Source of the DNA: an uncultured Bacteroidota bacterium
Lineage (GTDB): Bacteria; Bacteroidota; Ignavibacteria; UBA10030; UBA8401
DNA length: 64,000 nucleotides
Assembly (NCBI GenBank): GCA_963772165.1
Contig: CAVYWA010000022.1
Span: 2,832 to 66,831 of the forward strand
Reading direction: 5' to 3'
Shown here: one piece after another, positions 1 through 64,000 of the stretch
How the letters are laid out: each line of letters starts with the position of its first letter
Position numbering within the stretch: position 1 is the first letter of the stretch
Program-made: the position numbers and the translations under genes
Notes under the pieces: model-generated
What the model was told of the DNA's origin: nothing
The model's database searches: none
What the model saw: the letters and a program-made list of their open reading frames with translations, nothing else

Positions 1-1375
1 GGCAAAAGGCTGTCCGCTTGAATGATCAGGTCCCGAAGCGTCTCGCCTGTTTCCAGCTGGTACCTGTCCGGGCGGTAGACAGCCCCGTCGATCACAACAT
101 AATTTTTTTGGATATCCTGGATGGAGAAAAACGTCACGGTATCGCCGTCGGCCACTGTATGGTCCTTGCCTTCATTCAGAATATCCCTGAGGTTAGCATC
201 AACAACGGTCCGCTCAAATTCTCCCCTCTTTCGTTTTTCAAACGGGATGATATGGTCCAACTGCACCCGCTCGAGGTACGTTGTGGGGAGAGGACCGCCG
301 GCGTAATCGACAACTTTTTTCAAATTCTCTTCCGGCAGAAGCTCGTAAATGCCGGGGCGGCGGATCTCGCCGTCGACCGTTACTGTTTTCCCCCGTGTCG
401 GGATAAAAATAATATCGTTGCTCTGAACACGGACGTCGTTGATCTTCTCCGAGCCCATGAGATATTTATAGAGATCGACGTGCGCGATCACTTTGTTGTT
501 GCGGATCAACCGGATGTCTCTCAAACTTCCTTTCACGGTCGGGCCGCCGACCCAGAAGAGAGAATTAAAGACGTTCGAGTACGTGCTGACCGCATATCCC
601 CCAGGGGCTTTGACCTCTCCCATGATAAAAACGAACTTCGGGCGGAGACGGGCGATGGTGACGTCGAGCCAAACATTCCGCGGTGTGTTGACCAGTCCCT
701 TAAACGATTGGGACATTTCTTTCGTAATTGCTTTCTGCGCCTCCTCGAGCGTAAGCCCTGAAACGAGCACGGGGCCGACTGTCGGAATAAAGACCCTGCC
801 TTCGTTGTCGACCTCAAGGTCGTTCCGCTGCTCGACTTGCCCCCAAACATTGACGCGAATGACATCGCCCGGCCCGATCAGGTATTCGGGGTCAACAGGC
901 CCGGCTGCCGGCTCGAATGCCGCCGGGATTTTCTCGAAAATATCATAACCAAAATAGTGCCTCCCTCCGGGACCAAGAAATTTCGAAGTGTCCACTACCG
1001 GCTGGGCAGTCGTCGATTCGGGCGCCGCGGTGCTTTGGGCCGACAGCGCGGCCGGCAGTTTATGCGTCGTATCGATTATCGGGGCTGATTGAACCGGTGC
1101 CGGTACAGGGGAGGTTGTTCAAATAGCTCTGAGAGGTCGATGCCGTACTGTTGCGCCTTTGCAATGGCTTGATCCATCGTCATTCCGTACTGGCTGATTT
1201 TTGCCTGGATCTGATCGGGGGTCATTGTCCCGAGCTTGGCCTTCGCTGCATCTATTTGCGTCTGGGTTTGCGCGAAACCAGAGTAAGAGATAAGAAATAA
1301 AGAGATAAGAGATAAGAGATAAGAGATAAGATTCGCTTTACTCAATATCGGACGATTTAAGAACATTTTTCGCAT
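1..1375 (-). CDS. SLBB-domain polysaccharide export protein (Wza/KpsD-like); runs off the window start; frameshifted around 960-1130
   Basis: ORF 1076..1375 gives a signal peptide and helical N-terminus. Manual minus-strand translation downstream gives YFGYDIFEKIPAAFEP..YLIGPGDVIRVNVWG..FIMGEVKAPGGY..GGPTVKGSLRDIRLIR, collinear with the paralogue at 37832..40348. Confidence 0.85.
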
Positions 1376-1575
1376 TCTAATGGCGGTTTTAAAAAAATAA
1401 GAATTAAGAGATAAGAAATAAGAGATAAGAGAAAAGATTCGCTTTAATCAATACTGGTCGATTTAAGAACATTTTTCGCTTTCTAATGGCGGTTTTAAAA
1501 AATAAGAATTAAGAGATAAGAGCGCTTTACTCAATGTCGGCAGATTTAAAGGCATCTTCCTTTTACTAATGGCAA
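1283..1575. repeat. Three diverged tandem copies (about 85-105 bp) of the export-gene start region, interleaved with (GATAAGA)n heptamers
   Basis: CGCTTTA.TCAAT....G..GATTTAA...CAT.TT....TT.CTAATGGC recurs at about 1334, 1440 and 1523. Confidence 0.85.
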
Positions 1576-1597
1576 TGGTGTGTAAGAATAGCAGTAA

Positions 1598-1626
1598 AAT
1601 ATATAGAAAATAGTGATTTAGCGCAA
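1598..1626 (-). promoter_or_regulatory. Putative sigma70 promoter TTGCGC-17-TATATT for the SLBB export gene
   Basis: Motif match with 17-nt spacer; same -10 as the rRNA promoter. Confidence 0.5.
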
Positions 1627-1638
1627 GAGAAGGCCTTG

Positions 1639-1792
1639 AGTCCGTAGTCCGTAGTTCGTAGTCCGTAGTCCGTAGTCCGTAGTCCGTAGTCCGTAGTCCG
1701 TAGTCCGTAGTCCGTAGTCCGTAGTCCGTAGTCCGTAGTCCGTAGTCCGTAGTCCTGAGTCTTTTCTCTTATCTCTTATCTCTTATCTCTTA
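1639..1792. repeat. Composite heptamer array: (AGTCCGT) x16 followed by (TCTCTTA) x4
   Basis: Directly visible; one variant unit AGTTCGT; the last TCTCTTA unit overlaps the TAA stop of 1790..2353. Confidence 0.97.
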
Positions 1793-2353
1793 ATTCTCAT
1801 CTCTTAAACTCCCCCACAAATCAGCTAATCCGTTTTTAGCCGAATAGGCAGTGATAAATTCAAGGTCGATAATATCAGGGGAATTCGTCAATATGTTTTT
1901 GATATCGGCAAGATGCTTATCGGAATGGCCTTCTTGAAAATATTCAAGTTTCCGTATGATGACGTATTCCGGCGGGGCAATGAAGAGAGTGACTCCTTGG
2001 AAATCAATACTCTTTTTCCGCTCCAGAGCCCATGTATGAAGCTCGCTTTCCCCTCTTAAAAAAATGTCGGCTTTGAATCCGGTTTCGAGATGGATGAGCT
2101 TAAAATATCCTCGTTCGGGGCGGAGGATCTCATCTCTGATGACCTCAACAGGAGTCACATAAAACTCGCGCGCCGGAAACGCGGCGACAAAATTTGCAAT
2201 TTCCGAAATGCTTAAATCGAGGATGATATCAATATCGTGGGTAAGTCGCGGTTCGCCGTACACGATCGACGCAACCGAACCGGTGATCATGTAGTTCAAC
2301 TTCTGATTGTTGAGCCTCGAGGCGAAAATGCCGAAGAGGTTAGGTTCCTGCAT
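1790..2353 (-). CDS. Nucleotidyltransferase toxin, MenT1/AbiEii-like
   Basis: ITGSVAS..YGEPRLTHDIDII Pol-beta-superfamily motif, PPEYVIIRKL and KHLADI; resembles the Rv0078A (MenT1) motif EPRFTRDVDIV as recalled. Confidence 0.7.
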   Translation of the reverse strand: MQEPNLFGIFASRLNNQKLNYMITGSVASIVYGEPRLTHDIDIILDLSISEIANFVAAFPAREFYVTPVEVIRDEILRPERGYFKLIHLETGFKADIFLRGESELHTWALERKKSIDFQGVTLFIAPPEYVIIRKLEYFQEGHSDKHLADIKNILTNSPDIIDLEFITAYSAKNGLADLWGSLRDEN

Positions 2354-2549
2354 GTTTAAAAATCTCTCTTAGATGTTCCGCGACCGTCGCATCATCCCAT
2401 TTCGGGTGTTGAAGTTTCAGCCATGCCCGCTTCAGCTCCCTCGCTCCATGATAGAGGTTCAAGGATAGGCGCAGCTTTTTCTCGGCCGTCATCGACTTAA
2501 AAGGCAGCACACTTTCAGAATCATGATGTTTGTCGTCGGCAGTTGTCAA
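2340..2549 (-). CDS. Small helical antitoxin, MenA1 (Rv0078B)-like
   Basis: 69 aa, overlaps the toxin start; AEKKLRLSLNLY..R..K..HP.WD pattern. Confidence 0.6.
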   Translation of the reverse strand: MTTADDKHHDSESVLPFKSMTAEKKLRLSLNLYHGARELKRAWLKLQHPKWDDATVAEHLREIFKHAGT

Positions 2550-2552
2550 GGG

Positions 2553-2697
2553 AGTTCTGAGTCCGTGGTCCGTAGTTCGAGTCCGTGGTCCGTAGTCCTG
2601 AGTCCGTGGTCCGTAGTCCTGAGTCCGTGGTCCGTAGTCCTGAGTCTTATCTCTTATCTCTTATCTCTTATCTCTTATATCTTATCTTTTATCTCTT
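2553..2697. repeat. Composite heptamer array: 21-nt higher-order unit (AGTCCGT-GGTCCGT-AGTCCTG)n plus (TCTCTTA)n
   Basis: Directly visible. Confidence 0.95.
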
Positions 2698-2706
2698 CAA
2701 AAATCC

Positions 2707-4362
2707 TCAATAAAAATTGTATTCTATCGAAAGCAACGCATCGATCCGGTCGTCATAATTGCCGCTCACGCGCGCATATTGGAATACACCGGGGATGCTC
2801 GCATCTTGCGAATACCGGGAGATGAGGATGTGGCAATTGATGAACATATCGCGCACAATTTCATACTGCGCGGTAACGCCATACGACTGTTTTTTGATAA
2901 CCGGTCCGTAAAGAAACGGTGGCGTGGGAAGCATGTATTGATATTTCGTCGAGTCCATTCCTCCTTTGCGAAGGGACTCAAACGCCAGGCCGACTTTCAA
3001 ATCGCGGTAAGGCCGGTAATTGGCTTCAAGGTATAAGTCATCTGCGTTTTGGCCGATCCAATCCCCTAAATCATATTCACTGCTTTGGTATGTCGCGTCG
3101 GGATATTTGTGATTGTAGACCCAGGGATTTGTCCGTGTATATTCGATCAGGATATCGGTGTTCGGGAAAAAGAGATCATACGACCTGGTGCCGACCGTAA
3201 CCCCGATCTGATTTCGCTGTCTGGCGGAGTTAAAAATATCGGGGGTTGAAATTTCATCGATAAATAACGACGTGTAGAAATCGAAATTTTTCAGGCTGGT
3301 GACATCGACCGACCCGAACACTTGCTTATTGTCCTGGTCGTTGTCATAATGTTCCGCAGCAAAGTAGAGCATGACCGGAATCAGATAGATAAGCTCGGGG
3401 TTTCTCCCTCCGTATATTTCAGATTCACCGACCGCGATGTTAACACCGTTTGCCACCGAGGCTTCAAGCATCTGGGCAGCCATATATTTTTGAGCGTATA
3501 TCGGACGGAAACTCTGGCTCGGGGGAAGGCCGGGTACAAAATACGAGTCGACCGAATCGATAATGTCGGAACTGAGCCAGCTGTGGACGAAGGTGAAGTC
3601 GACATCCTTTCCGAGTTTTGCCCGAAGTTTTAGTTGAGGATACGACGGAGGTTTGTCCGATAGGATGATATTTCCATGGTATCCGGCTCCCCACACGTTC
3701 GGCATTTTTTCGATCGAAAGAACGAGAAATGAGGCAACATCGAAATTCAGCTGAGCGTCCGCAAGGTCGAAATCGAAACCATTTTTCGTGTAGGTTCCTG
3801 AATAGATCTGTCCCTGGGTTGGCGTGAGGTCATTGCGGATGCTCGTGTACGTCCCCGATTCGTGGTTGTCTCTGAAGTATAAATACATTCCGAGAAAATC
3901 TTTCGCATACCCGTAGCCCATCAACCCATTGGACCATATCTTAGTATTCGTGTTTGTCGGATTTGCTTCCGCTGAATAGCCGCCGATGAGATCGACATTG
4001 AATGTACCGGGGGTATTCCGGTACGGGTACAAATGCCAGCGCTCCTCGGGCAGTTCCTTTTCATAGTTGAGCTGTTTCAACTCTACATAAAATTCCTGCT
4101 TAAAGAACTCGAGCTGCTGTTTCTCAACGGAGGTCAGCTGATCGGAGTGCTGGTCGATAATAATGAGGTACGCCGCGACGTCCCGGCGCGTTATCGGCTT
4201 CACGGCATCTCGATAGTCCGTGATAACGCGCTTGCCATCCATTCTCTTAAGAAAATCGTACACTTCATGAGAAGGATGGACATACACCGACTGCGATGGC
4301 GATTGCGCGACAGCAAAGCAGCCGAGAAGAAGAATAATAACGTACCGTCGTATCATGTTCAT
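2707..4362 (-). CDS. Capsule assembly Wzi-family outer-membrane beta-barrel protein
   Basis: Signal peptide, WGAGYHGNIILSD motif, C-terminal aromatic EYNFY, polysaccharide context. Confidence 0.7.
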   Translation of the reverse strand: MNMIRRYVIILLLGCFAVAQSPSQSVYVHPSHEVYDFLKRMDGKRVITDYRDAVKPITRRDVAAYLIIIDQHSDQLTSVEKQQLEFFKQEFYVELKQLNYEKELPEERWHLYPYRNTPGTFNVDLIGGYSAEANPTNTNTKIWSNGLMGYGYAKDFLGMYLYFRDNHESGTYTSIRNDLTPTQGQIYSGTYTKNGFDFDLADAQLNFDVASFLVLSIEKMPNVWGAGYHGNIILSDKPPSYPQLKLRAKLGKDVDFTFVHSWLSSDIIDSVDSYFVPGLPPSQSFRPIYAQKYMAAQMLEASVANGVNIAVGESEIYGGRNPELIYLIPVMLYFAAEHYDNDQDNKQVFGSVDVTSLKNFDFYTSLFIDEISTPDIFNSARQRNQIGVTVGTRSYDLFFPNTDILIEYTRTNPWVYNHKYPDATYQSSEYDLGDWIGQNADDLYLEANYRPYRDLKVGLAFESLRKGGMDSTKYQYMLPTPPFLYGPVIKKQSYGVTAQYEIVRDMFINCHILISRYSQDASIPGVFQYARVSGNYDDRIDALLSIEYNFY

Positions 4363-4364
4363 GT

Positions 4365-4540
4365 GGTCCTGGTTCTTAGTCCGTAGTCCTGAGTCCTGTG
4401 AGTCCTGGGTTCTGAGTCCTGGGTTCTGAGTCCGAGTCTCTTAGTCCTGGGTCTTGAGTCCTGGGTTCTGAGTCCGGAGTCCTGGGTCTTAAGTCCCTCT
4501 CTTATCTCTTATCTCTTAATTTCTTAATTCTTATTTCTAC
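4365..4540. repeat. Composite heptamer array (AGTCCTG/GGTTCTG)n plus (TCTCTTA/TTTCTTA)n filling the whole spacer
   Basis: Directly visible. Confidence 0.95.
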
Positions 4541-5842
4541 TCACGCCTTAAACACTCCGCCGCTTTTTCGCATGACGATGTTTCTTGTATCGACGACCGG
4601 TACGGTAAATTGCTCGAAATTGATTTTTTTGTATTCATCGTGGGCTGTTGCAACAAGAATGAGGTCGAAGGCGTTTGATACTTCGACTGACTTTCTTCCT
4701 GCAAATTTTGGAAATTCCCTCGTATGTTTGATTGCGGGAATATACGGATCGTTGTAACTTACCACAGCCCCTTTTTCTTCGAGCTTCTCCATCAGGTGAT
4801 ACGAGGGGGATTCACGGTCGTCGTCGACGTTCGCTTTGTACGCGAGGCCGAGCATCAGAATTTTTGCACCTTTCAGCGGCTTGCCGACTTCGTTTAATGC
4901 TTCCATAACTCTGCTGACGACAAAATCGGGCATTGCCGTATTGATTTCTCCAGCCAATTCAATGAACTTTGTCGTCACGCCGTACTCGCGCGCTTTCCAT
5001 GTAAGATAGAAAGGATCGATCGGAATGCAGTGGCCTCCCAGCCCCGGTCCCGGGTAGAACGGCATAAAGCCGAACGGCTTAGTCTTCGCTGCCTCTACAA
5101 CCTCCCACACATCGATTCCCATTTTCATGAAGGTCACTTTCAGCTCGTTGACCAGGGCAATATTCACGGCACGGAAAATATTTTCCATGAGCTTCGTTGC
5201 CTCGGCGACCTTGACGCTCGAAACCGGGACGGTTCGTACAACAATCTGCTTATAAAGGAGGTCGGCAACGGCAAGGCCGTCGGGAGAGGTCGAGCCGACA
5301 ACTTTCGGAATCGTTTCGGTCGTGTAATTGGGGTTGTTGGGGTCTTCCCGTTCCGGAGAAAATGCGACGTAAAAATCTTTATCCACCTTCAAGCCGTTTT
5401 TTTCGAGGATCGGGACCATCACTTCTTCCGTCGTGCCGGGATAGGTCGTCGATTCGAGAACAACCAGCTGGCCTTTGCGGATATGCGGTGCGATGGCTTC
5501 GCAGGTTGTGACGATAAACGACATATCCGGTTCTCTGTTCTTGTTGAGAGGCGTCGGGACCGCAATGAGGATGGCGTCGCATTCTTTCAAGCGGGAAAAA
5601 TCGGTCGTGACATGGAAGCGTCCGGAGGCGTTAGCGCGCTGGATTCTCTCCGAGGAAATGTGTTTGATGTACGATTTCCCTTTCGCGAGGGAATCGACTT
5701 TCGATTTGTCGATGTCGAACCCGATCGACCGGAATCCCTTCTCCACAAAACAATGGAGGAGCGGAAGCCCGACATATCCCAGCCCGATAACGCCGACGAC
5801 GAATGATTTATTTTCAAGCTTTGCTAGCAGTTCGGTTTTCAT
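4541..5842 (-). CDS. Nucleotide-sugar dehydrogenase (UDP-GlcNAc 6-dehydrogenase, WbpA/WecC family)
   Basis: GLGYVGLP, ESTTYPGTT, FSPERED, GGHCIPIDP, GLAYKANVDDDRESP. Confidence 0.92.
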   Translation of the reverse strand: MKTELLAKLENKSFVVGVIGLGYVGLPLLHCFVEKGFRSIGFDIDKSKVDSLAKGKSYIKHISSERIQRANASGRFHVTTDFSRLKECDAILIAVPTPLNKNREPDMSFIVTTCEAIAPHIRKGQLVVLESTTYPGTTEEVMVPILEKNGLKVDKDFYVAFSPEREDPNNPNYTTETIPKVVGSTSPDGLAVADLLYKQIVVRTVPVSSVKVAEATKLMENIFRAVNIALVNELKVTFMKMGIDVWEVVEAAKTKPFGFMPFYPGPGLGGHCIPIDPFYLTWKAREYGVTTKFIELAGEINTAMPDFVVSRVMEALNEVGKPLKGAKILMLGLAYKANVDDDRESPSYHLMEKLEEKGAVVSYNDPYIPAIKHTREFPKFAGRKSVEVSNAFDLILVATAHDEYKKINFEQFTVPVVDTRNIVMRKSGGVFKA

Positions 5843-5846
5843 GTAT

Positions 5847-6026
5847 GAGTCCTGAGTCCGGAGTTCTGAGTCCGTAGTCCTGTGTCCGGAGTTCTGAGTC
5901 CGGAGTCCATAGTCTGTGGTAAAGGGTTCTGTTTATACCATCTCAAACCTAAAATTCCTAATTCATCATTCTTATCTCTTATCTTCTTACTTTCTTACTT
6001 CTTACTTCTTACTTCTTACTTCTTAA
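5847..6026. repeat. Heptamer arrays (AGTCCNG)n at 5847-5920 and (TTCTTAC)n at 5968-6026
   Basis: Directly visible; the second array overlaps the fcl 3' end. Confidence 0.9.
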
Positions 6027-7025
6027 CCACCCCTCGTACCACTCAATCGTCTTTTTCACCCCTTCCGCCAGCGGAACTTTTGCCTTCCATCCCAGCGCAT
6101 TGATCTTGCCGACATCCAGCAGTTTTCTCGGCGTACCGTCCGGCTTCGAAGTATCAAACACGATTTTCCCTTGATACCCTACACTTGCGCCGATCAACTG
6201 TGCCAGTTCGAGAATCGAGACATCTGTCCCCATGCCAATATTAATGATATCACTCTCATTATACTGTTCCATAAGAAAGACACACGCGTTCGCCATGTCG
6301 TCGGCATAGAGGAACTCCCGTTTCGCTTTTCCCGTCCCCCATAATGTCACCGATGGGGACTGCGCATTCCGTGCTTCAACGAACTTACGTATCAACGCCG
6401 GCAACACGTGAGAATTCTGCAGATCGAAATTGTCATTCGGCCCGTAGAGGTTCGTGGGCATCACCGAAATAGAATTCGTTCCGTACTGCTTGTTGTACGC
6501 CTGGCACATTTTGATGCCGGCAATTTTTGCCACGGCGTACGCTTCGTTCGTCGGCTCCAGCTTGCCGTCGAGCAGGTATTCTTCCTTGATCGGCTGAGGC
6601 GAGAATTTAGGATAGATGCAGGAGCTTCCCAGAAAACAAAGCTTCTTCACGCGGTTCAAATACGAGGAATGGATGACGTTGTTCTGGATTTGTAAATTGT
6701 CGAAGATAAACTCAGCGGGATAGGTACTGTTCGCGTGGATCCCTCCGACTTTAGCAGCCGCCAAAAAAACATATTCCGGCTTTTCCTTTTCAAAAAAATC
6801 TTGAACTGCTCCCTGGTTTTCAAGTTCCAGCTCGCCGTGAGTGCGCATGACAATGTTCGCGTATCCTGCGGATTGGAGCGCACGTACAATCGAAGAGCCG
6901 ACAAGTCCGCGATGACCGGCAACGTATATTTTAGATGAATGGTCCGTAGTGGTTAGTCCGTGGTCTGGAGTCCGTGGTCCGTAGTTCGTGGTCCTGAGTC
7001 CGTGGTCTGGAGTTGTGAATTTCAA
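6009..7025 (-). CDS. fcl: GDP-L-fucose synthase (start uncertain)
   Basis: [59 protein letters not shown]. Confidence 0.95.
6940..7012. repeat. Heptamer array (RGTCCGT/GGTCTGG)n, downstream arm of the inverted pair around the four-helix-bundle gene
   Basis: Directly visible; reverse complement of 7446-7501. Confidence 0.92.
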
Positions 7026-7043
7026 ATTTATAATTTTTTATCT

Positions 7044-7403
7044 TTACTGCTTAAGATACTTGATAAATCCGCCGATCATCCGTTTAGCCTCCGAAGCTTG
7101 TTCGAAACATTTTTGAAAGTCCGGTTCAACGATATATCCGGAATCCAATGCTACATACAATAACGATTGGACTTCAGACGCTGAACGATACGAATACCTC
7201 AAAAAGCTTACGAATGCTTTATCGGATCCTGAGTCAAAACCTTCCGCGATATTAGACATTATTGAAACGCTGGCACGCTGTATTTGATCGCGTAATCCGA
7301 AATCTTTAAAGAACTTCTGTTGAGCAGTAATTCTATAGACAGCCTTTGTTAATTCCCTTCCTTTTTTCCATGAATCAATGTCTTCGAAACGCACAATCTT
7401 CAT
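7044..7403 (-). CDS. Four helix bundle protein (23S rRNA IVS-protein / Avd-like family)
   Basis: FEDIDSWKKG..LRDQIQRASVSIMSNIAEGF..FLRYSYRSASEVQSLLYVALDSGYI. Confidence 0.92.
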   Translation of the reverse strand: MKIVRFEDIDSWKKGRELTKAVYRITAQQKFFKDFGLRDQIQRASVSIMSNIAEGFDSGSDKAFVSFLRYSYRSASEVQSLLYVALDSGYIVEPDFQKCFEQASEAKRMIGGFIKYLKQ

Positions 7404-7445
7404 ATTCCCTCCCCATATTTTATTAGCTATGAACCTCCACCTGCT

Positions 7446-7501
7446 GACTCCGGACCACGGACTCAGGACTACACGGACTTCGGACCACGGACTTCGGACT
7501 A
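7446..7501. repeat. Heptamer array (ACGGACT/TCGGACC)n, upstream arm of the inverted pair
   Basis: GACTCCGGACCACGGACTCAGGACTACACGGACTTCGGACCACGGACTTCGGACT; opposite orientation to all other AGTCC arrays. Confidence 0.92.
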
Positions 7502-8543
7502 ATACCCCCTCTTCGAGATCTTTTCATAATCAGCCTTCACCATAATTTTCACTAATTCCTCGAAACTTTGTCTTCGGCACCCATCCGAGCTTTTCTTTCG
7601 CCTTCGCCGGATCGCCGATCAACAGTTCTACCTCCGTCGGCCGGTAATAACGGGGATCGACCTCGACGATCGTCTTTCCGGTTTTCTTGTCGACACCTTT
7701 TTCGTCCTTCCCTTCGCCTTCCCATGCGAGTTCCATTGCTAACTCCTTGAAAGCGAGGTCGGCAAATTCTCGAACGGTGTGCGTCTCGCCGGTGGCCAAC
7801 ACAAAGTCTTCCGGCTGGTCCAATTGAAGCATTCTCCACATGCCGTCGACATATTCCGGCGCGTAGCCCCAGTCGCGCTTCGCATTCAAGTTTCCCAGGG
7901 AGAGTTTCGCTTCCAACCCCAGTTTAATTTTCGCTGCAGCCCTCGTAATTTTTTTGGTGACGAACGTTTCGCCCCTCCGGGGAGATTCATGGTTGAAAAG
8001 AATTCCATTGCAGGCGAAAATATTGTACGCTTCCCGATAGTTTATGATAATCCAATAACCGTAAAGTTTTGCAACTCCGTACGGGCTGCGAGGATAGAAC
8101 GGTGTCTTTTCATTTTGAGGAATTTGCTGGGCTTTGCCGAATAACTCGCTCGTCGATGCTTGATAGAACTTTGGTTTGATGCCGACTTCACGAATCGCAT
8201 CCAGAAAGCGGACTGTTCCGATGGCATCGACTTCGGCCGTATACTCAGGAAGCTCGAAGGAGACCTTGACATGACTTTGCGCGGCAAGGTTATAGATTTC
8301 GCCGGGATGGATCCTTTCCAGAATCCGGTTCAAATTGCTCGTGTCGGTCACATCGCCATAATGGAGAAAGAGTTTCTTCCCCAAAATTTCCGGGTCGTTA
8401 TAGAGATGGTCAATTCTTCCGGTGTTGAACGAACTGCTGCGGCGGATAATGCCGTGTACTTCGTACCCCTTTTGGAGGAGCAGCTCAGCAAGATATGACC
8501 CGTCCTGCCCTGTGATGCCGGTGATAAGTGCTTTTTTTGTCAT
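7499..8543 (-). CDS. gmd: GDP-mannose 4,6-dehydratase (one-base frameshift near 7562; restored end [21 protein letters not shown])
   Basis: [47 protein letters not shown]. Confidence 0.96.
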
Positions 8544-8575
8544 GGTAAGTTCGTCGTTGTTTCGGTTTCGATTCT

Positions 8576-8675
8576 TGAGTCCGTAGTCCTAAGTCCGTAG
8601 TCCTGAGTCCGTAGTCCTGAGTCAATTTATCTTTTCTCTTATCTCTATTTCTTATCTCTTATTTCTTATCTCTTA
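8576..8675. repeat. Composite heptamer array (AGTCCGT-AGTCCTR)n plus (TCTCTTA/TTTCTTA)n
   Basis: Directly visible; on the minus strand it begins at the TAA stop of 8673..9626. Confidence 0.93.
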
Positions 8676-9626
8676 CTTTCCCAACCACGCAGCGAGCAGG
8701 TCGGTAAGAGTCTGCTTCATTGGAATTTCCGGCTGCCAGCCCGTTGCATGCCGCAGCAATTCATTCGACCCTGCAAGAAGCTGGATATCGTAGCCTCGCA
8801 ATCTTTTCTCTTCAACGTTCAATTCGAATTGTACTCCGGTTATTGCCTCGTACATCCGGATAATCTCCTCAATGGAAAATACATTTCCCGAGCAGACATT
8901 AAAAATAAAATCTTTATCATTGGAAACCGTTCCCATCAGCCAATATGCCTGCACGACATCGCGCACGTCGGTAAAATCCCTCCGGGGTTTGACGTTTCCA
9001 ATTTGAATCACGGGGGAGGCATGGCTCTTGAGGGCAGCCGAGATTTGCCGCGCAAGGGATGAGCAAATGAAGGACGGTTTCTGCCGCGGACCCGTATGAT
9101 TGAAAGGGCGGGCGATAACGATGTTCATTCCTTCATACGTTTTGTACGTTTGTGCAATGTAATCGATGCTCGTTTTGCTGGCGGCGTATGGATTCATCGG
9201 ATGCGGGATCGATTGTTCGGTATGCACCAAAGGAAGACCTGCGGTTTCACCGTAAACCTCGCCCGACGTGACAACGACGATCCTTGGTTTAATGTCGAGC
9301 GCTTTGACCGCCTCAAAAATATTGATGGGGGCAATGACGTTGACCTTAAACGTTTCGGCAGTATGTTCAAACGAACTTGGGACGAACGGTTGTCCGGCAA
9401 GATGAAAAATAATATCCGGTTTGACTTCCTTCACAATCCTGAAAATCGATTGAAAGTCGACAATGTCACATTCAAACAAACGGATGCTTTTTTCATGAAA
9501 ACGAATGTTGTCATTCTTCTCAAGATCCCGTACTACTCCAAAAACATCTGCTAGGCTGTTATTGATAACATAGTCCGCGAGGTGGCTTCCGGCAAAACCG
9601 CCTACTCCGGTAATGAGTACTTTCAT
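8673..9626 (-). CDS. Extended SDR, Rmd-like (GDP-4-keto-6-deoxy-D-mannose reductase / Gmd-family)
   Basis: GVGGFAGSHL, HLAGQPFVPSS, SGEVYG, PYAASK, RPFNHTGPRQ, RDFTDVRDVV. Confidence 0.8.
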   Translation of the reverse strand: MKVLITGVGGFAGSHLADYVINNSLADVFGVVRDLEKNDNIRFHEKSIRLFECDIVDFQSIFRIVKEVKPDIIFHLAGQPFVPSSFEHTAETFKVNVIAPINIFEAVKALDIKPRIVVVTSGEVYGETAGLPLVHTEQSIPHPMNPYAASKTSIDYIAQTYKTYEGMNIVIARPFNHTGPRQKPSFICSSLARQISAALKSHASPVIQIGNVKPRRDFTDVRDVVQAYWLMGTVSNDKDFIFNVCSGNVFSIEEIIRMYEAITGVQFELNVEEKRLRGYDIQLLAGSNELLRHATGWQPEIPMKQTLTDLLAAWLGK

Positions 9627-9703
9627 TAAAACGGCAATAATATGTAAGGAAATCGGTAAAACCGCCTGCCACGAGCATCCCCTTTACGCTCGGCTATGCT
9701 CAC

Positions 9704-9732
9704 AATATACATAAACCCTCAAGCCTTTTCAA
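9704..9732 (-). promoter_or_regulatory. Putative sigma70 promoter TTGAAA-17-TATATT
   Basis: Motif match upstream of 9626. Confidence 0.55.
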
Positions 9733-9801
9733 CGATTGGATACGCGTGTGCGAATGAACGGGAAAAGAGGGCTAAAACAAAATAGAGATTATTGGGCGAT
9801 G

Positions 9802-10767
9802 TTAGCTATTTTCTAACTTCAACCTTTTTTTAAAGTACTCGATTGTCCGCAACAATCCTTCTTTACGGGATATTTGCGGCTCCCAGCCGAGCACGCTTTT
9901 CGCTTTTGAAATATCCGGCTGCCGAATCTTGGGGTCGTCCTGGGGAAGCTCTTTGAAAATGATTGTGCTCGAGCTGTGAGTCAATTGAACGATCTCTTTC
10001 GCGAGCTGAAGCATCGTCAACTCGGCGGGATTCCCGATGTTCATCGGAAGAGTGTACTCGGACATCATTAATTTGAAAATGCCGTCGATGAGATCAGAAA
10101 CATAACAGACGCTTCGTGTTTGGCTCCCGTCGCCGAAGACCGTAATATCTTCTCCCCGCAGCGCTTGTGAGATGAAAGCCGGAATAGCCCGGCCATCGTC
10201 GACCCTCATCCGTTCACCATAGGTATTAAAAATTCTTATGATTCGTGTCTCTACCCCATGATAGCGGTGATACGCCATCGTCATCGCCTCGGCAAATCGT
10301 TTCGCTTCGTCATACACGCCGCGCGGCCCGACCGGATTGACATGCCCCCAGTATTCTTCGACCTGCGGATGAATTTCAGGGTCGCCGTACACTTCCGATG
10401 TTGATGCGAGAAAGAACCGGGCATTCTTGGCCTTCGCTAATCCCAGTGCTTTGTGTGTTCCGAGAGAACCGACCTTCAGGGTCTGGATCGGAAGCTTTAA
10501 ATAATCGATGGGACTAGCCGGCGATGCAAAATGAAACACATAATCTACCCTGCCGTCGAGAAAGATGTACTCCGTAACATCATGATGAAAAAAGCTGAAG
10601 TGGGTATTGCCCAGCAAGTGTGCAATGTTTGCGGTGTCGCCTGTAATAAGATTATCGATACAGATAACGGAATGGCCTTCGGCAAGAAGTCTGTCGCAAA
10701 GATGCGATCCAAGAAAGCCAGCCCCGCCTGTGACGACGGAGGTTTTATTGGTTGGAGAAGAAGTCAC
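9802..10767 (-). CDS. UDP-glucuronate decarboxylase (UDP-xylose synthase) family SDR
   Basis: [53 protein letters not shown]. Confidence 0.9.
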
Positions 10768-10777
10768 GATTTATAGT

Positions 10778-10830
10778 CGAATAGTGGAATGATGGAATAA
10801 TGGAATAGTGGAATGGTGGAATGGTGAAAT
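10778..10830. repeat. Octamer array (GGAATRRT)n, downstream arm of the inverted pair
   Basis: CGAATAGT GGAATGAT GGAATAAT GGAATAGT GGAATGGT GGAATGGT GAAAT. Confidence 0.93.
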
Positions 10831-11243
10831 CATAGGGCTTCTATCCAACTTCCTTCTTTCTGCTTAGCCTGCAATGATTTCTTCAACGCAAGCAATTTAT
10901 TTTCGACCGAATAATGCAAAACATCGAATTCTTCAAACGATGTCTTTGAGATAACTCCGATTTCTTTGAATCCAATCATCCTTGTAAATAATTCTCCTGA
11001 GGATCCGAGGGCAATATTCAAAAATTGAAGATATTCTCGAATCGACCTTCGACAATAACCTTCTGCAATGTTTGAAGAAACTGATTGTGCAGCATTCAAA
11101 AGCTGAGATCGTAATTTAAAATCGACGAATCCCTCTTCCAGGATGAGGCTGCAAATCCAGCGAAACAAATACATCGCCTCATTCCACACCTCTAACTTCA
11201 TATATCCCCTGTTTACATTCCTGCGCCTTGTATATTCCTCCAT
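10830..11243 (-). CDS. Four helix bundle protein (23S rRNA IVS-protein / Avd-like family)
   Basis: GYMKLEVWNEA..LRSQLLNAAQSVSSNIAEGYCRRSIREYLQFLNIALGSSGEL. Confidence 0.92.
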   Translation of the reverse strand: MEEYTRRRNVNRGYMKLEVWNEAMYLFRWICSLILEEGFVDFKLRSQLLNAAQSVSSNIAEGYCRRSIREYLQFLNIALGSSGELFTRMIGFKEIGVISKTSFEEFDVLHYSVENKLLALKKSLQAKQKEGSWIEAL

Positions 11244-11252
11244 AAAACACCC

Positions 11253-11308
11253 CCAATTCCATTATTCCACTATTCCCCCATTCCATAATTCCACCATTCC
11301 AATATTCC
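11253..11308. repeat. Octamer array (CCANNATT)n, upstream arm of the inverted pair
   Basis: CCATTATT CCACTATT CCCCCATT CCATAATT CCACCATT CCAATATT CC; reverse complement of 10778-10830. Confidence 0.93.
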
Positions 11309-11319
11309 GTCCCCCCAAC

Positions 11320-12628
11320 TCATTCCCCATTCCTTCCGATTCCGAAATAGGTAAACCCTCTCTCCCGCATCAGTTTCGGGTCGTAAATATTCCGCCCGTC
11401 AAAAATGACCGGGTGCTTCATCAACGATTTTACCCTCTCAAAATCGGGACGTCGAAACTCGTTCCACTCGGTAATGACGGCGAGCGCATCGGCGCCTTTC
11501 AACGCCTCGTAGTTGTTGTCGAAGAAATCTACTTTCCCGCCGAACAAGCCCCTCATTTTTGAAATTGCAATCGGATCGTGAGCTCGTATTTTAGCGCCAA
11601 GCTCTAATAAGCTGTTAATGACGACAACCGCAGGCGCTTCTCGTATGTCATCGGTTTGCGGTTTAAAGGAGAGCCCCCAGATGGCGATGACTTTTTGCTT
11701 AATCTGATTGTTGAAATGGCGAAGCATTTTTTTGACAATCAGCCGTTTCTGCCTCTCATTAACTTCATCGACCGCCCGCAATATTTTGAATTCATACTCA
11801 TGCTCTTGTGCAGTTTTGATCAATGCTTTGACATCTTTAGGAAAACAAGAGCCGCCGTAACCGACTCCGGCAAAAAGAAACTGCTGGCCGATGCGCGGAT
11901 CACTTCCCATCCCCTTCCTCACCCACTCAACGTCAGCACCGGACTTATCACAGAGATTTGCAAGCTCGTTCATAAACGAGATTTTCGTCGCGAGGAATGA
12001 ATTCGCCGCATATTTTGTCATTTCGGCGCTCCATTCGTCCATCACCATAATTGGATTTCCCGTCCGTACGAACGGCGCATACACATCCATCAACACCGAA
12101 ATGGCCTTCTTACTTTTTGAGCCGATAACAATTCTGTCGGGTTTGAGGGAATCCTCGATTGCCGAACCCTCTTTTAAAAATTCAGGGTTCGAGACAACAT
12201 CAACTTCTTGTTTCCCTTTCTTTTTCAAAATCTGGCGAATTTTATCGACCGTCCCGACCGGAACTGTGCTCTTGCTGACAAGAATCTTATATTCGTTGGC
12301 GTACAGTTGCAATCTGATCGACGACCGCCAACACACGTGTCAAATCAGCCGAGCCGTCGTCCGACTGAGGCGTCGGCAGACAAAGAAAGATTACTTTTCC
12401 ACGCTCGACTGCCGCTTTGAGCGATGTCGTAAACTCAAGCCGCTTCTCCTGGGCGTTTCGCCGTACGAGCTCCTCAAGGCCCGGTTCGTAGATCGGGATG
12501 ATCCCTTTTTTCAAGTTCGAGATTTTCTTTTCGTCGATGTCCATGCACATAACGGAGTTGCCGGTGTCGGCAAAACAGGCACCCTGCACTAACCCGACGT
12601 ACCCTGTTCCTATAATCGATATTTCCAT
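11320..12628 (-). CDS. ugd: UDP-glucose 6-dehydrogenase (frameshift near 12290-12335)
   Basis: Two ORFs: GTGYVGL..IYEPGL..CLPTP and KSTVPVGT..SNPEFLKEG..GYGGSCFPKD..SFKPQTDDIRE. Confidence 0.93.
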
Positions 12629-12635
12629 CTTTTTT

Positions 12636-12682
12636 TAGTTCGTAGTTTTAGTATTCAGTTCGTAGTCCGAAGTCCGTGGTCG
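12636..12682. repeat. Degenerate heptamer array (AGTTCGT/AGTCCGA/AGTCCGT) upstream of ugd
   Basis: TAGTTCGTAGTTTTAGTATTCAGTTCGTAGTCCGAAGTCCGTGGTCG. Confidence 0.7.
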
Positions 12683-12975
12683 ATGCTTATCGCTTGCAAA
12701 TCCAACATTTCATCTTTCCACGATTCTCGCTGCTTACTCCAAAATTCTTATTGAACAAAGAACCTGCCCCTTCAAGCATTATTGAGGGTTCACAGCCTCG
12801 TAAAGGGTAGTCAACATTATCTTCCGGCTACTGCTATGGTATATGAGCGGCTTCAATCCTTCTTGACAAAGGTAGGGAAAAAAGGAAGGAAAAGAAATAA
12901 GTAAATTACAAAGTCAGGTCTTTACGAAAACCGCATCGATGGGTTTCAAAATTATATAGGTAAAGCTTTTGTTTT

Positions 12976-13005
12976 TCCCATTATTCCAATCTTCCGCGAT
13001 TCCAT
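12976..13005. repeat. Short orphan octamer array (CCANNATT-like)
   Basis: CCATTATT CCAATCTT CCGCGATT CCA. Confidence 0.55.
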
Positions 13006-13046
13006 ACGCTGATACCTGTTTCCTGAATCCTGCTCATTGTTCATCG

Positions 13047-14483
13047 TCAATACGCCCCTTTGCTGAAGAGCACTACCGGGACCGTCTCAAAGATGATTTC
13101 CAGGTCAAACATGAGCGAATGATTCTCAACATAGTATAAATCGAGAAGGATCATTTCTCTAAATTTCACGTCGCTTCTTCCCGACACCTGCCACAACCCT
13201 GTCATGCCGGGTTTAACGCAGGCACGATCCTGCACTGTTTCCCAAAATTCGTCGGATTCATGGAATTTTTCGATATCGCAGAGCGGTAACGGCCTCGGTC
13301 CCACCAAACTCATGTCACCCTTCAACACATTGAACAATTGCGGAAGCTCATCGATGCTCAGTTTGCGGATGATGCCGCCAACCCTCGTAACGCGGGGGTC
13401 GTTTTTCATTTTAAACAACACACCGTCAGTTTCATTATTGTCGAGTAACTCCTCTTTCATTTGTTCCGCATTGTCGACCATGCTGCGGAATTTAATGAAG
13501 TCGAATTCTTTCCCTCCTTTTATGCTTGTCCGTCGTTGGAGAAAAAAAATAGGTCGGCCGCTCTCTATATAGATGGCAAGAAAGGTGAAGAAAAAAATCG
13601 GGCTGAACAAAATTATTCCAATCGAAGCTCCAACAATATCAAACACTCTCTTGAAAAATAATTTAACAGCATCGACATGATATCGCGGCGGAGTCGTAAG
13701 CGTAATTCCCGCGATGTCATAGATCCGCGCAATTTCGAGCAGCTCTTCGGCTTGCGGCGATAATATTTTCAGTTTGATGTTATGTTTCTCGCTGATGCGT
13801 TTAAGGTGAGAGTAACCATTCACAACCATTTCCGACGTAGGAATGAAGATTCGATCGATTGAATAATTCTTTATCGTTTCTTCAATTTGATCGAACGTAA
13901 ATTGCGGCTGCAATGAGCTCTGAGGGTTGATAGTTTTCGTCACGAAACCTCTCACCCTGTACCCAAGCTCGGGCAATGAGGTAAACCGGCGAAAGATTGT
14001 GAAGGCATTGTGCTCATAACCCACGATCAAAGAATTATGAACGCCAAAACCGAGGTTCTGAAAAAATAAATTGATACGGCGAAGAAGAATCCTACCCAGG
14101 ACAAAAAAGAATGGGAGGGAAAAGAGGAAAACCACCAACGCGTGCCGGTCGACATAAAGATCATTCAAGAGAGAGGTGATCGTCAAAGTTACAAGAGCGC
14201 AAAGAATGTACCCGCGTACCATGATCAGGTTTTGCAGACTGAGGCTGAGATGGAATGAGCCGCGGTACAATCCCATCATCACCGCGATGGTAATGTAGAC
14301 CACCATAAAAATGAGGAAACATGTGAGAAGGATATCGTTCGCGGTATGCGTCCCGAGATGAGAAAACCGCTTCAGCCATACAACGAGGCTGGCAGAGGCG
14401 GCCATCGCGAGAATATCAATCAATTGCGATATGGCGACGAACAATATTTTCCAGTTGCGTTTGAGCATAGAGTGGAGCAACAA
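13047..14483 (-). CDS. Priming undecaprenyl-phosphate glycosylphosphotransferase (WcaJ/WbaP-like)
   Basis: N-terminal TM helices; KRVFDI, KFRSM, DPRVTRVG, SIDELPQLFNVLKGDMSLVGPRP, KPGMTGLWQVSGRS. Confidence 0.95.
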   Translation of the reverse strand: MLLHSMLKRNWKILFVAISQLIDILAMAASASLVVWLKRFSHLGTHTANDILLTCFLIFMVVYITIAVMMGLYRGSFHLSLSLQNLIMVRGYILCALVTLTITSLLNDLYVDRHALVVFLFSLPFFFVLGRILLRRINLFFQNLGFGVHNSLIVGYEHNAFTIFRRFTSLPELGYRVRGFVTKTINPQSSLQPQFTFDQIEETIKNYSIDRIFIPTSEMVVNGYSHLKRISEKHNIKLKILSPQAEELLEIARIYDIAGITLTTPPRYHVDAVKLFFKRVFDIVGASIGIILFSPIFFFTFLAIYIESGRPIFFLQRRTSIKGGKEFDFIKFRSMVDNAEQMKEELLDNNETDGVLFKMKNDPRVTRVGGIIRKLSIDELPQLFNVLKGDMSLVGPRPLPLCDIEKFHESDEFWETVQDRACVKPGMTGLWQVSGRSDVKFREMILLDLYYVENHSLMFDLEIIFETVPVVLFSKGAY

Positions 14484-14667
14484 TATAAAAAATTAATTTT
14501 AAAAAAGTCGCTCATTATGAAGATTTTCCGTCGGAGATGCCCCTTTTTTGCCCCATTCTTTGAGCAATGGACACCTGACGAGGAGTTTACGGCTCTCAAC
14601 CTTCATAGGCCACGCCTGAACACGGTTGATCATCAAATAGCAATCTCAGAGACCATGAGGGTTCCCC

Positions 14668-15537
14668 CTATGAGTCCTTGAGCACGATCGGGTATTCCAT
14701 TAAAAATTTCTCAGTTGCTGTCTGCCAGTGATTTATCGTAACGCCAAGGTCTCTTTGCAAAGCAGCATTAGACATTGGGGAAAAAAGCGGACGTTGAGCA
14801 ACGCTCGGGAATGTAGCCATCGGAACAGGAATAATAATTGTCTGCGGAGAGAGCAAACGGACAACATACCTTCCCCATTCATACCGAGAGGCATAATCCG
14901 AACTCGTGAGATGGTACAACCCTTTCAACCCTTTTTCTAACGAGAGCAATGACAGAGAAACCAAATCCAACGTGCTCGTAGGCACTGAAACCTCATCGCA
15001 GCTTAATTTCAGAACAGGATTTTTCTGTGCCCATTGCTTCATCTTATAGATAAAATTTTGAGTGCCGCTGCCGAAGACCCAGCTGGTTCTAAAAAGAAGG
15101 TATGAGCCGCCGTACTTCTGCACCGCCTCTTCGCCCGCCAGCTTGCTTTTCCCGTATACGTTTAACGGGTTGGGAGTATCGTGTTCAGTGTACCGATCAT
15201 CTTTCTTTCCGTCAAACACATAATCCGAACTATAATGGATGAAGAAGATACCATGGTGCGCACAAAGTTTGGCGATGTGTTCAACCGCCGTACCATTAAT
15301 TAAATACGCCCTCTCCGGTTGTTGTTCGGCTTGATCCACGGCATTGTACGCCGCGCAGTTGATGATGATCGTCGGGGCTAAAGATTCGACATACCGGGCA
15401 AGTTTATCGAAGCTCGTGATGTCGCATTCCTTCTCTTCGGGAGCAATAACTTTCTCTCCCCGGGCTGCAAGTTCTTTCTTGAACTGCATGCCCAATTGGC
15501 CGTTTGCACCGAGGATAAGGAACGTTCGATTACTCAT
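14668..15537 (-). CDS. rfbD: dTDP-4-dehydrorhamnose reductase
   Basis: GANGQLG, NCAAYNAVD, SSDYVFDG, PLNVYGKSKLAGE. Confidence 0.93.
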   Translation of the reverse strand: MSNRTFLILGANGQLGMQFKKELAARGEKVIAPEEKECDITSFDKLARYVESLAPTIIINCAAYNAVDQAEQQPERAYLINGTAVEHIAKLCAHHGIFFIHYSSDYVFDGKKDDRYTEHDTPNPLNVYGKSKLAGEEAVQKYGGSYLLFRTSWVFGSGTQNFIYKMKQWAQKNPVLKLSCDEVSVPTSTLDLVSLSLLSLEKGLKGLYHLTSSDYASRYEWGRYVVRLLSPQTIIIPVPMATFPSVAQRPLFSPMSNAALQRDLGVTINHWQTATEKFLMEYPIVLKDS

Positions 15538-15705
15538 AATATCATGGATTTATGAAACAATATGTAACCGCGAACACATTTGCCATTTTTTTCCCCTCCC
15601 GAAGAAAGGCTCGTGTCTGAAAAAGAAAAAGCCATGAACCATTGGCACCGCGCAATGGATTCGGTGTTAACGAAAGCAGTTGCTTTTCACCCGTAAGTAC
15701 ATTAG

Positions 15706-16258
15706 TCAGGTGTAGGTAAAATCACCCCCCAGATTTTTAAGAAGAGTCCCTTGTTGATCTTTCTTTGATACAATCGGTTGTTCTACTTTCCAATCAATGT
15801 GCAAGTCTGGATCGTTGTAGAGGAGTGTTCTCTCTGAGTCTTTATTATAATACTCGAGTACACTTATAGCTAAAAATAGCCTCATCGGATAAGACGCAGA
15901 ACCCATGCGCGAAACCGATGGGAATATAGAGCTGATTCTTATTTTCATCGGAGAGTTCAACAGAAACGTGTTTACCGAAAAAAGGCGAGCCCTGCCGCAG
16001 ATCGACGGCAATATCCAGAACCCGGCCAAGGAGAACCTGGCAGAGTTTTCCTTGGGCATAGCTCCCGACCTGATAGTGCAAACCGCGAATGGTATGACGA
16101 ACCGAACGGGAAATGTTATCCTGAACGAAAGAAGCGGCTTTTATACTTTGAAGATATTTTTCTTCCTGGTACGATTCAAAAAAATACCCCCGGTCGTCGG
16201 AAAACACTAACGGCTGAACGACGATGATTCCCGGAATGTCGGCAGTGATAACTTTCAT
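15706..16258 (-). CDS. rfbC: dTDP-4-dehydrorhamnose 3,5-epimerase (frameshift near 15855)
   Basis: DDRGYFFESY, QDNISRS, RGLHYQ, GFAHGF, YKC; C-terminus EYYNKDSERTLLYNDPDLHIDW lies in another frame. Confidence 0.92.
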
Positions 16259-16364
16259 AAGCGTGTGAGTATGTCACCCAATTGAGAAATGGGAAAGAAG
16301 AATATTTTCCAATTACGTTTGAGAGCGAACACTGGCGGCCCTAAGACATAATGCTACTTATCGC

Positions 16365-17468
16365 TTACAAACTTTCCAAGATGTCGATATATTGACGAGC
16401 GATATCATCCCAGTTGTAGTATTTCGCTACGATTTCTCTCGTTGCTATCCTTTGGCTCTCGATCCTGCTTTGATTTTCAAGATAATACGCTAATGTTGAA
16501 CGAAAATCTTCACCGTCGCCAGTTTTGAAGGTTGCACAGGTGTTCTTTAACACCTCACGATTTTCTTCCAGATCGCTGACCAAGGCAAATCCGTTGATGA
16601 CCATAGCGCTCAAAAGTGAAGGCGATGTTCCTTCCAGAAAAGAGCAAGAGACATAGAACAATGAATCGTGCAACAGAGATTCGTACTCGTTTCCATAAAG
16701 AAATCCTGTAAAAATTATTCGTTTGTCCTGCGTGCTTCTCAAGTATGCGTCATACTCCTTATCGATTTCATTGCCTCCGACAATAACAAGTTTGACGTCC
16801 GTTCGCACCTTCTCAAAATTCTGAATAAGGAAATCGATCCCCTTTTCCTTAACAAATCTTCCAACAAAAATAATGAACTTTCTCTCCTCCAAGCCAAAGC
16901 GGGACAGCGGCGCGGATGAATATTGAAAGACGCTGTTTGCACCATAAGGAATATACACCGGTGTTTTCCCGTACTGTTCACGGTACCGTTGACAAAGAAG
17001 TTCGTTATCGACAACGAAAGAAGCAGAAAAACGAACGGCGAAACCCTTACTCATTTTGAGGAACCACCGTGCGATTGTTCCCCACTTTTCCCTTTCCCAA
17101 TCCGCCCCATCTACGACCGAAATAACAGGAATTGAAAACACTTTGTAAACGGGCAAGAAAACCGAATTCCCCACGCCGTACATGATAACGGCATCAACGC
17201 CTGAAAAAAGAGAAAAAATAACGGACAAGAAAGTGTGTGTAATGGTGTCAAGGTGTTTCGATTTGATTGAGGGCAGATAGAAAAGTCTCACACCGTTATA
17301 GGTTTGCAGCTTGGTTTTGAAATAATTGCTTCTGCAATAAACGAGCGTTTCAATCCCGTTTTGTACAAACCGGACGGCCGTCTCTTGGACGCTCGTTTCG
17401 AAGCCGCTGTAGGATGCAGGGATCCCCCGTGAACCGACAATTGCTATTTTCATTGGGAGCACAATCAC
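16365..17468 (-). CDS. GT4-family glycosyltransferase (DUF1972-type N-terminus)
   Basis: GSRGIPASYSGFET, DGADWEREKW, VGRFVKEKG, EGTSPSLLSAM. Confidence 0.85.
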   Translation of the reverse strand: MIVLPMKIAIVGSRGIPASYSGFETSVQETAVRFVQNGIETLVYCRSNYFKTKLQTYNGVRLFYLPSIKSKHLDTITHTFLSVIFSLFSGVDAVIMYGVGNSVFLPVYKVFSIPVISVVDGADWEREKWGTIARWFLKMSKGFAVRFSASFVVDNELLCQRYREQYGKTPVYIPYGANSVFQYSSAPLSRFGLEERKFIIFVGRFVKEKGIDFLIQNFEKVRTDVKLVIVGGNEIDKEYDAYLRSTQDKRIIFTGFLYGNEYESLLHDSLFYVSCSFLEGTSPSLLSAMVINGFALVSDLEENREVLKNTCATFKTGDGEDFRSTLAYYLENQSRIESQRIATREIVAKYYNWDDIARQYIDILESL

Positions 17469-18361
17469 AGATAATGATGATAATAATTCTCAACATATTC
17501 ACGCAGTGCAATTTGCCAACTGCGCATTGTATTCAATCCCCTTAAACTAAGTTTCCGGTTTAAAAGGCGTTCCGATGGGGGGCGTGCCGCAAAATATTCT
17601 TTTTTAAAGTACTCAGATGTCACGGGTGTAATTTTCACTGAGGCGGTTAAATCGAGAATCGAGAGCAGTTCCTTTGCCACCTCAAAGCGGCTTGTTTCGC
17701 CATCACACACCATATTATACAGTCCCCAATATTCCTTCTCCAAAATCATTCGGACATTTTTTGCAAAATCATGAGTATACGTTGGAGTTCCATCTTTATC
17801 ATTCACGATGAAGAGCTCTTTGTCGCCCTGTTTAATTTTCTTCATGATTTTGTTGACAAACTTCTTGTCCTTTTTAGGCCCCCCTCCCATCATCCAACCG
17901 GCGCGACAAATCAGATGCCGGCGAACATTCTCTTGGACAAAAACTTCGCCTGCGTACTTCGATCTCGCATAATGACCCAGCGGATTCGGGTCATCCCAGT
18001 CGTCATACAATGATTTCTTCCCGTCAAAAATGCCAGCAGTACTTATATATAAAAGCGGGATTTTAACCTCGTTGACAATGTGGACCGCATTTTCTACTGC
18101 TAGGGTATTGGTCGTATATGTCTCATCGGGATGAAGTTCACAATATTCCAGGTCTGTGAGCGCCCCAAGATGAAATAGGATATCCGGTTTGAAATCTTTG
18201 ATTTCTTTTCGGTAGGATTCAAAGTCTCTAAAGTCCAGATAACTTAACCAGTCTTCATTGACATCGATATCAGTACATTTGAGTGTACTTGTTTCGCAGA
18301 ATTGTTTGAAAAAGGCCTCTCCCAACATCCCGCCACAGCCGGCAATATATATTCTTTTCAT
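17465..18361 (-). CDS. RmlD-like NAD(P)-dependent sugar reductase
   Basis: GCGGMLG, STAGIFDG, PLGHYARSK; likely start MKRIYIAG. Confidence 0.8.
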   Translation of the reverse strand: MKRIYIAGCGGMLGEAFFKQFCETSTLKCTDIDVNEDWLSYLDFRDFESYRKEIKDFKPDILFHLGALTDLEYCELHPDETYTTNTLAVENAVHIVNEVKIPLLYISTAGIFDGKKSLYDDWDDPNPLGHYARSKYAGEVFVQENVRRHLICRAGWMMGGGPKKDKKFVNKIMKKIKQGDKELFIVNDKDGTPTYTHDFAKNVRMILEKEYWGLYNMVCDGETSRFEVAKELLSILDLTASVKITPVTSEYFKKEYFAARPPSERLLNRKLSLRGLNTMRSWQIALREYVENYYHHYL

Positions 18362-18365
18362 AAGA

Positions 18366-19541
18366 TCATCCAAGGTCGTTTGTCTGATGTACATTTTTTT
18401 GATGCAGCGAATCAACCGAATCTCTTAGCACTTCATAATATTTACGAGAACTCATAGACCAATCAAACTGCGCCGCTCTGTTGAGTCCCTTTTCTACTAA
18501 TTGTTCCTGCATTTCAATTGAATTGATGATCATACGTATCATTTGGGCAACTTCGTCGATATCCGTCGGATCAACAAGCACCGCAGCATCTCCGGCCACT
18601 TCTGGAATGGATGACTTGGACGATGCAAGCACCGGACAACCGCATGCCATAGCCTCTAATACCGGAAGACCGAACCCTTCATACAGTGAGAGAAAACAGA
18701 ACAATGAAGCACCGGAATAGAAGAAGGGCAGACTGTGATCTTCGACAAATCCTAATATTCTAATATCTTCCTTGTAATCACAATTCTCGATGATTTGTTG
18801 AATAAATTTATAGTTATGACCCGGTCTGCCAATGATCACAAGTTTTTTATCTGTCGTTTTTTCTTTTTTGAGCCTTATATAAGCGCTCAATAATGTAAAC
18901 AGGTTTTTGCCCGGATGGTCAACAGTCCCTACGTAAAGCAAATATGTTTTGGGGGCTAATGCATATTTGTCAAGAAAAAGGAGAACTTCATCTTTCTTTC
19001 TTGCGAAAAAAATGTGCGCATCGTAGCTGCACAACGCAACGGTAATTTTTTGGGGATCGACGCGAAGAAACTTTACAATATCGCCTTTCGACGATTCGGA
19101 AATAGTAATAATTCCATCGCTTTTGCGTGCCATAAGAGGAACGATCGCACGTCTGTACAACACTCTCAGTTTGCTAAATTTTGCAGGAACATTATATTCG
19201 ATGAGGTCATGGATAACAACAATCGCCGGGATGACCTTCCAGGTCAACAGTGAAAAATTCGGAATAAGACAGCAATCACATTTGTGTTTTTTAAGATGGT
19301 ACTGAAAAAAAAACTGATGCCAAAGGATGTTGAAAATAGGGGAAGTACAGGAAATCTTATATGCAACAAGTTTAACGTTTTCCGGCCACTCTATGTCAAG
19401 GAAGTCGTTTTGGTCATAATTCGTAAACAAGTAAAATATATCGGTTGGATGAGCTTTGGCCATTTGGACCAAGATATTTTCAATAGTCCTTCCTATTCCA
19501 GTTTTCCTCACTCCAATATATCCGCTGATGCCAATGCGCAT
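18366..19541 (-). CDS. GT4-family glycosyltransferase (WbaZ/MtfB-like)
   Basis: VVIHDL, ISESSK, SLYEGFGLPVLEAMACGCPV. Confidence 0.92.
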   Translation of the reverse strand: MRIGISGYIGVRKTGIGRTIENILVQMAKAHPTDIFYLFTNYDQNDFLDIEWPENVKLVAYKISCTSPIFNILWHQFFFQYHLKKHKCDCCLIPNFSLLTWKVIPAIVVIHDLIEYNVPAKFSKLRVLYRRAIVPLMARKSDGIITISESSKGDIVKFLRVDPQKITVALCSYDAHIFFARKKDEVLLFLDKYALAPKTYLLYVGTVDHPGKNLFTLLSAYIRLKKEKTTDKKLVIIGRPGHNYKFIQQIIENCDYKEDIRILGFVEDHSLPFFYSGASLFCFLSLYEGFGLPVLEAMACGCPVLASSKSSIPEVAGDAAVLVDPTDIDEVAQMIRMIINSIEMQEQLVEKGLNRAAQFDWSMSSRKYYEVLRDSVDSLHQKNVHQTNDLG

Positions 19542-19850
19542 GCTACTCCAATTATACGACTCATTAAAAAATACTAACGGTTCACGGTGAACAACTCCAC
19601 ACCTTCTCTGCTCGAATAATCGTCCCGAAGCACTGCACTCTGTTTACCACTTTGGGCATCCTCTGGTTCATGAGCGAAGTGGTTATGCTGCTGTTGACAG
19701 TCATGTCAACGCAAGCAAAGCTGCAAAATGTCCCCCCTTCAATTTGGGAATCCTTTCAGCTAAACCGGTTATGCTTCATCCTACCAAAGGAAACAATGCG
19801 GCATCTCGGTCACACACATGCGATGCATGGGCGTTTCATGGCAACGGTTT

Positions 19851-20210
19851 TCAAAATTTTATATTTATCAATAAAATTCCGGCCAAACAAAGAACAATGC
19901 CAATGAGCTGCGTCGCCGTAAAAGATTCCTTCAAAACGAAATAGCTCCCTAATCCTGAGACGACAAAGAACAAGGAGGTTGCCGTTGGAAACGCGACATT
20001 CAATTTATACTTTGAGAGAATAAACATCCAAAGAAGAAATCCGCACGCATATAAACCGAAGCCCGCAATAAATTCTCGCTGCAAAATAATGCCCAGCACA
20101 TTCACCGGTTTCAACGCTTTATGACTCATGGCAATTTTCAAAATAACCAGCCCCGACCCGCTGCAGAGCGCATAACCCAAAAAGAGAATAATAGTCGATA
20201 AGTCCTTCAT
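19851..20210 (-). CDS. Small 4-TM EamA/SMR-like membrane protein (ArnE/F-type flippase candidate)
   Basis: Four hydrophobic helices; LNVAFP, LKESFTATQLIGIVL. Confidence 0.7.
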   Translation of the reverse strand: MKDLSTIILFLGYALCSGSGLVILKIAMSHKALKPVNVLGIILQREFIAGFGLYACGFLLWMFILSKYKLNVAFPTATSLFFVVSGLGSYFVLKESFTATQLIGIVLCLAGILLINIKF

Positions 20211-20274
20211 TTCTGTCGCATTCCTGCTTGTTGATAGAATGGCTCTGTTGCTGTACGTTGACTCTGCGTCAGTT

Positions 20275-21607
20275 TCATTTGAGATAAATAATTTTCCTCG
20301 TTTCTACGAACGAAGACGTCCGAAGACTGTAAAAATACATTCCACTGCTCAATCCTGTTGCATCATAGCGAACGGAGTGCACCCCCTCCCCCTGAGTGGG
20401 CAGGTTGATTCTTTTCACTTCCTGGCCAAGCGAGTTATATATTGTTATGGTTACGTCATCGGCGGCTGGGAGTTTAAACGAGATAATCGTCGATGAGTTG
20501 AACGGATTGGGATAATTTTGGTACAGGTACATCTTCCGGCAGGGACTGATAGTTACCAGAACTCGAATCATAACTGGTGGTCGTCAACCAATTTTGCAGT
20601 TTCTTGAAACTGACTTCCTGGTGAAGAATGTACCCGTTTATCGAGCCCCACCACAATTCCAACGTGTCCCCGATAAAAAGCGCCGTCACGCGGTACCAAA
20701 GCCCTTTCTTCAATAACGGCTTCTGATAGTATGTAAACATCGTTCCTGATGTATCCAGGGACTTTGCCAGCCATATATACCCCCCCCACCATTCAGCGCC
20801 ATTGTGCAGAGCCCCATCAGTAAAGAAATAATAATGATCATCCTTCGGATTTTTAACCACATCGTAATGCCAAGCATTAACACTATCAGTGTTGCCGATA
20901 AAATCAAAATATGTTGTATCCAACACTCTAAAATGATCGTCTACGGTAAATTTTACAAACCCCCAGTTTTCAGTATACGTTTGTCCGAGACGTGCATAGA
21001 GATAATATTTTTTTGCGCTGTCTTCAACTGTCACGACGGGACAAATCAATTCAATGTTGTTTCCCTTATAATTAAATTTCTTGATAATATTTCTCGTGTC
21101 TGCCCCATACTTATGGGACCCCCAATCCACCCCGTTCCCGCTTTGCTTGATGCTGGTGAGTAATCCTATCCTCGCTTTATACGCCATATAAAGCGTGTCT
21201 TTGACCGGGTTATAGAAAAGCTGAGTGTCGGCATTATAGTCTCCGGGCAAACCTGAAGGCCCAACAATCGGATTCGATAAACCAGTGGTATCCCAGTATA
21301 TTCCATCGTTGCTATAGGCGATGCACGGATTTTCAAATGTCGGATCCGATATCTTGTTGGGCGTCCACGCCATCCAATATTTCGCGTGATACTTCCCCCA
21401 TCCATTGGGAAAGTAGACAACAGAAGGATGCCAATTGCCTACTGTCGAATCTTTACCGAAATAAGGGTTATTGACGACAATTCTAAGGGAATCATTGAGG
21501 AAATAAGTCTGTGCGACCGCTGACCGGATAGCAACGCATCCGGCTAAGAGCAGGAGAAATAATCGAAAAGAGGCTCTAGACATTCGGATTCTCACGATCA
21601 ACGTCAA
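20275..21607 (-). CDS. Secreted beta-propeller-like protein with C-terminal secretion (Por/T9SS-type) domain; frameshift near 20535
   Basis: Signal peptide; HPSVVYFPNGW..YWMAWTP..ENPCIAYSNDG; CTD QNYPNPFNSST..SSGMYFYSL lies in the adjacent frame. Confidence 0.75.
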
Positions 21608-21640
21608 TTGAATGCAGCTCGAAAGAAATCATAGGCTACC

Positions 21641-22582
21641 TTACAGTATTTTATCGATGATGTATGGAGGTCTGTTTTTAATTTCATTGAACATAATAAC
21701 GAAGTATTCAAAAAAGATGGCAAGAAGAAGAATGACAAATCCGTTCAGGAACGAGACGGTCGCAATAATCGAAGCCCAGCCAGAGATCGATCCCACGAGG
21801 AGTGTTTTTATGATAGAGTACAAACCGTACGCAAAGCTTACCATTGAAAGACAAAGACCTATCGACGTCACCAGTTTCAAAGGCATGGCTGAGAAGTTAA
21901 CAAAACTCTTTACAGATAAGTGAAAAAGATCTTTCATGCGATATTTACTTTCCCCGGCAAATCTTTTTCCCGCCTTGTATTCCAGGAACTTTTTCCTGAA
22001 CCCGATCGAAAGGAGAATTCCTCTGTTGAAATAACTCTTTTCCCTAAACTCCCGTAAGACGGTTAGTACCTTTTCATTCACGCCAAAGAAGTCCGAAACG
22101 CCGTCCGAAATCTCAATTCCCGTCATCTTTTTGAAGCAATAGTAATAAAGCTTGTTTACTATTGTTCTGGAAATTTTTTCATTTTCATTTGAGATGCGTT
22201 TCAAAAAGAGTATGTCGCACTCATCTTTTACGATGCTTGTGTAGATTTCCTCGATAATCTCGGGTGGATGCTGCAAATCAGCATCCATGCAAATAGCAAC
22301 CCGACCCCTGCAGTTATCGACTCCCGATTTTATTGCCAGATCGTGGCCACAATTCTGCGATAGTTTTATCCCCCTCACATTTTTGTTCTGTTTGTGCAAT
22401 CTCTTCAACAACACTCCCACGAACCGTCTCTCGCTCCCATCATCAACAAAGATAATTTCATATTTTATTCTGATTCTTTTTCCCAGTCCGTCGGTGAGAC
22501 GTTCGTATAATTCCGGCAAATTATGTTCTTCATTGAGACCGGGAAGGACAATAGAAAGGTCAACATTGTTTTTCAGATTCAT
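21641..22582 (-). CDS. GT2 polyprenol-phosphate glycosyltransferase (GtrB/ArnC-like)
   Basis: VDDGS, MDADLQHPP, R.AGESKY, two C-terminal TM helices, RPPYII. Confidence 0.9.
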   Translation of the reverse strand: MNLKNNVDLSIVLPGLNEEHNLPELYERLTDGLGKRIRIKYEIIFVDDGSERRFVGVLLKRLHKQNKNVRGIKLSQNCGHDLAIKSGVDNCRGRVAICMDADLQHPPEIIEEIYTSIVKDECDILFLKRISNENEKISRTIVNKLYYYCFKKMTGIEISDGVSDFFGVNEKVLTVLREFREKSYFNRGILLSIGFRKKFLEYKAGKRFAGESKYRMKDLFHLSVKSFVNFSAMPLKLVTSIGLCLSMVSFAYGLYSIIKTLLVGSISGWASIIATVSFLNGFVILLLAIFFEYFVIMFNEIKNRPPYIIDKIL

Positions 22583-24332
22583 GGCCCTATTTCTATTTGA
22601 GTGAGGAGTAATTCCGTCTCCAGGACAAAAATTGTGTCTCTATATTTGTACGCTATGGTATACACTCGATTATTCAACAACGAATCAACGATCTTGTCAG
22701 CATCTGATTTTGCGTCCCTGCTACGCCATAGTATACCAGAAAGAATGCGGGTTGAAAACAATATAATCACTTTCCCTGATTACTTCCGGAAAGAAATAAT
22801 ACTGCTGCCTCTGAGCAAATGGGGGTCCCTAAATCATTCTGAACGCTCACAGACGCGTTTAAAGGAAATTCTATCTGCCAGGTCAAATATGAAATGCGAG
22901 AATAGCTGGTTGAGAGATTCCAGAAGGTAATATTCTTTATTTTTCAAAAAATCAATCTGAAACGTTATAATGATTCCTAAAGTTACAATGATTAACCAAT
23001 AATGATTCTCCGAAAGCCAGAAAATAGACCTAACGTTTCCAGATTGGCAAACCCAACAATGCTGGCAAAATACACGAAGGGAACGATTGAGCCGACATTA
23101 TGAACATACACAGAAAACAGACCACTATCGCTCGCAAGCAGACTCACTGAGAAAGGGAACAGTAACAATATTAAAGCTCTCTTCGAGAAGAGAGGTAAGA
23201 AACAAAGCGGCGTCAGGATAACCATCACAAAGTACAACTTCTTGACGTCCAATACGAACTCTTAATAACGGTCAACGGTTGGAAGAAAATTGTTTTGAGG
23301 GCTTCGCCTGAGGCCGCCTCCGTTCGGGACCAGCGCTGCATAGTTGCTCCAGCTATTGAAACCATGCCAAGCAGGGCCGCGGAAAAACGGCATCAAGAAT
23401 TCGATCAAAAAAATGAAAGTATGCAATCGATATTACGGTAAAAAGCACTAACTCCTTGTTTTTTTTTCAAATTAGTAAGAATCATGTAAAGTCCGATTCC
23501 TGCAGTATAGAGCGGAATATTTTCCTTGATTAACAAGGCGACAAGAATCACGACCCAGAAAGAGCGACCATCTCTCCGCTTTACCAAAAATAATAAGGCA
23601 AAAAGAATAAAAACGATGCACAATGGTTCAAAATGGAATTCAAAAAGATTGGCCCCGTGCAATGGAGCATAAAGCAAATAGGAAATTGAGAATACAAGCG
23701 CAACGTTCCTGAGATTTAATGAAATGTAGTGCGATAAGGTACACCGGTATAGCCCCCACGGCCAGCCAGAGAGTCTGAACAACGAGGAGAAATATTTGTT
23801 GATTGAAAATCTTATATCCAAGCGCAAAGACAAGCAGTATGAAATTAGCGTGCCGGCCAAGAAAGTTGGGAGTGTCGATCGTGTTTTGAAAGAGATCCCC
23901 TCTGGAGGTATTCCATACTATTTGAGAAAATATGCCTAAATCCTGGATATGATAGTGCAGCTGGTAAAATTTGTAAAGTGTTACTGTGATGAATACCGCG
24001 CTGTAGAGTGCAATAGAAATCAGCAGGAAAATTCCCGGGCTTTTAACTCTCAAGCCTCCGAGTCGGAGGTTTTTGTGATAAAGGGTTGGTACGAGCGCGA
24101 TGTTCAGAGAGAGCAACCCTAACGTTATCCATAAGTATTTTACAAAACTCAGAGAACTGTCATCAACGGTTTGACTCGCTCTATGAACCGACACATAGTG
24201 ATAGATGAAGGAATTCTCCGAGGATCCAAAAAGCCAGAATGAGGCTACAAGGAGTGCCGCGCTGGCACCGTAACAAATGACGAATAGTGCTTTCTTCCGA
24301 TCGATCTTCATGCGGGGAGGTACTATTGTCAT
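22579..24332 (-). CDS. DUF2079-like multi-pass membrane protein (GT-C candidate), broken into several frames
   Basis: DLGIFSQIVWNTSRG..FLGRH, LLVVQTL, FEFH, LLIKE motifs spread over ORFs 23640..24332, 23405..23860, 22992..23252 and 22579..22770. Confidence 0.65.
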
Positions 24333-24695
24333 CGGTCAGCAGGCATGGTAAGTGTGCGCTAGTCAGAAAAAATACGGCTATTCATTTGAAGATTCAGAAA
24401 TCGAAAAGTGTTGAGATTTGATATCTGGACCAATTATCTCTGGCCCATTGCCGCCGTTTCGGTATTGCCTCGCAACGCATTTGTAAAACTGTATTTCATC
24501 ATTTTCCGACTGCCGGTTCCGCATTGCTATCCATCAGCTCCTGCAAGGTATAAGTGGAAATAGCCCCATTATGCCTGGCCATCTTTTGCAGCCCGATTTT
24601 TTTGACCACTCGATCCATTATTGTCCGGCTTTTTTCCATTCAGCAAAAATTCAGCCGCTACAATGCAGCATCAACTACGAGCCCCCCGCAAGAGA

Positions 24696-25883
24696 TCAAG
24701 TGGTGAGCATGCGATCCTCAATTCCACCAAGCCGGGAATCCTGAAAAAGCCCTTTTGTGGACTGACCATATTTCGTCTTGGAAGAACCTACGACGAAGAG
24801 GGTGAATAAAAATACAGGATTATGATTATAAAAGATCGTGTCACTAGTAATTGCGGCGACGAGAATTGCCAGCACAACGTAAATGGATTTCCTGTCTTTC
24901 ACCCGTAGCAGCAAACGATAAATGACGATGAAGAAGCATACGAACATCACAATCCCGAAAGAGAGGAGTATTCTAAGGTAACTTGAGTGAGGATTATTCA
25001 GCAAGGATGTGCCCCCCCAAACCTCTACAAAGGGGAGATCGTGATCTCTGAAGCCAAGCAGAATTCGCAGCAACGATGATCCCTTTAAAAGATCGAAATA
25101 CTCGTTCCAGATATCGGATCTTCCATGGGTAATTGCAGCAAAAACTAAGTCGTCAATCTTCATCAGGTCACCGATGATCATCGGAACCAGAAAACTGAGA
25201 AATATCAACGAAACAAAAACCGTCTTTTTTGTTTTCTGAATGGACGAAGGAAGGGCAAAGTACAGCAGAGGCACAACAGCCATGCCCCATGGTGTCAGTC
25301 TCAACGACCAAATTACATTAATTAAAGCTAAGAGAATGATGAACAATGCTTCCCGTCTTTCCTTTCTGAAAACGAAATTGAGAATCAATACCAGCATACT
25401 GTATGCATCAATCCCTCCTGTTGAACCGTCAAATCCGATTAGTGTGGTAATATTTTGTTCAAAGAGAAGATCGTCAAATTGGTTGATACCAACATCCGCC
25501 GCTGAGCGAAAACCTGCGTTAAAAAAATTGAAATACACCAGATAGGATAAAATTACATAAACAACATAGGTTACGTTGACGAATTTTAAATACGATGAAA
25601 AATCGGTTTCAATGTGATCAAAGGCAAGGGAAAAAAATGAGAAGTAGATTAAGAAAGAAATCTCCCTCCAATTTACGCCCCATAGAGGAATAAGAATAAG
25701 GTTGAGGAGGACAATGAGCGCAAGAATAGCTTCTTTTCTTTCAAACCTACCATCCGTCTTCGTTGGATAATACTTTACAAATAATAGGATTGAGAAGAGT
25801 GCATACAATCCAGATAAAGCCGGATATCTAAATGTTGTCAAATACACGATAAAGGTAAGGTAGCAGATGGCAATATACATCAT
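24696..25883 (-). CDS. wzy: Wzy-like polysaccharide polymerase / O-antigen ligase-family membrane protein
   Basis: About 10 TM helices; THGRSDIW..NNPHSSYLRILLSFG. Confidence 0.7.
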   Translation of the reverse strand: MMYIAICYLTFIVYLTTFRYPALSGLYALFSILLFVKYYPTKTDGRFERKEAILALIVLLNLILIPLWGVNWREISFLIYFSFFSLAFDHIETDFSSYLKFVNVTYVVYVILSYLVYFNFFNAGFRSAADVGINQFDDLLFEQNITTLIGFDGSTGGIDAYSMLVLILNFVFRKERREALFIILLALINVIWSLRLTPWGMAVVPLLYFALPSSIQKTKKTVFVSLIFLSFLVPMIIGDLMKIDDLVFAAITHGRSDIWNEYFDLLKGSSLLRILLGFRDHDLPFVEVWGGTSLLNNPHSSYLRILLSFGIVMFVCFFIVIYRLLLRVKDRKSIYVVLAILVAAITSDTIFYNHNPVFLFTLFVVGSSKTKYGQSTKGLFQDSRLGGIEDRMLTT

Positions 25884-27050
25884 TCGTAATTGCTGGCATT
25901 CTTTAAGACTGAGACAAATTCATTGTTTTGGTTATCAATGGTTAATTCATTATTCACGACAAACTCTCGAACATATTTTACCAATTCGCTCCAATGTGTT
26001 GGACAAAATATTCCTAGTGAATTCATGATGGAATCCGCTTCTTTGTTTTCCGTTTTGATCAACTTTGACATGCTAACGGCACATATTCCTGCAAGCTTCG
26101 CATTGATTAATGCCGATGAATAAGTCGACAACACTATGCTATTACGGCTATACATGGCCTCAACAGGCAAAAATGGATCGTCTATAATTTCGGCACCTTT
26201 TAAGCCGTTGAATTTATAAGGATTCTCAATAGGATGCGTCTTGATAAGCAGTCGATACTCAATCAGCTTCTTTCGAAGTTGTTCAAGGCATCTGATCTCA
26301 TCGATCAACTGGCATTCATACGCTTCAACTGATGCATTTGAAACATATATCATATATTTGCGATCTGACAATACGAGTTCTTCTCTAAGTATTCCTTTTA
26401 TCCTCGAGTTATCAATTACCGGTAACTTGAAAGCAGGCTTTCCGGCTATAACACTCTTTTCTGGAAAGCTTGCCAACGAATAATCAAATATCGTTGATCG
26501 TCCATAACTAAAACTATCGCTGATATAGGCCAACTTAAACAGTTTAACAACGATCTTTTTTACAATGTTAAGGACTGCGCTCCTTGGAGGCATTATATGA
26601 AACGATTCCCTCATCGACTAAAAAACCAACACTGCCATATAGCTCCTTCGAGAGGCCAACGAACATTTCTACCGGCTTTTCTTTATCACTAAAAAAAAAT
26701 ACGTTATCAATTGGACCAAGATCACGCAATATTTTCCTAATTCTTTCAATTTCTACTTTATGATATTTTACATAATCGAAAATGTTCCATATCCTTTTTT
26801 CACCATTTCGATCAAACATAAGATGTTTGTGGAAAAAGACATCATAATTAAACAGATGGTCGAAAGACTTAAATATTTGCGAGTTTGACCCACGAGCACC
26901 CCCGGAAAAATTGAAAACATTAAGCGTAATAACATAGGCTCTTGTGCCTTTATGTTTTTGATTAATCAGATCTATAATCTGACAGCTTCGAAAAACATGG
27001 TAAGGTCTATGGCATACGAAGAGTATATTCATGTCAACTGATGTTGCCAA
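25880..27050 (-). CDS. Sialyltransferase-like (nonulosonate) glycosyltransferase; frameshift near 26590
   Basis: RPYH, LVDEG and IKTHP motifs, PVE..STYSSAL; adjacent to wzx and the pse genes. Confidence 0.65.
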
Positions 27051-28446
27051 TCAAATAGCTGAGATCGAAGCCATGCCTGTTCATTTTGTAAAGAAGCACT
27101 GAGTAATACAAGAAAGGAATAACAAATACCAATTTACTCTGTACATAGCCATTGAAAAAAAGAAAACATACTATCACGGTCGCCAGCGGCAACAATAAGT
27201 AGAAACAAAAGTAGTTCAGAATATATCGCATGCTTTTGTCCATAAGGAGCAAACTTATGATCGTAATGGAAACAGTATAACCAAGAATCGCTAAGCTTGA
27301 TGCAAGAGCAATGCCATCTAAACCCAGCCCCATTTTATAGAACAAATAGGCACATAAGACTTTTCCTATTATTGAGCATAGAAGAACTATTATTAATATT
27401 TTTATTTTAAATAGTGTGTTCAATATGTTGATACCATATATTGCTATTGGGATGATAATAAGCTCTGCAGGCACAATGCCATTGACATAAGCTGGTAGAA
27501 ACGCCTTAACGATGAATGGCAATATGTAAATGAATGTCCCAATTAACAAAGGCATCGCTATCGACAACAAAATAGAAGGGAGAATTGAAACTTTATCCAG
27601 TTTGTCAATCCTGCTTGATTGGCCAAATACAAGATTTAGTTTTGGATAAATTACCTGACTAATAGCGTCTGGAACCTGCTGAGAGAAAACAAATGCCATT
27701 ATGGCTAGTCCATAGTAGCCTAATGTTGTCATATCGTAAAACCGAACAATTAATAATCTATCAACAGTTATTAAAAACGTATATCCCATTCCGATTAAAA
27801 TCAAAGGTAAACCAACCTTGACAATCTGGAGATAGACGTGAGAATCAAAGCGAATAGAAAATAGATGCTTTTTCTTTATGTAAACAAACGAGATCGTAAC
27901 CAGGGGAACCAAAAATATTGAAATTAGTTGGCCCCAAATATTAAATCGCCAAACTAGTATGACTGTCAGGAACAGTAGCGCAATTGAATAGAAGGTAATA
28001 ATGCTCGATGCTGCCCGAAAACGGCTGTGTGAATATGAGAACATAATGTGATATTCATAAACAGCATTGACTATAATTCCTAGCGCTGCCATAATCACGG
28101 CAAACAATGGTAGACCTCTCAAAAAAACAAGGGAAAATGTCACGATGAGAAAGGCGGTGAGGCCGGTAGATATCAAAAGACCAGTAAAACCCACATCGTT
28201 CAATTTAGAAGCATACTTTTCATCATCCCTTCCCAAATTCATTGGTATTTCCCGACTGATGCCGCTAGACACCCCTAAGTTCGAAATGGGCCCATATTTG
28301 TTCACCAAATCAATCAAAGAAAAAAATCCATAATTGGTCGGTCCTAATAATTTTGCCGAAACTATTCCAGCTAAGAACTTTGAAACCAGTCTTAGGAAAT
28401 TTGAAAAGAGGACGTAAACACTTGATTGAAGAATGCTCTTAAACAA
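27034..28446 (-). CDS. wzx: Wzx polysaccharide flippase
   Basis: 12-14 TM helices; AKLLGPTNYG, DRLLI..LGYYGLA. Confidence 0.88.
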   Translation of the reverse strand: MFKSILQSSVYVLFSNFLRLVSKFLAGIVSAKLLGPTNYGFFSLIDLVNKYGPISNLGVSSGISREIPMNLGRDDEKYASKLNDVGFTGLLISTGLTAFLIVTFSLVFLRGLPLFAVIMAALGIIVNAVYEYHIMFSYSHSRFRAASSIITFYSIALLFLTVILVWRFNIWGQLISIFLVPLVTISFVYIKKKHLFSIRFDSHVYLQIVKVGLPLILIGMGYTFLITVDRLLIVRFYDMTTLGYYGLAIMAFVFSQQVPDAISQVIYPKLNLVFGQSSRIDKLDKVSILPSILLSIAMPLLIGTFIYILPFIVKAFLPAYVNGIVPAELIIIPIAIYGINILNTLFKIKILIIVLLCSIIGKVLCAYLFYKMGLGLDGIALASSLAILGYTVSITIISLLLMDKSMRYILNYFCFYLLLPLATVIVCFLFFNGYVQSKLVFVIPFLYYSVLLYKMNRHGFDLSYLIGNIS

Positions 28447-28736
28447 ATGAATTATCGCTTAAATAAATGAATTGCACTGCAGGGTACGAGGCAGTTGAAA
28501 TGCTAACATATGTTGGCATCCATATTGTAGAATCCGACAGTCGCCGTACCTACCTAGGAAGCCAGGTAGAAAGAAACCTGAGAGATTAAAAAAACGATTT
28601 GAGCTATGTTTGGTCGAACAATCAGTCTGAGTACTTCAAAAACGTTTGATTCATAAATATATCTATAGAAGAACAACCAGATAGAATAAGAATTTGTGCT
28701 GCCGCAATATCAGTTCACCATAATATGATGTACAGT

Positions 28737-29763
28737 TCATTTAATTAATTGCTCCATTTTCAAAGGAGTCCCACGGTCCAAATTTATCAATGCTTTCTTC
28801 CCTAATATTTCACGCTGATACTTGGGATGCATCCCAAAACCTGGCCGTATAGATCGTACATTTTCTTCAGTGATAACTTCGCCTGCTTTGATGTCTTTCA
28901 CCACATAAAGAGACCTACAGAATTCTCTTCCGGATTTCATTTTTTCAGTCAATTTATAGCTCACTTCACCGATTGCTTTTTCAGCCAAACGCACTGATTT
29001 AACCATCTCGGTAAACTCTTTCTCGTCTAGAGAAAATGAAGCATCTGGGCCGCCTATGGAGTGATCAAGAATAAAATGCTTCTCAATAATTTTGGCCCCA
29101 AACGCAGTCGCGACGACTGGAGCCACGATACCCATGGTATGATCCGAAAGACCGCTGATTACGCCAAATCTATCAGCTAAATCTTTCACCATAACCATAT
29201 TGGCCTCTTCGATGGGAGCAGGATAGCTTGATGTGCATTTTAGCAAAGCAATCCGATTGTTCCCCTGATTTCTGCAAGCTGCTATTGCCAATTCAATATC
29301 TTCTTCTTCCGCTATTCCTGTCGAGATGATGACCGGCTTCCTTTTAGATGCAACATATTCGATAAGGGGAATATCGGTTATCTCAAAAGATGCTATTTTA
29401 TAGGCAGGCGCATTTAGTCCTTCCAATAGGTCAACCGCGGTTTTATCGAAGGGGCTGCTAAAACAAACCAGACCTTCAGCTTTCGCTGCTGCGAATAGTT
29501 GCGGGTGCCATTCCCATGGAGTATAAGCCTCCTTGTATAAATCGTATAAATACCTCCCATCCCATATCAGTACCTTGCTTTATTTTGAAGTCATCTGTTT
29601 TTGCGTTAATCGTAATGGTATCCGCGGTATAAGTTTGCAGTTTGATGGCATCGGCCCCTGAACGCTTGGCCGCTTTAATGGTTGCTAACGCCGTATTCAA
29701 ACTGCCATTGTGGTTAGCAGATAGTTCGGCGATGATAAAGACGTGATTATTTTTATCAAACAT
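28737..29763 (-). CDS. pseI: Pseudaminic acid synthase (frameshifted around 29470-29570)
   Basis: IAELSANHNG, KLQTYTADT, YKIASFE, KCTSSYP, SDHT, EKHF, C-terminal SAF domain RSIRPGFG. Confidence 0.92.
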
Positions 29764-29766
29764 TTT

Positions 29767-30944
29767 TTAATTAAGTCTAGTTAATAAAGCATCTATTTCA
29801 GATCGATGATCAGCACACAAGATCAAATGTCCCATTCTATCAAGGGAATTTTCGATATTCCTCTTATGAAATTCTTTAATTTCATAAGAGATTATGCTTG
29901 ATAAATTGTGATTGATAAATTCTTTACACTTTTGGTAATTTTTATTATTGAGAAATTGTACGGCAGCTGTCTTACTTTCTTTAATATTCAAATCAATACT
30001 TTCACCCAAAGAAACTTTGATTAAATTAGTTAACATATCAACCCCGGTAGCCAAAGGCACTAAATCAGATGTAATATAATCACCCCCTAATCGACATCCT
30101 ATTTCGATAATAAAAACACCCTCGTCATTTATTTTAACTTCCGTATGGGTGGGAGAATTATTAACACCTAGTTTTTGCAAGGCTGTAATAACAGTCTTTT
30201 TGATGGCATCCTCCTCCGATGAGCGAATATTTGCAGGAACAATATGACAATCTTCAACAAAAAAACCTGATTTCTCATCTCCAATAACTTTCTCAGTAAT
30301 TGCTACGACAGTGGTAACGTTTTTTTGAGTAAACGTTTCAACACTAAATTCTCGTCCTTCAATAAAGGCTTCAACTATTACCTCCCCAGTTCTCGAAAAC
30401 TTTGCAGAGATAGGATATTGCTGCATAAGCCCTTCTTTGTTGTTTATTCGTTTCACTCCTCTACTTGCCGATGAATCTACCGGTTTTATAATCATCGGGA
30501 AATCACATAAGCTTTCTAAGTCAGAATTTGATTTTAATAGTTATAAAAAGGTGTCTTTATACTGTTTTTGGCTAAGAACTCTCGTTGTAGATATTTATTT
30601 GTACAAATATGTGCTACTTCTATTGTCATGGCTCTTAAATGAAGTTCTCCACAAACCTTTGCAACGGTATTAATAGGATAGTCGGATGTTGTTAGGATAC
30701 CATTAATTTGAAGTCTTTCGGCTTCTTTTAAAACTGCATCAACATCATTGGTGCTAATACATAATTTCTCATCTGCAAATTCAAAACCAGGAGCATTGGG
30801 ATCAATATCAACAATGATTATATACAACCCATTTGATTTGGCTTTCTTAATTATTGGAACCTGCATTTCTCCGGCACCAAGTATCATTATCTTTTTCTTT
30901 TTCATATACGCTTGTGCTTCAGAGTGTCGATTTATATTCTCCAA
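29767..30944 (-). CDS. ATP-grasp domain protein (frameshift near 30540)
   Basis: ILGAGEMQ, NKYLQRE, IIKPVDSSASRGV, EAFIEGREFSVE, HTEVK, IEIGCRLGGD. Confidence 0.85.
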
Positions 30945-31231
30945 AAATAACGATCTCTGAATTTGCTACTAATTGATTAGTCTGGTAAATATCCAAGTTA
31001 GCATTAGTTTCTTCTATTGTTCCAATCACCATCGACCCGATCAACCTCCCATCCATACTGGTAAAACAATAAAGAATGTTCTGAAATATCTATGAGATCA
31101 AACTTCCTGTTTGCCCGGAAAGAGATAAATAACTAGTGAATCAATGTTTGAGGGTATAAGAAAAGGTTTAACACTATTTATTGACGTAAGGACACTATAA
31201 AGGATGGTAGTTGTTCTTTGTTGGTACACTA

Positions 31232-32239
31232 TCACAATTTATCAATCTGGAATAATACATGGTCCACAATTCTATTTGCTCCCATTCCATCGACGCATGA
31301 TCTTCCAATTATGCTTTTCCTTTGTCTTAATTCCTGATCGGAGATTAATCTATTTAAAGCTATCAATATTTTATCATCGATGAATTCCCCTTCCCAGGAT
31401 ATTGCATCATCAATAAATCCGGCATACAGCCACCCCTCAATATCAGTAATCTGATTATCAATAATTAATACTGCAACCGTTGGCGCACCCACGCGGGCCA
31501 ATTCACACAAAGTTTGTCCACCGGCAGAAATTACAATGTCTGCCTTTAAGAAAAGTTCCAGCATTTTATTTCCATCTGGAAAAAACACGAGCTCAATGGA
31601 GGAGTTACCTTCAGAGATATTCCTTAACTCATTAACATTTTCCCTGGAGAAACTTTGTCCTATTGCTACCGTTTTTAAAATATTAGCGGAAGTATGTTTT
31701 AATAAAAGATTTAAGACCCTAGGACAAATGTTTCGTATATCCCCTCCACCCATGGTTATTAAAATTTCAGACACATTGGCATTTATTTTTTTTTCAGCAA
31801 TATTCCAGAAAGGTTTTCGTAATGAAACATATTGACATCCCAAAAGGTAGCTGCATCGAGGGTTTGATGAGGTCGTATACTTTTTTTCTGCAAAAGGTGT
31901 CCAATTTATTATTACACCTCGATCATAAGTTAATCTTCTATAATCGTCAATAAAAACCGGTAAACGTGAGTATTTGGTAATCTCTGTAACAACTTCGTTT
32001 TTCGCATGATAGGAATCTAAAATTACAATATCAGATGTAATAATTTCATCATGCAAACGCTGAACGTTTTCATTCCAATCATAAAAAACATGGGGCGCCT
32101 CTTTAATCCCAGCATTACCATTAATGATAAACTCCCCATTTATATTCCGCTCCTTAAATGCCATAAACAATGAAAGACAGCGTGTAATATGCCCCATCCC
32201 ATATATGCTACCTCCTTCTGTTATGAATATGGCCTTCAT
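31232..32239 (-). CDS. pseG: PseG/SpsG-family UDP-sugar hydrolase
   Basis: GMGHITRC, DSY, IDD, TMGGGD, SAGGQTLCE, DNQ, VDGMGANR. Confidence 0.8.
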   Translation of the reverse strand: MKAIFITEGGSIYGMGHITRCLSLFMAFKERNINGEFIINGNAGIKEAPHVFYDWNENVQRLHDEIITSDIVILDSYHAKNEVVTEITKYSRLPVFIDDYRRLTYDRGVIINWTPFAEKKYTTSSNPRCSYLLGCQYVSLRKPFWNIAEKKINANVSEILITMGGGDIRNICPRVLNLLLKHTSANILKTVAIGQSFSRENVNELRNISEGNSSIELVFFPDGNKMLELFLKADIVISAGGQTLCELARVGAPTVAVLIIDNQITDIEGWLYAGFIDDAISWEGEFIDDKILIALNRLISDQELRQRKSIIGRSCVDGMGANRIVDHVLFQIDKL

Positions 32240-32300
32240 TTAATATTAAAAAAATCTTATTGCGATGTACTTCTGCGTTAATGGCTTTGGAGTAATTACA

Positions 32301-32987
32301 TTATTTCGCTAATAATTGGTATTTCATTTCAGCGAGTTTCCAGTCCATCTCGTTATCAATATCCTGCGCTTCTGTCTCTGAAATTTCTATGCCACCACAA
32401 TTATCCGTAATAATATTTTTTGTTTTGGAGAATTGGTCAACTTGTATCCAATAAAATTGGCCGGAATCATGAAATGCGGGCGGAAGATCTTGCGATCGTG
32501 AAAGAAGGTATTCCGGCCAATTCATTTGAACTTTGCCCTCAATCATTTTCAAACTACGCAAAATTGGATAACTAAACCGGACCAATGGAAACACGGCATC
32601 GAAGTTCTTTTTATTCAATAGTTCAAATGCCTCAATAAGTCTCACTGGTGTAATTAATGGTGCAGCAGGATATAAACAGCAAACATAATCGAAATGTCTA
32701 CCGTTTAACCTGTAGGATTCAATCACTTCTATCAACACTTCTGCTGTGGTTGCAAAATCATCAGAATTTTTCTTGCTTCGCATAAACGGAACATTGGCTC
32801 CATTTTGCACGGCAATTTTCGCTATTTCTTCATCATCGGTCGAAACCATAACCTCATCAAATAACTTACTTCTCAATGCGGCTTCAATTGAATACGTAAT
32901 AATTGGCTTCCCAAGAAAATCTTTGATATTCTTACGCGGTATACGTTTACTACCTCCGCGCGCAGGTATGATGGCGAGGTTACGCAT
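32301..32987 (-). CDS. pseF: Pseudaminic acid cytidylyltransferase
   Basis: IIPARGGSKRIPRKNIK, VSTDD, RSQDL, DSGQFYW, QDIDNEMDW. Confidence 0.93.
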   Translation of the reverse strand: MRNLAIIPARGGSKRIPRKNIKDFLGKPIITYSIEAALRSKLFDEVMVSTDDEEIAKIAVQNGANVPFMRSKKNSDDFATTAEVLIEVIESYRLNGRHFDYVCCLYPAAPLITPVRLIEAFELLNKKNFDAVFPLVRFSYPILRSLKMIEGKVQMNWPEYLLSRSQDLPPAFHDSGQFYWIQVDQFSKTKNIITDNCGGIEISETEAQDIDNEMDWKLAEMKYQLLAK

Positions 32988-33612
32988 TTTTGTTTGGTTT
33001 TAGAATCAGATGAGGACTCGAACCAAAAACGATAACATTACAACCAATATTTTGATCCTTGATAAATGAATCAGCAGCAATAATTACATTATTACCAATA
33101 AGAGAATCTCCAATCACAACGCTGTTTGCTAGCATTGTTACATTTTCGCCTAAAACAGGATAAATACCTTTATTGTTTCCAATAGTACAACCCTGTGAAA
33201 ATGAAAAGTAATTTCCAAATGTCCCTCTGCCTATAACACTACCCAGCGGATGATCAAGCATAAAAATATCAGGAAGGGTTACTTCGTAAAACAAATCTAC
33301 GCTATTCAACAGCCTATTGAGATAATAAATTTTATCGCAAGTTTTGGAATATTGAGCAGATTTTCTGTAAAGTGCATTGCTTAAAAAATACAAAAAAATG
33401 CACCACTGACCTGAATGGAAAGGATTAAAATAAGTTTCACCATTGTTATGGTAATATTTATTGGGTGTTGCTGAAAAACAATACTCCGTCCTCTTCAATA
33501 CTTCAGTATAAATGCCTTCAATCAGCTTAAACTCTTCATCACTTATAAGAAAAAAAGAGAGTTGCTTATAGAGTAATTTTAAAATAAAGTCGCTTGTGTA
33601 ATCGCATTTCAT
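32980..33612 (-). CDS. Serine-acetyltransferase-like left-handed beta-helix acyltransferase
   Basis: DHPLGSVIGR, QGCTIG, hexapeptide repeats. Confidence 0.8.
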   Translation of the reverse strand: MKCDYTSDFILKLLYKQLSFFLISDEEFKLIEGIYTEVLKRTEYCFSATPNKYYHNNGETYFNPFHSGQWCIFLYFLSNALYRKSAQYSKTCDKIYYLNRLLNSVDLFYEVTLPDIFMLDHPLGSVIGRGTFGNYFSFSQGCTIGNNKGIYPVLGENVTMLANSVVIGDSLIGNNVIIAADSFIKDQNIGCNVIVFGSSPHLILKPNKNA

Positions 33613-34760
33613 ATAAAGTAATTATTGATCGTCTTACAAACAAAATCTTGATCTTTCCTTGGTAAGGTAGGATACATCGGTAAGCTTAGGCAATGTTTGT
33701 AATAATTTTCGGCACAGGGTAAATCGCCCTCTTTCCAACCAAACTGTCGGTAGTAAGGCATCATATGAACGGGAACATAATGTACCTGTGCAAAAATATT
33801 TTCTTGCCGTAAGTAGTCGTACAATCCCTTTCTATCTTCTACTTCAATGATATACAAATGATATGCATGCCCTTTGACAAAGCCAGATTGCCCCTTTATA
33901 TACGGTTTATCTTTAAACGCCTGATCATAGATCGCTGCAATTTCCTTTCGTCTTTGCAGTCCCTTATCAGCTCTTTGTAATTGACTATGCCCGAGAGCTG
34001 CCTGAAAATCAGTTATCCGATAATTAAATCCTAATTCCTGCATTTCATAATACCAACCGCCTTGGTTTTCATGCATTAGACCACGGTCCTTGGTAATCCC
34101 ATGGGTACGGAGTAAGAGTAGCTCCCTATACAATTTTTCATCATTGGTTGTTACCATACCGCCTTCACCACAGGTAATGTGTTTCACCGGATGGAAAGAG
34201 AATATTGCCAATTCGGCAAATTCACCATTGCCACAGTTATGTCCGATGCCTTTCGAATCAGTAAAGTATCCGCCGGGGGCATGACAGGCATCTTCGATAA
34301 TCCAGCAACCGAATTCATCGGCCAGTTTACGGAAAGCCTCTAGGTCAATTGGGTGTCCGGCAAAATCAACAGGAATAATTCCTTTGTATGTCCCTTTCGG
34401 AGATGCTCCTAATAATTCCTTTACTTTTTTAATGTCTAATAAATAGGTGTTGGGGTCAATATCAGCAAAAACAACTTCGCCACCTGCATACCGAACGCAG
34501 TTTGCGGAGGCCGCAAAGGTTACCGGTGTCGTAATAACCTTATCTCCAGGTTTTACACCTATGGCAAGCGCACAAAGATGTAATGCAGCGGTGCCATTTG
34601 CAACGACCACTGCATATTTGCAACCGATGTAAGTTGCAAATGACTTTTCAAATTCCTGTATTTTCGGACCTTGCGTCAAAAAATCCGATTTAAGAACATC
34701 TATGACAGCCTGAATATCTTCATCGGTAATATTTTGCCGTCCATAAGGAATTGGTTTCAT
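33609..34760 (-). CDS. pseC: UDP-4-amino-4,6-dideoxy-N-acetyl-beta-L-altrosamine transaminase
   Basis: IPYGRQ, LTQGP, NGTAALH, EDACHA, SFHPVKHITCGEGG, GFNYRITD. Confidence 0.94.
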   Translation of the reverse strand: MKPIPYGRQNITDEDIQAVIDVLKSDFLTQGPKIQEFEKSFATYIGCKYAVVVANGTAALHLCALAIGVKPGDKVITTPVTFAASANCVRYAGGEVVFADIDPNTYLLDIKKVKELLGASPKGTYKGIIPVDFAGHPIDLEAFRKLADEFGCWIIEDACHAPGGYFTDSKGIGHNCGNGEFAELAIFSFHPVKHITCGEGGMVTTNDEKLYRELLLLRTHGITKDRGLMHENQGGWYYEMQELGFNYRITDFQAALGHSQLQRADKGLQRRKEIAAIYDQAFKDKPYIKGQSGFVKGHAYHLYIIEVEDRKGLYDYLRQENIFAQVHYVPVHMMPYYRQFGWKEGDLPCAENYYKHCLSLPMYPTLPRKDQDFVCKTINNYFI

Positions 34761-34849
34761 AATAGAATTCTGAAATTAGGAAATGTCTCTTAATTCATTT
34801 GCTCATTTCTTCAATCTCAACCCGATGCCGGCTCTTTCCCAAATTACTT

Positions 34850-35447
34850 CTAACTCACGGTTTATTCCCTGCGTTTTGAAGTGATCCACCGATGTTACAC
34901 AAAATAGATAAAAGGGGAATACTTGAGAACAACCCACAACAGAACAAAGGGCGATCCTGATGAACAACTCAACTTTGGACTTACACAAAGATTATTTGGT
35001 ACCATGTTCGCCAACGTAGACATCGATGCCCTGCATAATCCAATTCCGCACTACCCCTTTAACTCGATTTCCTTTTTGTGCGGGAGCTTTTATCTTGAAT
35101 TCTAATTCCGCCGGGTCTATTATATGGGTAACTTTATCGATATCCACAACATCAACATTAGCACCTACGAACACTGCACAGTTTGAATTGACAAGAAATG
35201 TGAGACAAGCAGTGACAATGAGATCATCCTTCTTCCAACCAAAAGCTATTACTACGAGATGAATGACAGAAGTACTATTTGCGACCGCAGAGGCCTGTAA
35301 CGTACCAATTCCTCAATACAACGCGTTCTCAAATTCCTTTACTTTGGGACATTGTGTTAGCCAATCGCCCTGTAAAGTCTCAACTACCGCTTGAACATCG
35401 GCTTGGTCAATTTATTGTTTTCCGTATGAATAGTATTTATTGAACAT
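34850..35447 (-). pseudogene. Decayed second pseC-type aminotransferase (N-terminal part)
   Basis: Manual translation from an ATG overlapping the pseB end: MFNKYYSYGKQ*IDQADVQAVVETLQGDWLTQCPKVKEFENALY*..AVANSTSVIHL..TFLVNSNCAVFVGA..DID, with two in-frame stops. Confidence 0.8.
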
Positions 35448-36441
35448 TGGCCGCTATTAGGTCACGAAGTTCGTCGACGGTGAGAAAGTGTTTGTTGGTA
35501 CCGCTGCTGTAGCGGAAACCGTATTCACAAGCCTTACCCGGATTTTTGTTGCTTGTTAGCTTGAATTTCTCAATGTCCCACAGATGAGTTGAAGGCAAAA
35601 TGACGTAGTAATTCTCAAATTCAATTGTGTTCAGCGCGTCAGTTTCAGTGATCATTTCTTCATGGAGCTTTTCACCCGGCCGTATTCCGACGATCTTGAT
35701 TTTCGATTCGGGAGCGATGGCCTTGGCCAAATCCAGAATCCTGTACGAAGGAATCTTCGGAACAAAGAGTTCGCCTCCCCACATATGCTCGAGACAAAAC
35801 AGTACAAAATTGACTCCCTCTTGAAGCGTGATATTGAAGCGGGTCATTCGCTCATCGGTAATTGGAAATACACCTTCCGACCTCATCTTCAAGAAAAATG
35901 GAATGACCGAACCCCGGCTACCCAGAACGTTGCCGTAGCGGACGACGGAGAATTTAATATCCTTGCTCCCTTTATAGTTGTTTGCGGCAATGAAAAGTTT
36001 ATCTGAAGTTAACTTTGTTGCCCCGTACAGATTAATCGGTGCGGCAGCCTTATCGGTACTGAGCGCGATAACCTTTTTCACTCCGGCATGGAGAGACGCG
36101 TCGATCACATTTTGCCCGCCTAAGATGTTTGTTTTGACTGCTTCGAACGGGTTATATTCCGCAGCTGGAACCTGTTTTAATGCAGCAGCATGCACGACAA
36201 CGTCTACGCCTTCCATCGCGGTGATCAAACGAGGGAGGTCTCTCACGTCACCGATGAAGTACCTCATCAATTGATCATGTGATTTAAAGGGTTCCGTATG
36301 TTGCATCTCAAATTGCTTGAGTTCGTCTCGACTATAAACAACGACTTTCTGTGGGTTATAGTTTTTAAAGACTGCTGTAATGAATTGTTTTCCAAAAGAA
36401 CCTGTACCACCGGTTATTAATATTCTTTTATCCGTCAACAT
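35437..36441 (-). CDS. pseB: UDP-N-acetylglucosamine 4,6-dehydratase (inverting)
   Basis: TGGTGSFG, SRDELKQ, HAAALKQVPAAEYNP, STDKA, YGATK, RYGNVLGSRGSV, GIRPGEKLHE. Confidence 0.96.
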   Translation of the reverse strand: MLTDKRILITGGTGSFGKQFITAVFKNYNPQKVVVYSRDELKQFEMQHTEPFKSHDQLMRYFIGDVRDLPRLITAMEGVDVVVHAAALKQVPAAEYNPFEAVKTNILGGQNVIDASLHAGVKKVIALSTDKAAAPINLYGATKLTSDKLFIAANNYKGSKDIKFSVVRYGNVLGSRGSVIPFFLKMRSEGVFPITDERMTRFNITLQEGVNFVLFCLEHMWGGELFVPKIPSYRILDLAKAIAPESKIKIVGIRPGEKLHEEMITETDALNTIEFENYYVILPSTHLWDIEKFKLTSNKNPGKACEYGFRYSSGTNKHFLTVDELRDLIAANVQ

Positions 36442-36721
36442 TATTTTTTATCCAGCACTAAAATATTCAAAGAGAGAATATATCGAGACAGCGTGAATTA
36501 GTCGATCATAAATATTTACTTCATCTGTTGAGCACGGCTTCAGGACCACGTCCCTTTTCAATGGTCCGCGGGATTCATTCAACCACACCGAAGTTCTTTG
36601 GATCCCATAACAACAGGTATGAAAATATTCTTCTTGCCAACCCACCGGATAACTTCCCTCATCACTCAAACCCTTTAGTCTTTTATTGAAGATCAACCAG
36701 CATGGTAGTAAAAAAGAATCT

Positions 36722-37744
36722 TCAAGTGTTTGAAGGGGTTCGAAATTCACGCTTTAAAAAAGACTGTACAGATGCAATTCTTTCGCTATATGTAAATTTG
36801 ACGTAGACAAAACCGATTCCCGCAAGGAGAGAAAGGAAAAAGGAAAAAATGACAATCAATTTTCTCTGGGGTTTGTCCCTCGTTGCGGACGCCCGGCCGG
36901 TATCCATGATATTTACGATGGGAATATTTTTTATTTCTTCTATCTTTGTGAGCTCGTACTGTCTTTTCAATTCCGTATATAACGTTGAATTAATCTGCAC
37001 TTCGCGAATAAATCGCTCTTGTTCCAACAATAGCTGAGGGGAATCGGCAATTCTTCTGTTGTTTTCCCGAAAGTCTTTTAACGCGTTCTCAGAGGATTCC
37101 AAGTCACCCTTCACTTCTTTTAATCTTCCCTCAATCCATTTTCGCTGTTCAGAAGCATTCGTAGTACGTTTCGTTCGCACGAACAAATCAAGCTGGGAAG
37201 CAACAGCATTAACGATATCCGCAGAGAGTTGGGGCTCTTTCGTCATGAGTGAAATCGAGAGAACATTTGTTTTATTATCGAGGGAAACTTCCAACTCTTC
37301 TCGCAGTGCTCTAAGCATCGATTCGTACGCTAACTGCGGTTTTTCCTCCTCAATACCCCATATCTTGATAAGATTTACAGAGTCTGCGAACGAGTTTACC
37401 ACATATTTTTGATAGATAACATTTTTAAGGACCGCTTCGCTTTTGACAATGATGGGATAGAGCTTGGAAAGTGACGCTTCACCGCCTACATTTACCCCTG
37501 CCAATGATGCAAGGTCGGAAAGACCGCCAAGCCCAGCTAATTTACTTGGATTCGTTTCGGGTAAAATGATGACGGTTGAGCTGTAATATTGAGGGAGCAG
37601 GAAGCTGATGATGACGGCTGCCACCGTCACTGACGCTGTAATAACGCCGATAAGCTTTCGAGACCCCCACAGAACCGTGAATAATTCCTCAAAATCAAAA
37701 GGAGTATGTTCGCCGGCAGGTTCTATAGAACTGTTGTCTTCCAT
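36722..37744 (-). CDS. Wzz/GumC-type chain-length determinant
   Basis: Two TM helices flanking a periplasmic coiled coil; KPQRKLIV before the C-terminal TM. Confidence 0.88.
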   Translation of the reverse strand: MEDNSSIEPAGEHTPFDFEELFTVLWGSRKLIGVITASVTVAAVIISFLLPQYYSSTVIILPETNPSKLAGLGGLSDLASLAGVNVGGEASLSKLYPIIVKSEAVLKNVIYQKYVVNSFADSVNLIKIWGIEEEKPQLAYESMLRALREELEVSLDNKTNVLSISLMTKEPQLSADIVNAVASQLDLFVRTKRTTNASEQRKWIEGRLKEVKGDLESSENALKDFRENNRRIADSPQLLLEQERFIREVQINSTLYTELKRQYELTKIEEIKNIPIVNIMDTGRASATRDKPQRKLIVIFSFFLSLLAGIGFVYVKFTYSERIASVQSFLKREFRTPSNT

Positions 37745-37786
37745 GCACTACATTCCTCTTAAACCGTCTCTCGAATCACGCCGTTT

Positions 37787-37823
37787 TCCCAATCCATCTC
37801 ACCATTCCAATATTCCATCATTC
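37787..37823. repeat. Short orphan octamer array (CCANNATT-like) after the export gene
   Basis: TCCCAATCCATCTCACCATTCCAATATTCCATCATTC. Confidence 0.6.
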
Positions 37824-37831
37824 TTTCTCGG

Positions 37832-40348
37832 CTACTTCGTTATCTGTATGATGCCAATGGTGATCGCGGCAATGCTTGCCATCACCGTCGCCCATGCGCT
37901 CAAAATTGGCAGCGTCTTGTCTTCTGTTTCAATTTTCTGGGGAACGTAGATAACGCTTCCGGGCAATATTTCCGGGTCTGGAAAAGGCCACATGCGGGGC
38001 TCCCATTTTTTGCCTCCAGGCAAAAACACAACGACCTTCCCTCCATCCGCCTCCTCCTTCATTCCACCAGCTTGCTTAATGTAATAATAGACGTTCTGAC
38101 CACTATTGTAGACAACGGGAGATGGGACAAATACCTCACCTTTCACGTACACAAGGTCTTCCAAATAAGCTACATAAATTGAGTCCCCCTCCTCCACGGC
38201 AATATTATCACGCGAAGCCGTATCCTGCATCGCTTTTCTGAAATCGATCGGGATCCAGCCCGTTGTTGCAGCTTGATTCACCGGGGTAGGGGCCGTTCGT
38301 TTCGCTCTGGATGAATCGAGCAACGACGTGCTTGAAATCGCTACCTCGGTTGCTTTTGCAGGGGACCAACTGGGATCAATTGAATTGCGTACAAATTTCG
38401 AACCTTCAAGATACGCACCCGGCCGAAGCCCGCCGGCACGTTTTATAATTTCGGCGAGCCGTTCGCCTTCATTTTTTATTGAGTAAACTCCGGGATAAAC
38501 GACATAACCGCTTACCTTCACAATTTTTTGTTCCGCATACCGAGGGTTGGCAGGAACAAACACGAGGTCGTAGTCTTGAAGGAGAAATCTTTGGTTGCTG
38601 TTGTTATTCCAATAATCAGCCGGCATATCGACTTTGTACACTTTGCTGTAGGTCGAGAGATTCGATGAATCAATTCGCGAAATCTCCCATCCATTTGTTG
38701 TAGCATCTTCTCTCAGTCCCCCTGCCAAGACGACCAGGTCCGCGGCGGTCATGTTTTCATTGCGGGGAAAACTTCCCGGATTTCTCACAGCCCCGGAGAT
38801 CGTTACTCGATGCTCGGGGAAGAATTCGCTTTCTTTATAGATGATGACTGTATCCTCATTCTGTAAGAGGATATTATTCGCGGTATCTCCTGCCAAAGCA
38901 AGCTTTGGGCTGAACGGCATGAGCTCCCGGCGAAGGGTGGGAAGCAGACGTAATAAATTCCCTCTTTCGACAAAGCTGTTGCGTGCGAGACTATCAGCCT
39001 GCATGATGAGATCTTTGACCCGCATCTCGGGGCGCAATTCGAATACGCCTGGCTTCTTCACGCTGCCAACAATTGTCACCCTGTTGTCGGGTAAATCGGA
39101 GATCTTAAGAACGGTAATGATGTCGCCGTCCTGCATCACTTGCGAGCTTTTTCTAAACTCTGCAATAGATTTGAACTCATAGTCAAGATCCAACAGGTTT
39201 TTTTTATAATTTTCGCGCTCTTCAAACGGGACAACGCGTTCAATGTGGACGCGGTTGAAGTAAGCGTCGAAGCGGAGGCCGCCGGCTAGCTCGATTGATT
39301 GGCTCAGCGTTTCACCCCCTGCGAGTTCGTAAATTCCCGGACGCACCACATTTCCTGCAATGGCCACGCGTTTCCCTGCCGGGGGAACAAACACCACATC
39401 GCCATTCTGCAATCGGGTGTCGTTCGATTTACTTCCTCTGATAATGTAGTCGTAGAGATCAAAAACAAATTGCGGCTTGCCGGAGCGGACGACCTGAACA
39501 TTTCTCATCGACCCGTTCACCGTCGGACCACCGGCAAGATAAAGGGCATGGAGTGTCGTTGACATGGATGAGAGAGGATACCCTCCGGGTTTTTCCACTT
39601 CACCAAGAACGAAGACTTGTATCGTCCTGAGTTTTCCGATCGAAACATCCAGGAATGTAGTTGCTCCTGTTGATCCTTCTTTCAGCCCCGAATAGATTTG
39701 CGACATTCTTTTTAAGAGCCTATCGCGAAATTGCTGCAGGGTGTAACCAAAAGCACTTACGGGTCCTACATCGGGGACAAGAATATTGCCTTCCCGATTC
39801 ACTGTCAGCTGATAATAGAGCTTTGTGTCTCCCCATACCGTGATCACAACCTGGTCTCCGGGTCCCATTTGATAAGATTCCGGAGTCGCTACATTCAACG
39901 CGGGTTCAAAGGTTGATGGCGGGTTTCTGAACATGTCGTAGCCAAACGGAAGCAGGTCTTCCACTCCTTTGCGCGACGTGAACCCCGGAATGACCACTCT
40001 TTTCCTTGGGACAATTCTCTGATTCTGGGGTTGCCTGCCGGTGGCGGGCTCTGTTACCGGTGTTTCTGGCGGTTGAACACCCGTTGTGGTGTCCGACGGC
40101 TGGGTTTTCGTTGATAGATAATCTTCAAGGCTGATATTGAGCTCTGCTGCTTTGCGGACAGCCTCGTCGCGTGAAATTCCTAGCTCATTGAGCTTACGGT
40201 CGATCTCTTCAGGCGTCATATTCTGGAGGGCCGACTCGGCGGTAGTTTTCAGCTGTTCGTTGGACTGGCCGAAACCTTTCGATGTCCATGCTGCCGTTGC
40301 AAGAAGGAGAAACAAAAACGGAAAAATAAATGTATGCCGCTGCTTCAT
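37832..40348 (-). CDS. SLBB-domain polysaccharide export protein (Wza/KpsD-like)
   Basis: Signal peptide; YQMGPGD, GEVEKPGGY and repeated G.V..PG SLBB units; C-terminal amphipathic helix. Confidence 0.92.
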   Translation of the reverse strand: MKQRHTFIFPFLFLLLATAAWTSKGFGQSNEQLKTTAESALQNMTPEEIDRKLNELGISRDEAVRKAAELNISLEDYLSTKTQPSDTTTGVQPPETPVTEPATGRQPQNQRIVPRKRVVIPGFTSRKGVEDLLPFGYDMFRNPPSTFEPALNVATPESYQMGPGDQVVITVWGDTKLYYQLTVNREGNILVPDVGPVSAFGYTLQQFRDRLLKRMSQIYSGLKEGSTGATTFLDVSIGKLRTIQVFVLGEVEKPGGYPLSSMSTTLHALYLAGGPTVNGSMRNVQVVRSGKPQFVFDLYDYIIRGSKSNDTRLQNGDVVFVPPAGKRVAIAGNVVRPGIYELAGGETLSQSIELAGGLRFDAYFNRVHIERVVPFEERENYKKNLLDLDYEFKSIAEFRKSSQVMQDGDIITVLKISDLPDNRVTIVGSVKKPGVFELRPEMRVKDLIMQADSLARNSFVERGNLLRLLPTLRRELMPFSPKLALAGDTANNILLQNEDTVIIYKESEFFPEHRVTISGAVRNPGSFPRNENMTAADLVVLAGGLREDATTNGWEISRIDSSNLSTYSKVYKVDMPADYWNNNSNQRFLLQDYDLVFVPANPRYAEQKIVKVSGYVVYPGVYSIKNEGERLAEIIKRAGGLRPGAYLEGSKFVRNSIDPSWSPAKATEVAISSTSLLDSSRAKRTAPTPVNQAATTGWIPIDFRKAMQDTASRDNIAVEEGDSIYVAYLEDLVYVKGEVFVPSPVVYNSGQNVYYYIKQAGGMKEEADGGKVVVFLPGGKKWEPRMWPFPDPEILPGSVIYVPQKIETEDKTLPILSAWATVMASIAAITIGIIQITK

Positions 40349-40606
40349 TTTACGTTTAGTTGAAATTGACGGAAATTGACCCCATGCAAAAGCTTTGAGA
40401 TGCTGACTTCTCGAAGGATAGCTATCATTTTTTCAATGACAATATATCGAGTTAAGATAAAAATTCTAAATGATTTTTCCAAGCGAATAATAATTGGTCA
40501 AAGCTTGGCCTTTCTGCAACCATGTAATAGGTCAGCCAATCATTGGAAAGTTACCGCGTTTGCAGGTGTTTCGATTTCACGGAAGGAATGAGCATCGACC
40601 GGAAAC

Positions 40607-40639
40607 AAAAATGCCCCGTGCTTTTTGACACGGGGCATG
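40607..40639 (-). terminator. Intrinsic terminator of the rRNA operon
   Basis: ATGCCCCGTG/CACGGGGCAT stem followed by a U-run on the minus strand. Confidence 0.85.
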
Positions 40640-40648
40640 TAAAAATAT

Positions 40649-40766
<118 letters not shown>

Positions 40767-40987
40767 TTTAAAAATTGCAACCGAGAAGACTCCCGCCGAA
40801 AGCGGGAACGAAACCTGAGCATTCCGCTAAAACCTTCCGAAGGTTTCCGCGAAAGCGTAACAAAAACTTCATGTTGTGTTGCATCGATGTAAAACCCTTC
40901 GGAAGGTTGTTTCACCGATTTTTTTCTTTAGCGCACTTTCCAATTAAGTTTATTGATGCACAACGTTGTGTATACAATAAAAAATAT

Positions 40988-44010
<3,023 letters not shown>

Positions 44011-44239
44011 AAAAAATCTTTTATTGAACACACAACGTAGAATCCCGCCCAAAAATCTGAACGAGACGGTGCATCAATAAACTTATATGGAAAGTTGATC
44101 TATGAAGCTTGTTACATAATGCTTTTGGTTTCGAAAAAATCTTTGTGACGGATTTTTGTTCGCCCGCCATCCTAAGACAGCAGACAACGACTCGTCCGAA
44201 TATAAAATTTTTTCTTCTCGATTGTCAAAGAACAGCAAG

Positions 44240-44314
44240 AAATTTTCAAATTGCAATTTTCGATTTTTCAATCGTCAACCAATTGAAATTTGCAAATCGA
44301 AAATTGAAAATTTC
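44240..44314. repeat. AT-rich hairpin built from inverted heptamers (AAATYGA-like) in the ITS; second copy at 44451-44511
   Basis: AAATTTTCAAATTGCAATTTTCGATTTTTCAAT...ATTGAAATTTGCAAATCGAAAATTGAAAATTT. Confidence 0.8.
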
Positions 44315-44350
44315 CTCGTGGAGCTAATCCTCCTTCGGAGGATAACCTCG

Positions 44351-44425
44351 TGGAGCTAAGCGGGATCGAACCGCTAACCTCCCCGCCTAGGCGGGGCGCT
44401 CTCCAAAAATCTGAGCAATAACTCC
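44351..44425 (-). ncRNA. tRNA-Ala-derived tRNA-like element with altered anticodon arm
   Basis: GGAGTTA TT GCTC AGATTTTTGGA GAGC G CCCCG CCTAGG CGGGG AGGTT AGCGG TTCGATC CCGCT TAGCTCC A folds as a cloverleaf. Confidence 0.7.
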
Positions 44426-44515
44426 TTAATTAAACAAAGAACAAAAAAAGAAATTTTTCGATTTTCAATTGCTTGTCAATCAAAGATTGCAAATCGAAAC
44501 TTGAAAATTTCTTCG

Positions 44516-44588
44516 TGGAGCTAACCGGGATCGAACCGGTAACCTCCTGGTTGCAAACCAGGCGCTCTCCCAATTGAGCTATAGCCCC
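44516..44588 (-). tRNA. tRNA-Ala(TGC)
   Basis: GGGGCTATAGCTCAATTGGGAGAGCGCCTGGTTTGCAACCAGG..TTCGATCC..TAGCTCCA; G3:U70 present. Confidence 0.97.
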
Positions 44589-44620
44589 ATAGCATCCGTG
44601 GTTTTCGCTTACGCCAAGTG

Positions 44621-44694
<74 letters not shown>

Positions 44695-44802
44695 ATGGTC
44701 AGTTAAGGTTAAAAGAAAAATGTGTGCACAGCAGCAAGTGAAAAACAGTCAAGGAATATTATTCTAAGTTGATATCGTCCCATCTTTCGATGGAGACATG
44801 CT

Positions 44803-46343
<1,541 letters not shown>

Positions 46344-46452
46344 AATTCAATATCTTGAGTTATCAACTTCGAGTATGATTGATTTGGCTTATTGTATTAA
46401 TTAGCCAAGGTTAAAACCTTGATTGTAATTGACTTAGAAGCTGTGCACACTA

Positions 46453-46466
46453 TTTTTCAAAGAACA
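46453..46466 (-). promoter_or_regulatory. boxA-like antitermination site (TGTTCTTTGAAAA); similar sites in the ITS near 44224 and 44432
   Basis: Matches the rRNA leader boxA pattern, downstream of a boxB-like hairpin at 46481-46507. Confidence 0.65.
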
Positions 46467-46507
46467 ATTTCTTGTAGAATTAAAAGCCCGTTTCTGAACG
46501 GGCTTTT

Positions 46508-46536
46508 AATATACGAACAAATAATCCAGATGTCAA
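46508..46536 (-). promoter_or_regulatory. rRNA operon promoter TTGACA-17-TATATT
   Basis: Perfect -35, 17-nt spacer. Confidence 0.85.
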
Positions 46537-46686
46537 GAAACTTTTGAATATTTTCGATAGTTTTTTAAAGATTTGTTGAATTTATAGCTCTATGCACCAA
46601 AGATGCTGGCACTTCCCTTGGGCGGATAACCTAGGATTTTCGTCCGTTGTAGACTCTCTTCAGAAAAGTGCCCGACATCTCCATTT

Positions 46687-47847
46687 TCAATACAAGAACA
46701 TCGGCTTGCCGAGCATGTTGATGACCTTCGGAAGATATTTGTCCTCATCATAGAGCTGGAGAACATCGACCCGTTTTAAACCTTTCGTCAATGTGTCGAT
46801 CGGCACCGTGGTATATTTTCCTTCGCGCAATGCGACCATGTTTCCGGTTTTCTTTTTCAACACAAGATCGGTTGCGAGGTTCGCGTAACTGATCGCGACC
46901 ATGCGATCAAGCGCGTCCGGCTCTCCGCTCCTCATCAAGTACGCAACTTGCTGGTAGATGATGTGGGACCCGGTGATCTTCTGAATTGCTTCGCCGGTGA
47001 TCTGTCCGATACCTCCGAGCTTCTTGTGTCCGAACGCATCCTGTTCTCCATACTCGACGATCTTTCCTGCAATCATTTGCGCCCCTTCGGAAATCGTCAT
47101 GATCGCGTAGTTGCTCGGATTGTTTTTCTTGTCTTCAACGAGGAGCTTGGCCAGTTTCTCCGGATCGAAATGAACTTCTGAGATAATCGCACGATCCACT
47201 CCCGCAAGGTACGCAGAGATCAACGACGTCTCTCCGGAATTTCTTCCAAAGAGTTCGATCACCGCAATTCGCTCATGCGAACCGGCAGATGTTCTCAGGT
47301 TCGTGATAAACTCAACGCTCCGCGTAACGGCAGTCGAAAAGCCGATGCAGTAGTCCGTGCCGAACACGTCGTTGTCCATCGTCTTAGGAATTGCGACAAC
47401 AGGGAATCCTTCTTGATGCAAACGCACGGCATAGCTTTGCGTGTCGTCTCCGCCGATGGTGATGAGCACGTCGATCTTGAGGTGTTCGAGATTTCGCAGA
47501 ATGTGCGGCGTGAAATCGGAAATCGGATCGCCGTCTTTTGGCGGACGTTTCGGATCCTGCAAAAATTTTGGAATGTCCGACCATTTCACTTTTCCGGGAT
47601 TGGTCCGTGACGTGTGAATAAACGTTCCGCCGGAACGATCGATCGTTCTTGTGTTTTGTTTCGTCAGCGGTAGCACCCACTTGTGCTGGCTTTCCTTATC
47701 GTCGGCGTTGAAGTTTAGGAGGCCGGCCCAGCCGCGGCGAAATCCGTAGACTTCTGCCCCTGCATCCGCCGCAAGGTAGACGACCGATTTGATACATGGA
47801 TTCAATCCCGGCACATCGCCGCCGCCCGTTAATATTCCGATTCGCAT
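46687..47847 (-). CDS. pfkA: 6-phosphofructokinase family (PPi-type signature)
   Basis: [40 protein letters not shown]. Confidence 0.92.
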
Positions 47848-47870
47848 AGTATTCTCCTGTACGTTTTCTG

Positions 47871-48644
47871 TTAATTGAGAGAGTTAATGTCCCACTTCTT
47901 CATCGCTTCAAATGTCGCGTAGTCCGTGAGATCGTAGTGGATAGGTGTAATGGAAACTTTGTTGTTGAGCACCGCCCTTTGGTCGATATCGTCATCGTGG
48001 TCAAGTTCAAGAAGATCCCCTTTGAGCCAGAAATATTCTCTGTCGTTCGGATCTCGCCGCGATTCAAACTCATCGTTCCAAACGGATTTTCCCTGTTTCG
48101 TGATAACAATGCCTTTGATCTCCGATGCTGCGACCGGCGGCACATTCACGTTTAAAAGTGTTCCCTTCGGCAACCCCTGTTCCATAATTTTCAAAGCCAA
48201 CTTGCGGGCAAAGGCAGCGGCGTATGAAAAATCTGCTTCATCGTAGGTCGTTAGCGAAATGGCGAAAGACGGAATTCCGAGAATCGTTCCTTCAGTAGCA
48301 GCAGAGACGGTTCCTGAATAGATCACGCTGATCGCCGTATTCGAACCGTGGTTAATGCCTGAGATGACGAGGTCGGGTGGATGTGGGAGCAATGAGCGAA
48401 CCGCGAGTTTTACTGCGTCCGCAGGAGTCCCCGCGACTGCATAACCGAAGAACGCACCGTGTTTCTCCACCTTCTGGACTCGCAGAGGAGAGTTCATCGT
48501 AATAGCATGTCCGACGGCACTTTGCTGTTTATCGGGAGCAACAATCACAACATCACCGATCTTTCTAATTTCCTCCGCTAATGCATTGATGCCGGGGGCG
48601 TGGATTCCATCGTCGTTTGAAATAAGGATCAGCAATTTCTTCAT
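47871..48644 (-). CDS. surE: 5'/3'-nucleotidase SurE
   Basis: [45 protein letters not shown]. Confidence 0.97.
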
Positions 48645-48676
48645 CGACCTGATTAAGAGAGAAAATTTTCCTTTTG

Positions 48677-48705
48677 AATATAGTCAAAGATGGTTTTTCT
48701 ATCAA
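48677..48705 (-). promoter_or_regulatory. Putative surE promoter TTGATA-17-TATATT
   Basis: Motif match. Confidence 0.6.
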
Positions 48706-48758
48706 GGACTTTGCTGGCTTGGAACAAGTATAACGCGCCGCGCCACGTCCTCTTCGCC

Positions 48759-48787
48759 TTGACTTACCGTTAGCAATTATCTATATT
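48759..48787 (+). promoter_or_regulatory. tRNA promoter TTGACT-17-TATATT
   Basis: Motif ends 7 nt upstream of the tRNA. Confidence 0.8.
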
Positions 48788-48794
48788 AGAGGAT

Positions 48795-48867
<73 letters not shown>

Positions 48868-48872
48868 CAATG

Positions 48873-48908
48873 AAAAGGTTCTGGCTAACACCAGGACCTT
48901 TTTTATTT
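48873..48908 (+). terminator. Intrinsic terminator after tRNA-fMet
   Basis: AAAAGGTTCTGG/CCAGGACCTTTT plus T-run. Confidence 0.8.
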
Positions 48909-48920
48909 GATGGCAGATTA

Positions 48921-49052
48921 TCGGGCTCATCCCGCCGCAAGGCGGGACAGGTTCAAGTTGAAGTGCAGAGCCGAAGGCGATGCGCTGAAATCCGCCATCT
49001 TCATGGCGGATCCTGTCTACCCCGACGTTTTGTGTCGGGGTCCCCGCTACAA
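48921..49052 (+). pseudogene. Fragmented echo of the tRNA-fMet 3' half interrupted by GC-rich hairpins
   Basis: TCGGGCTCAT..ACAGGTTCAAGT..TCCTGTC..GTCCCCGCTACAA in the original order. Confidence 0.75.
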
Positions 49053-49064
49053 GGTCTAAAGAAG

Positions 49065-49098
49065 AAATCCCTACTGTTGAAAGACGGTAGGGATTTTT
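49065..49098 (+). terminator. Second terminator-like hairpin after the tRNA echo
   Basis: AAATCCCTAC/GTAGGGATTT plus T-run. Confidence 0.7.
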
Positions 49099-49115
49099 CC
49101 TTTTGTGGTTTAACT

Positions 49116-49285
49116 GCAACTAGTGCCGTTTCCGATATTAAATCTTGTATTATAACCGCAGAGGACGCTAAGATCACAAAGAAGTTTTTGTAAAAAGGCT
49201 AAGAAACCTTGCGTCCTTGGCGACCTTTGCGGTGAATTAGTTATTGAAAAATACAATATTTGTTTTTGGAAACAGCACTAGTTGC
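49116..49285. mobile_element. MITE-like element with 18-bp terminal inverted repeats and internal inverted 9-mer arrays
   Basis: GCAACTAGTGCCGTTTCC ... GGAAACAGCACTAGTTGC (17/18 match); no ORF of note. Confidence 0.6.
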
Positions 49286-49649
49286 GTGATTCTTTTGCTT
49301 TTTAGTTAAGCCGTTTTTCCTGCAAATTCATTGAGGACTCTTTCCGTCACATTGAGCGACTGGTTAGGCAACAACAATTACATCGGTATCTCAGGTGGTC
49401 CTTTGTGAAACCTTTCAAGTGTACCGTCTTATGTATTGACTCCCCTTTTGCGAGACCTGTGACCGGGCCATGTTCTGGATAAATTGGTCCACTTTGTAAA
49501 TCCGCAAACATTTTATCGTTCTGCCGGTTAAGAATTAGCTAATGATTTCGTGATAGATTTTTTTTATTGTATCTCTAGCTCGTGCAATAATTTATCGGTA
49601 TCTTCGTCTGTTACATAGCAGTTAATAATCAATAATAAGAGAGACCACG

Positions 49650-50567
49650 GTGAGTAATAAAAGTATTGAAGTAGTCAATTTCACAAAAAAGTTTGGCACT
49701 TTTACCGCAGTCGATAATATTTCATTTGATGTTGAAGAAGGTTCCGTTTTCGCTTTTCTCGGTCCCAACGGCGCAGGTAAAAGCACAACCATCAACACTC
49801 TTTGCACAATACAAGAAAAAACAGAAGGTGAATTACGGATAAACGGCAATGATGTAACACATCAAAAAGACAGCGTTCGAAAGGATATCGGTATTGTCTT
49901 TCAGGAATCGACGCTGGATGGTAAGCTGACAGTTGATGAAAACCTAAGATTGCATTGCGATTTTTACAAAGTACCGAAAGAAAAGGTTAATGAGCGAATC
50001 AATTTTGCGCTTAACCTTGTCGATCTTGCCGATTGGAAAAAAGCTCCGGTCGAGAGCCTTTCAGGTGGAATGAAAAGAAGAGTAGAAATTGCCCGCGGTG
50101 TTGTTCATTTCCCAAAGATTCTTTTTTTAGATGAACCTACAACGGGCCTCGATCCGCAAACACGCGCAAACGTTTGGGATTATATTCTGAAACTCCAAAA
50201 GCAGGAACAGATCACGATTTTTCTCACGACCCATTACATGGATGAAGCTGAAATATGCAATAAGGTAGCAATTATCGATCATGGGAAAATAGTCGCTCAC
50301 GACACACCATATAATCTTAAAAAGAAATACACGACCACAACGATGAAGATCAAAACATCTCACGGAGATGATTTTGCAAAATACATCACAGAACATAAAC
50401 TTAAATATCAACGAGAGAACGACTCCTTTGTCGTTCGCGTAACAACAATAGATGATGTTTTTGAAATCACGTCACTATTCAGAGAATCGATCGAAGACAT
50501 CGAGATCAATAAAGGAACTTTGAATGAGGTATTTATTGCGATTACCGGCAAGGAGATTAGAGGATGA
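49650..50567 (+). CDS. ABC transporter ATP-binding protein (DrrA-like exporter)
   Basis: GPNGAGKST, LSGGMKRR, FLDEPTTGLDP, TTHYMDEAE. Confidence 0.95.
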   Translation: MSNKSIEVVNFTKKFGTFTAVDNISFDVEEGSVFAFLGPNGAGKSTTINTLCTIQEKTEGELRINGNDVTHQKDSVRKDIGIVFQESTLDGKLTVDENLRLHCDFYKVPKEKVNERINFALNLVDLADWKKAPVESLSGGMKRRVEIARGVVHFPKILFLDEPTTGLDPQTRANVWDYILKLQKQEQITIFLTTHYMDEAEICNKVAIIDHGKIVAHDTPYNLKKKYTTTTMKIKTSHGDDFAKYITEHKLKYQRENDSFVVRVTTIDDVFEITSLFRESIEDIEINKGTLNEVFIAITGKEIRG

Positions 50568-51394
50568 TCCGTTCAATTAAAGCGATTATTATGCGAAACC
50601 TGATGAAGTTTGTACGGGATAAGATACGATTATTCGCTACTCTTCTCATGTCCGGCCTTTTTTTGTTTATCTTTTCCTTCGCAACCAAATCGATTGGGAT
50701 TAATTTAGCTCACCCGATGAATTATCTGATCTCGGGAATCATCATCATGACGGTGTTTCAAACGTCACTTAATAATTCCATGAGTATTCTGGAAGATATT
50801 TCCAGCGGCTTTATGAGAGAAATTCTTGTTGCTCCTATTGCGCGGTGGCACATTGCCACGGGACAAGTCTTCTCATCCATGATCATCTCCACGCTTCAAG
50901 GGTTGATCATTATTGTCGTCGGAATCTTTATTGGGCTCGATGTTGACTTCATCCATGGCATTCTTATGATTGCGTTGATGTGTTTGGTAGGATTAACATT
51001 CAGCTCACTCGGTTTGTATCTGGCATCCATCACAAAAGAATCGACGAACTTTCAAATGATTGTTTCTGCGCTTGCCCTCCCGTTGACTTTTTTGTCCGGC
51101 GCATATATTCCAACAATGGCGCTTCCAAAAATTGTGACTCCTATTGTTTATCTGAATCCACTCACCTATACAACTTCGGCATTCCGGTACGTTTCTCTGC
51201 ACCTGGAAAATCAATCCACAGCAGAGCTTGTCGCATCGGGCGTTGAATTCAATATAAACGGTTTTATTATGACGCCGGCAATTGATGTTTTACTTATCGT
51301 GGCAATGGGCGCTATCTTTTTCACATTATGCGTGAGAAAGTTCAGTGATGCGGATTTTTCGAGGGTAAAAGTTTTTAAGCGGGGACGGCGATAA
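50564..51394 (+). CDS. ABC-2 type permease
   Basis: Six TM helices; GFMREILVAP, FLSGAYIP, LNPLTY. Confidence 0.92.
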   Translation: MIRSIKAIIMRNLMKFVRDKIRLFATLLMSGLFLFIFSFATKSIGINLAHPMNYLISGIIIMTVFQTSLNNSMSILEDISSGFMREILVAPIARWHIATGQVFSSMIISTLQGLIIIVVGIFIGLDVDFIHGILMIALMCLVGLTFSSLGLYLASITKESTNFQMIVSALALPLTFLSGAYIPTMALPKIVTPIVYLNPLTYTTSAFRYVSLHLENQSTAELVASGVEFNINGFIMTPAIDVLLIVAMGAIFFTLCVRKFSDADFSRVKVFKRGRR

Positions 51395-51434
51395 GCGAAT
51401 TAATGAAGAAGAACAATTTACAATGAGCTAACGT

Positions 51435-51470
51435 ACCTGCCCTGAAGCAAATCGGGCAGGTTTATTTTAT
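51435..51470 (+). terminator. Intrinsic terminator
   Basis: ACCTGCCC/GGGCAGGT plus TTATTTTAT. Confidence 0.75.
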
Positions 51471-51949
51471 TAAATGATTGTACGATAGTCACAACTGCCA
51501 AAAATCATTTAGCATCTCACCATTTTATCGAAAGCTTCTACGCGTTGATATCCAGGATTTTGATGTCTCATCGCAAGGGGAGTATGAGAGGATCTATTTT
51601 TTCTGATCAGGCATAATTGAGTATTAAACATCCCCCGGTAATAAGCAATGAGTGATCGAGCCGAGAATGCCCGGGCCATTGGGCCCAGCCTGCTCTTCCT
51701 CGCACACAGGACTGAAAGAGCCTGCGATGGCTCTTTTTTAGCTTGATTGTTGATCGGCTTACCGGTACATTTTTGTGTTCAGCCTACCCGGGGGAACTGG
51801 GAGAACATGACGAGAGGAGAACCCTCGGATTCGCGAACGCGATGATGAGGGTTTTTGTATTTTTATAAAGCGACGAATCCAGGCCGATGGAGATGCACGG
51901 CTGTACCTCTGATATCTCTTTTCTTCAGTTTTTATCGTAAGGGGCAAAT

Positions 51950-53479
51950 ATGAAAACTCAGAGTCTTATGGCAGCCCTTATTTTTGTTTCCTTCGCTCCA
52001 TCTTTATCCCAAACCGGCAACCCATTTCTCAACGATGACACGGTTACAGCGGGAAATTTCGACGATTGCCATCCCGCATTGCATCGAAACATGTATTTGG
52101 TCGGCATGACTGTGAATCAATGGCTTGTCTTCGAACGCCGCTCTGATTCTATCTCTATGATTGCCGCAAAGAAATGCCTGCAACCGTCGGCATCATGGGA
52201 TACTTCGGTTGCCGTCATCTCATCGAGCCCCATCGAGGAAGACGAACAGCTACCAGATATTTCGGCCTCTTATTATCCGTCCCTTGGACATCCAAACATG
52301 TACACCGTCGTTGCATGGCAGCAACAAAAGAATCTCGTTTGGAATATCTATTGTTCAGCTCAGCGAGGAGATTCCTTGGCCTGGGACCCAGCTGTTCCAT
52401 TGACGAATGACTCGATTAGTTGCACGAATGCTCGTGTAGTAGCGTATAATGATTCCGTTTTTATTCTAACCTGGAAAAGAGGGAACGCCGTTCTTTTCGA
52501 GTTCATAACTCATTCACCTTCCTCCTCCCCAATGAGATTCTCAACGCCGGACACGCTTGCCATTTCTAATGACGATTCGCTCGACTATGATATCAGCTTA
52601 TACAGTCCGAGTGGATTCGCCGTCTGGACAGAACGGGACAGCAGCGGTTGCAGAATATTCCTTTTACGGCAATTCAACACCTATCCTATTTTTTCACTTG
52701 CGCCACCTGAAACATTATCGATCAGGGGGAATATCTCCAACCCGCAATTCGTCGGGGGCGATGGTTATTCCTCATTTTTTTTGTACGATTTGGCGGTCAA
52801 TAATCTGCACCAGATTCATTTCTGGAATGGCTTCTCGGATACAAATATCTCGCAGGATTCCGCTTCAGACTGCCGAAATGCGCGTGCCCTTATTTCGCCG
52901 AAGGTAATCGGGAAAACCGACCAAACCCTTAACAAGGAGTCTTCCATAGCATTCGATGTATTTACAATGGAGAAAAACAGATGGGGAGACTCCCTCTTAT
53001 TCTTCCGAGGAGATTTCGTCACAAGCGATAGCATCAAGAGTGTCGGCTATAATCGGAACGCATGCATCAGTTCGACTATGTACTATCTTCCACAGGGCAG
53101 CGGATATGCGGTGCCATTCGTGTGGGAAAGCAACCGGGACGGCAGGTCTCACCTTTACTCCCGTTTGGTGGCTGTCGATATAGGCCAAGAGGTGAAAGAT
53201 AGAGGAAACAGGATCAGCAGTTTTGAACTTGACCAGAACTTCCCCAACCCGTTCAATCCATCGACAGTCATCAGTTATCAATTGCCAGCGAACACTCTTG
53301 TCACACTGAAAGTGTATGATGAACTGGGACGGCTTGTAAGAACATTAGTCAATGATCGTCAGACCGCCGGCACTCACTCGGTTACTTTTAACGCGAGCAA
53401 CCTGTCCAGCGGGGTCTATTTCTATAGACTTACTGCGGGAAGTTATGTCCAGACGAAGAAATTGATGCTGTTGAAATGA
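51950..53479 (+). CDS. Secreted protein with C-terminal secretion (Por/T9SS-type) domain
   Basis: Signal peptide; beta-rich body; QNFPNPFNPST..LSSGVYFYRL..KKLMLLK. Confidence 0.85.
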   Translation: MKTQSLMAALIFVSFAPSLSQTGNPFLNDDTVTAGNFDDCHPALHRNMYLVGMTVNQWLVFERRSDSISMIAAKKCLQPSASWDTSVAVISSSPIEEDEQLPDISASYYPSLGHPNMYTVVAWQQQKNLVWNIYCSAQRGDSLAWDPAVPLTNDSISCTNARVVAYNDSVFILTWKRGNAVLFEFITHSPSSSPMRFSTPDTLAISNDDSLDYDISLYSPSGFAVWTERDSSGCRIFLLRQFNTYPIFSLAPPETLSIRGNISNPQFVGGDGYSSFFLYDLAVNNLHQIHFWNGFSDTNISQDSASDCRNARALISPKVIGKTDQTLNKESSIAFDVFTMEKNRWGDSLLFFRGDFVTSDSIKSVGYNRNACISSTMYYLPQGSGYAVPFVWESNRDGRSHLYSRLVAVDIGQEVKDRGNRISSFELDQNFPNPFNPSTVISYQLPANTLVTLKVYDELGRLVRTLVNDRQTAGTHSVTFNASNLSSGVYFYRLTAGSYVQTKKLMLLK

Positions 53480-53567
53480 CTAACCGCTTGAAACGACTTG
53501 CGGCTACAGACGACTCTTGGCTTTACACAATAAAAAGCAGCATCAAAGACAGTAGAAAGATACAACC

Positions 53568-55767
53568 ATGAAAAAGGTTTATGTGGCTCTCCTTGGCCAA
53601 TTCATATTGATTCCAACACTGTTGAGTGCGCAGTGGCAATTGCGGTATCCATCAGTTGCGCCGTCGAGCATAACAGATATTGTCTTCGTGTCGGATAGAG
53701 TCGGATTCTGTTCGACAATCGATGCTGCTATTTATAGAACTACAGATAGAGGTGTAACATGGATGGAACTTGTCCGGAAAGAAAGGAAGTGTATTCACAG
53801 CATTGTATTTTCAGACACGCTGAACGGCGTTGCAGTCCTGCCGTACAGCTATATTGGGGATACACTAAACATATTGCAGACTTCCGATGGCGGGGAAACG
53901 TGGACCGAACGATTTATTGCGGTATTCAATGAGTTTGCGATGTCGCAAACGACAAATAGGCTTTTCTCAGTTCACCCGGGCCTATGGTTGATGTCATCAT
54001 ACACGGGGGGAATCAGAATTAGCGCCGACCTGTTCCATTGGGACGAAGTATTCAAATTTGGAGGGTTTGTTGCTGGAGACGTGGGAGAGCCGGTTGCAGT
54101 GACAACATCGTTTGTGAAGCTCCAAAATAGTCGCATGCTGGCACTCTCGAATAAGTACGATTTTCAAAGGTACATGGGGATCACCGATTCTGTCTCTCTT
54201 ATTCTAACGACCGACACATCATGTACTCACTGGGACACATTGTGGGTTGGAGCTGATGTTCCGCTCTACTCAATGTGCTTTACAGACACGTTAAAAGGTT
54301 GGGCGGTGGGGGACTTAGGCACGATCATGAAAACATATGACGGCGGGCGCAGCTGGAGCAGGATCTATCGCGATTCATCCGTAAACCTGAGATATGTTAC
54401 GGCCGTCGATTCGCTCCACATTTTTGCCCTGGCTGATCAGGTACAGGATCCTGAATTCAACTGACGGTGGAAAATCCTGGAATGCCGGATCCGCAGATTT
54501 GAGCAGGTTTTTTCCGAAAGCAGTATTTATCGATAAATACACCGGATTCCTGACTGCAAACTCCGGCCTTCCATGGAAGACGATTGATGGAGGGATGACG
54601 TGGAATGAGCAAGTGCAAAATATTGCCGGCTCCATTTCACACCTTAAGTTTGTGTCGTTGACTTGTGGATTTGCCATTGCTTCAGGGAAAATGTTTAAAA
54701 CATCGGACGGTGGATCAACATGGCTGGGGTTGGACACTGCCAGATTCTCAAACATGATTTCCTTTGACATGATTGACTCACTCTATGGCTGGGCCACAGA
54801 CATCAATACCGCATACAAAACAACTGATGGGGGCTCAACATGGAATGCGGGCTTCATTGGCCGGGGAATTTCAATCTATCGAGGAGTCAATTTCTACGAC
54901 GGAAGGCTCGGCGTAATTGCCGAGGCCAGGAACAATAACAACGATGCGTCGAACTATATTACTGTTGATAGCGGGAAAACCTGGACAGGATATACGATGC
55001 CTGGGTCTGTCTCTTCGTATTCAAAAGTTCAGTTCACCGATTACCAGCATGGATGGCTCGTCGAGCAGGGCGGGGTCTGGAGGACGGTCGATACGGGAAA
55101 AACATGGGCCAAGATATATTGGGATTCAACGTATTATATTCCCTGGGGATTTGATTTTGTTGACTCTCTTCATGGTTGGTACGTCAACGATAAAGCAAGA
55201 TTTACTTCCGACGGCGGTAACACGTGGAGTTCTTCACCCTTACCGTATGGGGAAGAAATCGAGGATGTGCATTTCATATCCTTGAAAAAAGGATTTGCGG
55301 TCGGATACTACGGTTCAATCTTCAGCACAACCGATGGCGGTTGGACATGGCAATCAGATAGTCACAATTCAAGTGTGCCTTTGTTTTCAATATCAGAAGT
55401 TCGTGACAACAACGTTTCGAATCTGTGGGTCGGAGGAGACTCGTTCGTCGTGGAATATATGAACACAGCAACAACTCGCGCAGAAATAGTGCACTCTCTT
55501 CCAAAGCAATTTTTATTGAATCAAAATTATCCCAACCCATTCAATCCCTCAACAATTATTAGTTACCAGTTACCGACAAACGGTTTTGTGACATTGGAAC
55601 TCTTCGACATACTTGGCCGGCAAGTAAAAACATTGGTCAACGAACGCCAGACTGCCGGCACTCACTCGGTTACTTTTAACGCGAGCAACCTGTCCAGCGG
55701 GGTCTATTTCTATAGACTTACTGCGGGAAGTTATGTCCAGACGAAGAAATTGATGCTAATCAAATAA
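53568..55767 (+). CDS. YCF48/BNR (Asp-box) repeat beta-propeller protein with secretion CTD; frameshift near 54440
   Basis: Many T.DGG.TW repeats across two ORFs; QNYPNPFNPST CTD. Confidence 0.85.
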
Positions 55768-55810
55768 TGTCGTACTACAGTTTTCTCCGTAACAAAAAAA
55801 TTATTCGATT

Positions 55811-57040
55811 ATGAAATCGAAAGATATTATCCTTTGTTTTTCACTCTGTTGCTTTTTCGGATGTGCTAAGAAGAGTGATGGAATAACCTCTCCCTCTGTA
55901 CCAACAACAGATACCGTCCAACATGTAATCAGACCTCAACACGACATCCCGTGGGGTTCTTTGGCACAATCGGCATGGCCCAAAGCCCTTCACGATGCTC
56001 AATGTACAGGAAGAAGTTCATTCCCTGGACCCGTAAAAGGGCAAGTCAAATACACGATCCCGATGAGTCAATATACAACTGATATGGTGACCGCCACGGA
56101 TAGCGTGTTCTATATTGCATCGGATTCTACCTTGTATGCGATCACGCTCAATGGGACGCATCTCTGGAACATCTTTATAGGAAATTATCTGCCGAATGAT
56201 AGCCCGCCAATGGCCGATGCGAACGGTATCATCTATGTCGGCGTACATGATGGTATCTCTGCATTTCGCAACAATGGCGCTCTTATCTGGCACGCTTAGC
56301 TCGATGGCGAAATATATCTTAAGTCGTGCGCTATCGGTCTCGATGGGACTATCTATACCACTTCAGAAAATGGGACACTGTATGCGATTAACCAATCAGG
56401 AAAAATTCTTTGGCAACGTACCGCACCAATGGGGCAATTCAAATGGGATGCTGGAGAAACTATTAGTTTTGCTCCCGATGGGAGCCGCTTTTATGTCGGA
56501 GGAAGCACAGCGCAACAATCCTTATATGCGCTGAGCACAAGCGGTGAAATACTGCAATCAGATTCACTGGGCGCCAGCCAGGGTGGAGCGATTAGTGTTG
56601 ATGTTGACGGAAATATTTATTCTTACTTTGGAAATTATCTGATGTCCGTTTCACCCTCGGGGGTTGTGCGCTGGCGAATTGCTGCCGAACCGAATTGGAA
56701 TGTGATAATTGATCCCAATGGCAACATTGCATATTTATCGAATGACAGTTTAACTTCGGTAGATAACGCCGGACTAAAACGTTGGAGCGTCCCAGTGCGT
56801 TCACTTGATTTCATAACGCACCTTGTGTGCGACGCTCAAGGAACCATTTTTATAGAAACCTCCGATGATTTTCAAAATTACGACGTGCAGGCAATCAGCA
56901 GCACAGGAACCGTACAATGGTCGGTGACTGTGGGAGCCTATGTTAAAGAAGCTGGTCCGAGTCTCTCTAAAGAAGGCTATCTTTTGTTCCCACATTCTGA
57001 TTATTATCCGACACCGAAACAAGTTTATGTTATTGAATAA
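55811..57040 (+). CDS. PQQ-like beta-propeller lipoprotein; frameshift near 56295
   Basis: Lipobox FFGC; WPKALHDAQCTGRS; repeated LYA...G..LW blades in two ORFs. Confidence 0.75.
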
Positions 57041-57236
57041 GACATGTTGGACTCATTATCGTCGCTTCATCAGCATTCAACTGATGATGGACTCAGCCGC
57101 GCATATTGTCTACGATTGATTTGGCTGCACGTCGCCGCAGCTTTGCTCGGCTCCGTTAGAACTCGCAAATTACTGACTTCGTTTTTACATTAGTTAATTG
57201 CAATTGCCCGAAAGATAAAGAGTGTCTTAAACTTCG

Positions 57237-59609
57237 TTGATAAAAGAAAAGGAAGCAATCACAATGGGAAAGTCACTACTTCTGCTCGTTTTATTTTGCG
57301 CAATAGCAGGCGCGCAGCAATTAAGCAATCCACAGCAAACTCCAGACACGGCCAACAAACGTCTCTTCACTCAGAATAAGGGACAATGGAACCCCGTGGT
57401 AAATACGGACACTCCCTCCTTCTCGCCGGTATCAGATACAATTGACGCCAAAGTGATCACGGATAGAAGGGTATTTCAAAAACATGAACATAAAGATCGA
57501 ATGACCCTTTCAAAAGTCATTAGCAGCAGGGCTGCAACAGCATTGAAGACAGAAGCCGATACCGGCTCGGTTTATTGGCAACAAGCCAATGGACCTTATG
57601 GAGTGGATGTGACTTCCATAGTGATCAATTCATCCGGGAACATTTTTGCAGGAACTGATCGAGGAATATATCTTTCAACTAACAATGGGAGTAGTTGGGC
57701 ACAGGAAAATAATGGTCTGACTAACCCGGCAGTGAGATCTTTAGCGATCAATTCATCTGGATATATTTTTGCAGGAGTTCGCGGAGCAGTCTGTCTTTCA
57801 ACAAATAATGGCAGTAGTTGGACTTATGTAGATAGTGGTTTGGCTGACGTGTACGTGAATTCATTAGCGAGCAATGCATCGGGGGACATTTTTGCAGGAA
57901 CTTATGGAGAAGGAGTATATCTCTCAACAAATAATGGAAGCGGTTGGACAGAGGTAAATAATGGTTTGACGGACACGGATGTGTTGTCTTTAGCGATAAA
58001 TTCATCGGGAAACATTTTTGCAGGAACTGACGGAGGAATATACCTTTCAACAAATAATGGGAGTAGCTGGACAGAGGTAAATAATGGTTTGACGAACACG
58101 GACGTGTTGTCTTTAGCAATCAATTCATCGGGAAATGTTTTTGCAGGAACTGATGGAGGAATATACCTTTCAACAAATAATGGGAGTAGTTGGACTCAGG
58201 TAAATAGCGGTTTGGCGAACACGGAGGTGCTTTCATTAGCAATCAATGCATCGGGAAATGTTTTTGCAGGAACTTATGATAGAGGCGTTTATCTTTTGAC
58301 AAGTAACGGCAACAGCTGGACCTGCGTAGATAGTGGTTTGGCAAGCACGAATGTGTATTCATTAGCGATCAATGCATCGGGGAACATTTTTGCTGGAATT
58401 GGCGGAGGCATTTATCTTTCTACGAATAATGGGAGTAGTTGGACAGAAGCAAATAATGGTCTGAGGGGTGCGAAGGTCTTGTCTTTCGCGATCAATTCGT
58501 CGGGGAACATTTTTGCTGGAACTGATGAAGGAATATATCTTTCAACAAATAATGGGAGTAGTTGGACTCAGGTAAATAACGGATTGGGGAATGCGGATGT
58601 GTGGTCTTTAGTGATGAATTCATCTGGGTATATTTTTGCAGGAACCTATGGAGAAGGAGTATATTTTTCAACAAATAATGGCAGCAGTTGGACACAGGTA
58701 AATTATTCTGATTTGTCGTACAAGAATGTGCAGGCATTAGCGATCAATTCATCGGGGTACATTCTTGCAGGCATTCATGATGGGGGCGCCTATCTGTCAA
58801 CAAATAATGGCAGCAGTTGGATTCGGGTAGATAGCGGTTGGACGACAGCGAATGTGCTGTCATTCGCGATCAATGCATCGGGAAACATTTTTGCAGGAAT
58901 TGAAGGAGGAGTATATCTTTCGACAAATAATGGAAGTAGTTGGACTAACATAGGTTTGACGAACACGGGGGAGGTGTTTTCTTTAGCGATCAATGCATCG
59001 GGGGACATTTTTGCAGGAGAGTATAGAGAAGGCGTTTATCTTTCAACAAATGATGGTACTAGTTGGACTCAAACAAGTTTGGACAGCATGTTTGTATATG
59101 CATTGGCGATTAATAGATCGGGGGACATTTTTGCAGGAACTACTAGTGGAGGAGCTTCTGGAGGAGCAGTATATCATTCAACAAATAATGGGAGTAGTTG
59201 GACAGAGGTAAATAATGGTTTGACGAACACTAATGTGTATTCATTAGCGATCGATTCATCGGGGTATATTTTTGCAGGAACTGCGGGAGGTGTTTTTCGA
59301 TCAATGAATTCGACAACTGACGTAAAAACACAACACACTATTGCAAAGGAATTTGCTTTGTTACAAAATTATCCAAATCCGTTCAATCCAAGCACAGTCA
59401 TCAGCTATCAGCTTCCAGTCAACGGTTACGTTACCTTGAAAGTTTATGATGTGTTAGGTAGAGAGGTGAAAACTCTGGTTAACGATCGTCAGACTGCGGG
59501 CACTCACTCGGTTACGTTCGACGCGCGCACGTTAGCGAGCGGAGTGTATTTCTACAGGCTTAGTGCTGGGAGTTTTGTTAGCACGAAGAAATTGATGTTG
59601 ATCAAGTAG
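57237..59609 (+). CDS. Secreted 14-repeat BNR-type beta-propeller protein with secretion CTD (likely start MGKSLLL)
   Basis: 14 copies of SLAIN.SG.IFAGT.GG.YLSTNNGSSWT; QNYPNPFNPST CTD. Confidence 0.92.
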   Translation: MIKEKEAITMGKSLLLLVLFCAIAGAQQLSNPQQTPDTANKRLFTQNKGQWNPVVNTDTPSFSPVSDTIDAKVITDRRVFQKHEHKDRMTLSKVISSRAATALKTEADTGSVYWQQANGPYGVDVTSIVINSSGNIFAGTDRGIYLSTNNGSSWAQENNGLTNPAVRSLAINSSGYIFAGVRGAVCLSTNNGSSWTYVDSGLADVYVNSLASNASGDIFAGTYGEGVYLSTNNGSGWTEVNNGLTDTDVLSLAINSSGNIFAGTDGGIYLSTNNGSSWTEVNNGLTNTDVLSLAINSSGNVFAGTDGGIYLSTNNGSSWTQVNSGLANTEVLSLAINASGNVFAGTYDRGVYLLTSNGNSWTCVDSGLASTNVYSLAINASGNIFAGIGGGIYLSTNNGSSWTEANNGLRGAKVLSFAINSSGNIFAGTDEGIYLSTNNGSSWTQVNNGLGNADVWSLVMNSSGYIFAGTYGEGVYFSTNNGSSWTQVNYSDLSYKNVQALAINSSGYILAGIHDGGAYLSTNNGSSWIRVDSGWTTANVLSFAINASGNIFAGIEGGVYLSTNNGSSWTNIGLTNTGEVFSLAINASGDIFAGEYREGVYLSTNDGTSWTQTSLDSMFVYALAINRSGDIFAGTTSGGASGGAVYHSTNNGSSWTEVNNGLTNTNVYSLAIDSSGYIFAGTAGGVFRSMNSTTDVKTQHTIAKEFALLQNYPNPFNPSTVISYQLPVNGYVTLKVYDVLGREVKTLVNDRQTAGTHSVTFDARTLASGVYFYRLSAGSFVSTKKLMLIK

Positions 59610-59629
59610 GCGGATGTCGATAATTCAGC

Positions 59630-59797
59630 AGCCGACAAGACAAAAAAGCGTTGCCCCATGCAATCGAAGAGCCATCCTGCAGCGGCTGTGAAAAAGAAAA
59701 GCCGATGATAAACTGTTACACCTTCGAAAACACCGGCATTCTTCGGTGAACTTGCTTGCGCAGGTTCCTTCGGACCATCTTTTGTGCTTTCAGTCAC
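59630..59797 (-). pseudogene. Truncated MFS transporter (first TM helix only)
   Basis: GVTVYH.LFFFTAAAGWLFDCMGQRFFVLS resembles an MFS TM1; it then runs into the convergent gene. Confidence 0.6.
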
Positions 59798-59833
59798 TGC
59801 TAATGTTTCCGGTGTTAGAACTGAGAATGGAAA

Positions 59834-60892
59834 TTACTCAACGAGAACGGCCCGTTGTTCTTTTGCGGAACGATAGATTGCCGATATGATCGCAACTGCC
59901 GCCCGGCCTTCGGCACCGTCGATGCTCGGCGGACGGTTCTCGCGGATGGCGGAAACAAAATCTGCAAACTGGCGTCGGTGCCCTTCACTGTTGATCGCGC
60001 CCGGGGATGAAGCACCGCCGTCCGGAGCATCGCTCCGTTTTCCAAAACGTAATCGAATCTGTTCATCCTCCGGCAAATCATGGCGGAATTGCCACGACTG
60101 AAAGCTTTCGTCTTCCATAACAACGGATCCGTCGGTACCGGAGATTTCGATGCGCAGCGTTGTTCCCGGCCAGGACCCGGTGGTGCCTTCAACGACACCC
60201 AAGGCGCCCGATTTGAAAAGAAGCGAGGCGACGGCCACATCTTCGACTTCAATACCGGTATGAGCCCTGGTAGCCGAAAACGCTGTTACTTTCTCTACTC
60301 CCCCCATAAGCCACTGGAGAAGGTCGATGCCGTGGATTCCTTGATTCATCAAGGCGCCTCCGCCATCGTAACGATACGTACCTCGCCACCCGCTCGACGC
60401 ATAATACTCTTGGGTACGATACCATTTGATGTAAACGTCCGCGAGGACGATAGTTCCGAAGCGACCCGTGCCGATCGCGTTTTTCAAAACTTGACTCGAT
60501 TCCGAAAATCTGCGCGGAAACATTGCACCGAGTTTGACTCCATTCTCCCGACAGGCGGCAATGACCCGATCGATTCTTTCTGTGGTGACATCGAGAGGTT
60601 TCTCGATGATGAGATGTTTCTTAGCCCTGGCAGCAGCAATGGCCGTTTCCATATGAAGTCCGGAAGGGGTGCAGACTGAAACTGCATCGATTTCGGGATT
60701 CTTCAGGAAGGCGTCGAGATCGGAGTATGCTGTGCCCCCAAACTGAGAAACCCGCTTTTCTGCCGCGGCGAGCGTGCGGTCCCAGAAGGCAGCGATCTCC
60801 GCTCCCGGCACCTTTGTCAGGGCATCGGCCTGAATTTCGCTGATCATTCCGCAGCCGACGATTCCGAATTTGACTATTCGTTCCTTTGTCAC
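59834..60892 (-). CDS. Gfo/Idh/MocA family oxidoreductase
   Basis: GIVGCGMI, CTPSGLH, IEKPL, WRGT..DGGGALMNQGIHGIDLL. Confidence 0.93.
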   Translation of the reverse strand: MTKERIVKFGIVGCGMISEIQADALTKVPGAEIAAFWDRTLAAAEKRVSQFGGTAYSDLDAFLKNPEIDAVSVCTPSGLHMETAIAAARAKKHLIIEKPLDVTTERIDRVIAACRENGVKLGAMFPRRFSESSQVLKNAIGTGRFGTIVLADVYIKWYRTQEYYASSGWRGTYRYDGGGALMNQGIHGIDLLQWLMGGVEKVTAFSATRAHTGIEVEDVAVASLLFKSGALGVVEGTTGSWPGTTLRIEISGTDGSVVMEDESFQSWQFRHDLPEDEQIRLRFGKRSDAPDGGASSPGAINSEGHRRQFADFVSAIRENRPPSIDGAEGRAAVAIISAIYRSAKEQRAVLVE

Positions 60893-60911
60893 GCGCGATC
60901 CTTGAACGGAC

Positions 60912-60937
60912 GATGGCTCATGTTTTAATGAGCCATC
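60912..60937. other. Intergenic hairpin GATGGCTCAT/ATGAGCCATC
   Basis: Perfect 10-bp stem; no clear U-tract. Confidence 0.5.
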
Positions 60938-60967
60938 CGTGTCGCTGAATAAAAATTTTAAAGAGAA

Positions 60968-61867
60968 TTAATTCAGCAAATGAAATTTGCGTAGAAAATC
61001 ATCTGCAAGCTTGAGTATGTCATCGTCATAGTAGCGTGAATATTTTGGATTTCCCTCTCCAAGATAGTGCCTCATTCCCTTGTACGTATGCTGCTCAAAA
61101 TAATTGCCTTCCTTCGTCATTGCGCTGTCAAAAAATTGCACCGTCCAGAGAGGAACCTGATCGTCATACTGGCCATGGAACTCGATCATCGGAGGCATTC
61201 CTCCCTTTATATTATGGGTCGGAGAGATGCTCCATATTTTATTCCGCCGGTCAGCCAGCAAACGGTCGCACCAGCCTTCGACTGTATTGACGCATGATGA
61301 AAAGAGGAGAATTGCGTCCGGGCGGCAGCTGATGCCGAGGTTATCCGATTTTTCATTGTAATCATCGATCATCGCTGTGCATAATGCCAGGTGTCCTCCG
61401 GCAGACTGACCGGCGGCAACGATTTTATTTTTGTCAATGTGAAATTTCCCTGCGTTTTCCCGAACCCACCGTATGGCCGATTTAGCATCCATGACACATT
61501 CGATCGGGCTGATCAATTTATGCGGTACTACCCCATTTTCAATTGACAAGCGATACTCCACCGAAAAGGTCACAATCCCCATTTTCGCATAGCGTTCACA
61601 GGTTGTAAAGAATTCACTTGGGGTTCCATAGGCCCAGCCGCCGCCATGAAAGAAGACAATCGCTGTATTATTCTCTCTTTTCAACGATTGCTCTGAATAA
61701 AAAATATCGATCGTAAGTTTGGTCGTGTCGACTGTTTTGTAAACTTCCTGCATGTGGATAACCCGGTCATTGTTCCCAGCCTGATCGGCCAGGGTCTGCT
61801 CTCCTTTCATGACAGCATGTGTCAAAAAAGATAAGCAGAGGAAGATGGTGATGAGTAGATTTTTCAT
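60968..61867 (-). CDS. Secreted alpha/beta hydrolase (HSL-like esterase)
   Basis: Signal peptide; HGGGW, GQSAGG, D..VP and catalytic H. Confidence 0.92.
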   Translation of the reverse strand: MKNLLITIFLCLSFLTHAVMKGEQTLADQAGNNDRVIHMQEVYKTVDTTKLTIDIFYSEQSLKRENNTAIVFFHGGGWAYGTPSEFFTTCERYAKMGIVTFSVEYRLSIENGVVPHKLISPIECVMDAKSAIRWVRENAGKFHIDKNKIVAAGQSAGGHLALCTAMIDDYNEKSDNLGISCRPDAILLFSSCVNTVEGWCDRLLADRRNKIWSISPTHNIKGGMPPMIEFHGQYDDQVPLWTVQFFDSAMTKEGNYFEQHTYKGMRHYLGEGNPKYSRYYDDDILKLADDFLRKFHLLN

Positions 61868-61909
61868 AGAGATTGAGGTTTTGAGGTTTCTGAAAAATTA
61901 GTGCTTAAT

Positions 61910-61997
61910 TGTCATTCTGATCCTCGACGAGTCGAGTCTTCGACCGCCGCCTTTTGATCGTCGGAAAGCGACGATTCTTCGAGGGGGAGAAGAATCC
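61910..61997. repeat. REP-like half element TGTCATTCTGA...GAAGAATCC with inserted hairpins
   Basis: Same ends as the left half of the 62363 and 62528 elements. Confidence 0.7.
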
Positions 61998-62041
61998 ATG
62001 ACTCGGAACCCCTGTGATTCACACCGCCGCATCGAAGCAAC

Positions 62042-62320
62042 CTACAGCCGAATCTCCTCCCATTCCGGATTGACCGATTCGATCAGCGCGATTTTCTTTT
62101 CCCTTACCCAGCCCTTAATTTGTTTTTCCCGCGCTATTGCATCGCGAACATCGCCGTATTCTTCGAAGTACACAAGTCTCGATATTCGGTATTGATTGGT
62201 GAATCCGGGAATATTCTTTTCTTTATGCTGAATGATTCTCTTTCGAAGATTATTCGTCATGCCTGCGTATAACGTTCCCCGCTTTTGACTGGCGAGTAAA
62301 TAGAAATAATATTTTCTCAT
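62042..62320 (-). CDS. GIY-YIG nuclease family protein (UPF0213-like)
   Basis: YFYLLAS..GTLYAGMTNNL..R..QH..GFT..Y..LVYFE..AIAREKQIKGW.R.KK..LIE..NP.W. Confidence 0.93.
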   Translation of the reverse strand: MRKYYFYLLASQKRGTLYAGMTNNLRKRIIQHKEKNIPGFTNQYRISRLVYFEEYGDVRDAIAREKQIKGWVREKKIALIESVNPEWEEIRL

Positions 62321-62362
62321 TGCATTCCCCTCATATTTTTTTCTGTCATCCATCCTTTTCAT

Positions 62363-62687
62363 TGTCATCCTGATCCCGCCGCTTTATGGCGGGAGAAGGA
62401 TCCACAACACTGCACTGCCGTAACGGGAGGATGTCCCATCAGAAAAACTTACGGGCCACCAGACTGCAGTGCCATGGATTCTTCGTCGCTACGCTCCTCA
62501 GAATGACAAAGACTGTTGCCTTTTCATTGTCATCCTGATCCCGCCGCTTTATGGCGGGAGAAGGATCCACGACACTGCACTGCCGTAACGGTAGGATGTC
62601 CCATCAGAAAAACTTACGGGTCGCCAAACTGCAGTGTCATAGATTCTTCGTCTCCCGACGAAAAGCGTCGGGATCCTCAGAATGACA
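62363..62687. repeat. Two tandem palindromic REP-like elements (TGTCATCCTGA...TCAGAATGACA), period 165 bp
   Basis: 62363-62508 and 62528-62687 are near-identical except for the right-hand internal hairpin. Confidence 0.92.
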
Positions 62688-62729
62688 TTGCTTGGGGATT
62701 TTTCGGAAGCCTCGTTTTATTTGCACCGG

Positions 62730-64000
62730 TTAGACCCGCGGCTCCCATCCTTTTTCATACTCGCGCCCCCACATTTCCATTGCCTTGGTGTCGTTCAGAA
62801 TATGCCCCGTCTGCACGTCAAGGGTTAATCGCCCGGTTCATTTTCCAAGCGATGTTCGAGAGGAGCAATGTCGTGACACTGATGTTCGCCTCTTCTACGG
62901 GCGAATGCAATTGTTCTCCGACCCGGATGCCGTTGATGAAATTCCGAAAATGAGCATCGGTCATGTCGTCCGCGCTCGTGAGGTCCTGGGTCGTGCTCTT
63001 GTTCTCGGTCTTGAATTCGTCAATCTTCTTGTCATCCAGACCGAAGACTTCGTATCCACTCCTGTCAATGATGACAGTACCTTCCGTTCCCTCAATGGCC
63101 GCTCCGCGATCCCTGCCGTAGGACCGCTTCCCCTGGCAGCTGAGGCCCTCCCACGAAATCATCTTTCCGTCATACTCAAAACTCGTGACCAGTGTGTCGT
63201 AAAATTCCCAGTCATCGTTGAAGTGATACCGCCCTCCCGATGAAGTCACCGTCTTCGGAAAGTCAACGCCAAGCGCCCACCGGCACACGTCGACTTCATG
63301 CGTACCATTGTTCAGCGCTTCACCCGTCCCCCAATTCCAGAACCAATGCCAGTTGTACGGATGGATGTTGTCTTTGTACGGCCTTCGGGGCGCCGGGCCC
63401 TGCCACAATTGCCAGTCCAGATCATCCGGGATAGGAACGATTTTTCCGACGCCGATGGAGTTCCGTGTGTTCGCGTACCATGCCTTTGCAAAATACGGCC
63501 GTCCGATAAGACCTTTCTTGATGCGGTTGATGATTTCAATGGTGTGCGGCGACGAACGCTGTTGATTTCCCATTTGCACAAGCCGCCCATACTTTTTCTG
63601 CGCCCGGACCAGCAGCTCCCCTTCGTGCGGATTGTGGCTGCACGGCTTTTCGACGTAAACGTGTTTCCCCGCCTCCAAAGCCAAAATCGCTATTGGTGTA
63701 TGCCAGTGATCCGGCGTCGCAATCGAGACCGCATCGACATCGTTGGAATCAAGGAGCTTTCGGAAATCTTGCACCCGGGTGGGGGCACGGCCTGTTTTGT
63801 TCTGTACGGCAACGGAGAATTTGTCGAGCTCTCTGCGGTCGACATCGCAGACGTGGCTGATGGTTGCATTGCTGCGGTTCGCTGCGAGAGACTCAAGGTG
63901 CGCGTATCCCCGGCCGTGCAAGCCGATGACGGCAAAATTTACCCGCTCATTTGCGCCTATGATCCGGGAATAACTTTTTGCATTCAAGCCGGAAGCCAAT
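62730..64000 (-). CDS. Gfo/Idh/MocA family oxidoreductase; N-terminus beyond the window; frameshift near 62830
   Basis: IGANERVN.AVIG..GRG, ATPDHWH, YVEKP, QMGNQQRS, NNGTHEVD; restored end GREYEKGWEPRV*. Confidence 0.92.

Follow-up and report, generated by a model that had tools for sequence, protein, structure and literature searches.

The window analysed here, a 64,000-nucleotide stretch of one contig from an uncultured soil bacterium of the Bacteroidota group, carries a minus-strand sugar-biosynthesis operon with genes for a GDP-mannose dehydratase, a four-helix-bundle protein, an epimerase, a UDP-glucose dehydrogenase (UGDH), a Wzi-like protein and a nucleotidyltransferase-like pair. Its spacers hold tandem, head-to-tail arrays of a 7-nt unit, with 5.7-18.6 copies per array (TRF). 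In five of them, TRF and direct reading bear out the order first proposed from the sequence alone: on the minus strand, a stop codon is followed by (TAAGAGA/TAAGAAR)n, then by (NNGGACT)n, then by the next gene. The stop-proximal part is referred to as the A domain and the start-proximal part as the B domain. The features are as follows.

1280..1573 (-): 106-nt repeat, about 2.5 copies, every copy ending in a reverse-complement A array, (TCTCTTA)n
1639..1755 (-): B domain, (ACGGACT) x16.7, 98% matches, in phase with the A domain via the unit AAAGACT
1760..1806 (-): A domain, (TAAGAGA)n, enclosing the TAA stop (1792-1790) of ORF 1790-2353
2553..2646 (-): B domain, 21-nt super-unit CAGGACT ACGGACC ACGGACT, 95% matches
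2645..2697 (-): A domain, downstream of the Wzi-like gene (2707-4362) and its TGA stop
4366..4496 (-): B domain, CAGGACT/CAGAACC, contiguous with the Wzi-like gene's ATG
4498..4538 (-): A domain, TAAGAAT/TAAGAGA, downstream of the UGDH gene (4541-5842) and its TGA stop
5846..5908 (-): B domain, ending 4 nt before the ATG of the UGDH gene
5969..6025 (-): A domain, (GTAAGAA)n, supplying the epimerase gene (6009-7025) with its five final codons and its TAA stop
6955..7013 (-): 3' arm, B-type array
7044..7403 (-): four-helix-bundle gene (PF05635 / TIGR02436), enclosed by the two array arms
7446..7500 (-): 5' arm, inverted (reverse-complement) B array, beginning at the GDP-mannose dehydratase TAG stop
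8576..8623 (-): B domain, 14-nt period CAGGACT ACGGACT, 94% matches, with 32 nt between it and the ATG of the GDP-mannose dehydratase gene
8630..8680 (-): A domain, with ORF 8673-9626 ending at its first TAA
10773..11308 (-): second PF05635 gene (10830-11243) with inverted octamer arms, GGAATNNT at 11256-11308 and ATTCCANN at 10773-10830
12636..12682 (-): short, degenerate array of B type, immediately ahead of the start at 12628

A sixth A-B module lies just outside the window start (G000:C22:1338-1466, G000 being the source genome). The sequence-only reading held that three TAA stops are themselves repeat units, and direct reading agrees: those at 1790, 6009 and 8673 lie inside an A array, and the TGA stops at 4541 and 2707 just precede one. 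The B domains end 0-35 nt ahead of the next start codon (0, 4 and 32 nt for the starts at 4362, 5842 and 8543). Each spacer has its own variant mix and higher-order period, as had been stated (21 nt at 2553-2646 and 14 nt at 8576-8623, for example), and the AT-rich middle of the locus does lack arrays, TRF having found none comparable between 12.7 and 44 kb of the window. Of two supposed partial copies at 6940 and 12636, the second is indeed a short B-type array, but the first is the 3' arm (6955-7013) of an inverted pair. The other arm of that pair, at 7446-7500, and the reverse-complement TAAGAGA arrays at 1280-1437 were absent from the first account.

Judged by unit phase, each two-part spacer appears to be one unbroken heptad array made up of two domains. 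The window modules starting at 1639, 2553 and 8576 and the module at C16:5252 show a phase offset of +2 from A to B, with a hybrid unit, TAAGACT (as at 2553-2646) or AAAGACT, at the joint; a module on C3 keeps phase by way of TAAGAAG-TAAGAAC-TACGAAC-TACGGAC. The A domain 5969-6025 and the B domain 5846-5908 are about 60 nt apart, with non-repeat sequence in between. The A domain is purine-rich and its unit has the form of a stop codon plus G (TAAGAGA, TAAGAAR); the claim that TAA falls in all three frames is correct, and the domain offers a stop in every frame, often the gene's own. The B domain has the core G[GA]AC[TC]. Its main units, ACGGACT and CAGGACT, read cyclically, contain neither a stop nor a start codon; minor variants such as TAGGACT include TAG. 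A and B units are mutually non-complementary.

The arrays are not confined to this operon. About 188 period-7 array loci, in many locally clustered unit families, were found in the 4.13-Mb genome, and the preference for this period is strong: 179 arrays have period 7, six have period 6, two have period 8 and none has period 4, 5, 9-13 or 15. Similarly, 81 period-7 arrays were counted at 80 related loci, compared with 13 of period 6 and 16 of period 8. By crude longest-ORF gene calls rather than those of a trained gene finder, 124 of the 188 loci are intergenic, and the flanking genes are co-directional at 100 of these 124. On the sense strand, GGAC arrays outnumber GTCC arrays 12 to 1, purine content is 67% in arrays near stops (n=58) and 42% in arrays near starts (n=35), and in 26 of 35 multi-array spacers the purine content is higher in the 5' part (13/17 for plus-strand and 13/18 for minus-strand genes). 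The arrays thus follow the direction of transcription on both DNA strands. These counts, together with the in-phase junctions and the layout in the sister species, uphold the initial view of a dispersed, ordered and polarised family at gene junctions. Elsewhere in the genome, most paired arrays are inverted and hairpin-forming. A specificity for polysaccharide operons is not supported: density peaks there, but modules also occur between dnaK and clpB and at other places.

The A-B spacers are predicted to be unstructured as RNA. All five fold weakly (z +0.4 to +2.3; 125-199 of 200 shuffles fold equally well or better), which is automatic for any non-self-complementary unit. Fold prediction also indicates that the array at about 1397-1437 may pair with the A domain 1760-1806 (z = -2.5). 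The 16S rRNA carries a CCUCC tail, and AGGA is enriched 4.4-fold at positions -18 to -5 of called genes. In the final B unit, AGGA stands 7 nt upstream of the ATG of UGDH and 4 nt upstream of that of the Wzi-like gene; by eye, a well-placed AGGA is found ahead of only about 4-5 of the 13 start codons preceded by a B array. No promoter-like excess was found in the arrays, and terminator-like sites numbered 15 against 15.2 expected in 13.5 kb. Intrinsic terminators and REP elements, which form short GC-rich hairpins (with a T-run in terminators), were therefore rejected as identities. Phase-variation repeats lie in a reading frame or between promoter elements; the arrays of the five spacers sit between ORFs, overlapping only the last codons or stops of three genes.

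The link to four-helix-bundle genes, put forward for testing in the first account, is real. Both PF05635 genes of the window are bracketed by inverted arrays. The arms 7446-7500 and 6955-7013 form a predicted stem of about 55 bp around the gene 7044-7403 (z = -6.8). In this, the genes 7044-7403 and 10830-11243 resemble heptamer-armed PF05635 cassettes and those 23S rRNA intervening sequences that carry an ORF. The five A-B spacers differ in being predicted single-stranded with no nearby inverted partner, and were rejected as such cassettes because they lack reverse-complement arms folding into a long stem. That feature was found only at 7446-7500/6955-7013, at the octamer arms of 10773-11308 and possibly at 1760-1806/1397-1437. 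The four-helix-bundle gene 4HB1 lies in the GMD-to-Epi1 spacer in five genomes, is missing there in three, and occupies the Epi1-to-UGDH spacer in L071.

The syntenic operon of the sister species G001 (75-93% amino-acid identity) has B arrays at the orthologous spacers with the same layout, and different A units. The B core is kept and its unit variants differ: over all spacers, ACGGACT, CAGGACT, CCGGACT and AAGGACT number 27, 15, 3 and 0 in G000, and CCGGACT, ACGGACT and AAGGACT number 15, 11 and 7 in G001. From these variant spectra of two species, we infer that unit variants evolve in concert over the spacers. In other relatives the B unit is GGACC-TT or CGAAC, the orthologous arrays of L016 and L028 consisting of CGAAC units without GGA. 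Relatives at 81-83% identity have the same gene order and array-free spacers of 34-100 nt; these, and the array-free AT-rich middle, imply that the arrays are dispensable for operon function. Metagenome contigs (2-6x depth, one study) show a 14-nt deletion at 6955 in one X1 contig and a length 28 nt shorter over 2630-3862 in X1 and X2, as well as indels of 5, 6 and 8 nt. The sequence-only reading had dismissed microsatellite slippage. This does not stand, because the species differ in units and copy numbers, near relatives are array-free and contigs differ by 14 and 28 nt; turnover of the slippage type contributes.

Intergenic heptamer repeats that closely precede start codons have been described in Beggiatoaceae, cyanobacteria and Bacteroidetes, with a proposed role in translation (PMC4679880). 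The arrays reported here share with heptanucleotide long SSRs (Mrazek et al., 2007, as cited in PMC4679880) and with cyanobacterial STRR (as described in PMC2670836) tandem, mainly intergenic 7-nt units, a genome-wide excess of period 7 far above other periods, and a restricted number of unit families in each genome. STRR often form hairpin pairs between operon genes, comparable to the paired arrays of this genome; those between hupS and hupL are 7-bp hairpins whose function is given as unknown (PMC2670836). The present arrays are unlike both types in their units, their host, their non-complementary domains joined in phase, their stop-to-start order and their locus- and species-specific variants. 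The named STRR unit sequences belong to heterocystous cyanobacteria; strict STRR were rejected, since the units here are TAAGAGA/NNGGACT and the host is not a cyanobacterium. The TAACTGA repeats of marine Beggiatoaceae, cyanobacteria and five Bacteroidetes are likewise forward heptamer direct repeats ending a few nt from start codons, in some Bacteroidetes spacers as 'larger assemblages' of several heptamers (MacGregor, 2015; PMC4679880). Forward orientation near the downstream start is shared, whereas the present arrays reach greater lengths, up to 17 copies, have two domains, start from the stop codon of the preceding gene and are concentrated in one sugar-biosynthesis locus. Identity with TAACTGA repeats was rejected because the unit differs, the nearest G000 families being AACTGAT-type, with four arrays. 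The (ATCTTTC)n repeat of Haemophilus influenzae hmw1A is also a heptamer SSR, transcribed, acting at the RNA level and variable in copy number; as described, it forms a hairpin with a G-rich arm, cut by RNase III, in a single 5'-UTR (PMC12721329), unlike the hairpin-free arrays between cistrons described here.

These arrays belong to the known class of heptanucleotide repeats (STRR/long SSRs, TAACTGA repeats) as a variant specific to their lineage. We consider it about an even chance (roughly 50%) that they are transcribed arrays of this type, forming a local family of the genome-wide period-7 spacer population, shaped by slippage and homogenisation and serving as an unstructured intercistronic mRNA linker. 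The arrays would lengthen and shorten through 7-nt slippage, and recombination or gene conversion would homogenise those of neighbouring spacers, which would explain the locus- and species-specific variants. Orientation and order would persist because the arrays belong to the polycistronic mRNA. A role at the mRNA level is a plausible candidate on sequence grounds: the non-complementary arrays may keep the linker unstructured, the A domain may terminate translation in any frame, and the B domain may then act as an A/C-rich leader free of structure, in some cases containing an AGGA core, that loads ribosomes on the next cistron. Around the inserted four-helix-bundle gene, the B array would double as one arm of the long stem.

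It is possible, if doubtful, that the arrays are a functionless satellite, the by-product of a lineage-specific 7-nt slippage tendency, the arrays being permitted only where they spare reading frames and being propagated or made uniform through gene conversion, with order and polarity inherited from a copied module and kept because an array inverted within an operon would bring gene inversions or hairpins with it. The array-free next relatives and AT-rich middle, the fast unit turnover between species, the 14- and 28-nt contig differences (at 2-6x depth in one study), the many unrelated, locally clustered unit families and the junction units that recur across several modules, as copies would, are all consistent with it. 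Yet B arrays are kept at all orthologous spacers of two species at 75-93% amino-acid identity despite high mutability, polarity tracks transcription on both strands genome-wide, beyond one copied locus, and the G[GA]AC[TC] core is retained as flanking positions drift.

We regard it as unlikely that the arrays are cognate cis-elements of PF05635 genes, the gene and its arms being an autonomous operon-spacer element that seeds, maintains or uses same-family arrays in neighbouring spacers, for example via a protein binding its own repeat RNA or DNA, with the two-part spacers as 3' arms standing alone, joined in phase to stop-proximal arrays already in place. On inspection by eye, every major array family is matched by one PF05635 gene that has inverted arms of the same family and lies inside that family's local cluster, the example in the window being GGACT with 7044-7403. 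This matching also favours a multi-site array for a trans-acting factor (CsrA with GGA every 7 nt, ribosomal protein S1 or four-helix-bundle proteins encoded nearby) in post-transcriptional control of the polysaccharide operon, as do a CsrA gene in the genome, the GGA or AGGA in all B units of G000 and G001, and the proposal of S1, Csp or CsrA for TAACTGA repeats (MacGregor, 2015; PMC4679880). Such an array is nevertheless very improbable, with orthologous CGAAC arrays devoid of GGA in L016 and L028 and putative sites outside hairpin loops; a CsrA-titrating or CsrA-regulated RNA was rejected on the change from GGA to GAAC in these two and on the lack of predicted hairpins. Recombination junctions, in which direct arrays provide homology for small accessory cassettes (four-helix-bundle genes, nucleotidyltransferase-like pairs) to integrate, excise and move between spacers, are quite unlikely, somewhat more so than PF05635 cis-elements. 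They would account for the varying position of 4HB1, for the pair of additional ORFs (140 and 170 aa) that G001 carries between two direct B arrays where G000 has one array-only spacer, for the nucleotidyltransferase-like pair 1790-2530 flanked by two A-B modules, and for an inserted ORF in L014 whose flanks hold an array and a duplicate of the epimerase gene's 3' tail. Cassette indels are, however, an expected side effect of any dispersed repeat and no proof of array purpose. Most arrays have no variable gene beside them, the edges of the variable AT-rich glycosyltransferase block are array-free except for the short 12636 array, and no associated recombinase was noted on informal inspection.

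Intergenic heptamer arrays have been on record for decades in cyanobacteria, and later in Beggiatoaceae and Bacteroidetes; to our knowledge, their function has never been demonstrated. This locus is a compact natural test bed, with six two-domain, non-pairing arrays and an inverted pair around an inserted gene in one operon, its orthologue in the sister species and, in the relatives that come next, spacers without arrays. It shows order and polarity following transcription, and ideas of translation or mRNA architecture, or of selfish spread instead, could be put to the test there. If the link to four-helix-bundle genes is causal, it would also provide a function for a very widespread gene family.

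Five intergenic spacers of the distal operon carry a two-part heptamer array. Read on the minus strand, the order in all five is stop codon, TAAGAGA/TAAGAAR run (A domain), NNGGACT run (B domain) and then the downstream gene. The modules and the gene content of the operon are as follows.

3-995: Wza-like exporter, at the operon's end
1639-1806, minus strand: A-B spacer (TRF and direct reading); B part at 1639-1755, 16.7 copies with 98% matches
1790-2353: nucleotidyltransferase-like ORF, no match in Pfam/NCBIfam search
2553-2697, minus strand: A-B spacer (TRF and direct reading); 21-nt period at 2553-2646
2707-4362: Wzi-like protein
4366-4538, minus strand: A-B spacer (TRF and direct reading)
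4541-5842: UDP-glucose dehydrogenase (UGDH)
5846-6025, minus strand: A-B spacer (TRF); 14/28-nt period at 5847-5908, ~60 nt of non-repeat sequence separating A and B
6009-7025: epimerase (Epi1)
7044-7403: PF05635 four-helix-bundle gene
7530-8543: GDP-mannose 4,6-dehydratase (GMD)
8576-8680, minus strand: A-B spacer (TRF and direct reading); 14-nt period at 8576-8623
Upstream of the GMD gene: two further epimerases
10830-11243: second PF05635 gene
Upstream of the second PF05635 gene: split UDP-glucose dehydrogenase
13047-14483: initiating sugar transferase

The two-part arrays described in the sequence-only reading were seen in all five spacers by TRF and direct reading, and TRF also returned the higher-order periods it had named. 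As it had claimed, three ORFs (ending at 1790, 6009 and 8673) take their TAA stop from a repeat unit, and for the ORF ending at 6009 the array encodes the last five codons. The array-free middle of the locus was likewise recovered, with no comparable arrays found by TRF between 12.7 and 44 kb of the window. A sixth A-B module lies outside the window, just past its start, 3' of a Wza/Wzc-like gene (contig C22 of the window's own genome, G000, 1338-1466). ORFs running through the arrays, in our own calls or in the sister species G001 (e.g. a 140-aa ORF), look spurious as coding sequence. An assembly artefact was rejected, since G001, a single contig of 4,235,171 bp, shows this architecture too. 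Array sequence was also recovered in contigs of four soil-metagenome runs (one study), which mostly break at the arrays. The observed arrays are real and well beyond chance.

Several further features of the locus were recorded. The second UDP-glucose/GDP-mannose dehydrogenase (11320-12628) consists of two overlapping frames (12287-12628 and 11320-12336) and its counterpart in G001 of one; the split near 12310 reflects either a frameshift or an error in the assembly. Between two A-B modules, the 1790-2530 region holds a ~50-aa ORF and then, overlapping it, a nucleotidyltransferase-like protein of 187 aa that carries a GxxxxxxDIDI motif; the gene pair resembles an accessory insert of toxin-antitoxin type. 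Upstream of the Wza-like gene, each copy of a 106-nt repeat (1307-1573, ~2.5 copies, 92% matches) comprises a ~65-nt unique element, kept as one copy in G001 (3074190-3074290), and a reverse-complement TAAGAGA array. A long 123/249/372-nt tandem repeat at 57619-59290 probably encodes a repeat of ~41 aa; another repeat, of 165 nt (1.8 copies, 94%), lies apart from it at 62354-62652.

The arrays are a genome-wide system and not peculiar to one operon. In G000 (4.13 Mb, 28 contigs; genes called as the longest ORF), 179 arrays of period 7 were counted, compared with 6 of period 6, 2 of period 8 and none of periods 4, 5, 9-13 and 15. Of 455 TRF rows, 153 have period 7, 80 have period 14 and 35 have period 21. 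Relaxing the threshold raises the count to 260 arrays at 188 loci across the genome; 124 of the 188 loci are intergenic by the longest-ORF calls, and the flanking genes are co-directional in 100 of these. Many unit families are present, including TAAGAGA (23), AACAATG (20), TAAGAAA (15), AATTATG (15), AATGATC (14) and TAAGAAT (14), and they form local clusters, such as those of AATGATC (C9:216-235 kb), TAAGAGA (C16:0.6-6.5 kb) and GGACT (where C22 begins). The genes of the C16 cluster are also sugar-modifying (DegT aminotransferase, GFO/IDH/MocA oxidoreductase, hexapeptide transferase), and between them C16:1-7600 carries dense TAAGAGA arrays with many hairpins and a PF05635 gene (3775-4140). 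This cluster may be the window's locus continued over a contig break, as C22 likewise begins with a DegT gene. Relative to the genome average, arrays are ~20-fold denser at the C16 cluster and in the window, but such modules are also found between dnaK and clpB (C3), 3' of a C25 peptidase gene (C5) and at other sites.

Array polarity tracks transcription, not DNA strand. Among 35 co-directional spacers of G000 with at least two arrays, 13 pairs are inverted, 12 heterologous (the TAAGAGA-GGACT type included) and 10 direct; the inverted pairs (unit array, loop, reverse complement) form long hairpins. The more purine-rich part is the 5' one in 26 of the 35 spacers (13/17 on the plus and 13/18 on the minus strand). 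Sense-strand purine content is 67% in stop-adjacent arrays (n=58) and 42% in start-adjacent ones (n=35), and GGAC arrays outnumber GTCC arrays on the sense strand by 12 to 1, or 5 to 1 excluding this operon. The purine bias on both strands and the GGAC excess therefore indicate that polarity follows transcription, in agreement with the polarised, non-random arrangement originally proposed. In general, one array follows the stop and another precedes the start; the two-part polarised array is the form of this layout in which the two are not complementary.

In four modules (those starting at 1639, 2553 and 8576 of the window and at C16:5252), A passes into B without a phase break, at an offset of +2; the joining unit is a hybrid, TAAGACT or AAAGACT, and CAGGACT ACGGAC comes next. 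The units of the C3 module shift gradually in phase (TAAGAGA-TAAGAAG-TAAGAAC-TACGAAC-TACGGAC), and the junction of the 4366-4541 module shows a one-base slip. The in-phase hybrid joins speak against two independent motifs adjacent by accident; they argue that B arose from A-like units or that whole modules were copied. The exact 22-nt A/B junction had no match in a genome-contig collection that possibly does not include the window's own genome. Over the whole collection, A-then-B order occurs at two loci (G001 and one Bacteroidales MAG) and B-then-A at one unrelated locus. In the distantly labelled Bacteroidales MAG (locus L115, 301-351), (TAAGAGA)3 is followed by (CTACGGA)n in the window's order, by either convergence or module transfer.

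Folding predicts almost no RNA structure in the five A-B spacers. Their minimum free energies are -12 to -19 kcal/mol over ~147 nt, z is +0.4 to +2.3, and of 200 shuffles 125 to 199 fold equally well or better; a hairpin reading of these spacers was rejected. For the A domain at 1760-1806, pairing is predicted with a reverse-complement A array ~330 nt downstream, which would leave the B array looped out between them (z = -2.5). Rfam gave no matches at E <= 0.1 in window positions 1-14000. Neither promoter-like sites (19 vs 15.9 expected) nor terminator-like sites (15 vs 15.2) are in excess and none lies within arrays; a single promoter-like site (2549-2520) directly follows a B array. The 16S rRNA (44809-46343, minus strand) ends 3' in CCUCCUUU, and AGGA and GGAG/GAGG are 3- to 4-fold enriched at -18..-5 of called starts (longest-ORF calls). 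In the last B unit, AGGA lies 7 nt upstream of the UGDH start and 4 nt upstream of the Wzi start; at other starts preceded by B, the leader is simply A/C-rich and G-poor.

Inverted array arms also surround four-helix-bundle genes. In the GMD-to-Epi1 spacer, an inverted B array (7446-7500) that begins at a TAG stop is predicted to form a stem of ~55 bp with the direct B array (6955-7013), enclosing the PF05635 gene (z = -6.8; 0/100 shuffles as good). The second PF05635 gene (10830-11243; region 10773-11308) is flanked by inverted arrays of 8-nt units, GGAATNNT / ATTCCANN, and the arm design is therefore not bound to period 7. The proposed link to these genes is supported within G000, where flank duplex energy beats all 30 shuffles at 7 of 12 PF05635 genes; complementary arms were seen by eye at three more and none at two. 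G001 has such arms at 8-9 of 12 full-length genes, which are mostly orthologues and not independent support. The arms vary from gene to gene and, by eye and post hoc, one PF05635 gene lies within the cluster of each major array family. At GMD-to-Epi1 the gene is present in G000, G001 and three other loci (L014, L016, L023), absent from L012, L013 and L015, and one spacer further on in L071; its arms co-vary (GGACY in G000, CGAAC in L016). The genome encodes RNase III.

Other inserts were found at the arrays. Between two direct B arrays, G001 carries two additional ORFs, one of 140 aa and a nucleotidyltransferase-like one of 170 aa, where the G000 equivalent is a single array-only spacer. In L014 a 37%-identical 170-aa ORF lies one spacer further up, bordered by an array and a duplicated 3' tail of the epimerase gene. 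Such inserts between or next to arrays, in G001, L014 and the window (1790-2530), indicate that recombination at arrays occurs. The L014 insert (1860-2700) is also preceded by a truncated four-helix-bundle gene start, its flanks being the duplicated tail (…EWYEG) and an inverted array; the region is a recombination scar at an array.

The syntenic operon of G001 (75-93% amino-acid identity) has GGACT-type arrays at orthologous spacers, and the Epi2-to-GMD spacers of both species share the junction AAGATAAATTGACTC, so these arrays are orthologous. The stop-proximal units of G001 differ (TAAGAAT, TGAAAAG, TAAGTTG/TACGTTA, TAAGTTC), with the stop codon first in every case. Over all spacers, the B variants are ACGGACT 27, CAGGACT 15, CCGGACT 3 and AAGGACT 0 in G000, and CCGGACT 15, ACGGACT 11, AAGGACT 7 and CAGGACT 7 in G001, a species-typical pattern that bears the mark of concerted evolution. 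L014 and L071 have the B unit TTGGACC/TTGGACT, L016 and L028 have CCGAACC/ACGAACT, and L013, L015 and L023 have GAACTTA/AAACTTA; the core common to close relatives is G[GA]AC[TC]. The replacement of GGAC by GAAC in relatives weakens a CsrA sponge as an explanation. Three relatives at 81-83% identity (L017, L019, L020) have spacers of 34-100 nt and no arrays. Among 41 genomes searched for exact units (G000 and 40 relatives), TAAGAGA x3 occurs in 3 and GGACT x4 in 5, G000 counted and all in one genus. The exact units are thus genus-restricted in this set and the phenomenon is wider: 80 loci around the UGDH orthologue hold 81 period-7 arrays vs 13 of period 6 and 16 of period 8.

The arrays belong to a known, functionally unexplained class. 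Intergenic TAACTGA heptamers just upstream of start codons are reported from Beggiatoaceae, cyanobacteria and five Bacteroidetes; some Bacteroidetes spacers contain mixtures of heptamers, and S1, Csp or CsrA was proposed to bind the TAACTGA repeats (MacGregor 2015, PMC4679880). Heptanucleotides are the most abundant long SSRs with 5-11-nt units, for which polymerase slippage was suggested (Mrazek et al. 2007, summarised in PMC4679880). Other sources describe 7-bp STRR hairpins of unknown function between hupS and hupL (PMC2670836), a transcribed heptamer SSR working via an RNase III-cut hairpin (PMC12721329) and effects of heptamer repeats near Nostoc repair-gene start codons (preprint, 10.1101/2022.06.06.494920). 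A non-exhaustive search outside subscription journals found no description of TAAGAGA/GGACT arrays or of inverted repeats around PF05635 genes. New here are the in-phase two-domain form, the strict order and polarity relative to transcription, the concerted species-specific variants over one operon's spacers and the B array doubling as one arm of an inserted-gene stem.

Among the soil-metagenome contigs (2-6x depth, four runs of one study), one that bridges 6955-7013 has a 14-nt deletion and those across 2630-3862 are 28 nt shorter; further indels of 5, 6 and 8 nt also occur. These length differences are compatible with slippage in unit steps and are weak evidence. The main rival explanation, that the arrays are a functionless satellite, we consider rather unlikely. 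The earlier view that they are not random microsatellite slippage is not supported. In the mechanism that we prefer, with a probability of about 0.5, slippage would create the arrays, recombination would homogenise them, and they would serve as an unstructured intercistronic linker.

Follow-up and report, generated by a model that had tools for sequence, protein, structure and literature searches.

Inverted heptamer arrays around a PF05635 gene between gmd and fcl: a candidate intervening-sequence-type cassette in an operon mRNA of an uncultured Ignavibacteria genome

The gmd-fcl junction

We analyzed a 64,000-nucleotide stretch of DNA (the window) from an uncultured Bacteroidota bacterium. 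Between gmd and fcl, the window contains a small PF05635 gene enclosed by two arrays of 7-nt units in inverted orientation (here called a cassette, with a 5' and a 3' arm), and a second cassette is found 3.4 kb away in the same operon. The features are as follows (positions in the window).

10773–11308, minus strand: second cassette, between ugd and uxs, a PF05635 ORF with inverted arms (5' arm 11256–11308, ORF 10830–11243, 3' arm 10773–10830)
8576–8623, minus strand: array in ordinary orientation before gmd, same class as the arms of the gmd-fcl cassette
7499–8543, minus strand: gmd (GDP-mannose 4,6-dehydratase), with an assembly frameshift near 7563; intact in other contigs
7446–7501, minus strand: 5' arm of about 8 degenerate heptads (sense strand: RGTCCNN)
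7404–7445, minus strand: spacer from the 5' arm to the start codon, with a G-run (Shine-Dalgarno-like), GGGGAGGG, at about 7407–7414
7044–7403, minus strand: gene of a PF05635/TIGR02436 four-helix-bundle protein (119 aa; HMM matches)
7014–7043, minus strand: spacer from the stop codon (TAA 7046–7044) to the 3' arm, read from the sequence
6940–7013, minus strand: 3' arm of about 10 heptads (sense strand: NNGGACY)
6009–6929, minus strand: fcl (GDP-fucose synthase), conserved part
5846–5908, minus strand: array in ordinary orientation before ugd, same class as the arms of the gmd-fcl cassette

The base at 7563 is absent from the contigs of three of the four metagenome runs covering the region, and dropping it restores the frame to a 347-aa Gmd with its stop codon at TAG 7501–7499. 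The 5' arm starts inside this restored stop codon, which makes up the first unit of the array, and it is the sole reversed one among the seven AGTCC-type arrays in the window; both points had been made in a first-pass annotation of this DNA and hold. The 3' arm shares its type and orientation with the arrays before other genes of the operon, and one metagenome contig carries a 14-nt (2-unit) length variant of it at 6955. The conserved N-terminus of fcl directly follows the 3' arm, and the fcl reading frame is open upstream across the arm, up to a TTG at 7025. The gmd stop and the fcl start are within about 25 nt of each other in 17 of 30 loci of the same family, so the gene at 7044–7403 does split a normally adjacent pair, as had been proposed. 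The flanking genes gmd and fcl lack a G-run like that of the cassette ORF. By eye, a G-run is found 5–10 nt 5' of the start codon in 11 of the 12 PF05635 loci of the genome, and one precedes the start at 26 of 76 loci from a cross-phylum survey (described below), as compared to 4 of 56 downstream host genes.

The cassette protein matches PF05635 (E 7e-33; 113.5 bits, cut-off 33.8) and TIGR02436 (E 1.4e-32; 112.1 bits, cut-off 24), in line with its earlier assignment to the four-helix-bundle family of ORFs found in 23S rRNA intervening sequences (IVSs). PF05635 is the only Pfam family that it matches, with no Y1 (IS200-like) transposase. The conserved motif described for this family is GxxRxxxSxxxNxxE; R43, S47, N51 and E54 are present in the cassette protein, with Q rather than G at the first motif position (Q40, S47 and N51 are invariant, and E54 is nearly invariant, among 11 paralogues). 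Sequence matches to solved structures were found for PDB 2gsc (E 1.3e-10) and 2rld (E 3e-4), and members of the PF05635/S23p family are reported to form pentameric toroids.

The 5' array (7446–7501) is the reverse complement of the 3' array (6940–7013): ungapped arm pairs of 26–30 nt are 77–92% complementary, and TRF detects period-7/14 arrays on both sides of the gene. When the minus strand of 6930–7510 is folded, the predicted structure has an energy of −188.7 kcal/mol (z = −6.3; 0 of 100 shuffles are equally stable), and 54 base pairs, including just one G-U pair, connect the cassette ends, which matches the earlier expectation of a stem of about 50 bp looping out the ORF. The predicted duplex of the arms has −89.9 kcal/mol (−31.1 +/− 4.5 for shuffles). 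Duplex energies also agree with the earlier suggestion that the 5' arm could pair with other AGTCC arrays of the operon (−85.8 kcal/mol with the array before gmd and −79.0 kcal/mol with the one before ugd); since this pairing is almost equally strong, the looped-out fold is not the sole possibility. Among arm mismatches, 82 are wobble-compatible in the sense RNA and 79 in the antisense RNA (236 are transversions), i.e. there is no G-U wobble asymmetry as a sign of RNA-level selection. A constraint on RNA only does not predict this missing bias, which fits with homogenization at the DNA level. No Rfam family matches positions 6800–7650 at E ≤ 1, and the Rfam matches in the window are to rRNA and tRNA only; the 23S gene in the window (40986–44010) has no ORF-sized insertion.

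Cassettes in the genome and across phyla

The second cassette also has inverted arrays as arms, but their unit is another one, of 8 nt (GGAATNNT); the two ends of this cassette are connected by 66 bp. In total, PF05635 has 12 matches in the genome and PF13366 has 6, distributed over 5 loci. The 12 PF05635 copies are scattered, each flanked by housekeeping genes, and the paralogues share 17–46% identity; since none are near-identical, there is no sign of recent transposition. We scored arms by local alignment (RNAduplex applied to 120-nt flanks was too noisy). In a genome-wide count over crude ORFs of at most 1500 nt, 11 out of 16 PF05635 or GxxExxY ORFs have an arm score of at least 15, as compared to 13 out of 2887 other ORFs; chance association of arms with ORFs of these families is excluded. 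Arms are weak or missing at 3 of the 12 PF05635 loci. Where present, they are cassette-specific: within the genome, none of 132 cross-pairings reaches a score of 13, while the diagonal has a median of 21.75. We rejected a classical transposon or MITE because the arms differ between copies (0 of 132) and the paralogues are only 17–46% identical.

For the cross-phylum survey, we used a 4-sequence alignment as the query, which represents the NIAEG-type subfamily only, and collected 80 homologous loci (76 usable) from more than 15 phyla. Arm scores of at least 13 were found at 58 of the 76 loci (versus 9/456 cross-locus and 1/70 displaced controls) and scores of at least 15 at 50 of them (versus 3/456 and 0/70, respectively), and 18 of the 76 loci have weak or no arms. 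Taken together with the 11 of 16 within the genome, the 58 of 76 across phyla give the enrichment of inverted arrays around family members that the first-pass annotation had proposed to look for. The best period is 7 in 43 upstream and 45 downstream flanks (n = 76 loci). GT recurs in phase in 39 upstream flanks but only 3 downstream ones, and AC in 9 and 38, respectively; arms can be 100–125 nt long (up to about 125 nt in a congener). Out of 67 loci, 50 have both neighbors on the strand of the gene and 6 have both on the other strand. Close homologues are found in unrelated operon junctions (uvrB-uvrA, waaA-lpxK and ABC transporter pairs), and genes of the PF05635 family are also reported inside cas operons. 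Identities across phyla (50–63%) are as high as within the family, suggestive of horizontal transfer. We found no homologues in the phage collection; plasmid homologues amount to 11 records, mostly from Nostocales and Riemerella. In a control set, Bacteroides thetaiotaomicron also had a PF05635 match.

A second cargo family has the same architecture. Genes of the PD-(D/E)XK-like GxxExxY family are enclosed by arms with a conserved motif of their own (CACAGAG/CGCAAAG-type), and 46 of 71 GxxExxY loci have an arm score of at least 15.

Dispersed arrays and concerted change between congeners

Heptamer arrays are common in this genome: a period of 7 was assigned to 149 of the 323 arrays detected by TRF, and 162 of 215 short-period arrays lie between genes. 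Of 201 other short-period arrays, 145 could be assigned to one of 9 cassettes by a match to its arms; 50 decoy arm pairs taken from other phyla drew 1.3 matching arrays on average. The gmd-fcl cassette is the only gene-bearing member of its genome-wide heptamer class. Ten cassettes fall into ten different classes, though three classes contain most of the arrays (for ten random arrays to be all in different classes, P is about 0.02), and the unit of the second cassette is found in only 2 other arrays. We also identified 24 'empty' inverted-array hairpins with loops of 5–85 nt, many of which span the entire intergenic spacer. In three distant phyla, the arm heptad is likewise dispersed (245, 55 and 91 hits, versus 0 for a control pattern). 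Relatives that lack PF05635 have 0 heptamer arrays in 371 kb versus 12 in 400 kb in carriers, a correlation from a handful of related genomes that fits either direction of cause.

Arm units differ between congeners, and so do the dispersed repeats. Triple GGACT heptads occur 69 times in this genome (G000), 107 in G001, 139 in G002, 29 in G012 and 0 in G011; for triple CGAAC heptads, the numbers are 3, 1, 14, 32 and 177, respectively. The arm unit and the genome-wide class thus change together between congeners, so the gene and the repeat family appear to be a co-evolving pair. Orthologues of the cassette have arm units GTCCGNN, GTTCGNN, GTCCAAG and GTTATGG. The first-pass annotation had raised co-variation of the unit with the protein, and this held in part: the two arms co-vary in orthologues (mean pairing 33.1 on the diagonal versus 14.2 off the diagonal), but orthologues that are 64–82% identical bear different units, and therefore the arm unit is not a simple tracker of protein divergence.

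Presence/absence variation, also raised earlier, was found at two orthologous junctions, gmd-fcl and ftsA-ftsZ. Cassette-free congeners keep the 3' arm at gmd-fcl, where it is the ordinary pre-start-codon array of the genus, and only the inverted arm is missing; the inverted arm thus comes and goes with the gene. At ftsA-ftsZ, the gene is present in 5 of 25 genomes, and three congeners have empty hairpins of the CAGAATN class in the spacer. The ftsA-ftsZ orthologues have weak arms under the scoring used. The loops of the empty ftsA-ftsZ hairpins show no evident residual homology to the ORF, so deletion and a pre-insertion state look alike at this junction. In G003 the cassette is found in a different spacer, and the ugd-uxs junction is occupied by different lineages. 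No RNA run was listed for positions 5800–8700. In four low-depth metagenome DNA contig sets, no contig joins gmd directly to fcl; contig joints that skip 2737–2741 nt connect repeat arrays in the metagenome runs.

A possible intervening-sequence-type cassette and its alternatives

There is a close likeness to the ORF-bearing 23S IVSs of the Coxiella, Leptospira, Brucella and Xanthomonas type, in which a long stem encloses a PF05635/S23p ORF in its loop, in sense orientation. The Coxiella IVS is described as having an S23p ORF, a 28-bp terminal stem (inverted repeats) and, in the stem region, 2–3 tandem heptamers whose copy number varies between strains; RNase III cleavage was mapped within this stem, excision by this enzyme was demonstrated, and the authors consider the ORF probably not translated. 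The shared features (gene family and a stem with heptamers) agree with the earlier comparison of our locus to excised 23S IVSs. Unlike those, the gmd-fcl cassette lies between protein-coding genes in an mRNA instead of a 23S helix, and its arms are longer (54 bp) and are part of a repeat class that is dispersed over the whole genome. REPIN-RAYT systems consist of REP doublets and a single-copy Y1 transposase, with about one gene per repeat family, and the two change together. Our cassettes resemble them in several ways: inverted copies of one repeat flank a single gene, the repeat also occurs in dispersed empty hairpins, each repeat class has about one gene, and gene and repeat change together. 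They differ in their protein, a four-helix bundle that lacks a transposase or nuclease fold, and in their repeats, which are 7-nt units in tandem instead of 20–40-nt palindromes. Intergenic heptamer direct repeats are comparable to the cyanobacterial STRR. The TAACTGA heptamer arrays of Beggiatoaceae, Cyanobacteria and Bacteroidetes are described as intergenic direct repeats upstream of start codons, in hosts with weak Shine-Dalgarno usage; their function is given as unknown, and a trans-acting binder was postulated and not identified. Our arrays share with TAACTGA/STRR arrays the period of 7, the intergenic location within operons and the position immediately 5' of start codons. In contrast to the TAACTGA arrays, which are direct and for which the accounts used here report no gene family, they form inverted pairs around a specific gene, and their classes map onto individual paralogues. 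The DGR accessory protein Avd is described as having a homologous four-helix-bundle fold and the same family assignment. No template/variable repeat is found near the cassette, and identity with a DGR was rejected because a genome-wide search for reverse transcriptases gave 0 RVT_1 matches.

Our tentative reading, whose chance of being right we put slightly below even, is that the locus is an IVS-type cassette in an operon mRNA, with a stem that is cut, co-evolving with its own dispersed repeat class. It builds on the anatomy, enrichment, cassette-specific arms, class correspondence and concerted change given above. A small PF05635 gene with its own putative ribosome-binding G-run sits co-directionally in the tight gmd-fcl junction, bracketed by the inverted arrays of 7-nt units. 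Once transcribed with the operon, the arms would anneal to each other, imperfectly, over about 54 bp and leave the ORF in the loop. If the cassette behaves like the ORF-bearing 23S IVSs, RNase III, for which the genome has a gene (rnc), would then cut the stem and yield separate gmd, cassette and fcl messages. The protein probably recognizes or maintains its own repeat class, a role with circumstantial support from the approximate one cassette per class and the genome-wide class switches. We infer stem formation in vivo, RNase III cleavage and the contact between protein and repeat. The 7-nt period, the GT/AC phasing and arms of 100–125 nt go beyond what RNase III explains. The first-pass annotation had proposed to view the gene plus its cognate arrays as a self-contained unit akin to an IVS; the enrichment, the stable predicted stem and the presence/absence at junctions support this view.

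Alternatively, the arrays and empty hairpins could be DNA substrates of a gene-repeat system of the REPIN/RAYT kind, i.e. single-strand hairpins or homology tracts that the enclosed protein (the four-helix bundle, or the PD-(D/E)XK-like GxxExxY protein in the parallel family) binds, spreads or maintains, with the RNA stem as a by-product. We consider this unlikely, despite much that it would accommodate: a gene flanked by an inverted dispersed repeat with about one gene per class (P about 0.02), the 24 empty hairpins (many filling the spacer), the genome-wide class replacement between congeners, the lack of G-U bias in arm mismatches, and a nuclease-fold family (GxxExxY) with the same architecture and its own arm motif (46/71). 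The different spacer in G003, the different lineages at ugd-uxs, the cross-phylum identities of 50–63% that suggest horizontal transfer, and the heptamer arrays in PF05635 carriers (12 in 400 kb, versus 0 in 371 kb elsewhere) point the same way, although the last of these comes from few related genomes and reads both ways. What speaks against a DNA-level system is a four-helix bundle with no recognizable catalytic domain, together with the absence of near-identical paralogues (17–46%), target-site duplications and conserved termini; moreover, the strong co-orientation with host operons (50/67) is what one expects of a function at the RNA level rather than of a DNA element.

It is quite improbable, in our judgment, that the gene is a passive passenger, a selfish or neutral small ORF tolerated in hairpin loops only, with arrays and hairpins acting as host mRNA stabilizers or translation leaders and no functional link between protein and repeat. 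Cassette-free gmd-fcl junctions of congeners lack the inverted arm, the unit of the second cassette is rare elsewhere (2 other arrays), ten cassettes occupy ten classes though three classes dominate, each of two unrelated cargo families comes with a distinct arm type, and the association persists across more than 15 phyla. A passenger would nevertheless be compatible with the empty CAGAATN-class hairpins at ftsA-ftsZ (three congeners; gene in 5/25 genomes), with a 3' arm that is an ordinary pre-start array kept by cassette-free congeners and whose G-poor composition fits a leader free of start codons, with the heptamer direct repeats before start codons reported independently of PF05635, and with an acetyltransferase gene of this genome (C16:5375–5845) that is likewise enclosed by inverted arrays. 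TRAP binds GAG repeats, and in a similar way an oligomeric ring protein might bind the RGU triplets that recur in phase along its own 5' arm, in competition with the stem, leading to autoregulation and perhaps acting on same-class arrays in other mRNAs; in a variant, the 5' arm RNA would be an antisense to such arrays. GT phased every 7 nt (39/76 upstream versus 3/76 downstream flanks), the reported pentameric toroids and the PDB 2gsc match, the complementarity of the 5' arm to every same-class pre-start array in the operon, and the trans-acting heptamer binder already postulated are consistent with such a regulator. We nonetheless find it very unlikely, given units that differ among orthologues 64–82% identical, the weak polarity that dispersed arrays of this genome show with respect to genes (51 versus 38 before starts), and RGT-type units in only 2 of its 4 NIAEG-type members (by eye).

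PF05635 is among the commonest bacterial families of no known function (found in rRNA IVSs, cas operons and DGRs), and heptamer tandem repeats have been catalogued for decades with no explanation. No paper found in our literature search connects inverted heptamer arrays with the PF05635 genes that they flank outside rRNA. The physical and evolutionary link between gene and repeat is reproducible, and would give an experimental handle on both problems; it may also account for the recurrence of small genes between coupled housekeeping genes (ftsA-ftsZ, gmd-fcl, uvrB-uvrA). A broader proposal, which we regard as possible but doubtful, is that PF05635 proteins are the missing trans-acting partners of heptamer-repeat families (STRR/TAACTGA), with each paralogue paired to, enclosed by and co-evolving with its own class, in a pan-bacterial system similar to REPIN-RAYT. 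If so, this would be a gene-repeat symbiosis built on a non-enzymatic ring protein, rRNA IVSs would be merely the copies that landed in rRNA, and GxxExxY proteins would be a second such system with repeats of their own. For annotation, ORF extensions encoded by arrays and apparent operon interruptions may be one recurrent element. A genuine RAYT with REP flanks is found separately in the same genome (C10:65986–66681).

The gmd-fcl cassette and its predicted stem

The polysaccharide-precursor operon on the minus strand of the window carries a small gene of the PF05635/TIGR02436 four-helix-bundle family between gmd and fcl, enclosed by inverted short-period arrays (the 5' and 3' arms; gene and arms together are called a cassette here). 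A second such cassette lies in the same operon.

Cassette features in the window
7446-7501, minus strand: array of degenerate heptads upstream of the PF05635 ORF (5' arm), reverse complement of 6940-7013
7044-7403, minus strand: PF05635/TIGR02436 ORF of 119 aa (PF05635, E 7e-33; TIGR02436, E 1.4e-32), between gmd (end 7499) and fcl
6940-7013, minus strand: array of degenerate heptads downstream of the ORF (3' arm), reverse complement of 7446-7501
10830-11243: second PF05635 gene, between ugd and uxs, 3.4 kb from the first, with inverted arrays whose unit differs and is 8 nt long

The first-pass annotation had described the gene as splitting a normally adjacent pair, and indeed 17 of the 30 same-family loci have gmd ending within about 25 nt of the fcl start, so the gene interrupts a normally tight pair. 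As assembled, gmd is frameshifted; the base at 7563 is absent from contigs of three of the four metagenome runs on the region, and without it Gmd has 347 aa and its TAG stop (7501-7499) falls inside the first repeat unit, as the same annotation had claimed for the restored stop. Two heptads are missing at 6955 in one contig, which indicates that array length varies. The suggested stem of about 50 bp was recovered by folding the transcript of 6930-7510 (-188.7 kcal/mol, z = -6.3, no equally stable fold in 100 shuffles), whose two ends are joined by 54 base pairs (66 bp for the ugd-uxs cassette). The proposed alternative pairing with other arrays of the operon also agrees with the predicted energies, which for the 5' arm are -89.9 kcal/mol with its own partner, -85.8 with the array before gmd and -79.0 with that before ugd. 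All that the first-pass annotation saw in the sequence here is confirmed.

No canonical start codon stands beside the conserved N-terminus of fcl in this genus (…KIYVAGH; region 6930-7025, minus strand), and its frame is open upstream through the heptad array to a TTG at 7025. Translation of fcl either uses a non-canonical start or takes in the array, which would add about 30 aa at the N-terminus. In other genera a start (ATG, TTG or GTG) and then E-K-x-x-K-I-Y-V come straight after the gmd stop.

Orthologous junctions and a survey across bacteria

Orthologues of the gmd/fcl-operon gene in congener genomes are 61-82% identical, with arm units GTCCGNN, GTTCGNN, GTCCAAG and GTTATGG/GTTCGGA. Within each species both arms (up to ~100-125 nt long) carry one common unit, and the mean pairing score is 33.1 within species vs 14.2 across species. 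In congener G003, the orthologue sits one spacer on, between fcl and ugd. The gmd-fcl junctions of G007, G006 and G003 lack the cassette and keep the ordinary-orientation arrays, while the inverted arm is absent, so this arm travels with the gene. Among 25 usable loci of the ftsA-ftsZ spacer, an orthologous gene (53-65% identical, weak arm scores) is found in 5, from five genera, an empty CAGAATN-heptad hairpin in 3 congeners (no leftover ORF sequence was seen in their loops), and neither in 17. Both junctions thus show the presence/absence variation expected of a self-contained unit.

The ugd-uxs junction (loci L031, L032, L033 and L036) holds different PF05635 lineages in different congeners, their N-termini forming one type in G011 and G003, another in G001 and G010, and a third in the source genome (G000), which suggests that cassettes were replaced. 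In G009, an unrelated, GC-rich and internally complementary insert of ~287 nt occupies the gmd-fcl spacer (L164) where the cassette would be. Downstream of the operon in G001 (L031, 17398-17874) are four copies of a unit with CGCAAAGC-type octamer repeats, spaced by ~151 nt.

We scanned one genome per species across bacteria with a four-sequence alignment of one PF05635 subfamily (NIAEG-type). The 80 loci obtained span more than 15 phyla, plus one archaeon; 76 have usable flanks. The arm score is that of a gapped local alignment between the upstream flank and the reverse complement of the downstream flank. It reaches at least 13 in 58 of the 76 loci (vs 9/456 cross-locus pairings and 1/70 pairs displaced by 600 nt) and at least 15 in 50 (vs 3/456 and 0/70), so the anticipated enrichment of inverted arrays around family members is found in this survey. 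Across the 76 loci the best period is 7 in 43 upstream and 45 downstream flanks; GT is phased at 7 nt in 39 upstream vs 3 downstream flanks, mirrored by AC (9 upstream vs 38 downstream). Of 67 loci, 50 have both neighbours co-directional with the gene, and 6 have both opposite. Close homologues occupy unrelated junctions (uvrB-uvrA, waaA-lpxK, ABC transporter pairs), and a family member has been reported between cmr3 and cmr2. Nostoc and Calothrix plasmid copies, inspected by eye, have inverted short-period arms too; no record of the phage collection searched matched a PF05635 homologue.

Genes of a second cargo family, GxxExxY (PF13366, PD-(D/E)XK-like fold), show the same layout in metagenomes, where 46 of the 71 usable loci have arm scores of at least 15. 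A motif common to these arms (CACAGAG / CACGGAG / CGCAAAG type, period 8-10) is what makes the cross-locus control high (44/426).

Cassettes and repeat classes of the source genome

The source genome (4.13 Mb, 28 contigs) contains 12 PF05635 matches and 6 PF13366 matches, the latter at five loci, of which three have RCGCAAAG-type octamer arms.

GxxExxY genes with inverted short-period arms (contig:position)
C23:229834
C11:130846
C16:112991
C11:292676
C12:341890 (broken by stop codons)

An arm score of at least 15 is reached by 11 of 16 PF05635/GxxExxY ORFs and by 13 of the 2887 remaining crude ORFs up to 1500 nt long. Several of these 13 have clear causes: RAYT/REP, an IS, an acetyltransferase between inverted arrays, and gmd, which scores because it borders the inverted arm. 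Arms are weak at three PF05635 loci (C9:417858, also with stop codons; C5:2638; C23:43604). Arms are cassette-specific (0/132 cross-pairings reach score 13; diagonal median 21.75). By eye, a G-run lies 5-10 nt ahead of the start in 11 of the 12 printed PF05635 loci and before none of the nearby host genes.

The acetyltransferase gene (hexapeptide-repeat, 156 aa, C16:5252-5955) lies between inverted GATAAGA-type arrays and, with an arm score of 37.5, is the top case beyond the two cargo families. The RAYT-type transposase gene (193 aa, C10:65986-66681), with a perfect 33-nt palindromic REP on either side, is a classical REPtron coexisting with the heptad system.

TRF reports 323 arrays in this genome, 149 of them of period 7. 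Inverted array pairs with 5-85-nt loops (24 listed) often fill a whole intergenic spacer; the small genes lie inside pairs whose gap is 370-435 nt. The arms of nine PF05635 cassettes match, between them, 145 of the 201 short-period arrays lying beyond the cassettes (38, 37, 30, 14, 11, 8, 3, 2 and 1 arrays per cassette); for 50 arm pairs taken as decoys from other phyla, the mean is 1.3 matching arrays (median 0, maximum 10). If ten cassettes were placed at random, the probability of each having a class to itself (a class being the dispersed arrays that share one cassette's arm unit) would be about 0.02, a rough value as the classes are defined from the arms themselves. Genome-wide counts of triple heptads agree with the arms of each species' own cassette: in G000, G001, G002, G012 and G011, respectively, GGACT is found 69, 107, 139, 29 and 0 times, and CGAAC 3, 1, 14, 32 and 177 times. 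Genomes of Acidobacteriota, Dehalococcoidia and Chlorobiaceae also carry scattered copies of the arm heptad (245, 55 and 91 hits, respectively, vs 0 for the reversed control pattern). Period-7/8 arrays number 0 in 100, 140 and 131 kb of three relatives without PF05635, and 9, 2 and 1 in 160, 120 and 120 kb of three carriers; with so few genomes, and related ones, this is only a hint.

Inverted GATAAGA-type arrays also occur in the window (1280-1331 and 1397-1437 vs 1760-1806). They enclose an AGTCCGT array of 17 units and a tandem unit of 83-106 nt present in 2-3 copies; the stretch 1280-1806 contains no ORF that reaches 40 aa.

Competing readings and known systems

The best supported reading of the gmd-fcl element is an IVS-type cassette (IVS, intervening sequence of 23S rRNA) in an mRNA. 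Within the operon mRNA its arms would pair, and the resulting stem would be cut by RNase III, an enzyme that this genome encodes; this would free the cassette message and separate the flanking ones. A purely RNA-level account, however, leaves the 7-nt period and the GT/AC phasing unexplained; moreover, G-U bias is absent from the arm mismatches (82 wobble-compatible in the sense RNA vs 79 in the antisense, besides 236 transversions), and the 5' arm is predicted to pair nearly as well with the pre-gmd and pre-ugd arrays. That repeat classes correspond to cassettes, and that classes switch genome-wide between congeners, makes a partnership between each PF05635 gene and its repeat class likely. 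It could act on DNA in a REPIN/RAYT-like manner, on RNA through a ring protein that would bind phased triplets, or on both; the gmd-fcl protein matches 2gsc, a solved pentameric member of the family (E 1.3e-10). Alternatively, arrays and hairpins could be host features whose loops merely tolerate a small ORF. This would account for hairpins that hold no gene and for a 3' arm of the ordinary kind, but fails on the inverted arm that goes with the gene, on the second cassette's rare unit and on each cargo family having its own arm type, and we consider it improbable. The interpretation of gene plus cognate inverted arrays as an IVS-like unit holds in outline, given the enrichment in 58/76 loci, the stem and the gene-linked inverted arm. 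The element, whose proposed function is a prediction, is best classed as a variant of the ORF-bearing intervening sequence that sits in operons and is linked to dispersed families of heptamer repeats.

The Coxiella 23S IVS is described as 428 nt long, with an S23p (PF05635) ORF, a 28-bp terminal stem that RNase III cuts internally, and two or three tandem heptamers, depending on strain, in its 5' part; its authors doubt that the ORF is translated. As far as that description goes, the ORF, terminal stem and tandem heptamers are shared, whereas the cassette studied here lies in an operon and is tied to dispersed repeats. Heptamer direct-repeat arrays just 5' of start codons have been reported in Beggiatoaceae, Cyanobacteria and Bacteroidetes, and an RNA-binding regulator, itself not identified, was proposed for them; the available text of these reports makes no tie to PF05635. 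The family is also reported to be homologous to the DGR protein Avd; unlike a DGR, the source genome has no reverse transcriptase. No paper in our literature search describes inverted heptamer arrays flanking PF05635 genes outside rRNA.

The window has an rRNA operon with tRNAs at 40649-46343, whose 23S match (3025 nt vs 2925 in the model) leaves room for small insertions only and no ORF-bearing intervening sequence. Other repeats in the window are a long tandem repeat at 57619-59290 (period 123/249/372, ~13 copies, 71-75% matches) and a 165-nt repeat of 1.8 copies at 62354-62652.

Follow-up and report, generated by a model that had tools for sequence, protein, structure and literature searches.

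A four-helix-bundle gene between complementary octamer arrays in a polysaccharide operon of an uncultured Bacteroidota bacterium, and its possible relation to rRNA intervening sequences

The window analysed here, a 64,000-nt stretch of contig CAVYWA010000022.1 from an uncultured Bacteroidota bacterium, contains a gene for a four-helix-bundle (4HB) protein placed between two protein-coding ORFs, ugd and uxs (Table 1), and not inside a 23S rRNA gene (helix 25 or 45). The two host genes are named from inspection of their sequence and not from a family scan. An octamer array flanks the 4HB gene on each side, the downstream one beginning at the 4HB stop codon and stopping approximately 10 nt short of the uxs start codon. 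The block formed by the gene and its two arms, referred to below as the cassette, contains a single ORF, without a catalytic family match in a profile search. The repeats seen at this locus are octamer arms only.

Table 1. Features of the 4HB cassette and its neighbours (positions are those of the window; arms are written in gene orientation)
Feature	Position	Strand	Basis
4HB protein gene, 137 aa, PF05635/TIGR02436	10830..11243	-	ORF list and profile matches
Upstream arm, seven octamers: GGAATATT GGAATGGT GGAATTAT GGAATGGG GGAATAGT GGAATAAT GGAATTGG	11251..11311	-	TRF, pattern matches, inverted-repeat arms
Downstream arm: TGATTTC ACCATTCC ACCATTCC ACTATTCC ATTATTCC ATCATTCC ACTATTCG	10773..10832	-	TRF, pattern matches, inverted-repeat arms
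Octamer unit of both arms, GGAATNNT; approximately seven units per array, arrays mutually complementary; RNA repeat form (GGAAUNNU)n			
Shine–Dalgarno-like GGGGG run, 6 nt 5′ of the 4HB ATG	11250..11254	-	sequence
Last codons of ugd (GIGRNGE, stop), with three GGAAT/GGAAG words, an out-of-register arm extension	11320..11345	-	sequence
uxs, downstream host gene, UDP-glucuronate decarboxylase type, same strand as cassette	9802..10767	-	ORF list
ugd, host gene on the upstream side, C-terminal two thirds of an ORF of UDP-glucose 6-dehydrogenase type, same strand as cassette	11320..12336	-	ORF list

The original prediction placed a 4HB gene inside inverted octamer arrays between ugd and uxs, and the repeat statistics bear this out. 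TRF reports a period-8 array at 10773–10830 (7.2 copies, 86% matches) and a second one, on the opposite strand, at 11256–11308 (6.6 copies, 77% matches). With up to one mismatch, the pattern GGAATNNTGGAATNNTGGAAT occurs 11 times in the window, 10 times in the two arms and once at 37804–37824, compared with 0.01 matches expected in shuffled sequence; none of 100 shuffles reaches 11. A solo octamer array is present at 37790–37826. The arms of the cassette are complementary in seven different registers, each of 20–50 nt at 79–95%, and its flank complementarity score is 34, the maximum of 400 random controls being 14. In the predicted RNA fold the arms are paired in both the MFE and centroid structures (MFE −169.2 kcal/mol, z = −2.98), with no equally good fold in 100 shuffles. 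The upstream arm had also been thought to run into the last ugd codons. GGAAT-like words are indeed present there, but the likeness is mostly conserved GIGRNGE coding: genus relatives with other arms read GGGATCGGGAGGAATGGGGAGTAG or ...GGAATGGGGAGTAG at the end of ugd whatever arms come next, and the window differs from their GGGATCGGGAGGAATGGGGAGTAG only in the last codon and stop.

The cassette protein matches the PF05635 and TIGR02436 profiles at 75.2 bits (cut-off 33.8) and 73.6 bits (cut-off 24), respectively, and its AlphaFold2 model (pLDDT 92.4) has four long helices and a short N-terminal one. The PF05635 proteins Xcc0516 (2gsc) and BT_0352 (2rld) are the best sequence and fold matches, with Foldseek TM-scores by target of 0.88–0.92 and 0.75–0.89. 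The closest solved structure is 2gsc (E = 8e-11), followed by Avd of diversity-generating retroelements (DGRs; 4dwl and 8ub7, TM by target 0.75–0.87), which has the same 4HB fold. The very large PF05635 family includes solved structures; we know of no function for it outside DGRs. Avd is described as homologous to PF05635 proteins in the consulted passages of PMC10053308. The cassette protein is unlike Avd in its sequence (approximately 10% identity) and in being encoded by a stand-alone cassette gene, with no reverse transcriptase anywhere in the genome: RVT_1 gave no match in the whole genome (100% complete by markers), whereas control genomes gave matches. DGR membership is rejected on this ground.

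A paralogue at 7044..7403 is clearly divergent, as had been claimed, with approximately 27% identity over 89 residues (tblastn). In total the genome has 12 such 4HB cassettes, each paralogue with its own repeat unit, and the earlier argument that the layout is repeated independently with a different unit, rather than by coincidence, is therefore upheld. Flank complementarity exceeds all 400 random controls for nine of the 12 and is at the 1% level for one further paralogue; all 12 have a run of at least four Gs within approximately 20 nt 5′ of the start. The genome holds 190 short-period arrays, 174 of them heptamer, which include 31 inverted pairs. Sixteen of these pairs are gene-less hairpins with 9–47 nt between the arms. 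An exact 10-mer in common with an arm of one of the 12 paralogues is found in 150 of 177 gene-less arrays, compared with 40.7 on average and 77 at most in controls, a control level that stays high because random places can hit arrays. Exact 10-mers were used instead of 7-mers, for which the test was void (177 of 177 arrays, against about 167 in controls). In addition, five direct composite arrays of the form (GATAAGA)n(RGGACTC)n precede genes of the polysaccharide operon in the window.

Comparison with other genomes reveals how closely unit and protein are associated. Here, clade A is the clade of the cassette protein and clade B its sister clade. Period was detected with a 4-mer spacing statistic (control false-positive rate 9.1% of 703 windows), which replaced self-match autocorrelation in 18–32-nt windows, a measure that under-detects degenerate octamers because three of the eight positions vary. 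The cassette layout is repeated in 74 of 84 relatives. Where an arm was detected, its period is 8 in 59 of 62 cases upstream and in 51 of 58 downstream. In 61 related genomes no close homologue was found whose arrays were unrelated or missing: all seven carry GGAAT/GGAT-type octamer arms, in at least four different genomic contexts. Among 31 homologues of at least 55% identity in public genomes, 30 have an 8-nt period in the flanks and 26 have at least three TGGA[AGT] cores in a flank.

When mapped on protein phylogenies, both unit length and unit core cluster. Length requires 10 changes on a tree of 177 proteins (148 labelled rows), compared with 48.8 for shuffled labels (minimum 40 in 300), and for core the figure is 26 on a tree of 82 proteins, compared with 46.1 for shuffled labels (none of 200 shuffles as low). 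The 8-nt period and TGGAR core track clade A across Ignavibacteriota, Bacteroidota, Planctomycetota, Verrucomicrobiota and others. In clade B unit length is labile, switching between 7 and 8 approximately nine times among 79 labelled loci. Protein clades pass on their repeat type as a heritable trait; in clade A a length of 8 and a TGGAR core are conserved across many phyla, and the sharing of 8-base ends by relatives in so many phyla hints that protein and repeat belong together. Joint inheritance of gene and arms as a single block would nevertheless suffice to make units cluster on the tree, and loci that are related do not count as independent. Protein columns separating TGGAN-type from TGNATG-type arms were set aside, as all are confounded with one clade and permit no inference.

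Octamer arrays of the GGAAT type also occur apart from the gene. They are intact in 19 of 61 relatives, and one complete genome, G001, has them at five places or more without a clade-A gene. This genome gives 14 PF05635 matches, with GGAAT arms at none of the 13 listed, and a close clade-A homologue is absent. Gene-less GGAAT arrays and hairpins are found in G001–G004, from which the clade-A gene is absent.

The ugd–uxs junction itself is variable. A 4HB gene lies directly upstream of uxs in 11 of 30 relatives and is of four types, each with its own arms; identity to the two window proteins that served as queries is approximately 27–40%. Within one genus, at least three unrelated 4HB cassette types are present at this junction, the arms differing by type; the C-terminal 200 residues of ugd are 83–91.5% identical among genus relatives, and uxs orthologues are 69–91% identical in 29 of 36 relatives. 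Since several cassette types, each with its own arms, occupy one junction, it is the block of gene plus arms that is gained or replaced; the unit is inherited, gained and replaced as part of that whole block. Seven gene-less ugd–uxs junctions were listed, six without an array and one (G050) with a solo array. DNA contigs from four sequencing runs are short and broken at the arrays; in these thin data one contig (depth approximately 6) has a different upstream arm and another matches a G007-type cassette.

Orientation relative to the neighbouring genes is strongly biased. Both neighbours are on the cassette strand at 65 of 75 clade A loci and 64 of 87 clade B loci, and both are on the opposite strand at 1 of 75 and 5 of 87, respectively. 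No excess of promoter-like or terminator-like sites was found at cassettes. The cassette depends on host operon orientation.

A known system of similar construction is the 23S rRNA intervening sequence (IVS) with an S23p ORF, present in Coxiella burnetii and Leptospira (PMC4990558; Ralph and McClelland 1993, as cited there). According to the passages of PMC4990558 consulted, the Coxiella IVS has a terminal stem of 28 bp that RNase III cleaves in vitro, and three to four tandem heptamers 5′ of its S23p ORF, the number of which varies among strains. As far as those passages describe it, the ORF-bearing 23S IVS shares with the window cassette the protein family, the insert length (approximately 430–580 nt), an ORF between terminal inverted repeats and a stem of approximately 28 bp or more. 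Both also have short tandem repeats of variable number just 5′ of the ORF (heptamers in Coxiella), a sense orientation in the host transcript and a sporadic distribution, which is read as horizontal transfer. The window cassette differs in its host transcript, which is the protein-coding ugd–uxs operon and not rRNA helix 45, and in its arms, which are wholly tandem octamer and can pair in many registers, with a unit type that tracks the protein clade. In addition, RNase III excision is known for the rRNA IVSs, whereas the window cassette is known from sequence and predicted fold.

We consider the arguments about evenly balanced for and against a cassette of IVS type, in which a ribosome-binding site and a PF05635 4HB gene between complementary octamer arrays are inserted in sense into a polysaccharide operon, with RNA excision and a cognate reader. 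Read-through of the operon would transcribe the cassette, and in the RNA, to judge from the predicted fold, the arms would pair with each other, several registers being open to them, to give a stem of approximately 50 bp with the insert looped out between ugd and uxs. RNase III, for which a gene is present in the genome, would cut this stem, as it does experimentally in the rRNA-borne relatives; by the same analogy, cutting would free a translatable 4HB mRNA and divide the host message into two pieces. Processing of this kind, if it occurs, would cut host operon transcripts at defined points and affect expression of the surrounding polysaccharide genes. The variable positions of the arms are mostly unmirrored, a unit-order permutation being beaten (p <= 0.05) at 12 of 69 loci in clade A and at 14 of 80 in clade B. 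Mismatches in sense-strand arms lack a bias of G.U over A.C (90 versus 76, p = 0.31; 113 versus 101, p = 0.45), so selection for one fixed RNA helix is not visible.

The reader is a further step in this proposal. Many units per genome, each tied to one paralogue, and a unit that outlasts neutral-site saturation would suggest that a sequence-specific reader travels with the cassette. The candidate is the 4HB protein itself, the sole one on board, with its own repeat as the putative target. Related proteins form rings of five subunits: the 2gsc and 2rld entries have five chains each, and a Xanthomonas PF05635 protein is a homopentameric ring, as cited in the consulted part of PMC4990558. The idea that arm length is matched to five units was rejected, as the median arm is approximately 3.5–3.9 units (approximately 28–30 nt), with a mode of 4 by a conservative measure.

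More tentatively, PF05635 proteins may be ring-shaped sequence-specific readers, each clade with its own 7- or 8-nt unit in RNA or ssDNA. The cassette would be a self-recognising selfish unit, its paralogues would act on gene-less arrays (at least 150 in this genome, including those of this polysaccharide operon), and the abundant heptamer repeats of Xanthomonas, cyanobacteria and others would be binding sites of this family. We regard this generalization as possible rather than probable. The paralogue-specific repeat codes of the original prediction survive in part. Unit length and core do cluster on the protein tree, whereas G001 has GGAAT arrays without a clade-A gene, clade B unit length is labile and there is no RNA-pairing bias; the first two of these points also count against a cognate reader. 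Block co-inheritance, moreover, explains the tree clustering by itself, which limits how far paralogue-specific units can be read as a code; that each paralogue functionally reads a code of its own is conjectural. What is at stake is the function of PF05635 and of the over-represented intergenic heptamer repeats of bacteria, which to our knowledge are unexplained; a dozen gene–unit pairs and approximately 150 matching gene-less arrays are available in this one genome.

An alternative at the DNA level is a mobile element, with the arms as terminal inverted-repeat arrays, either protein sites or ssDNA hairpins, and a 4HB protein that assists enzymes of host recombination or replication in moving the block. 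Gene-less arrays would be miniature non-autonomous derivatives, which fits their 10-mers in common with paralogue arms and the 16 gene-less hairpins. Exchange of cassette types at one junction is also accommodated, although homologous recombination in ugd and uxs can explain this replacement. The unmirrored arms and missing G.U bias are as expected if the units act as sites and not as base pairs. The single-ORF block shows no transposase, recombinase or reverse transcriptase, RVT_1 is absent genome-wide, and no direct target duplication was visible by eye at the arm ends. DNA mobility would not by itself lead one to expect the 65:1 sense bias, but post-insertion selection could give it. We judge a mobile element of this kind unlikely.

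The arrays may alternatively be simple-sequence intergenic hairpins of the host with an independent role, in mRNA stability, punctuation or termination, the 4HB genes being passengers and the clade–unit link reflecting which arrays a cassette can recombine with. Comparable simple-sequence repeats (SSRs) are the GGGAATC-type arrays of Xanthomonas, 186 and 183 in two genomes, mostly of four units and with 70 and 75 convergent pairs, the GGGGAYT heptamer arrays of Nostoc (both PMC4692102) and the TAACTGA repeats of Beggiatoaceae (PMC4679880). As described in the consulted passages, these resemble the present arrays in having 7–8-nt tandem units in which a core is conserved and other positions vary, an array length of mostly about four units, and an intergenic, stem-loop-capable location, often just 5′ of start codons, with frequent convergent pairs. 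The window arms fit the Xanthomonas/Nostoc type (tandem, conserved core, intergenic, convergent) but have an 8-nt unit. Most array families here match 4HB paralogue arms, whereas no linked gene family is named, and the terms 'S23', 'helix bundle' and 'intervening' are absent, in the consulted passages of PMC4692102 and PMC4679880. Independent host arrays would account for this silence regarding Xanthomonas, for the gene-less arrays and hairpins of G001–G004, for the composite arrays before genes of the same operon and for the solo octamer array of the window. They would not be expected to track clade A across phyla, nor to form, in one genome, 10 or more unit families, every one with its matching paralogue, and six of the seven listed gene-less ugd–uxs junctions lack an array. 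This explanation, too, seems to us improbable. That the arms are low-complexity sequence lying by chance next to an ordinary small gene is refuted, since this reading has in its favour only the AT-rich, repeat-rich intergenic DNA of the genome and fails to explain the number of pattern matches, the complementarity score or the recurrence of the layout in relatives.

The IVS-type reading connects PF05635 genes outside rRNA with flanking repeat arrays, a link for which no literature was found among the main texts of open-access papers searched. Clade A proteins also have features of their own: a basic N-terminal RRNxNRGYxKLxVW motif and a C-terminal GxW are conserved in an alignment of 64 members, and the RRNxNRGY and GxW elements are extra in comparison with Xcc0516 and BT_0352.

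The four-helix-bundle (4HB; PF05635/TIGR02436) gene between ugd (UDP-glucose 6-dehydrogenase type) and uxs (UDP-glucuronate decarboxylase type) is enclosed by two mutually complementary octamer arrays, or arms, as the original prediction described. TRF gives them a period of 8, with 6.6 and 7.2 copies. By chance a three-unit octamer pattern would match 0.01 times in the window; it matches 11 times, a number reached in none of 100 shuffles, and seven registers of the two arms show complementarity (79–95%). The cassette of gene and arms is real and not a product of chance. The upstream arm had also been thought to continue into the last ugd codons; the GGAAT-like words there are genuine, but relatives with other arms are nearly identical in this stretch, and only the final codon and the stop differ. 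In the window, ugd is split between two ORFs: 12287..12628 encodes the first 113 aa, and 11320..12336, which overlaps it at 12287-12336 in another frame, encodes the remainder; the cause is either a frameshift or misassembly.

Layout of the ugd–uxs cassette, in gene orientation
Feature	Window position	Strand	Remarks
End of ugd-type ORF (...GIGRNGE, stop)	11320	-	First element of the layout
Upstream arm, seven octamers GGAATNNT	11311-11251	-	After the ugd stop
GGGGG run	6 nt 5' of the 4HB ATG	-	Between upstream arm and ORF
4HB ORF, 137 aa	10830..11243	-	PF05635 75.2 bits (cut-off 33.8); TIGR02436 73.6 bits (cut-off 24)
Downstream arm, seven complementary octamers NNNATTCC	10832-10773	-	Begins at the 4HB stop codon
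Start of uxs-type ORF	~10 nt past downstream arm	-	Last element of the layout

The genome itself (28 contigs, 100% complete by markers) contains 12 PF05635 matches whose flanks share one design of array, G-run, ORF and inverted array, the G-run lying 5' of the start in all 12. The units differ, and include AGAATWC, GTCCGNR, TGATCAT-like, GTGAAAA, TAATTCC, TTGAAAT, GATAAGA and CTAAATC, among others. Complementarity of the flanks exceeds all 400 random controls in nine paralogues and reaches the 1% level in one more; it is not above chance in the other two, one of which has an in-frame TGA. The ugd–uxs cassette ranks first, scoring 34 over 52 nt where no control exceeds 14. This layout is the rule in the genome.

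The original prediction, which close homologues with unrelated or no arrays would contradict, stands in the 61 related genomes: all seven loci with proteins 57–63% identical to the 137-aa protein (two the same in sequence) are bracketed by GGAATNNT or GGATNNNT octamers in inverted orientation, and their gene contexts number at least four. From public genomes, the best 80 of 145 relatives were kept; these belong to Ignavibacteriota, Bacteroidota, WOR-3/Stahlbacteria, Neomarinimicrobiota, Calditrichia, Planctomycetota, Verrucomicrobiota, Chlamydiae, Fibrobacterota, Lentisphaerae and others. Flanks of 120 nt were scored by a 4-mer spacing statistic with false positives in 9.1% of 703 control windows. 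Among 84 loci of clade A, the kin of the 137-aa protein, arrays lie upstream of 62 (59 with period 8), downstream of 58 (51 with period 8) and in either flank of 74. In the sister clade B, the kin of the paralogue at window 7044..7403, the corresponding figures for 96 loci are 62 (44 with period 7, 14 with period 8), 69 (56 and 11) and 84. Restricting clade A to proteins at least 55% identical, without two duplicates and the window's own locus, leaves 31 loci: period 8 is present in 30, and a flank with three or more TGGA[AGT] cores in 26. GGGNT-type octamers occur in two of the five that lack such cores.

The check originally proposed, mapping the unit on the family tree, was carried out. On a clade A tree of 82 proteins (the window forming one row; duplicates L003 and L035, and any row containing stops or X, left out), classes of unit core require 26 changes against 46.1 under shuffled labels, with none of 200 shuffles as low. 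GGAAT/GGAGT cores mark one well-supported clade of 22, and a second clade of 22–23 has TGAATG, TGCATG, TGTATG or GATTG cores, every one with period 8. On a joint tree of 177 distinct proteins (148 rows labelled), the 7-versus-8 label requires 10 changes against 48.8 (minimum of 300 shuffles, 40), related loci not being independent in either test. Repeat length and core thus cluster, and track the protein clade across phyla. Within clade B, nine changes are required for 14 octamer loci among 79 (13.1 when shuffled, minimum 11), so that unit length is labile there. Co-inheritance of gene and arms would be expected to produce such clustering without any function.

The uxs protein was searched in 36 relatives, and the DNA upstream of 30 orthologues was examined; a 4HB gene lies immediately upstream in 11. 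Four cassette types occupy this site: clade A with GGAATNNT arms (G000, the window's own genome, and G007, G008 and G043), one with AGTRAAT heptamers and an additional local hairpin 3' of the gene (G010, G006, G001), one with GGAGTAA heptamers (G009, G011, G003) and one with GAGAAAN heptamers (G014). Against the two window proteins that served as tblastn queries, the other types show ~27–40% identity, a measure of identity to the queries and not between types; the last 200 ugd residues are 83–91.5% identical within the genus. Nineteen junctions lack a 4HB gene; of the seven displayed, six have no array, and that of G050 carries a lone GGAGTAG array together with a palindrome. Since each type has its own arms and six of these seven gene-less junctions are array-free, the cassette is gained or lost together with its arms. 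The unit of inheritance is the block of gene and arms, and the junction is a hot spot for cassettes. Eight loci (L192, L193 and L197 in G010, G006 and G001, and L007, L034, L066, L067 and L102) have a third array, a forward copy 3' of the gene, which can pair locally with the downstream arm and so gives that arm two alternative partners.

A universal host factor reading the repeats would enforce one unit; a dozen units coexist in this genome, one per paralogue, and the 8-nt unit persists down to 40–60% protein identity. By this comparative logic a reader probably travels with the block, and the 4HB protein is the sole candidate; the arrays in G001 and the labile unit length of clade B make this last step a tentative one, less likely than not. 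Of the predicted paralogue-specific repeat code, the association of unit with clade and the dozen gene–unit pairs hold, but the complete genome G001 has arrays without a clade A gene, and clade B changes unit length.

Arrays are indeed not confined to cassettes. The genome has 190 (at least three copies, period 6–9), of which 174 are heptameric, and 31 inverted pairs at most 1.5 kb apart; 16 pairs are hairpins whose arms are 9–47 nt apart, and in five rows (four genes) a 4HB gene lies between the two arrays. At distances above 400 nt from any 4HB gene lie 177 arrays, and 150 have an exact 10-mer in common with the arms of one or other of the 12 paralogues (control with 12 random places: mean 40.7, maximum 77). 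Gene-less copies of the octamer family are few (C27:116962, C12:250849 and window 37790-37826); the last comprises about four solo GGAAT-type octamers between two co-directional minus-strand genes. A three-unit GGART pattern occurs in 19 of the 61 relatives and a reversed control pattern in none. Genomes without a close clade A gene also have it: G002 (89 matches), G003 (45), G004 (41) and G001 (12). Fragmented assemblies may simply fail to include a short cassette flanked by long arrays, an explanation that fails for G001, where the arrays are intact, intergenic, and solo or hairpins; GGAAT arms are absent from the flanks of the 13 displayed of its 14 PF05635 matches.

In the window, direct composite arrays of (GATAAGA)n then (RGGACTC)n, in gene orientation, lie at 1639-1806, 2553-2697, 4366-4538, 5846-6025 and 8576-8675, intergenic in the minus-strand operon of the cassette and directly 5' of the next start codon; none of the five contains a 4HB gene. 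At 1639-1755 the array runs to 16.7 near-perfect AGTCCGT units, and upstream of it (1307-1573) are about two copies each of 106-nt and 83-nt units, each flanked by GATAAGA-type heptamers. A dispersed intergenic element of ~100 nt (C14:119855, C16:126425, C23:30663, C5:274187, C9:434812 and others), with inverted CGCAAAG-type octamer words around an AT-rich centre, looks like a separate REP-like family.

The arms could act in RNA or as protein sites. Judged by longest open frame, a crude call, both neighbours are on the cassette strand at 65 of 75 clade A and 64 of 87 clade B loci, and both are opposite at one and five, respectively; cassettes sit in sense orientation within operons. Promoter-like sites are not in excess (2 versus 2.1 expected), nor are terminator-like sites (0 versus 1.2). 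Folding of the 581-nt sense RNA is predicted to pair the arms, in the centroid as well as the MFE structure (-169.2 kcal/mol, z = -2.98). The genome has an RNase III gene. These features, with the G-run of every paralogue and the arm length, speak for a role in the transcript. By analogy with rRNA relatives, the cassette may be transcribed by read-through, the arms may pair in RNA, and RNase III may cut the stem. When the units of one arm are permuted, the best match drops at p <= 0.05 in just 12 of 69 clade A and 14 of 80 clade B loci, and sense-strand mismatches show no bias to G.U over A.C (90 versus 76, p = 0.31; 113 versus 101, p = 0.45). Both results speak against selection for one fixed helix. 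What the arms have in common is thus a unit family and not a base-by-base mirror image, which fits multi-register pairing, protein sites or both.

According to PMC4990558, the 428-nt 23S rRNA intervening sequence of Coxiella carries an S23p ORF and a terminal stem of 28 bp that RNase III cuts in vitro, along with 3–4 tandem heptamers 5' of the ORF in strain-variable number; it was interpreted as a horizontal acquisition. The median arm in clades A and B, ~28–30 nt, resembles that stem. Two Xanthomonas genomes have 186 and 183 GGGAATC-type heptamer arrays, mostly of four units, with 70 and 75 convergent pairs (PMC4692102, whose searched passages do not mention the PF05635 family), and Beggiatoaceae have TAACTGA repeats 5' of start codons (PMC4679880). 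A search of openly accessible article texts found no publication on PF05635 cassettes with repeat arms outside rRNA.

An AlphaFold2 model from 64 aligned clade members (pLDDT 92.4) consists of four long helices plus one short helix at the N-terminus; in the same alignment an N-x-N-R-G motif in the N-terminal basic stretch is nearly invariant in clade A. The top Foldseek matches are 2gsc (TM 0.88–0.92 by target; also found by phmmer, E = 8e-11) and 2rld, followed by the Avd proteins of diversity-generating retroelements (8ub7, 4dwl and 8ube; TM 0.75–0.87), a likeness stated in PMC10053308. Identity as such a retroelement was rejected because the genome has no reverse transcriptase. The Xanthomonas protein is a homopentameric ring, as cited in PMC4990558.

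Elsewhere in the window (6955-7025), the ORF 6009..7025, of GDP-fucose-synthase type, lacks a start codon close to its conserved N-terminus and seems to start at a TTG that lies inside the first 4HB cassette, in its downstream arm; the heptamer array would then be translated as an N-terminal extension. Long tandem repeats at 57619-59290 (123/249/372 nt, with 13 copies of the 123-nt unit) and 62354-62652 (165 nt, 1.8 copies) are unrelated to the cassette.
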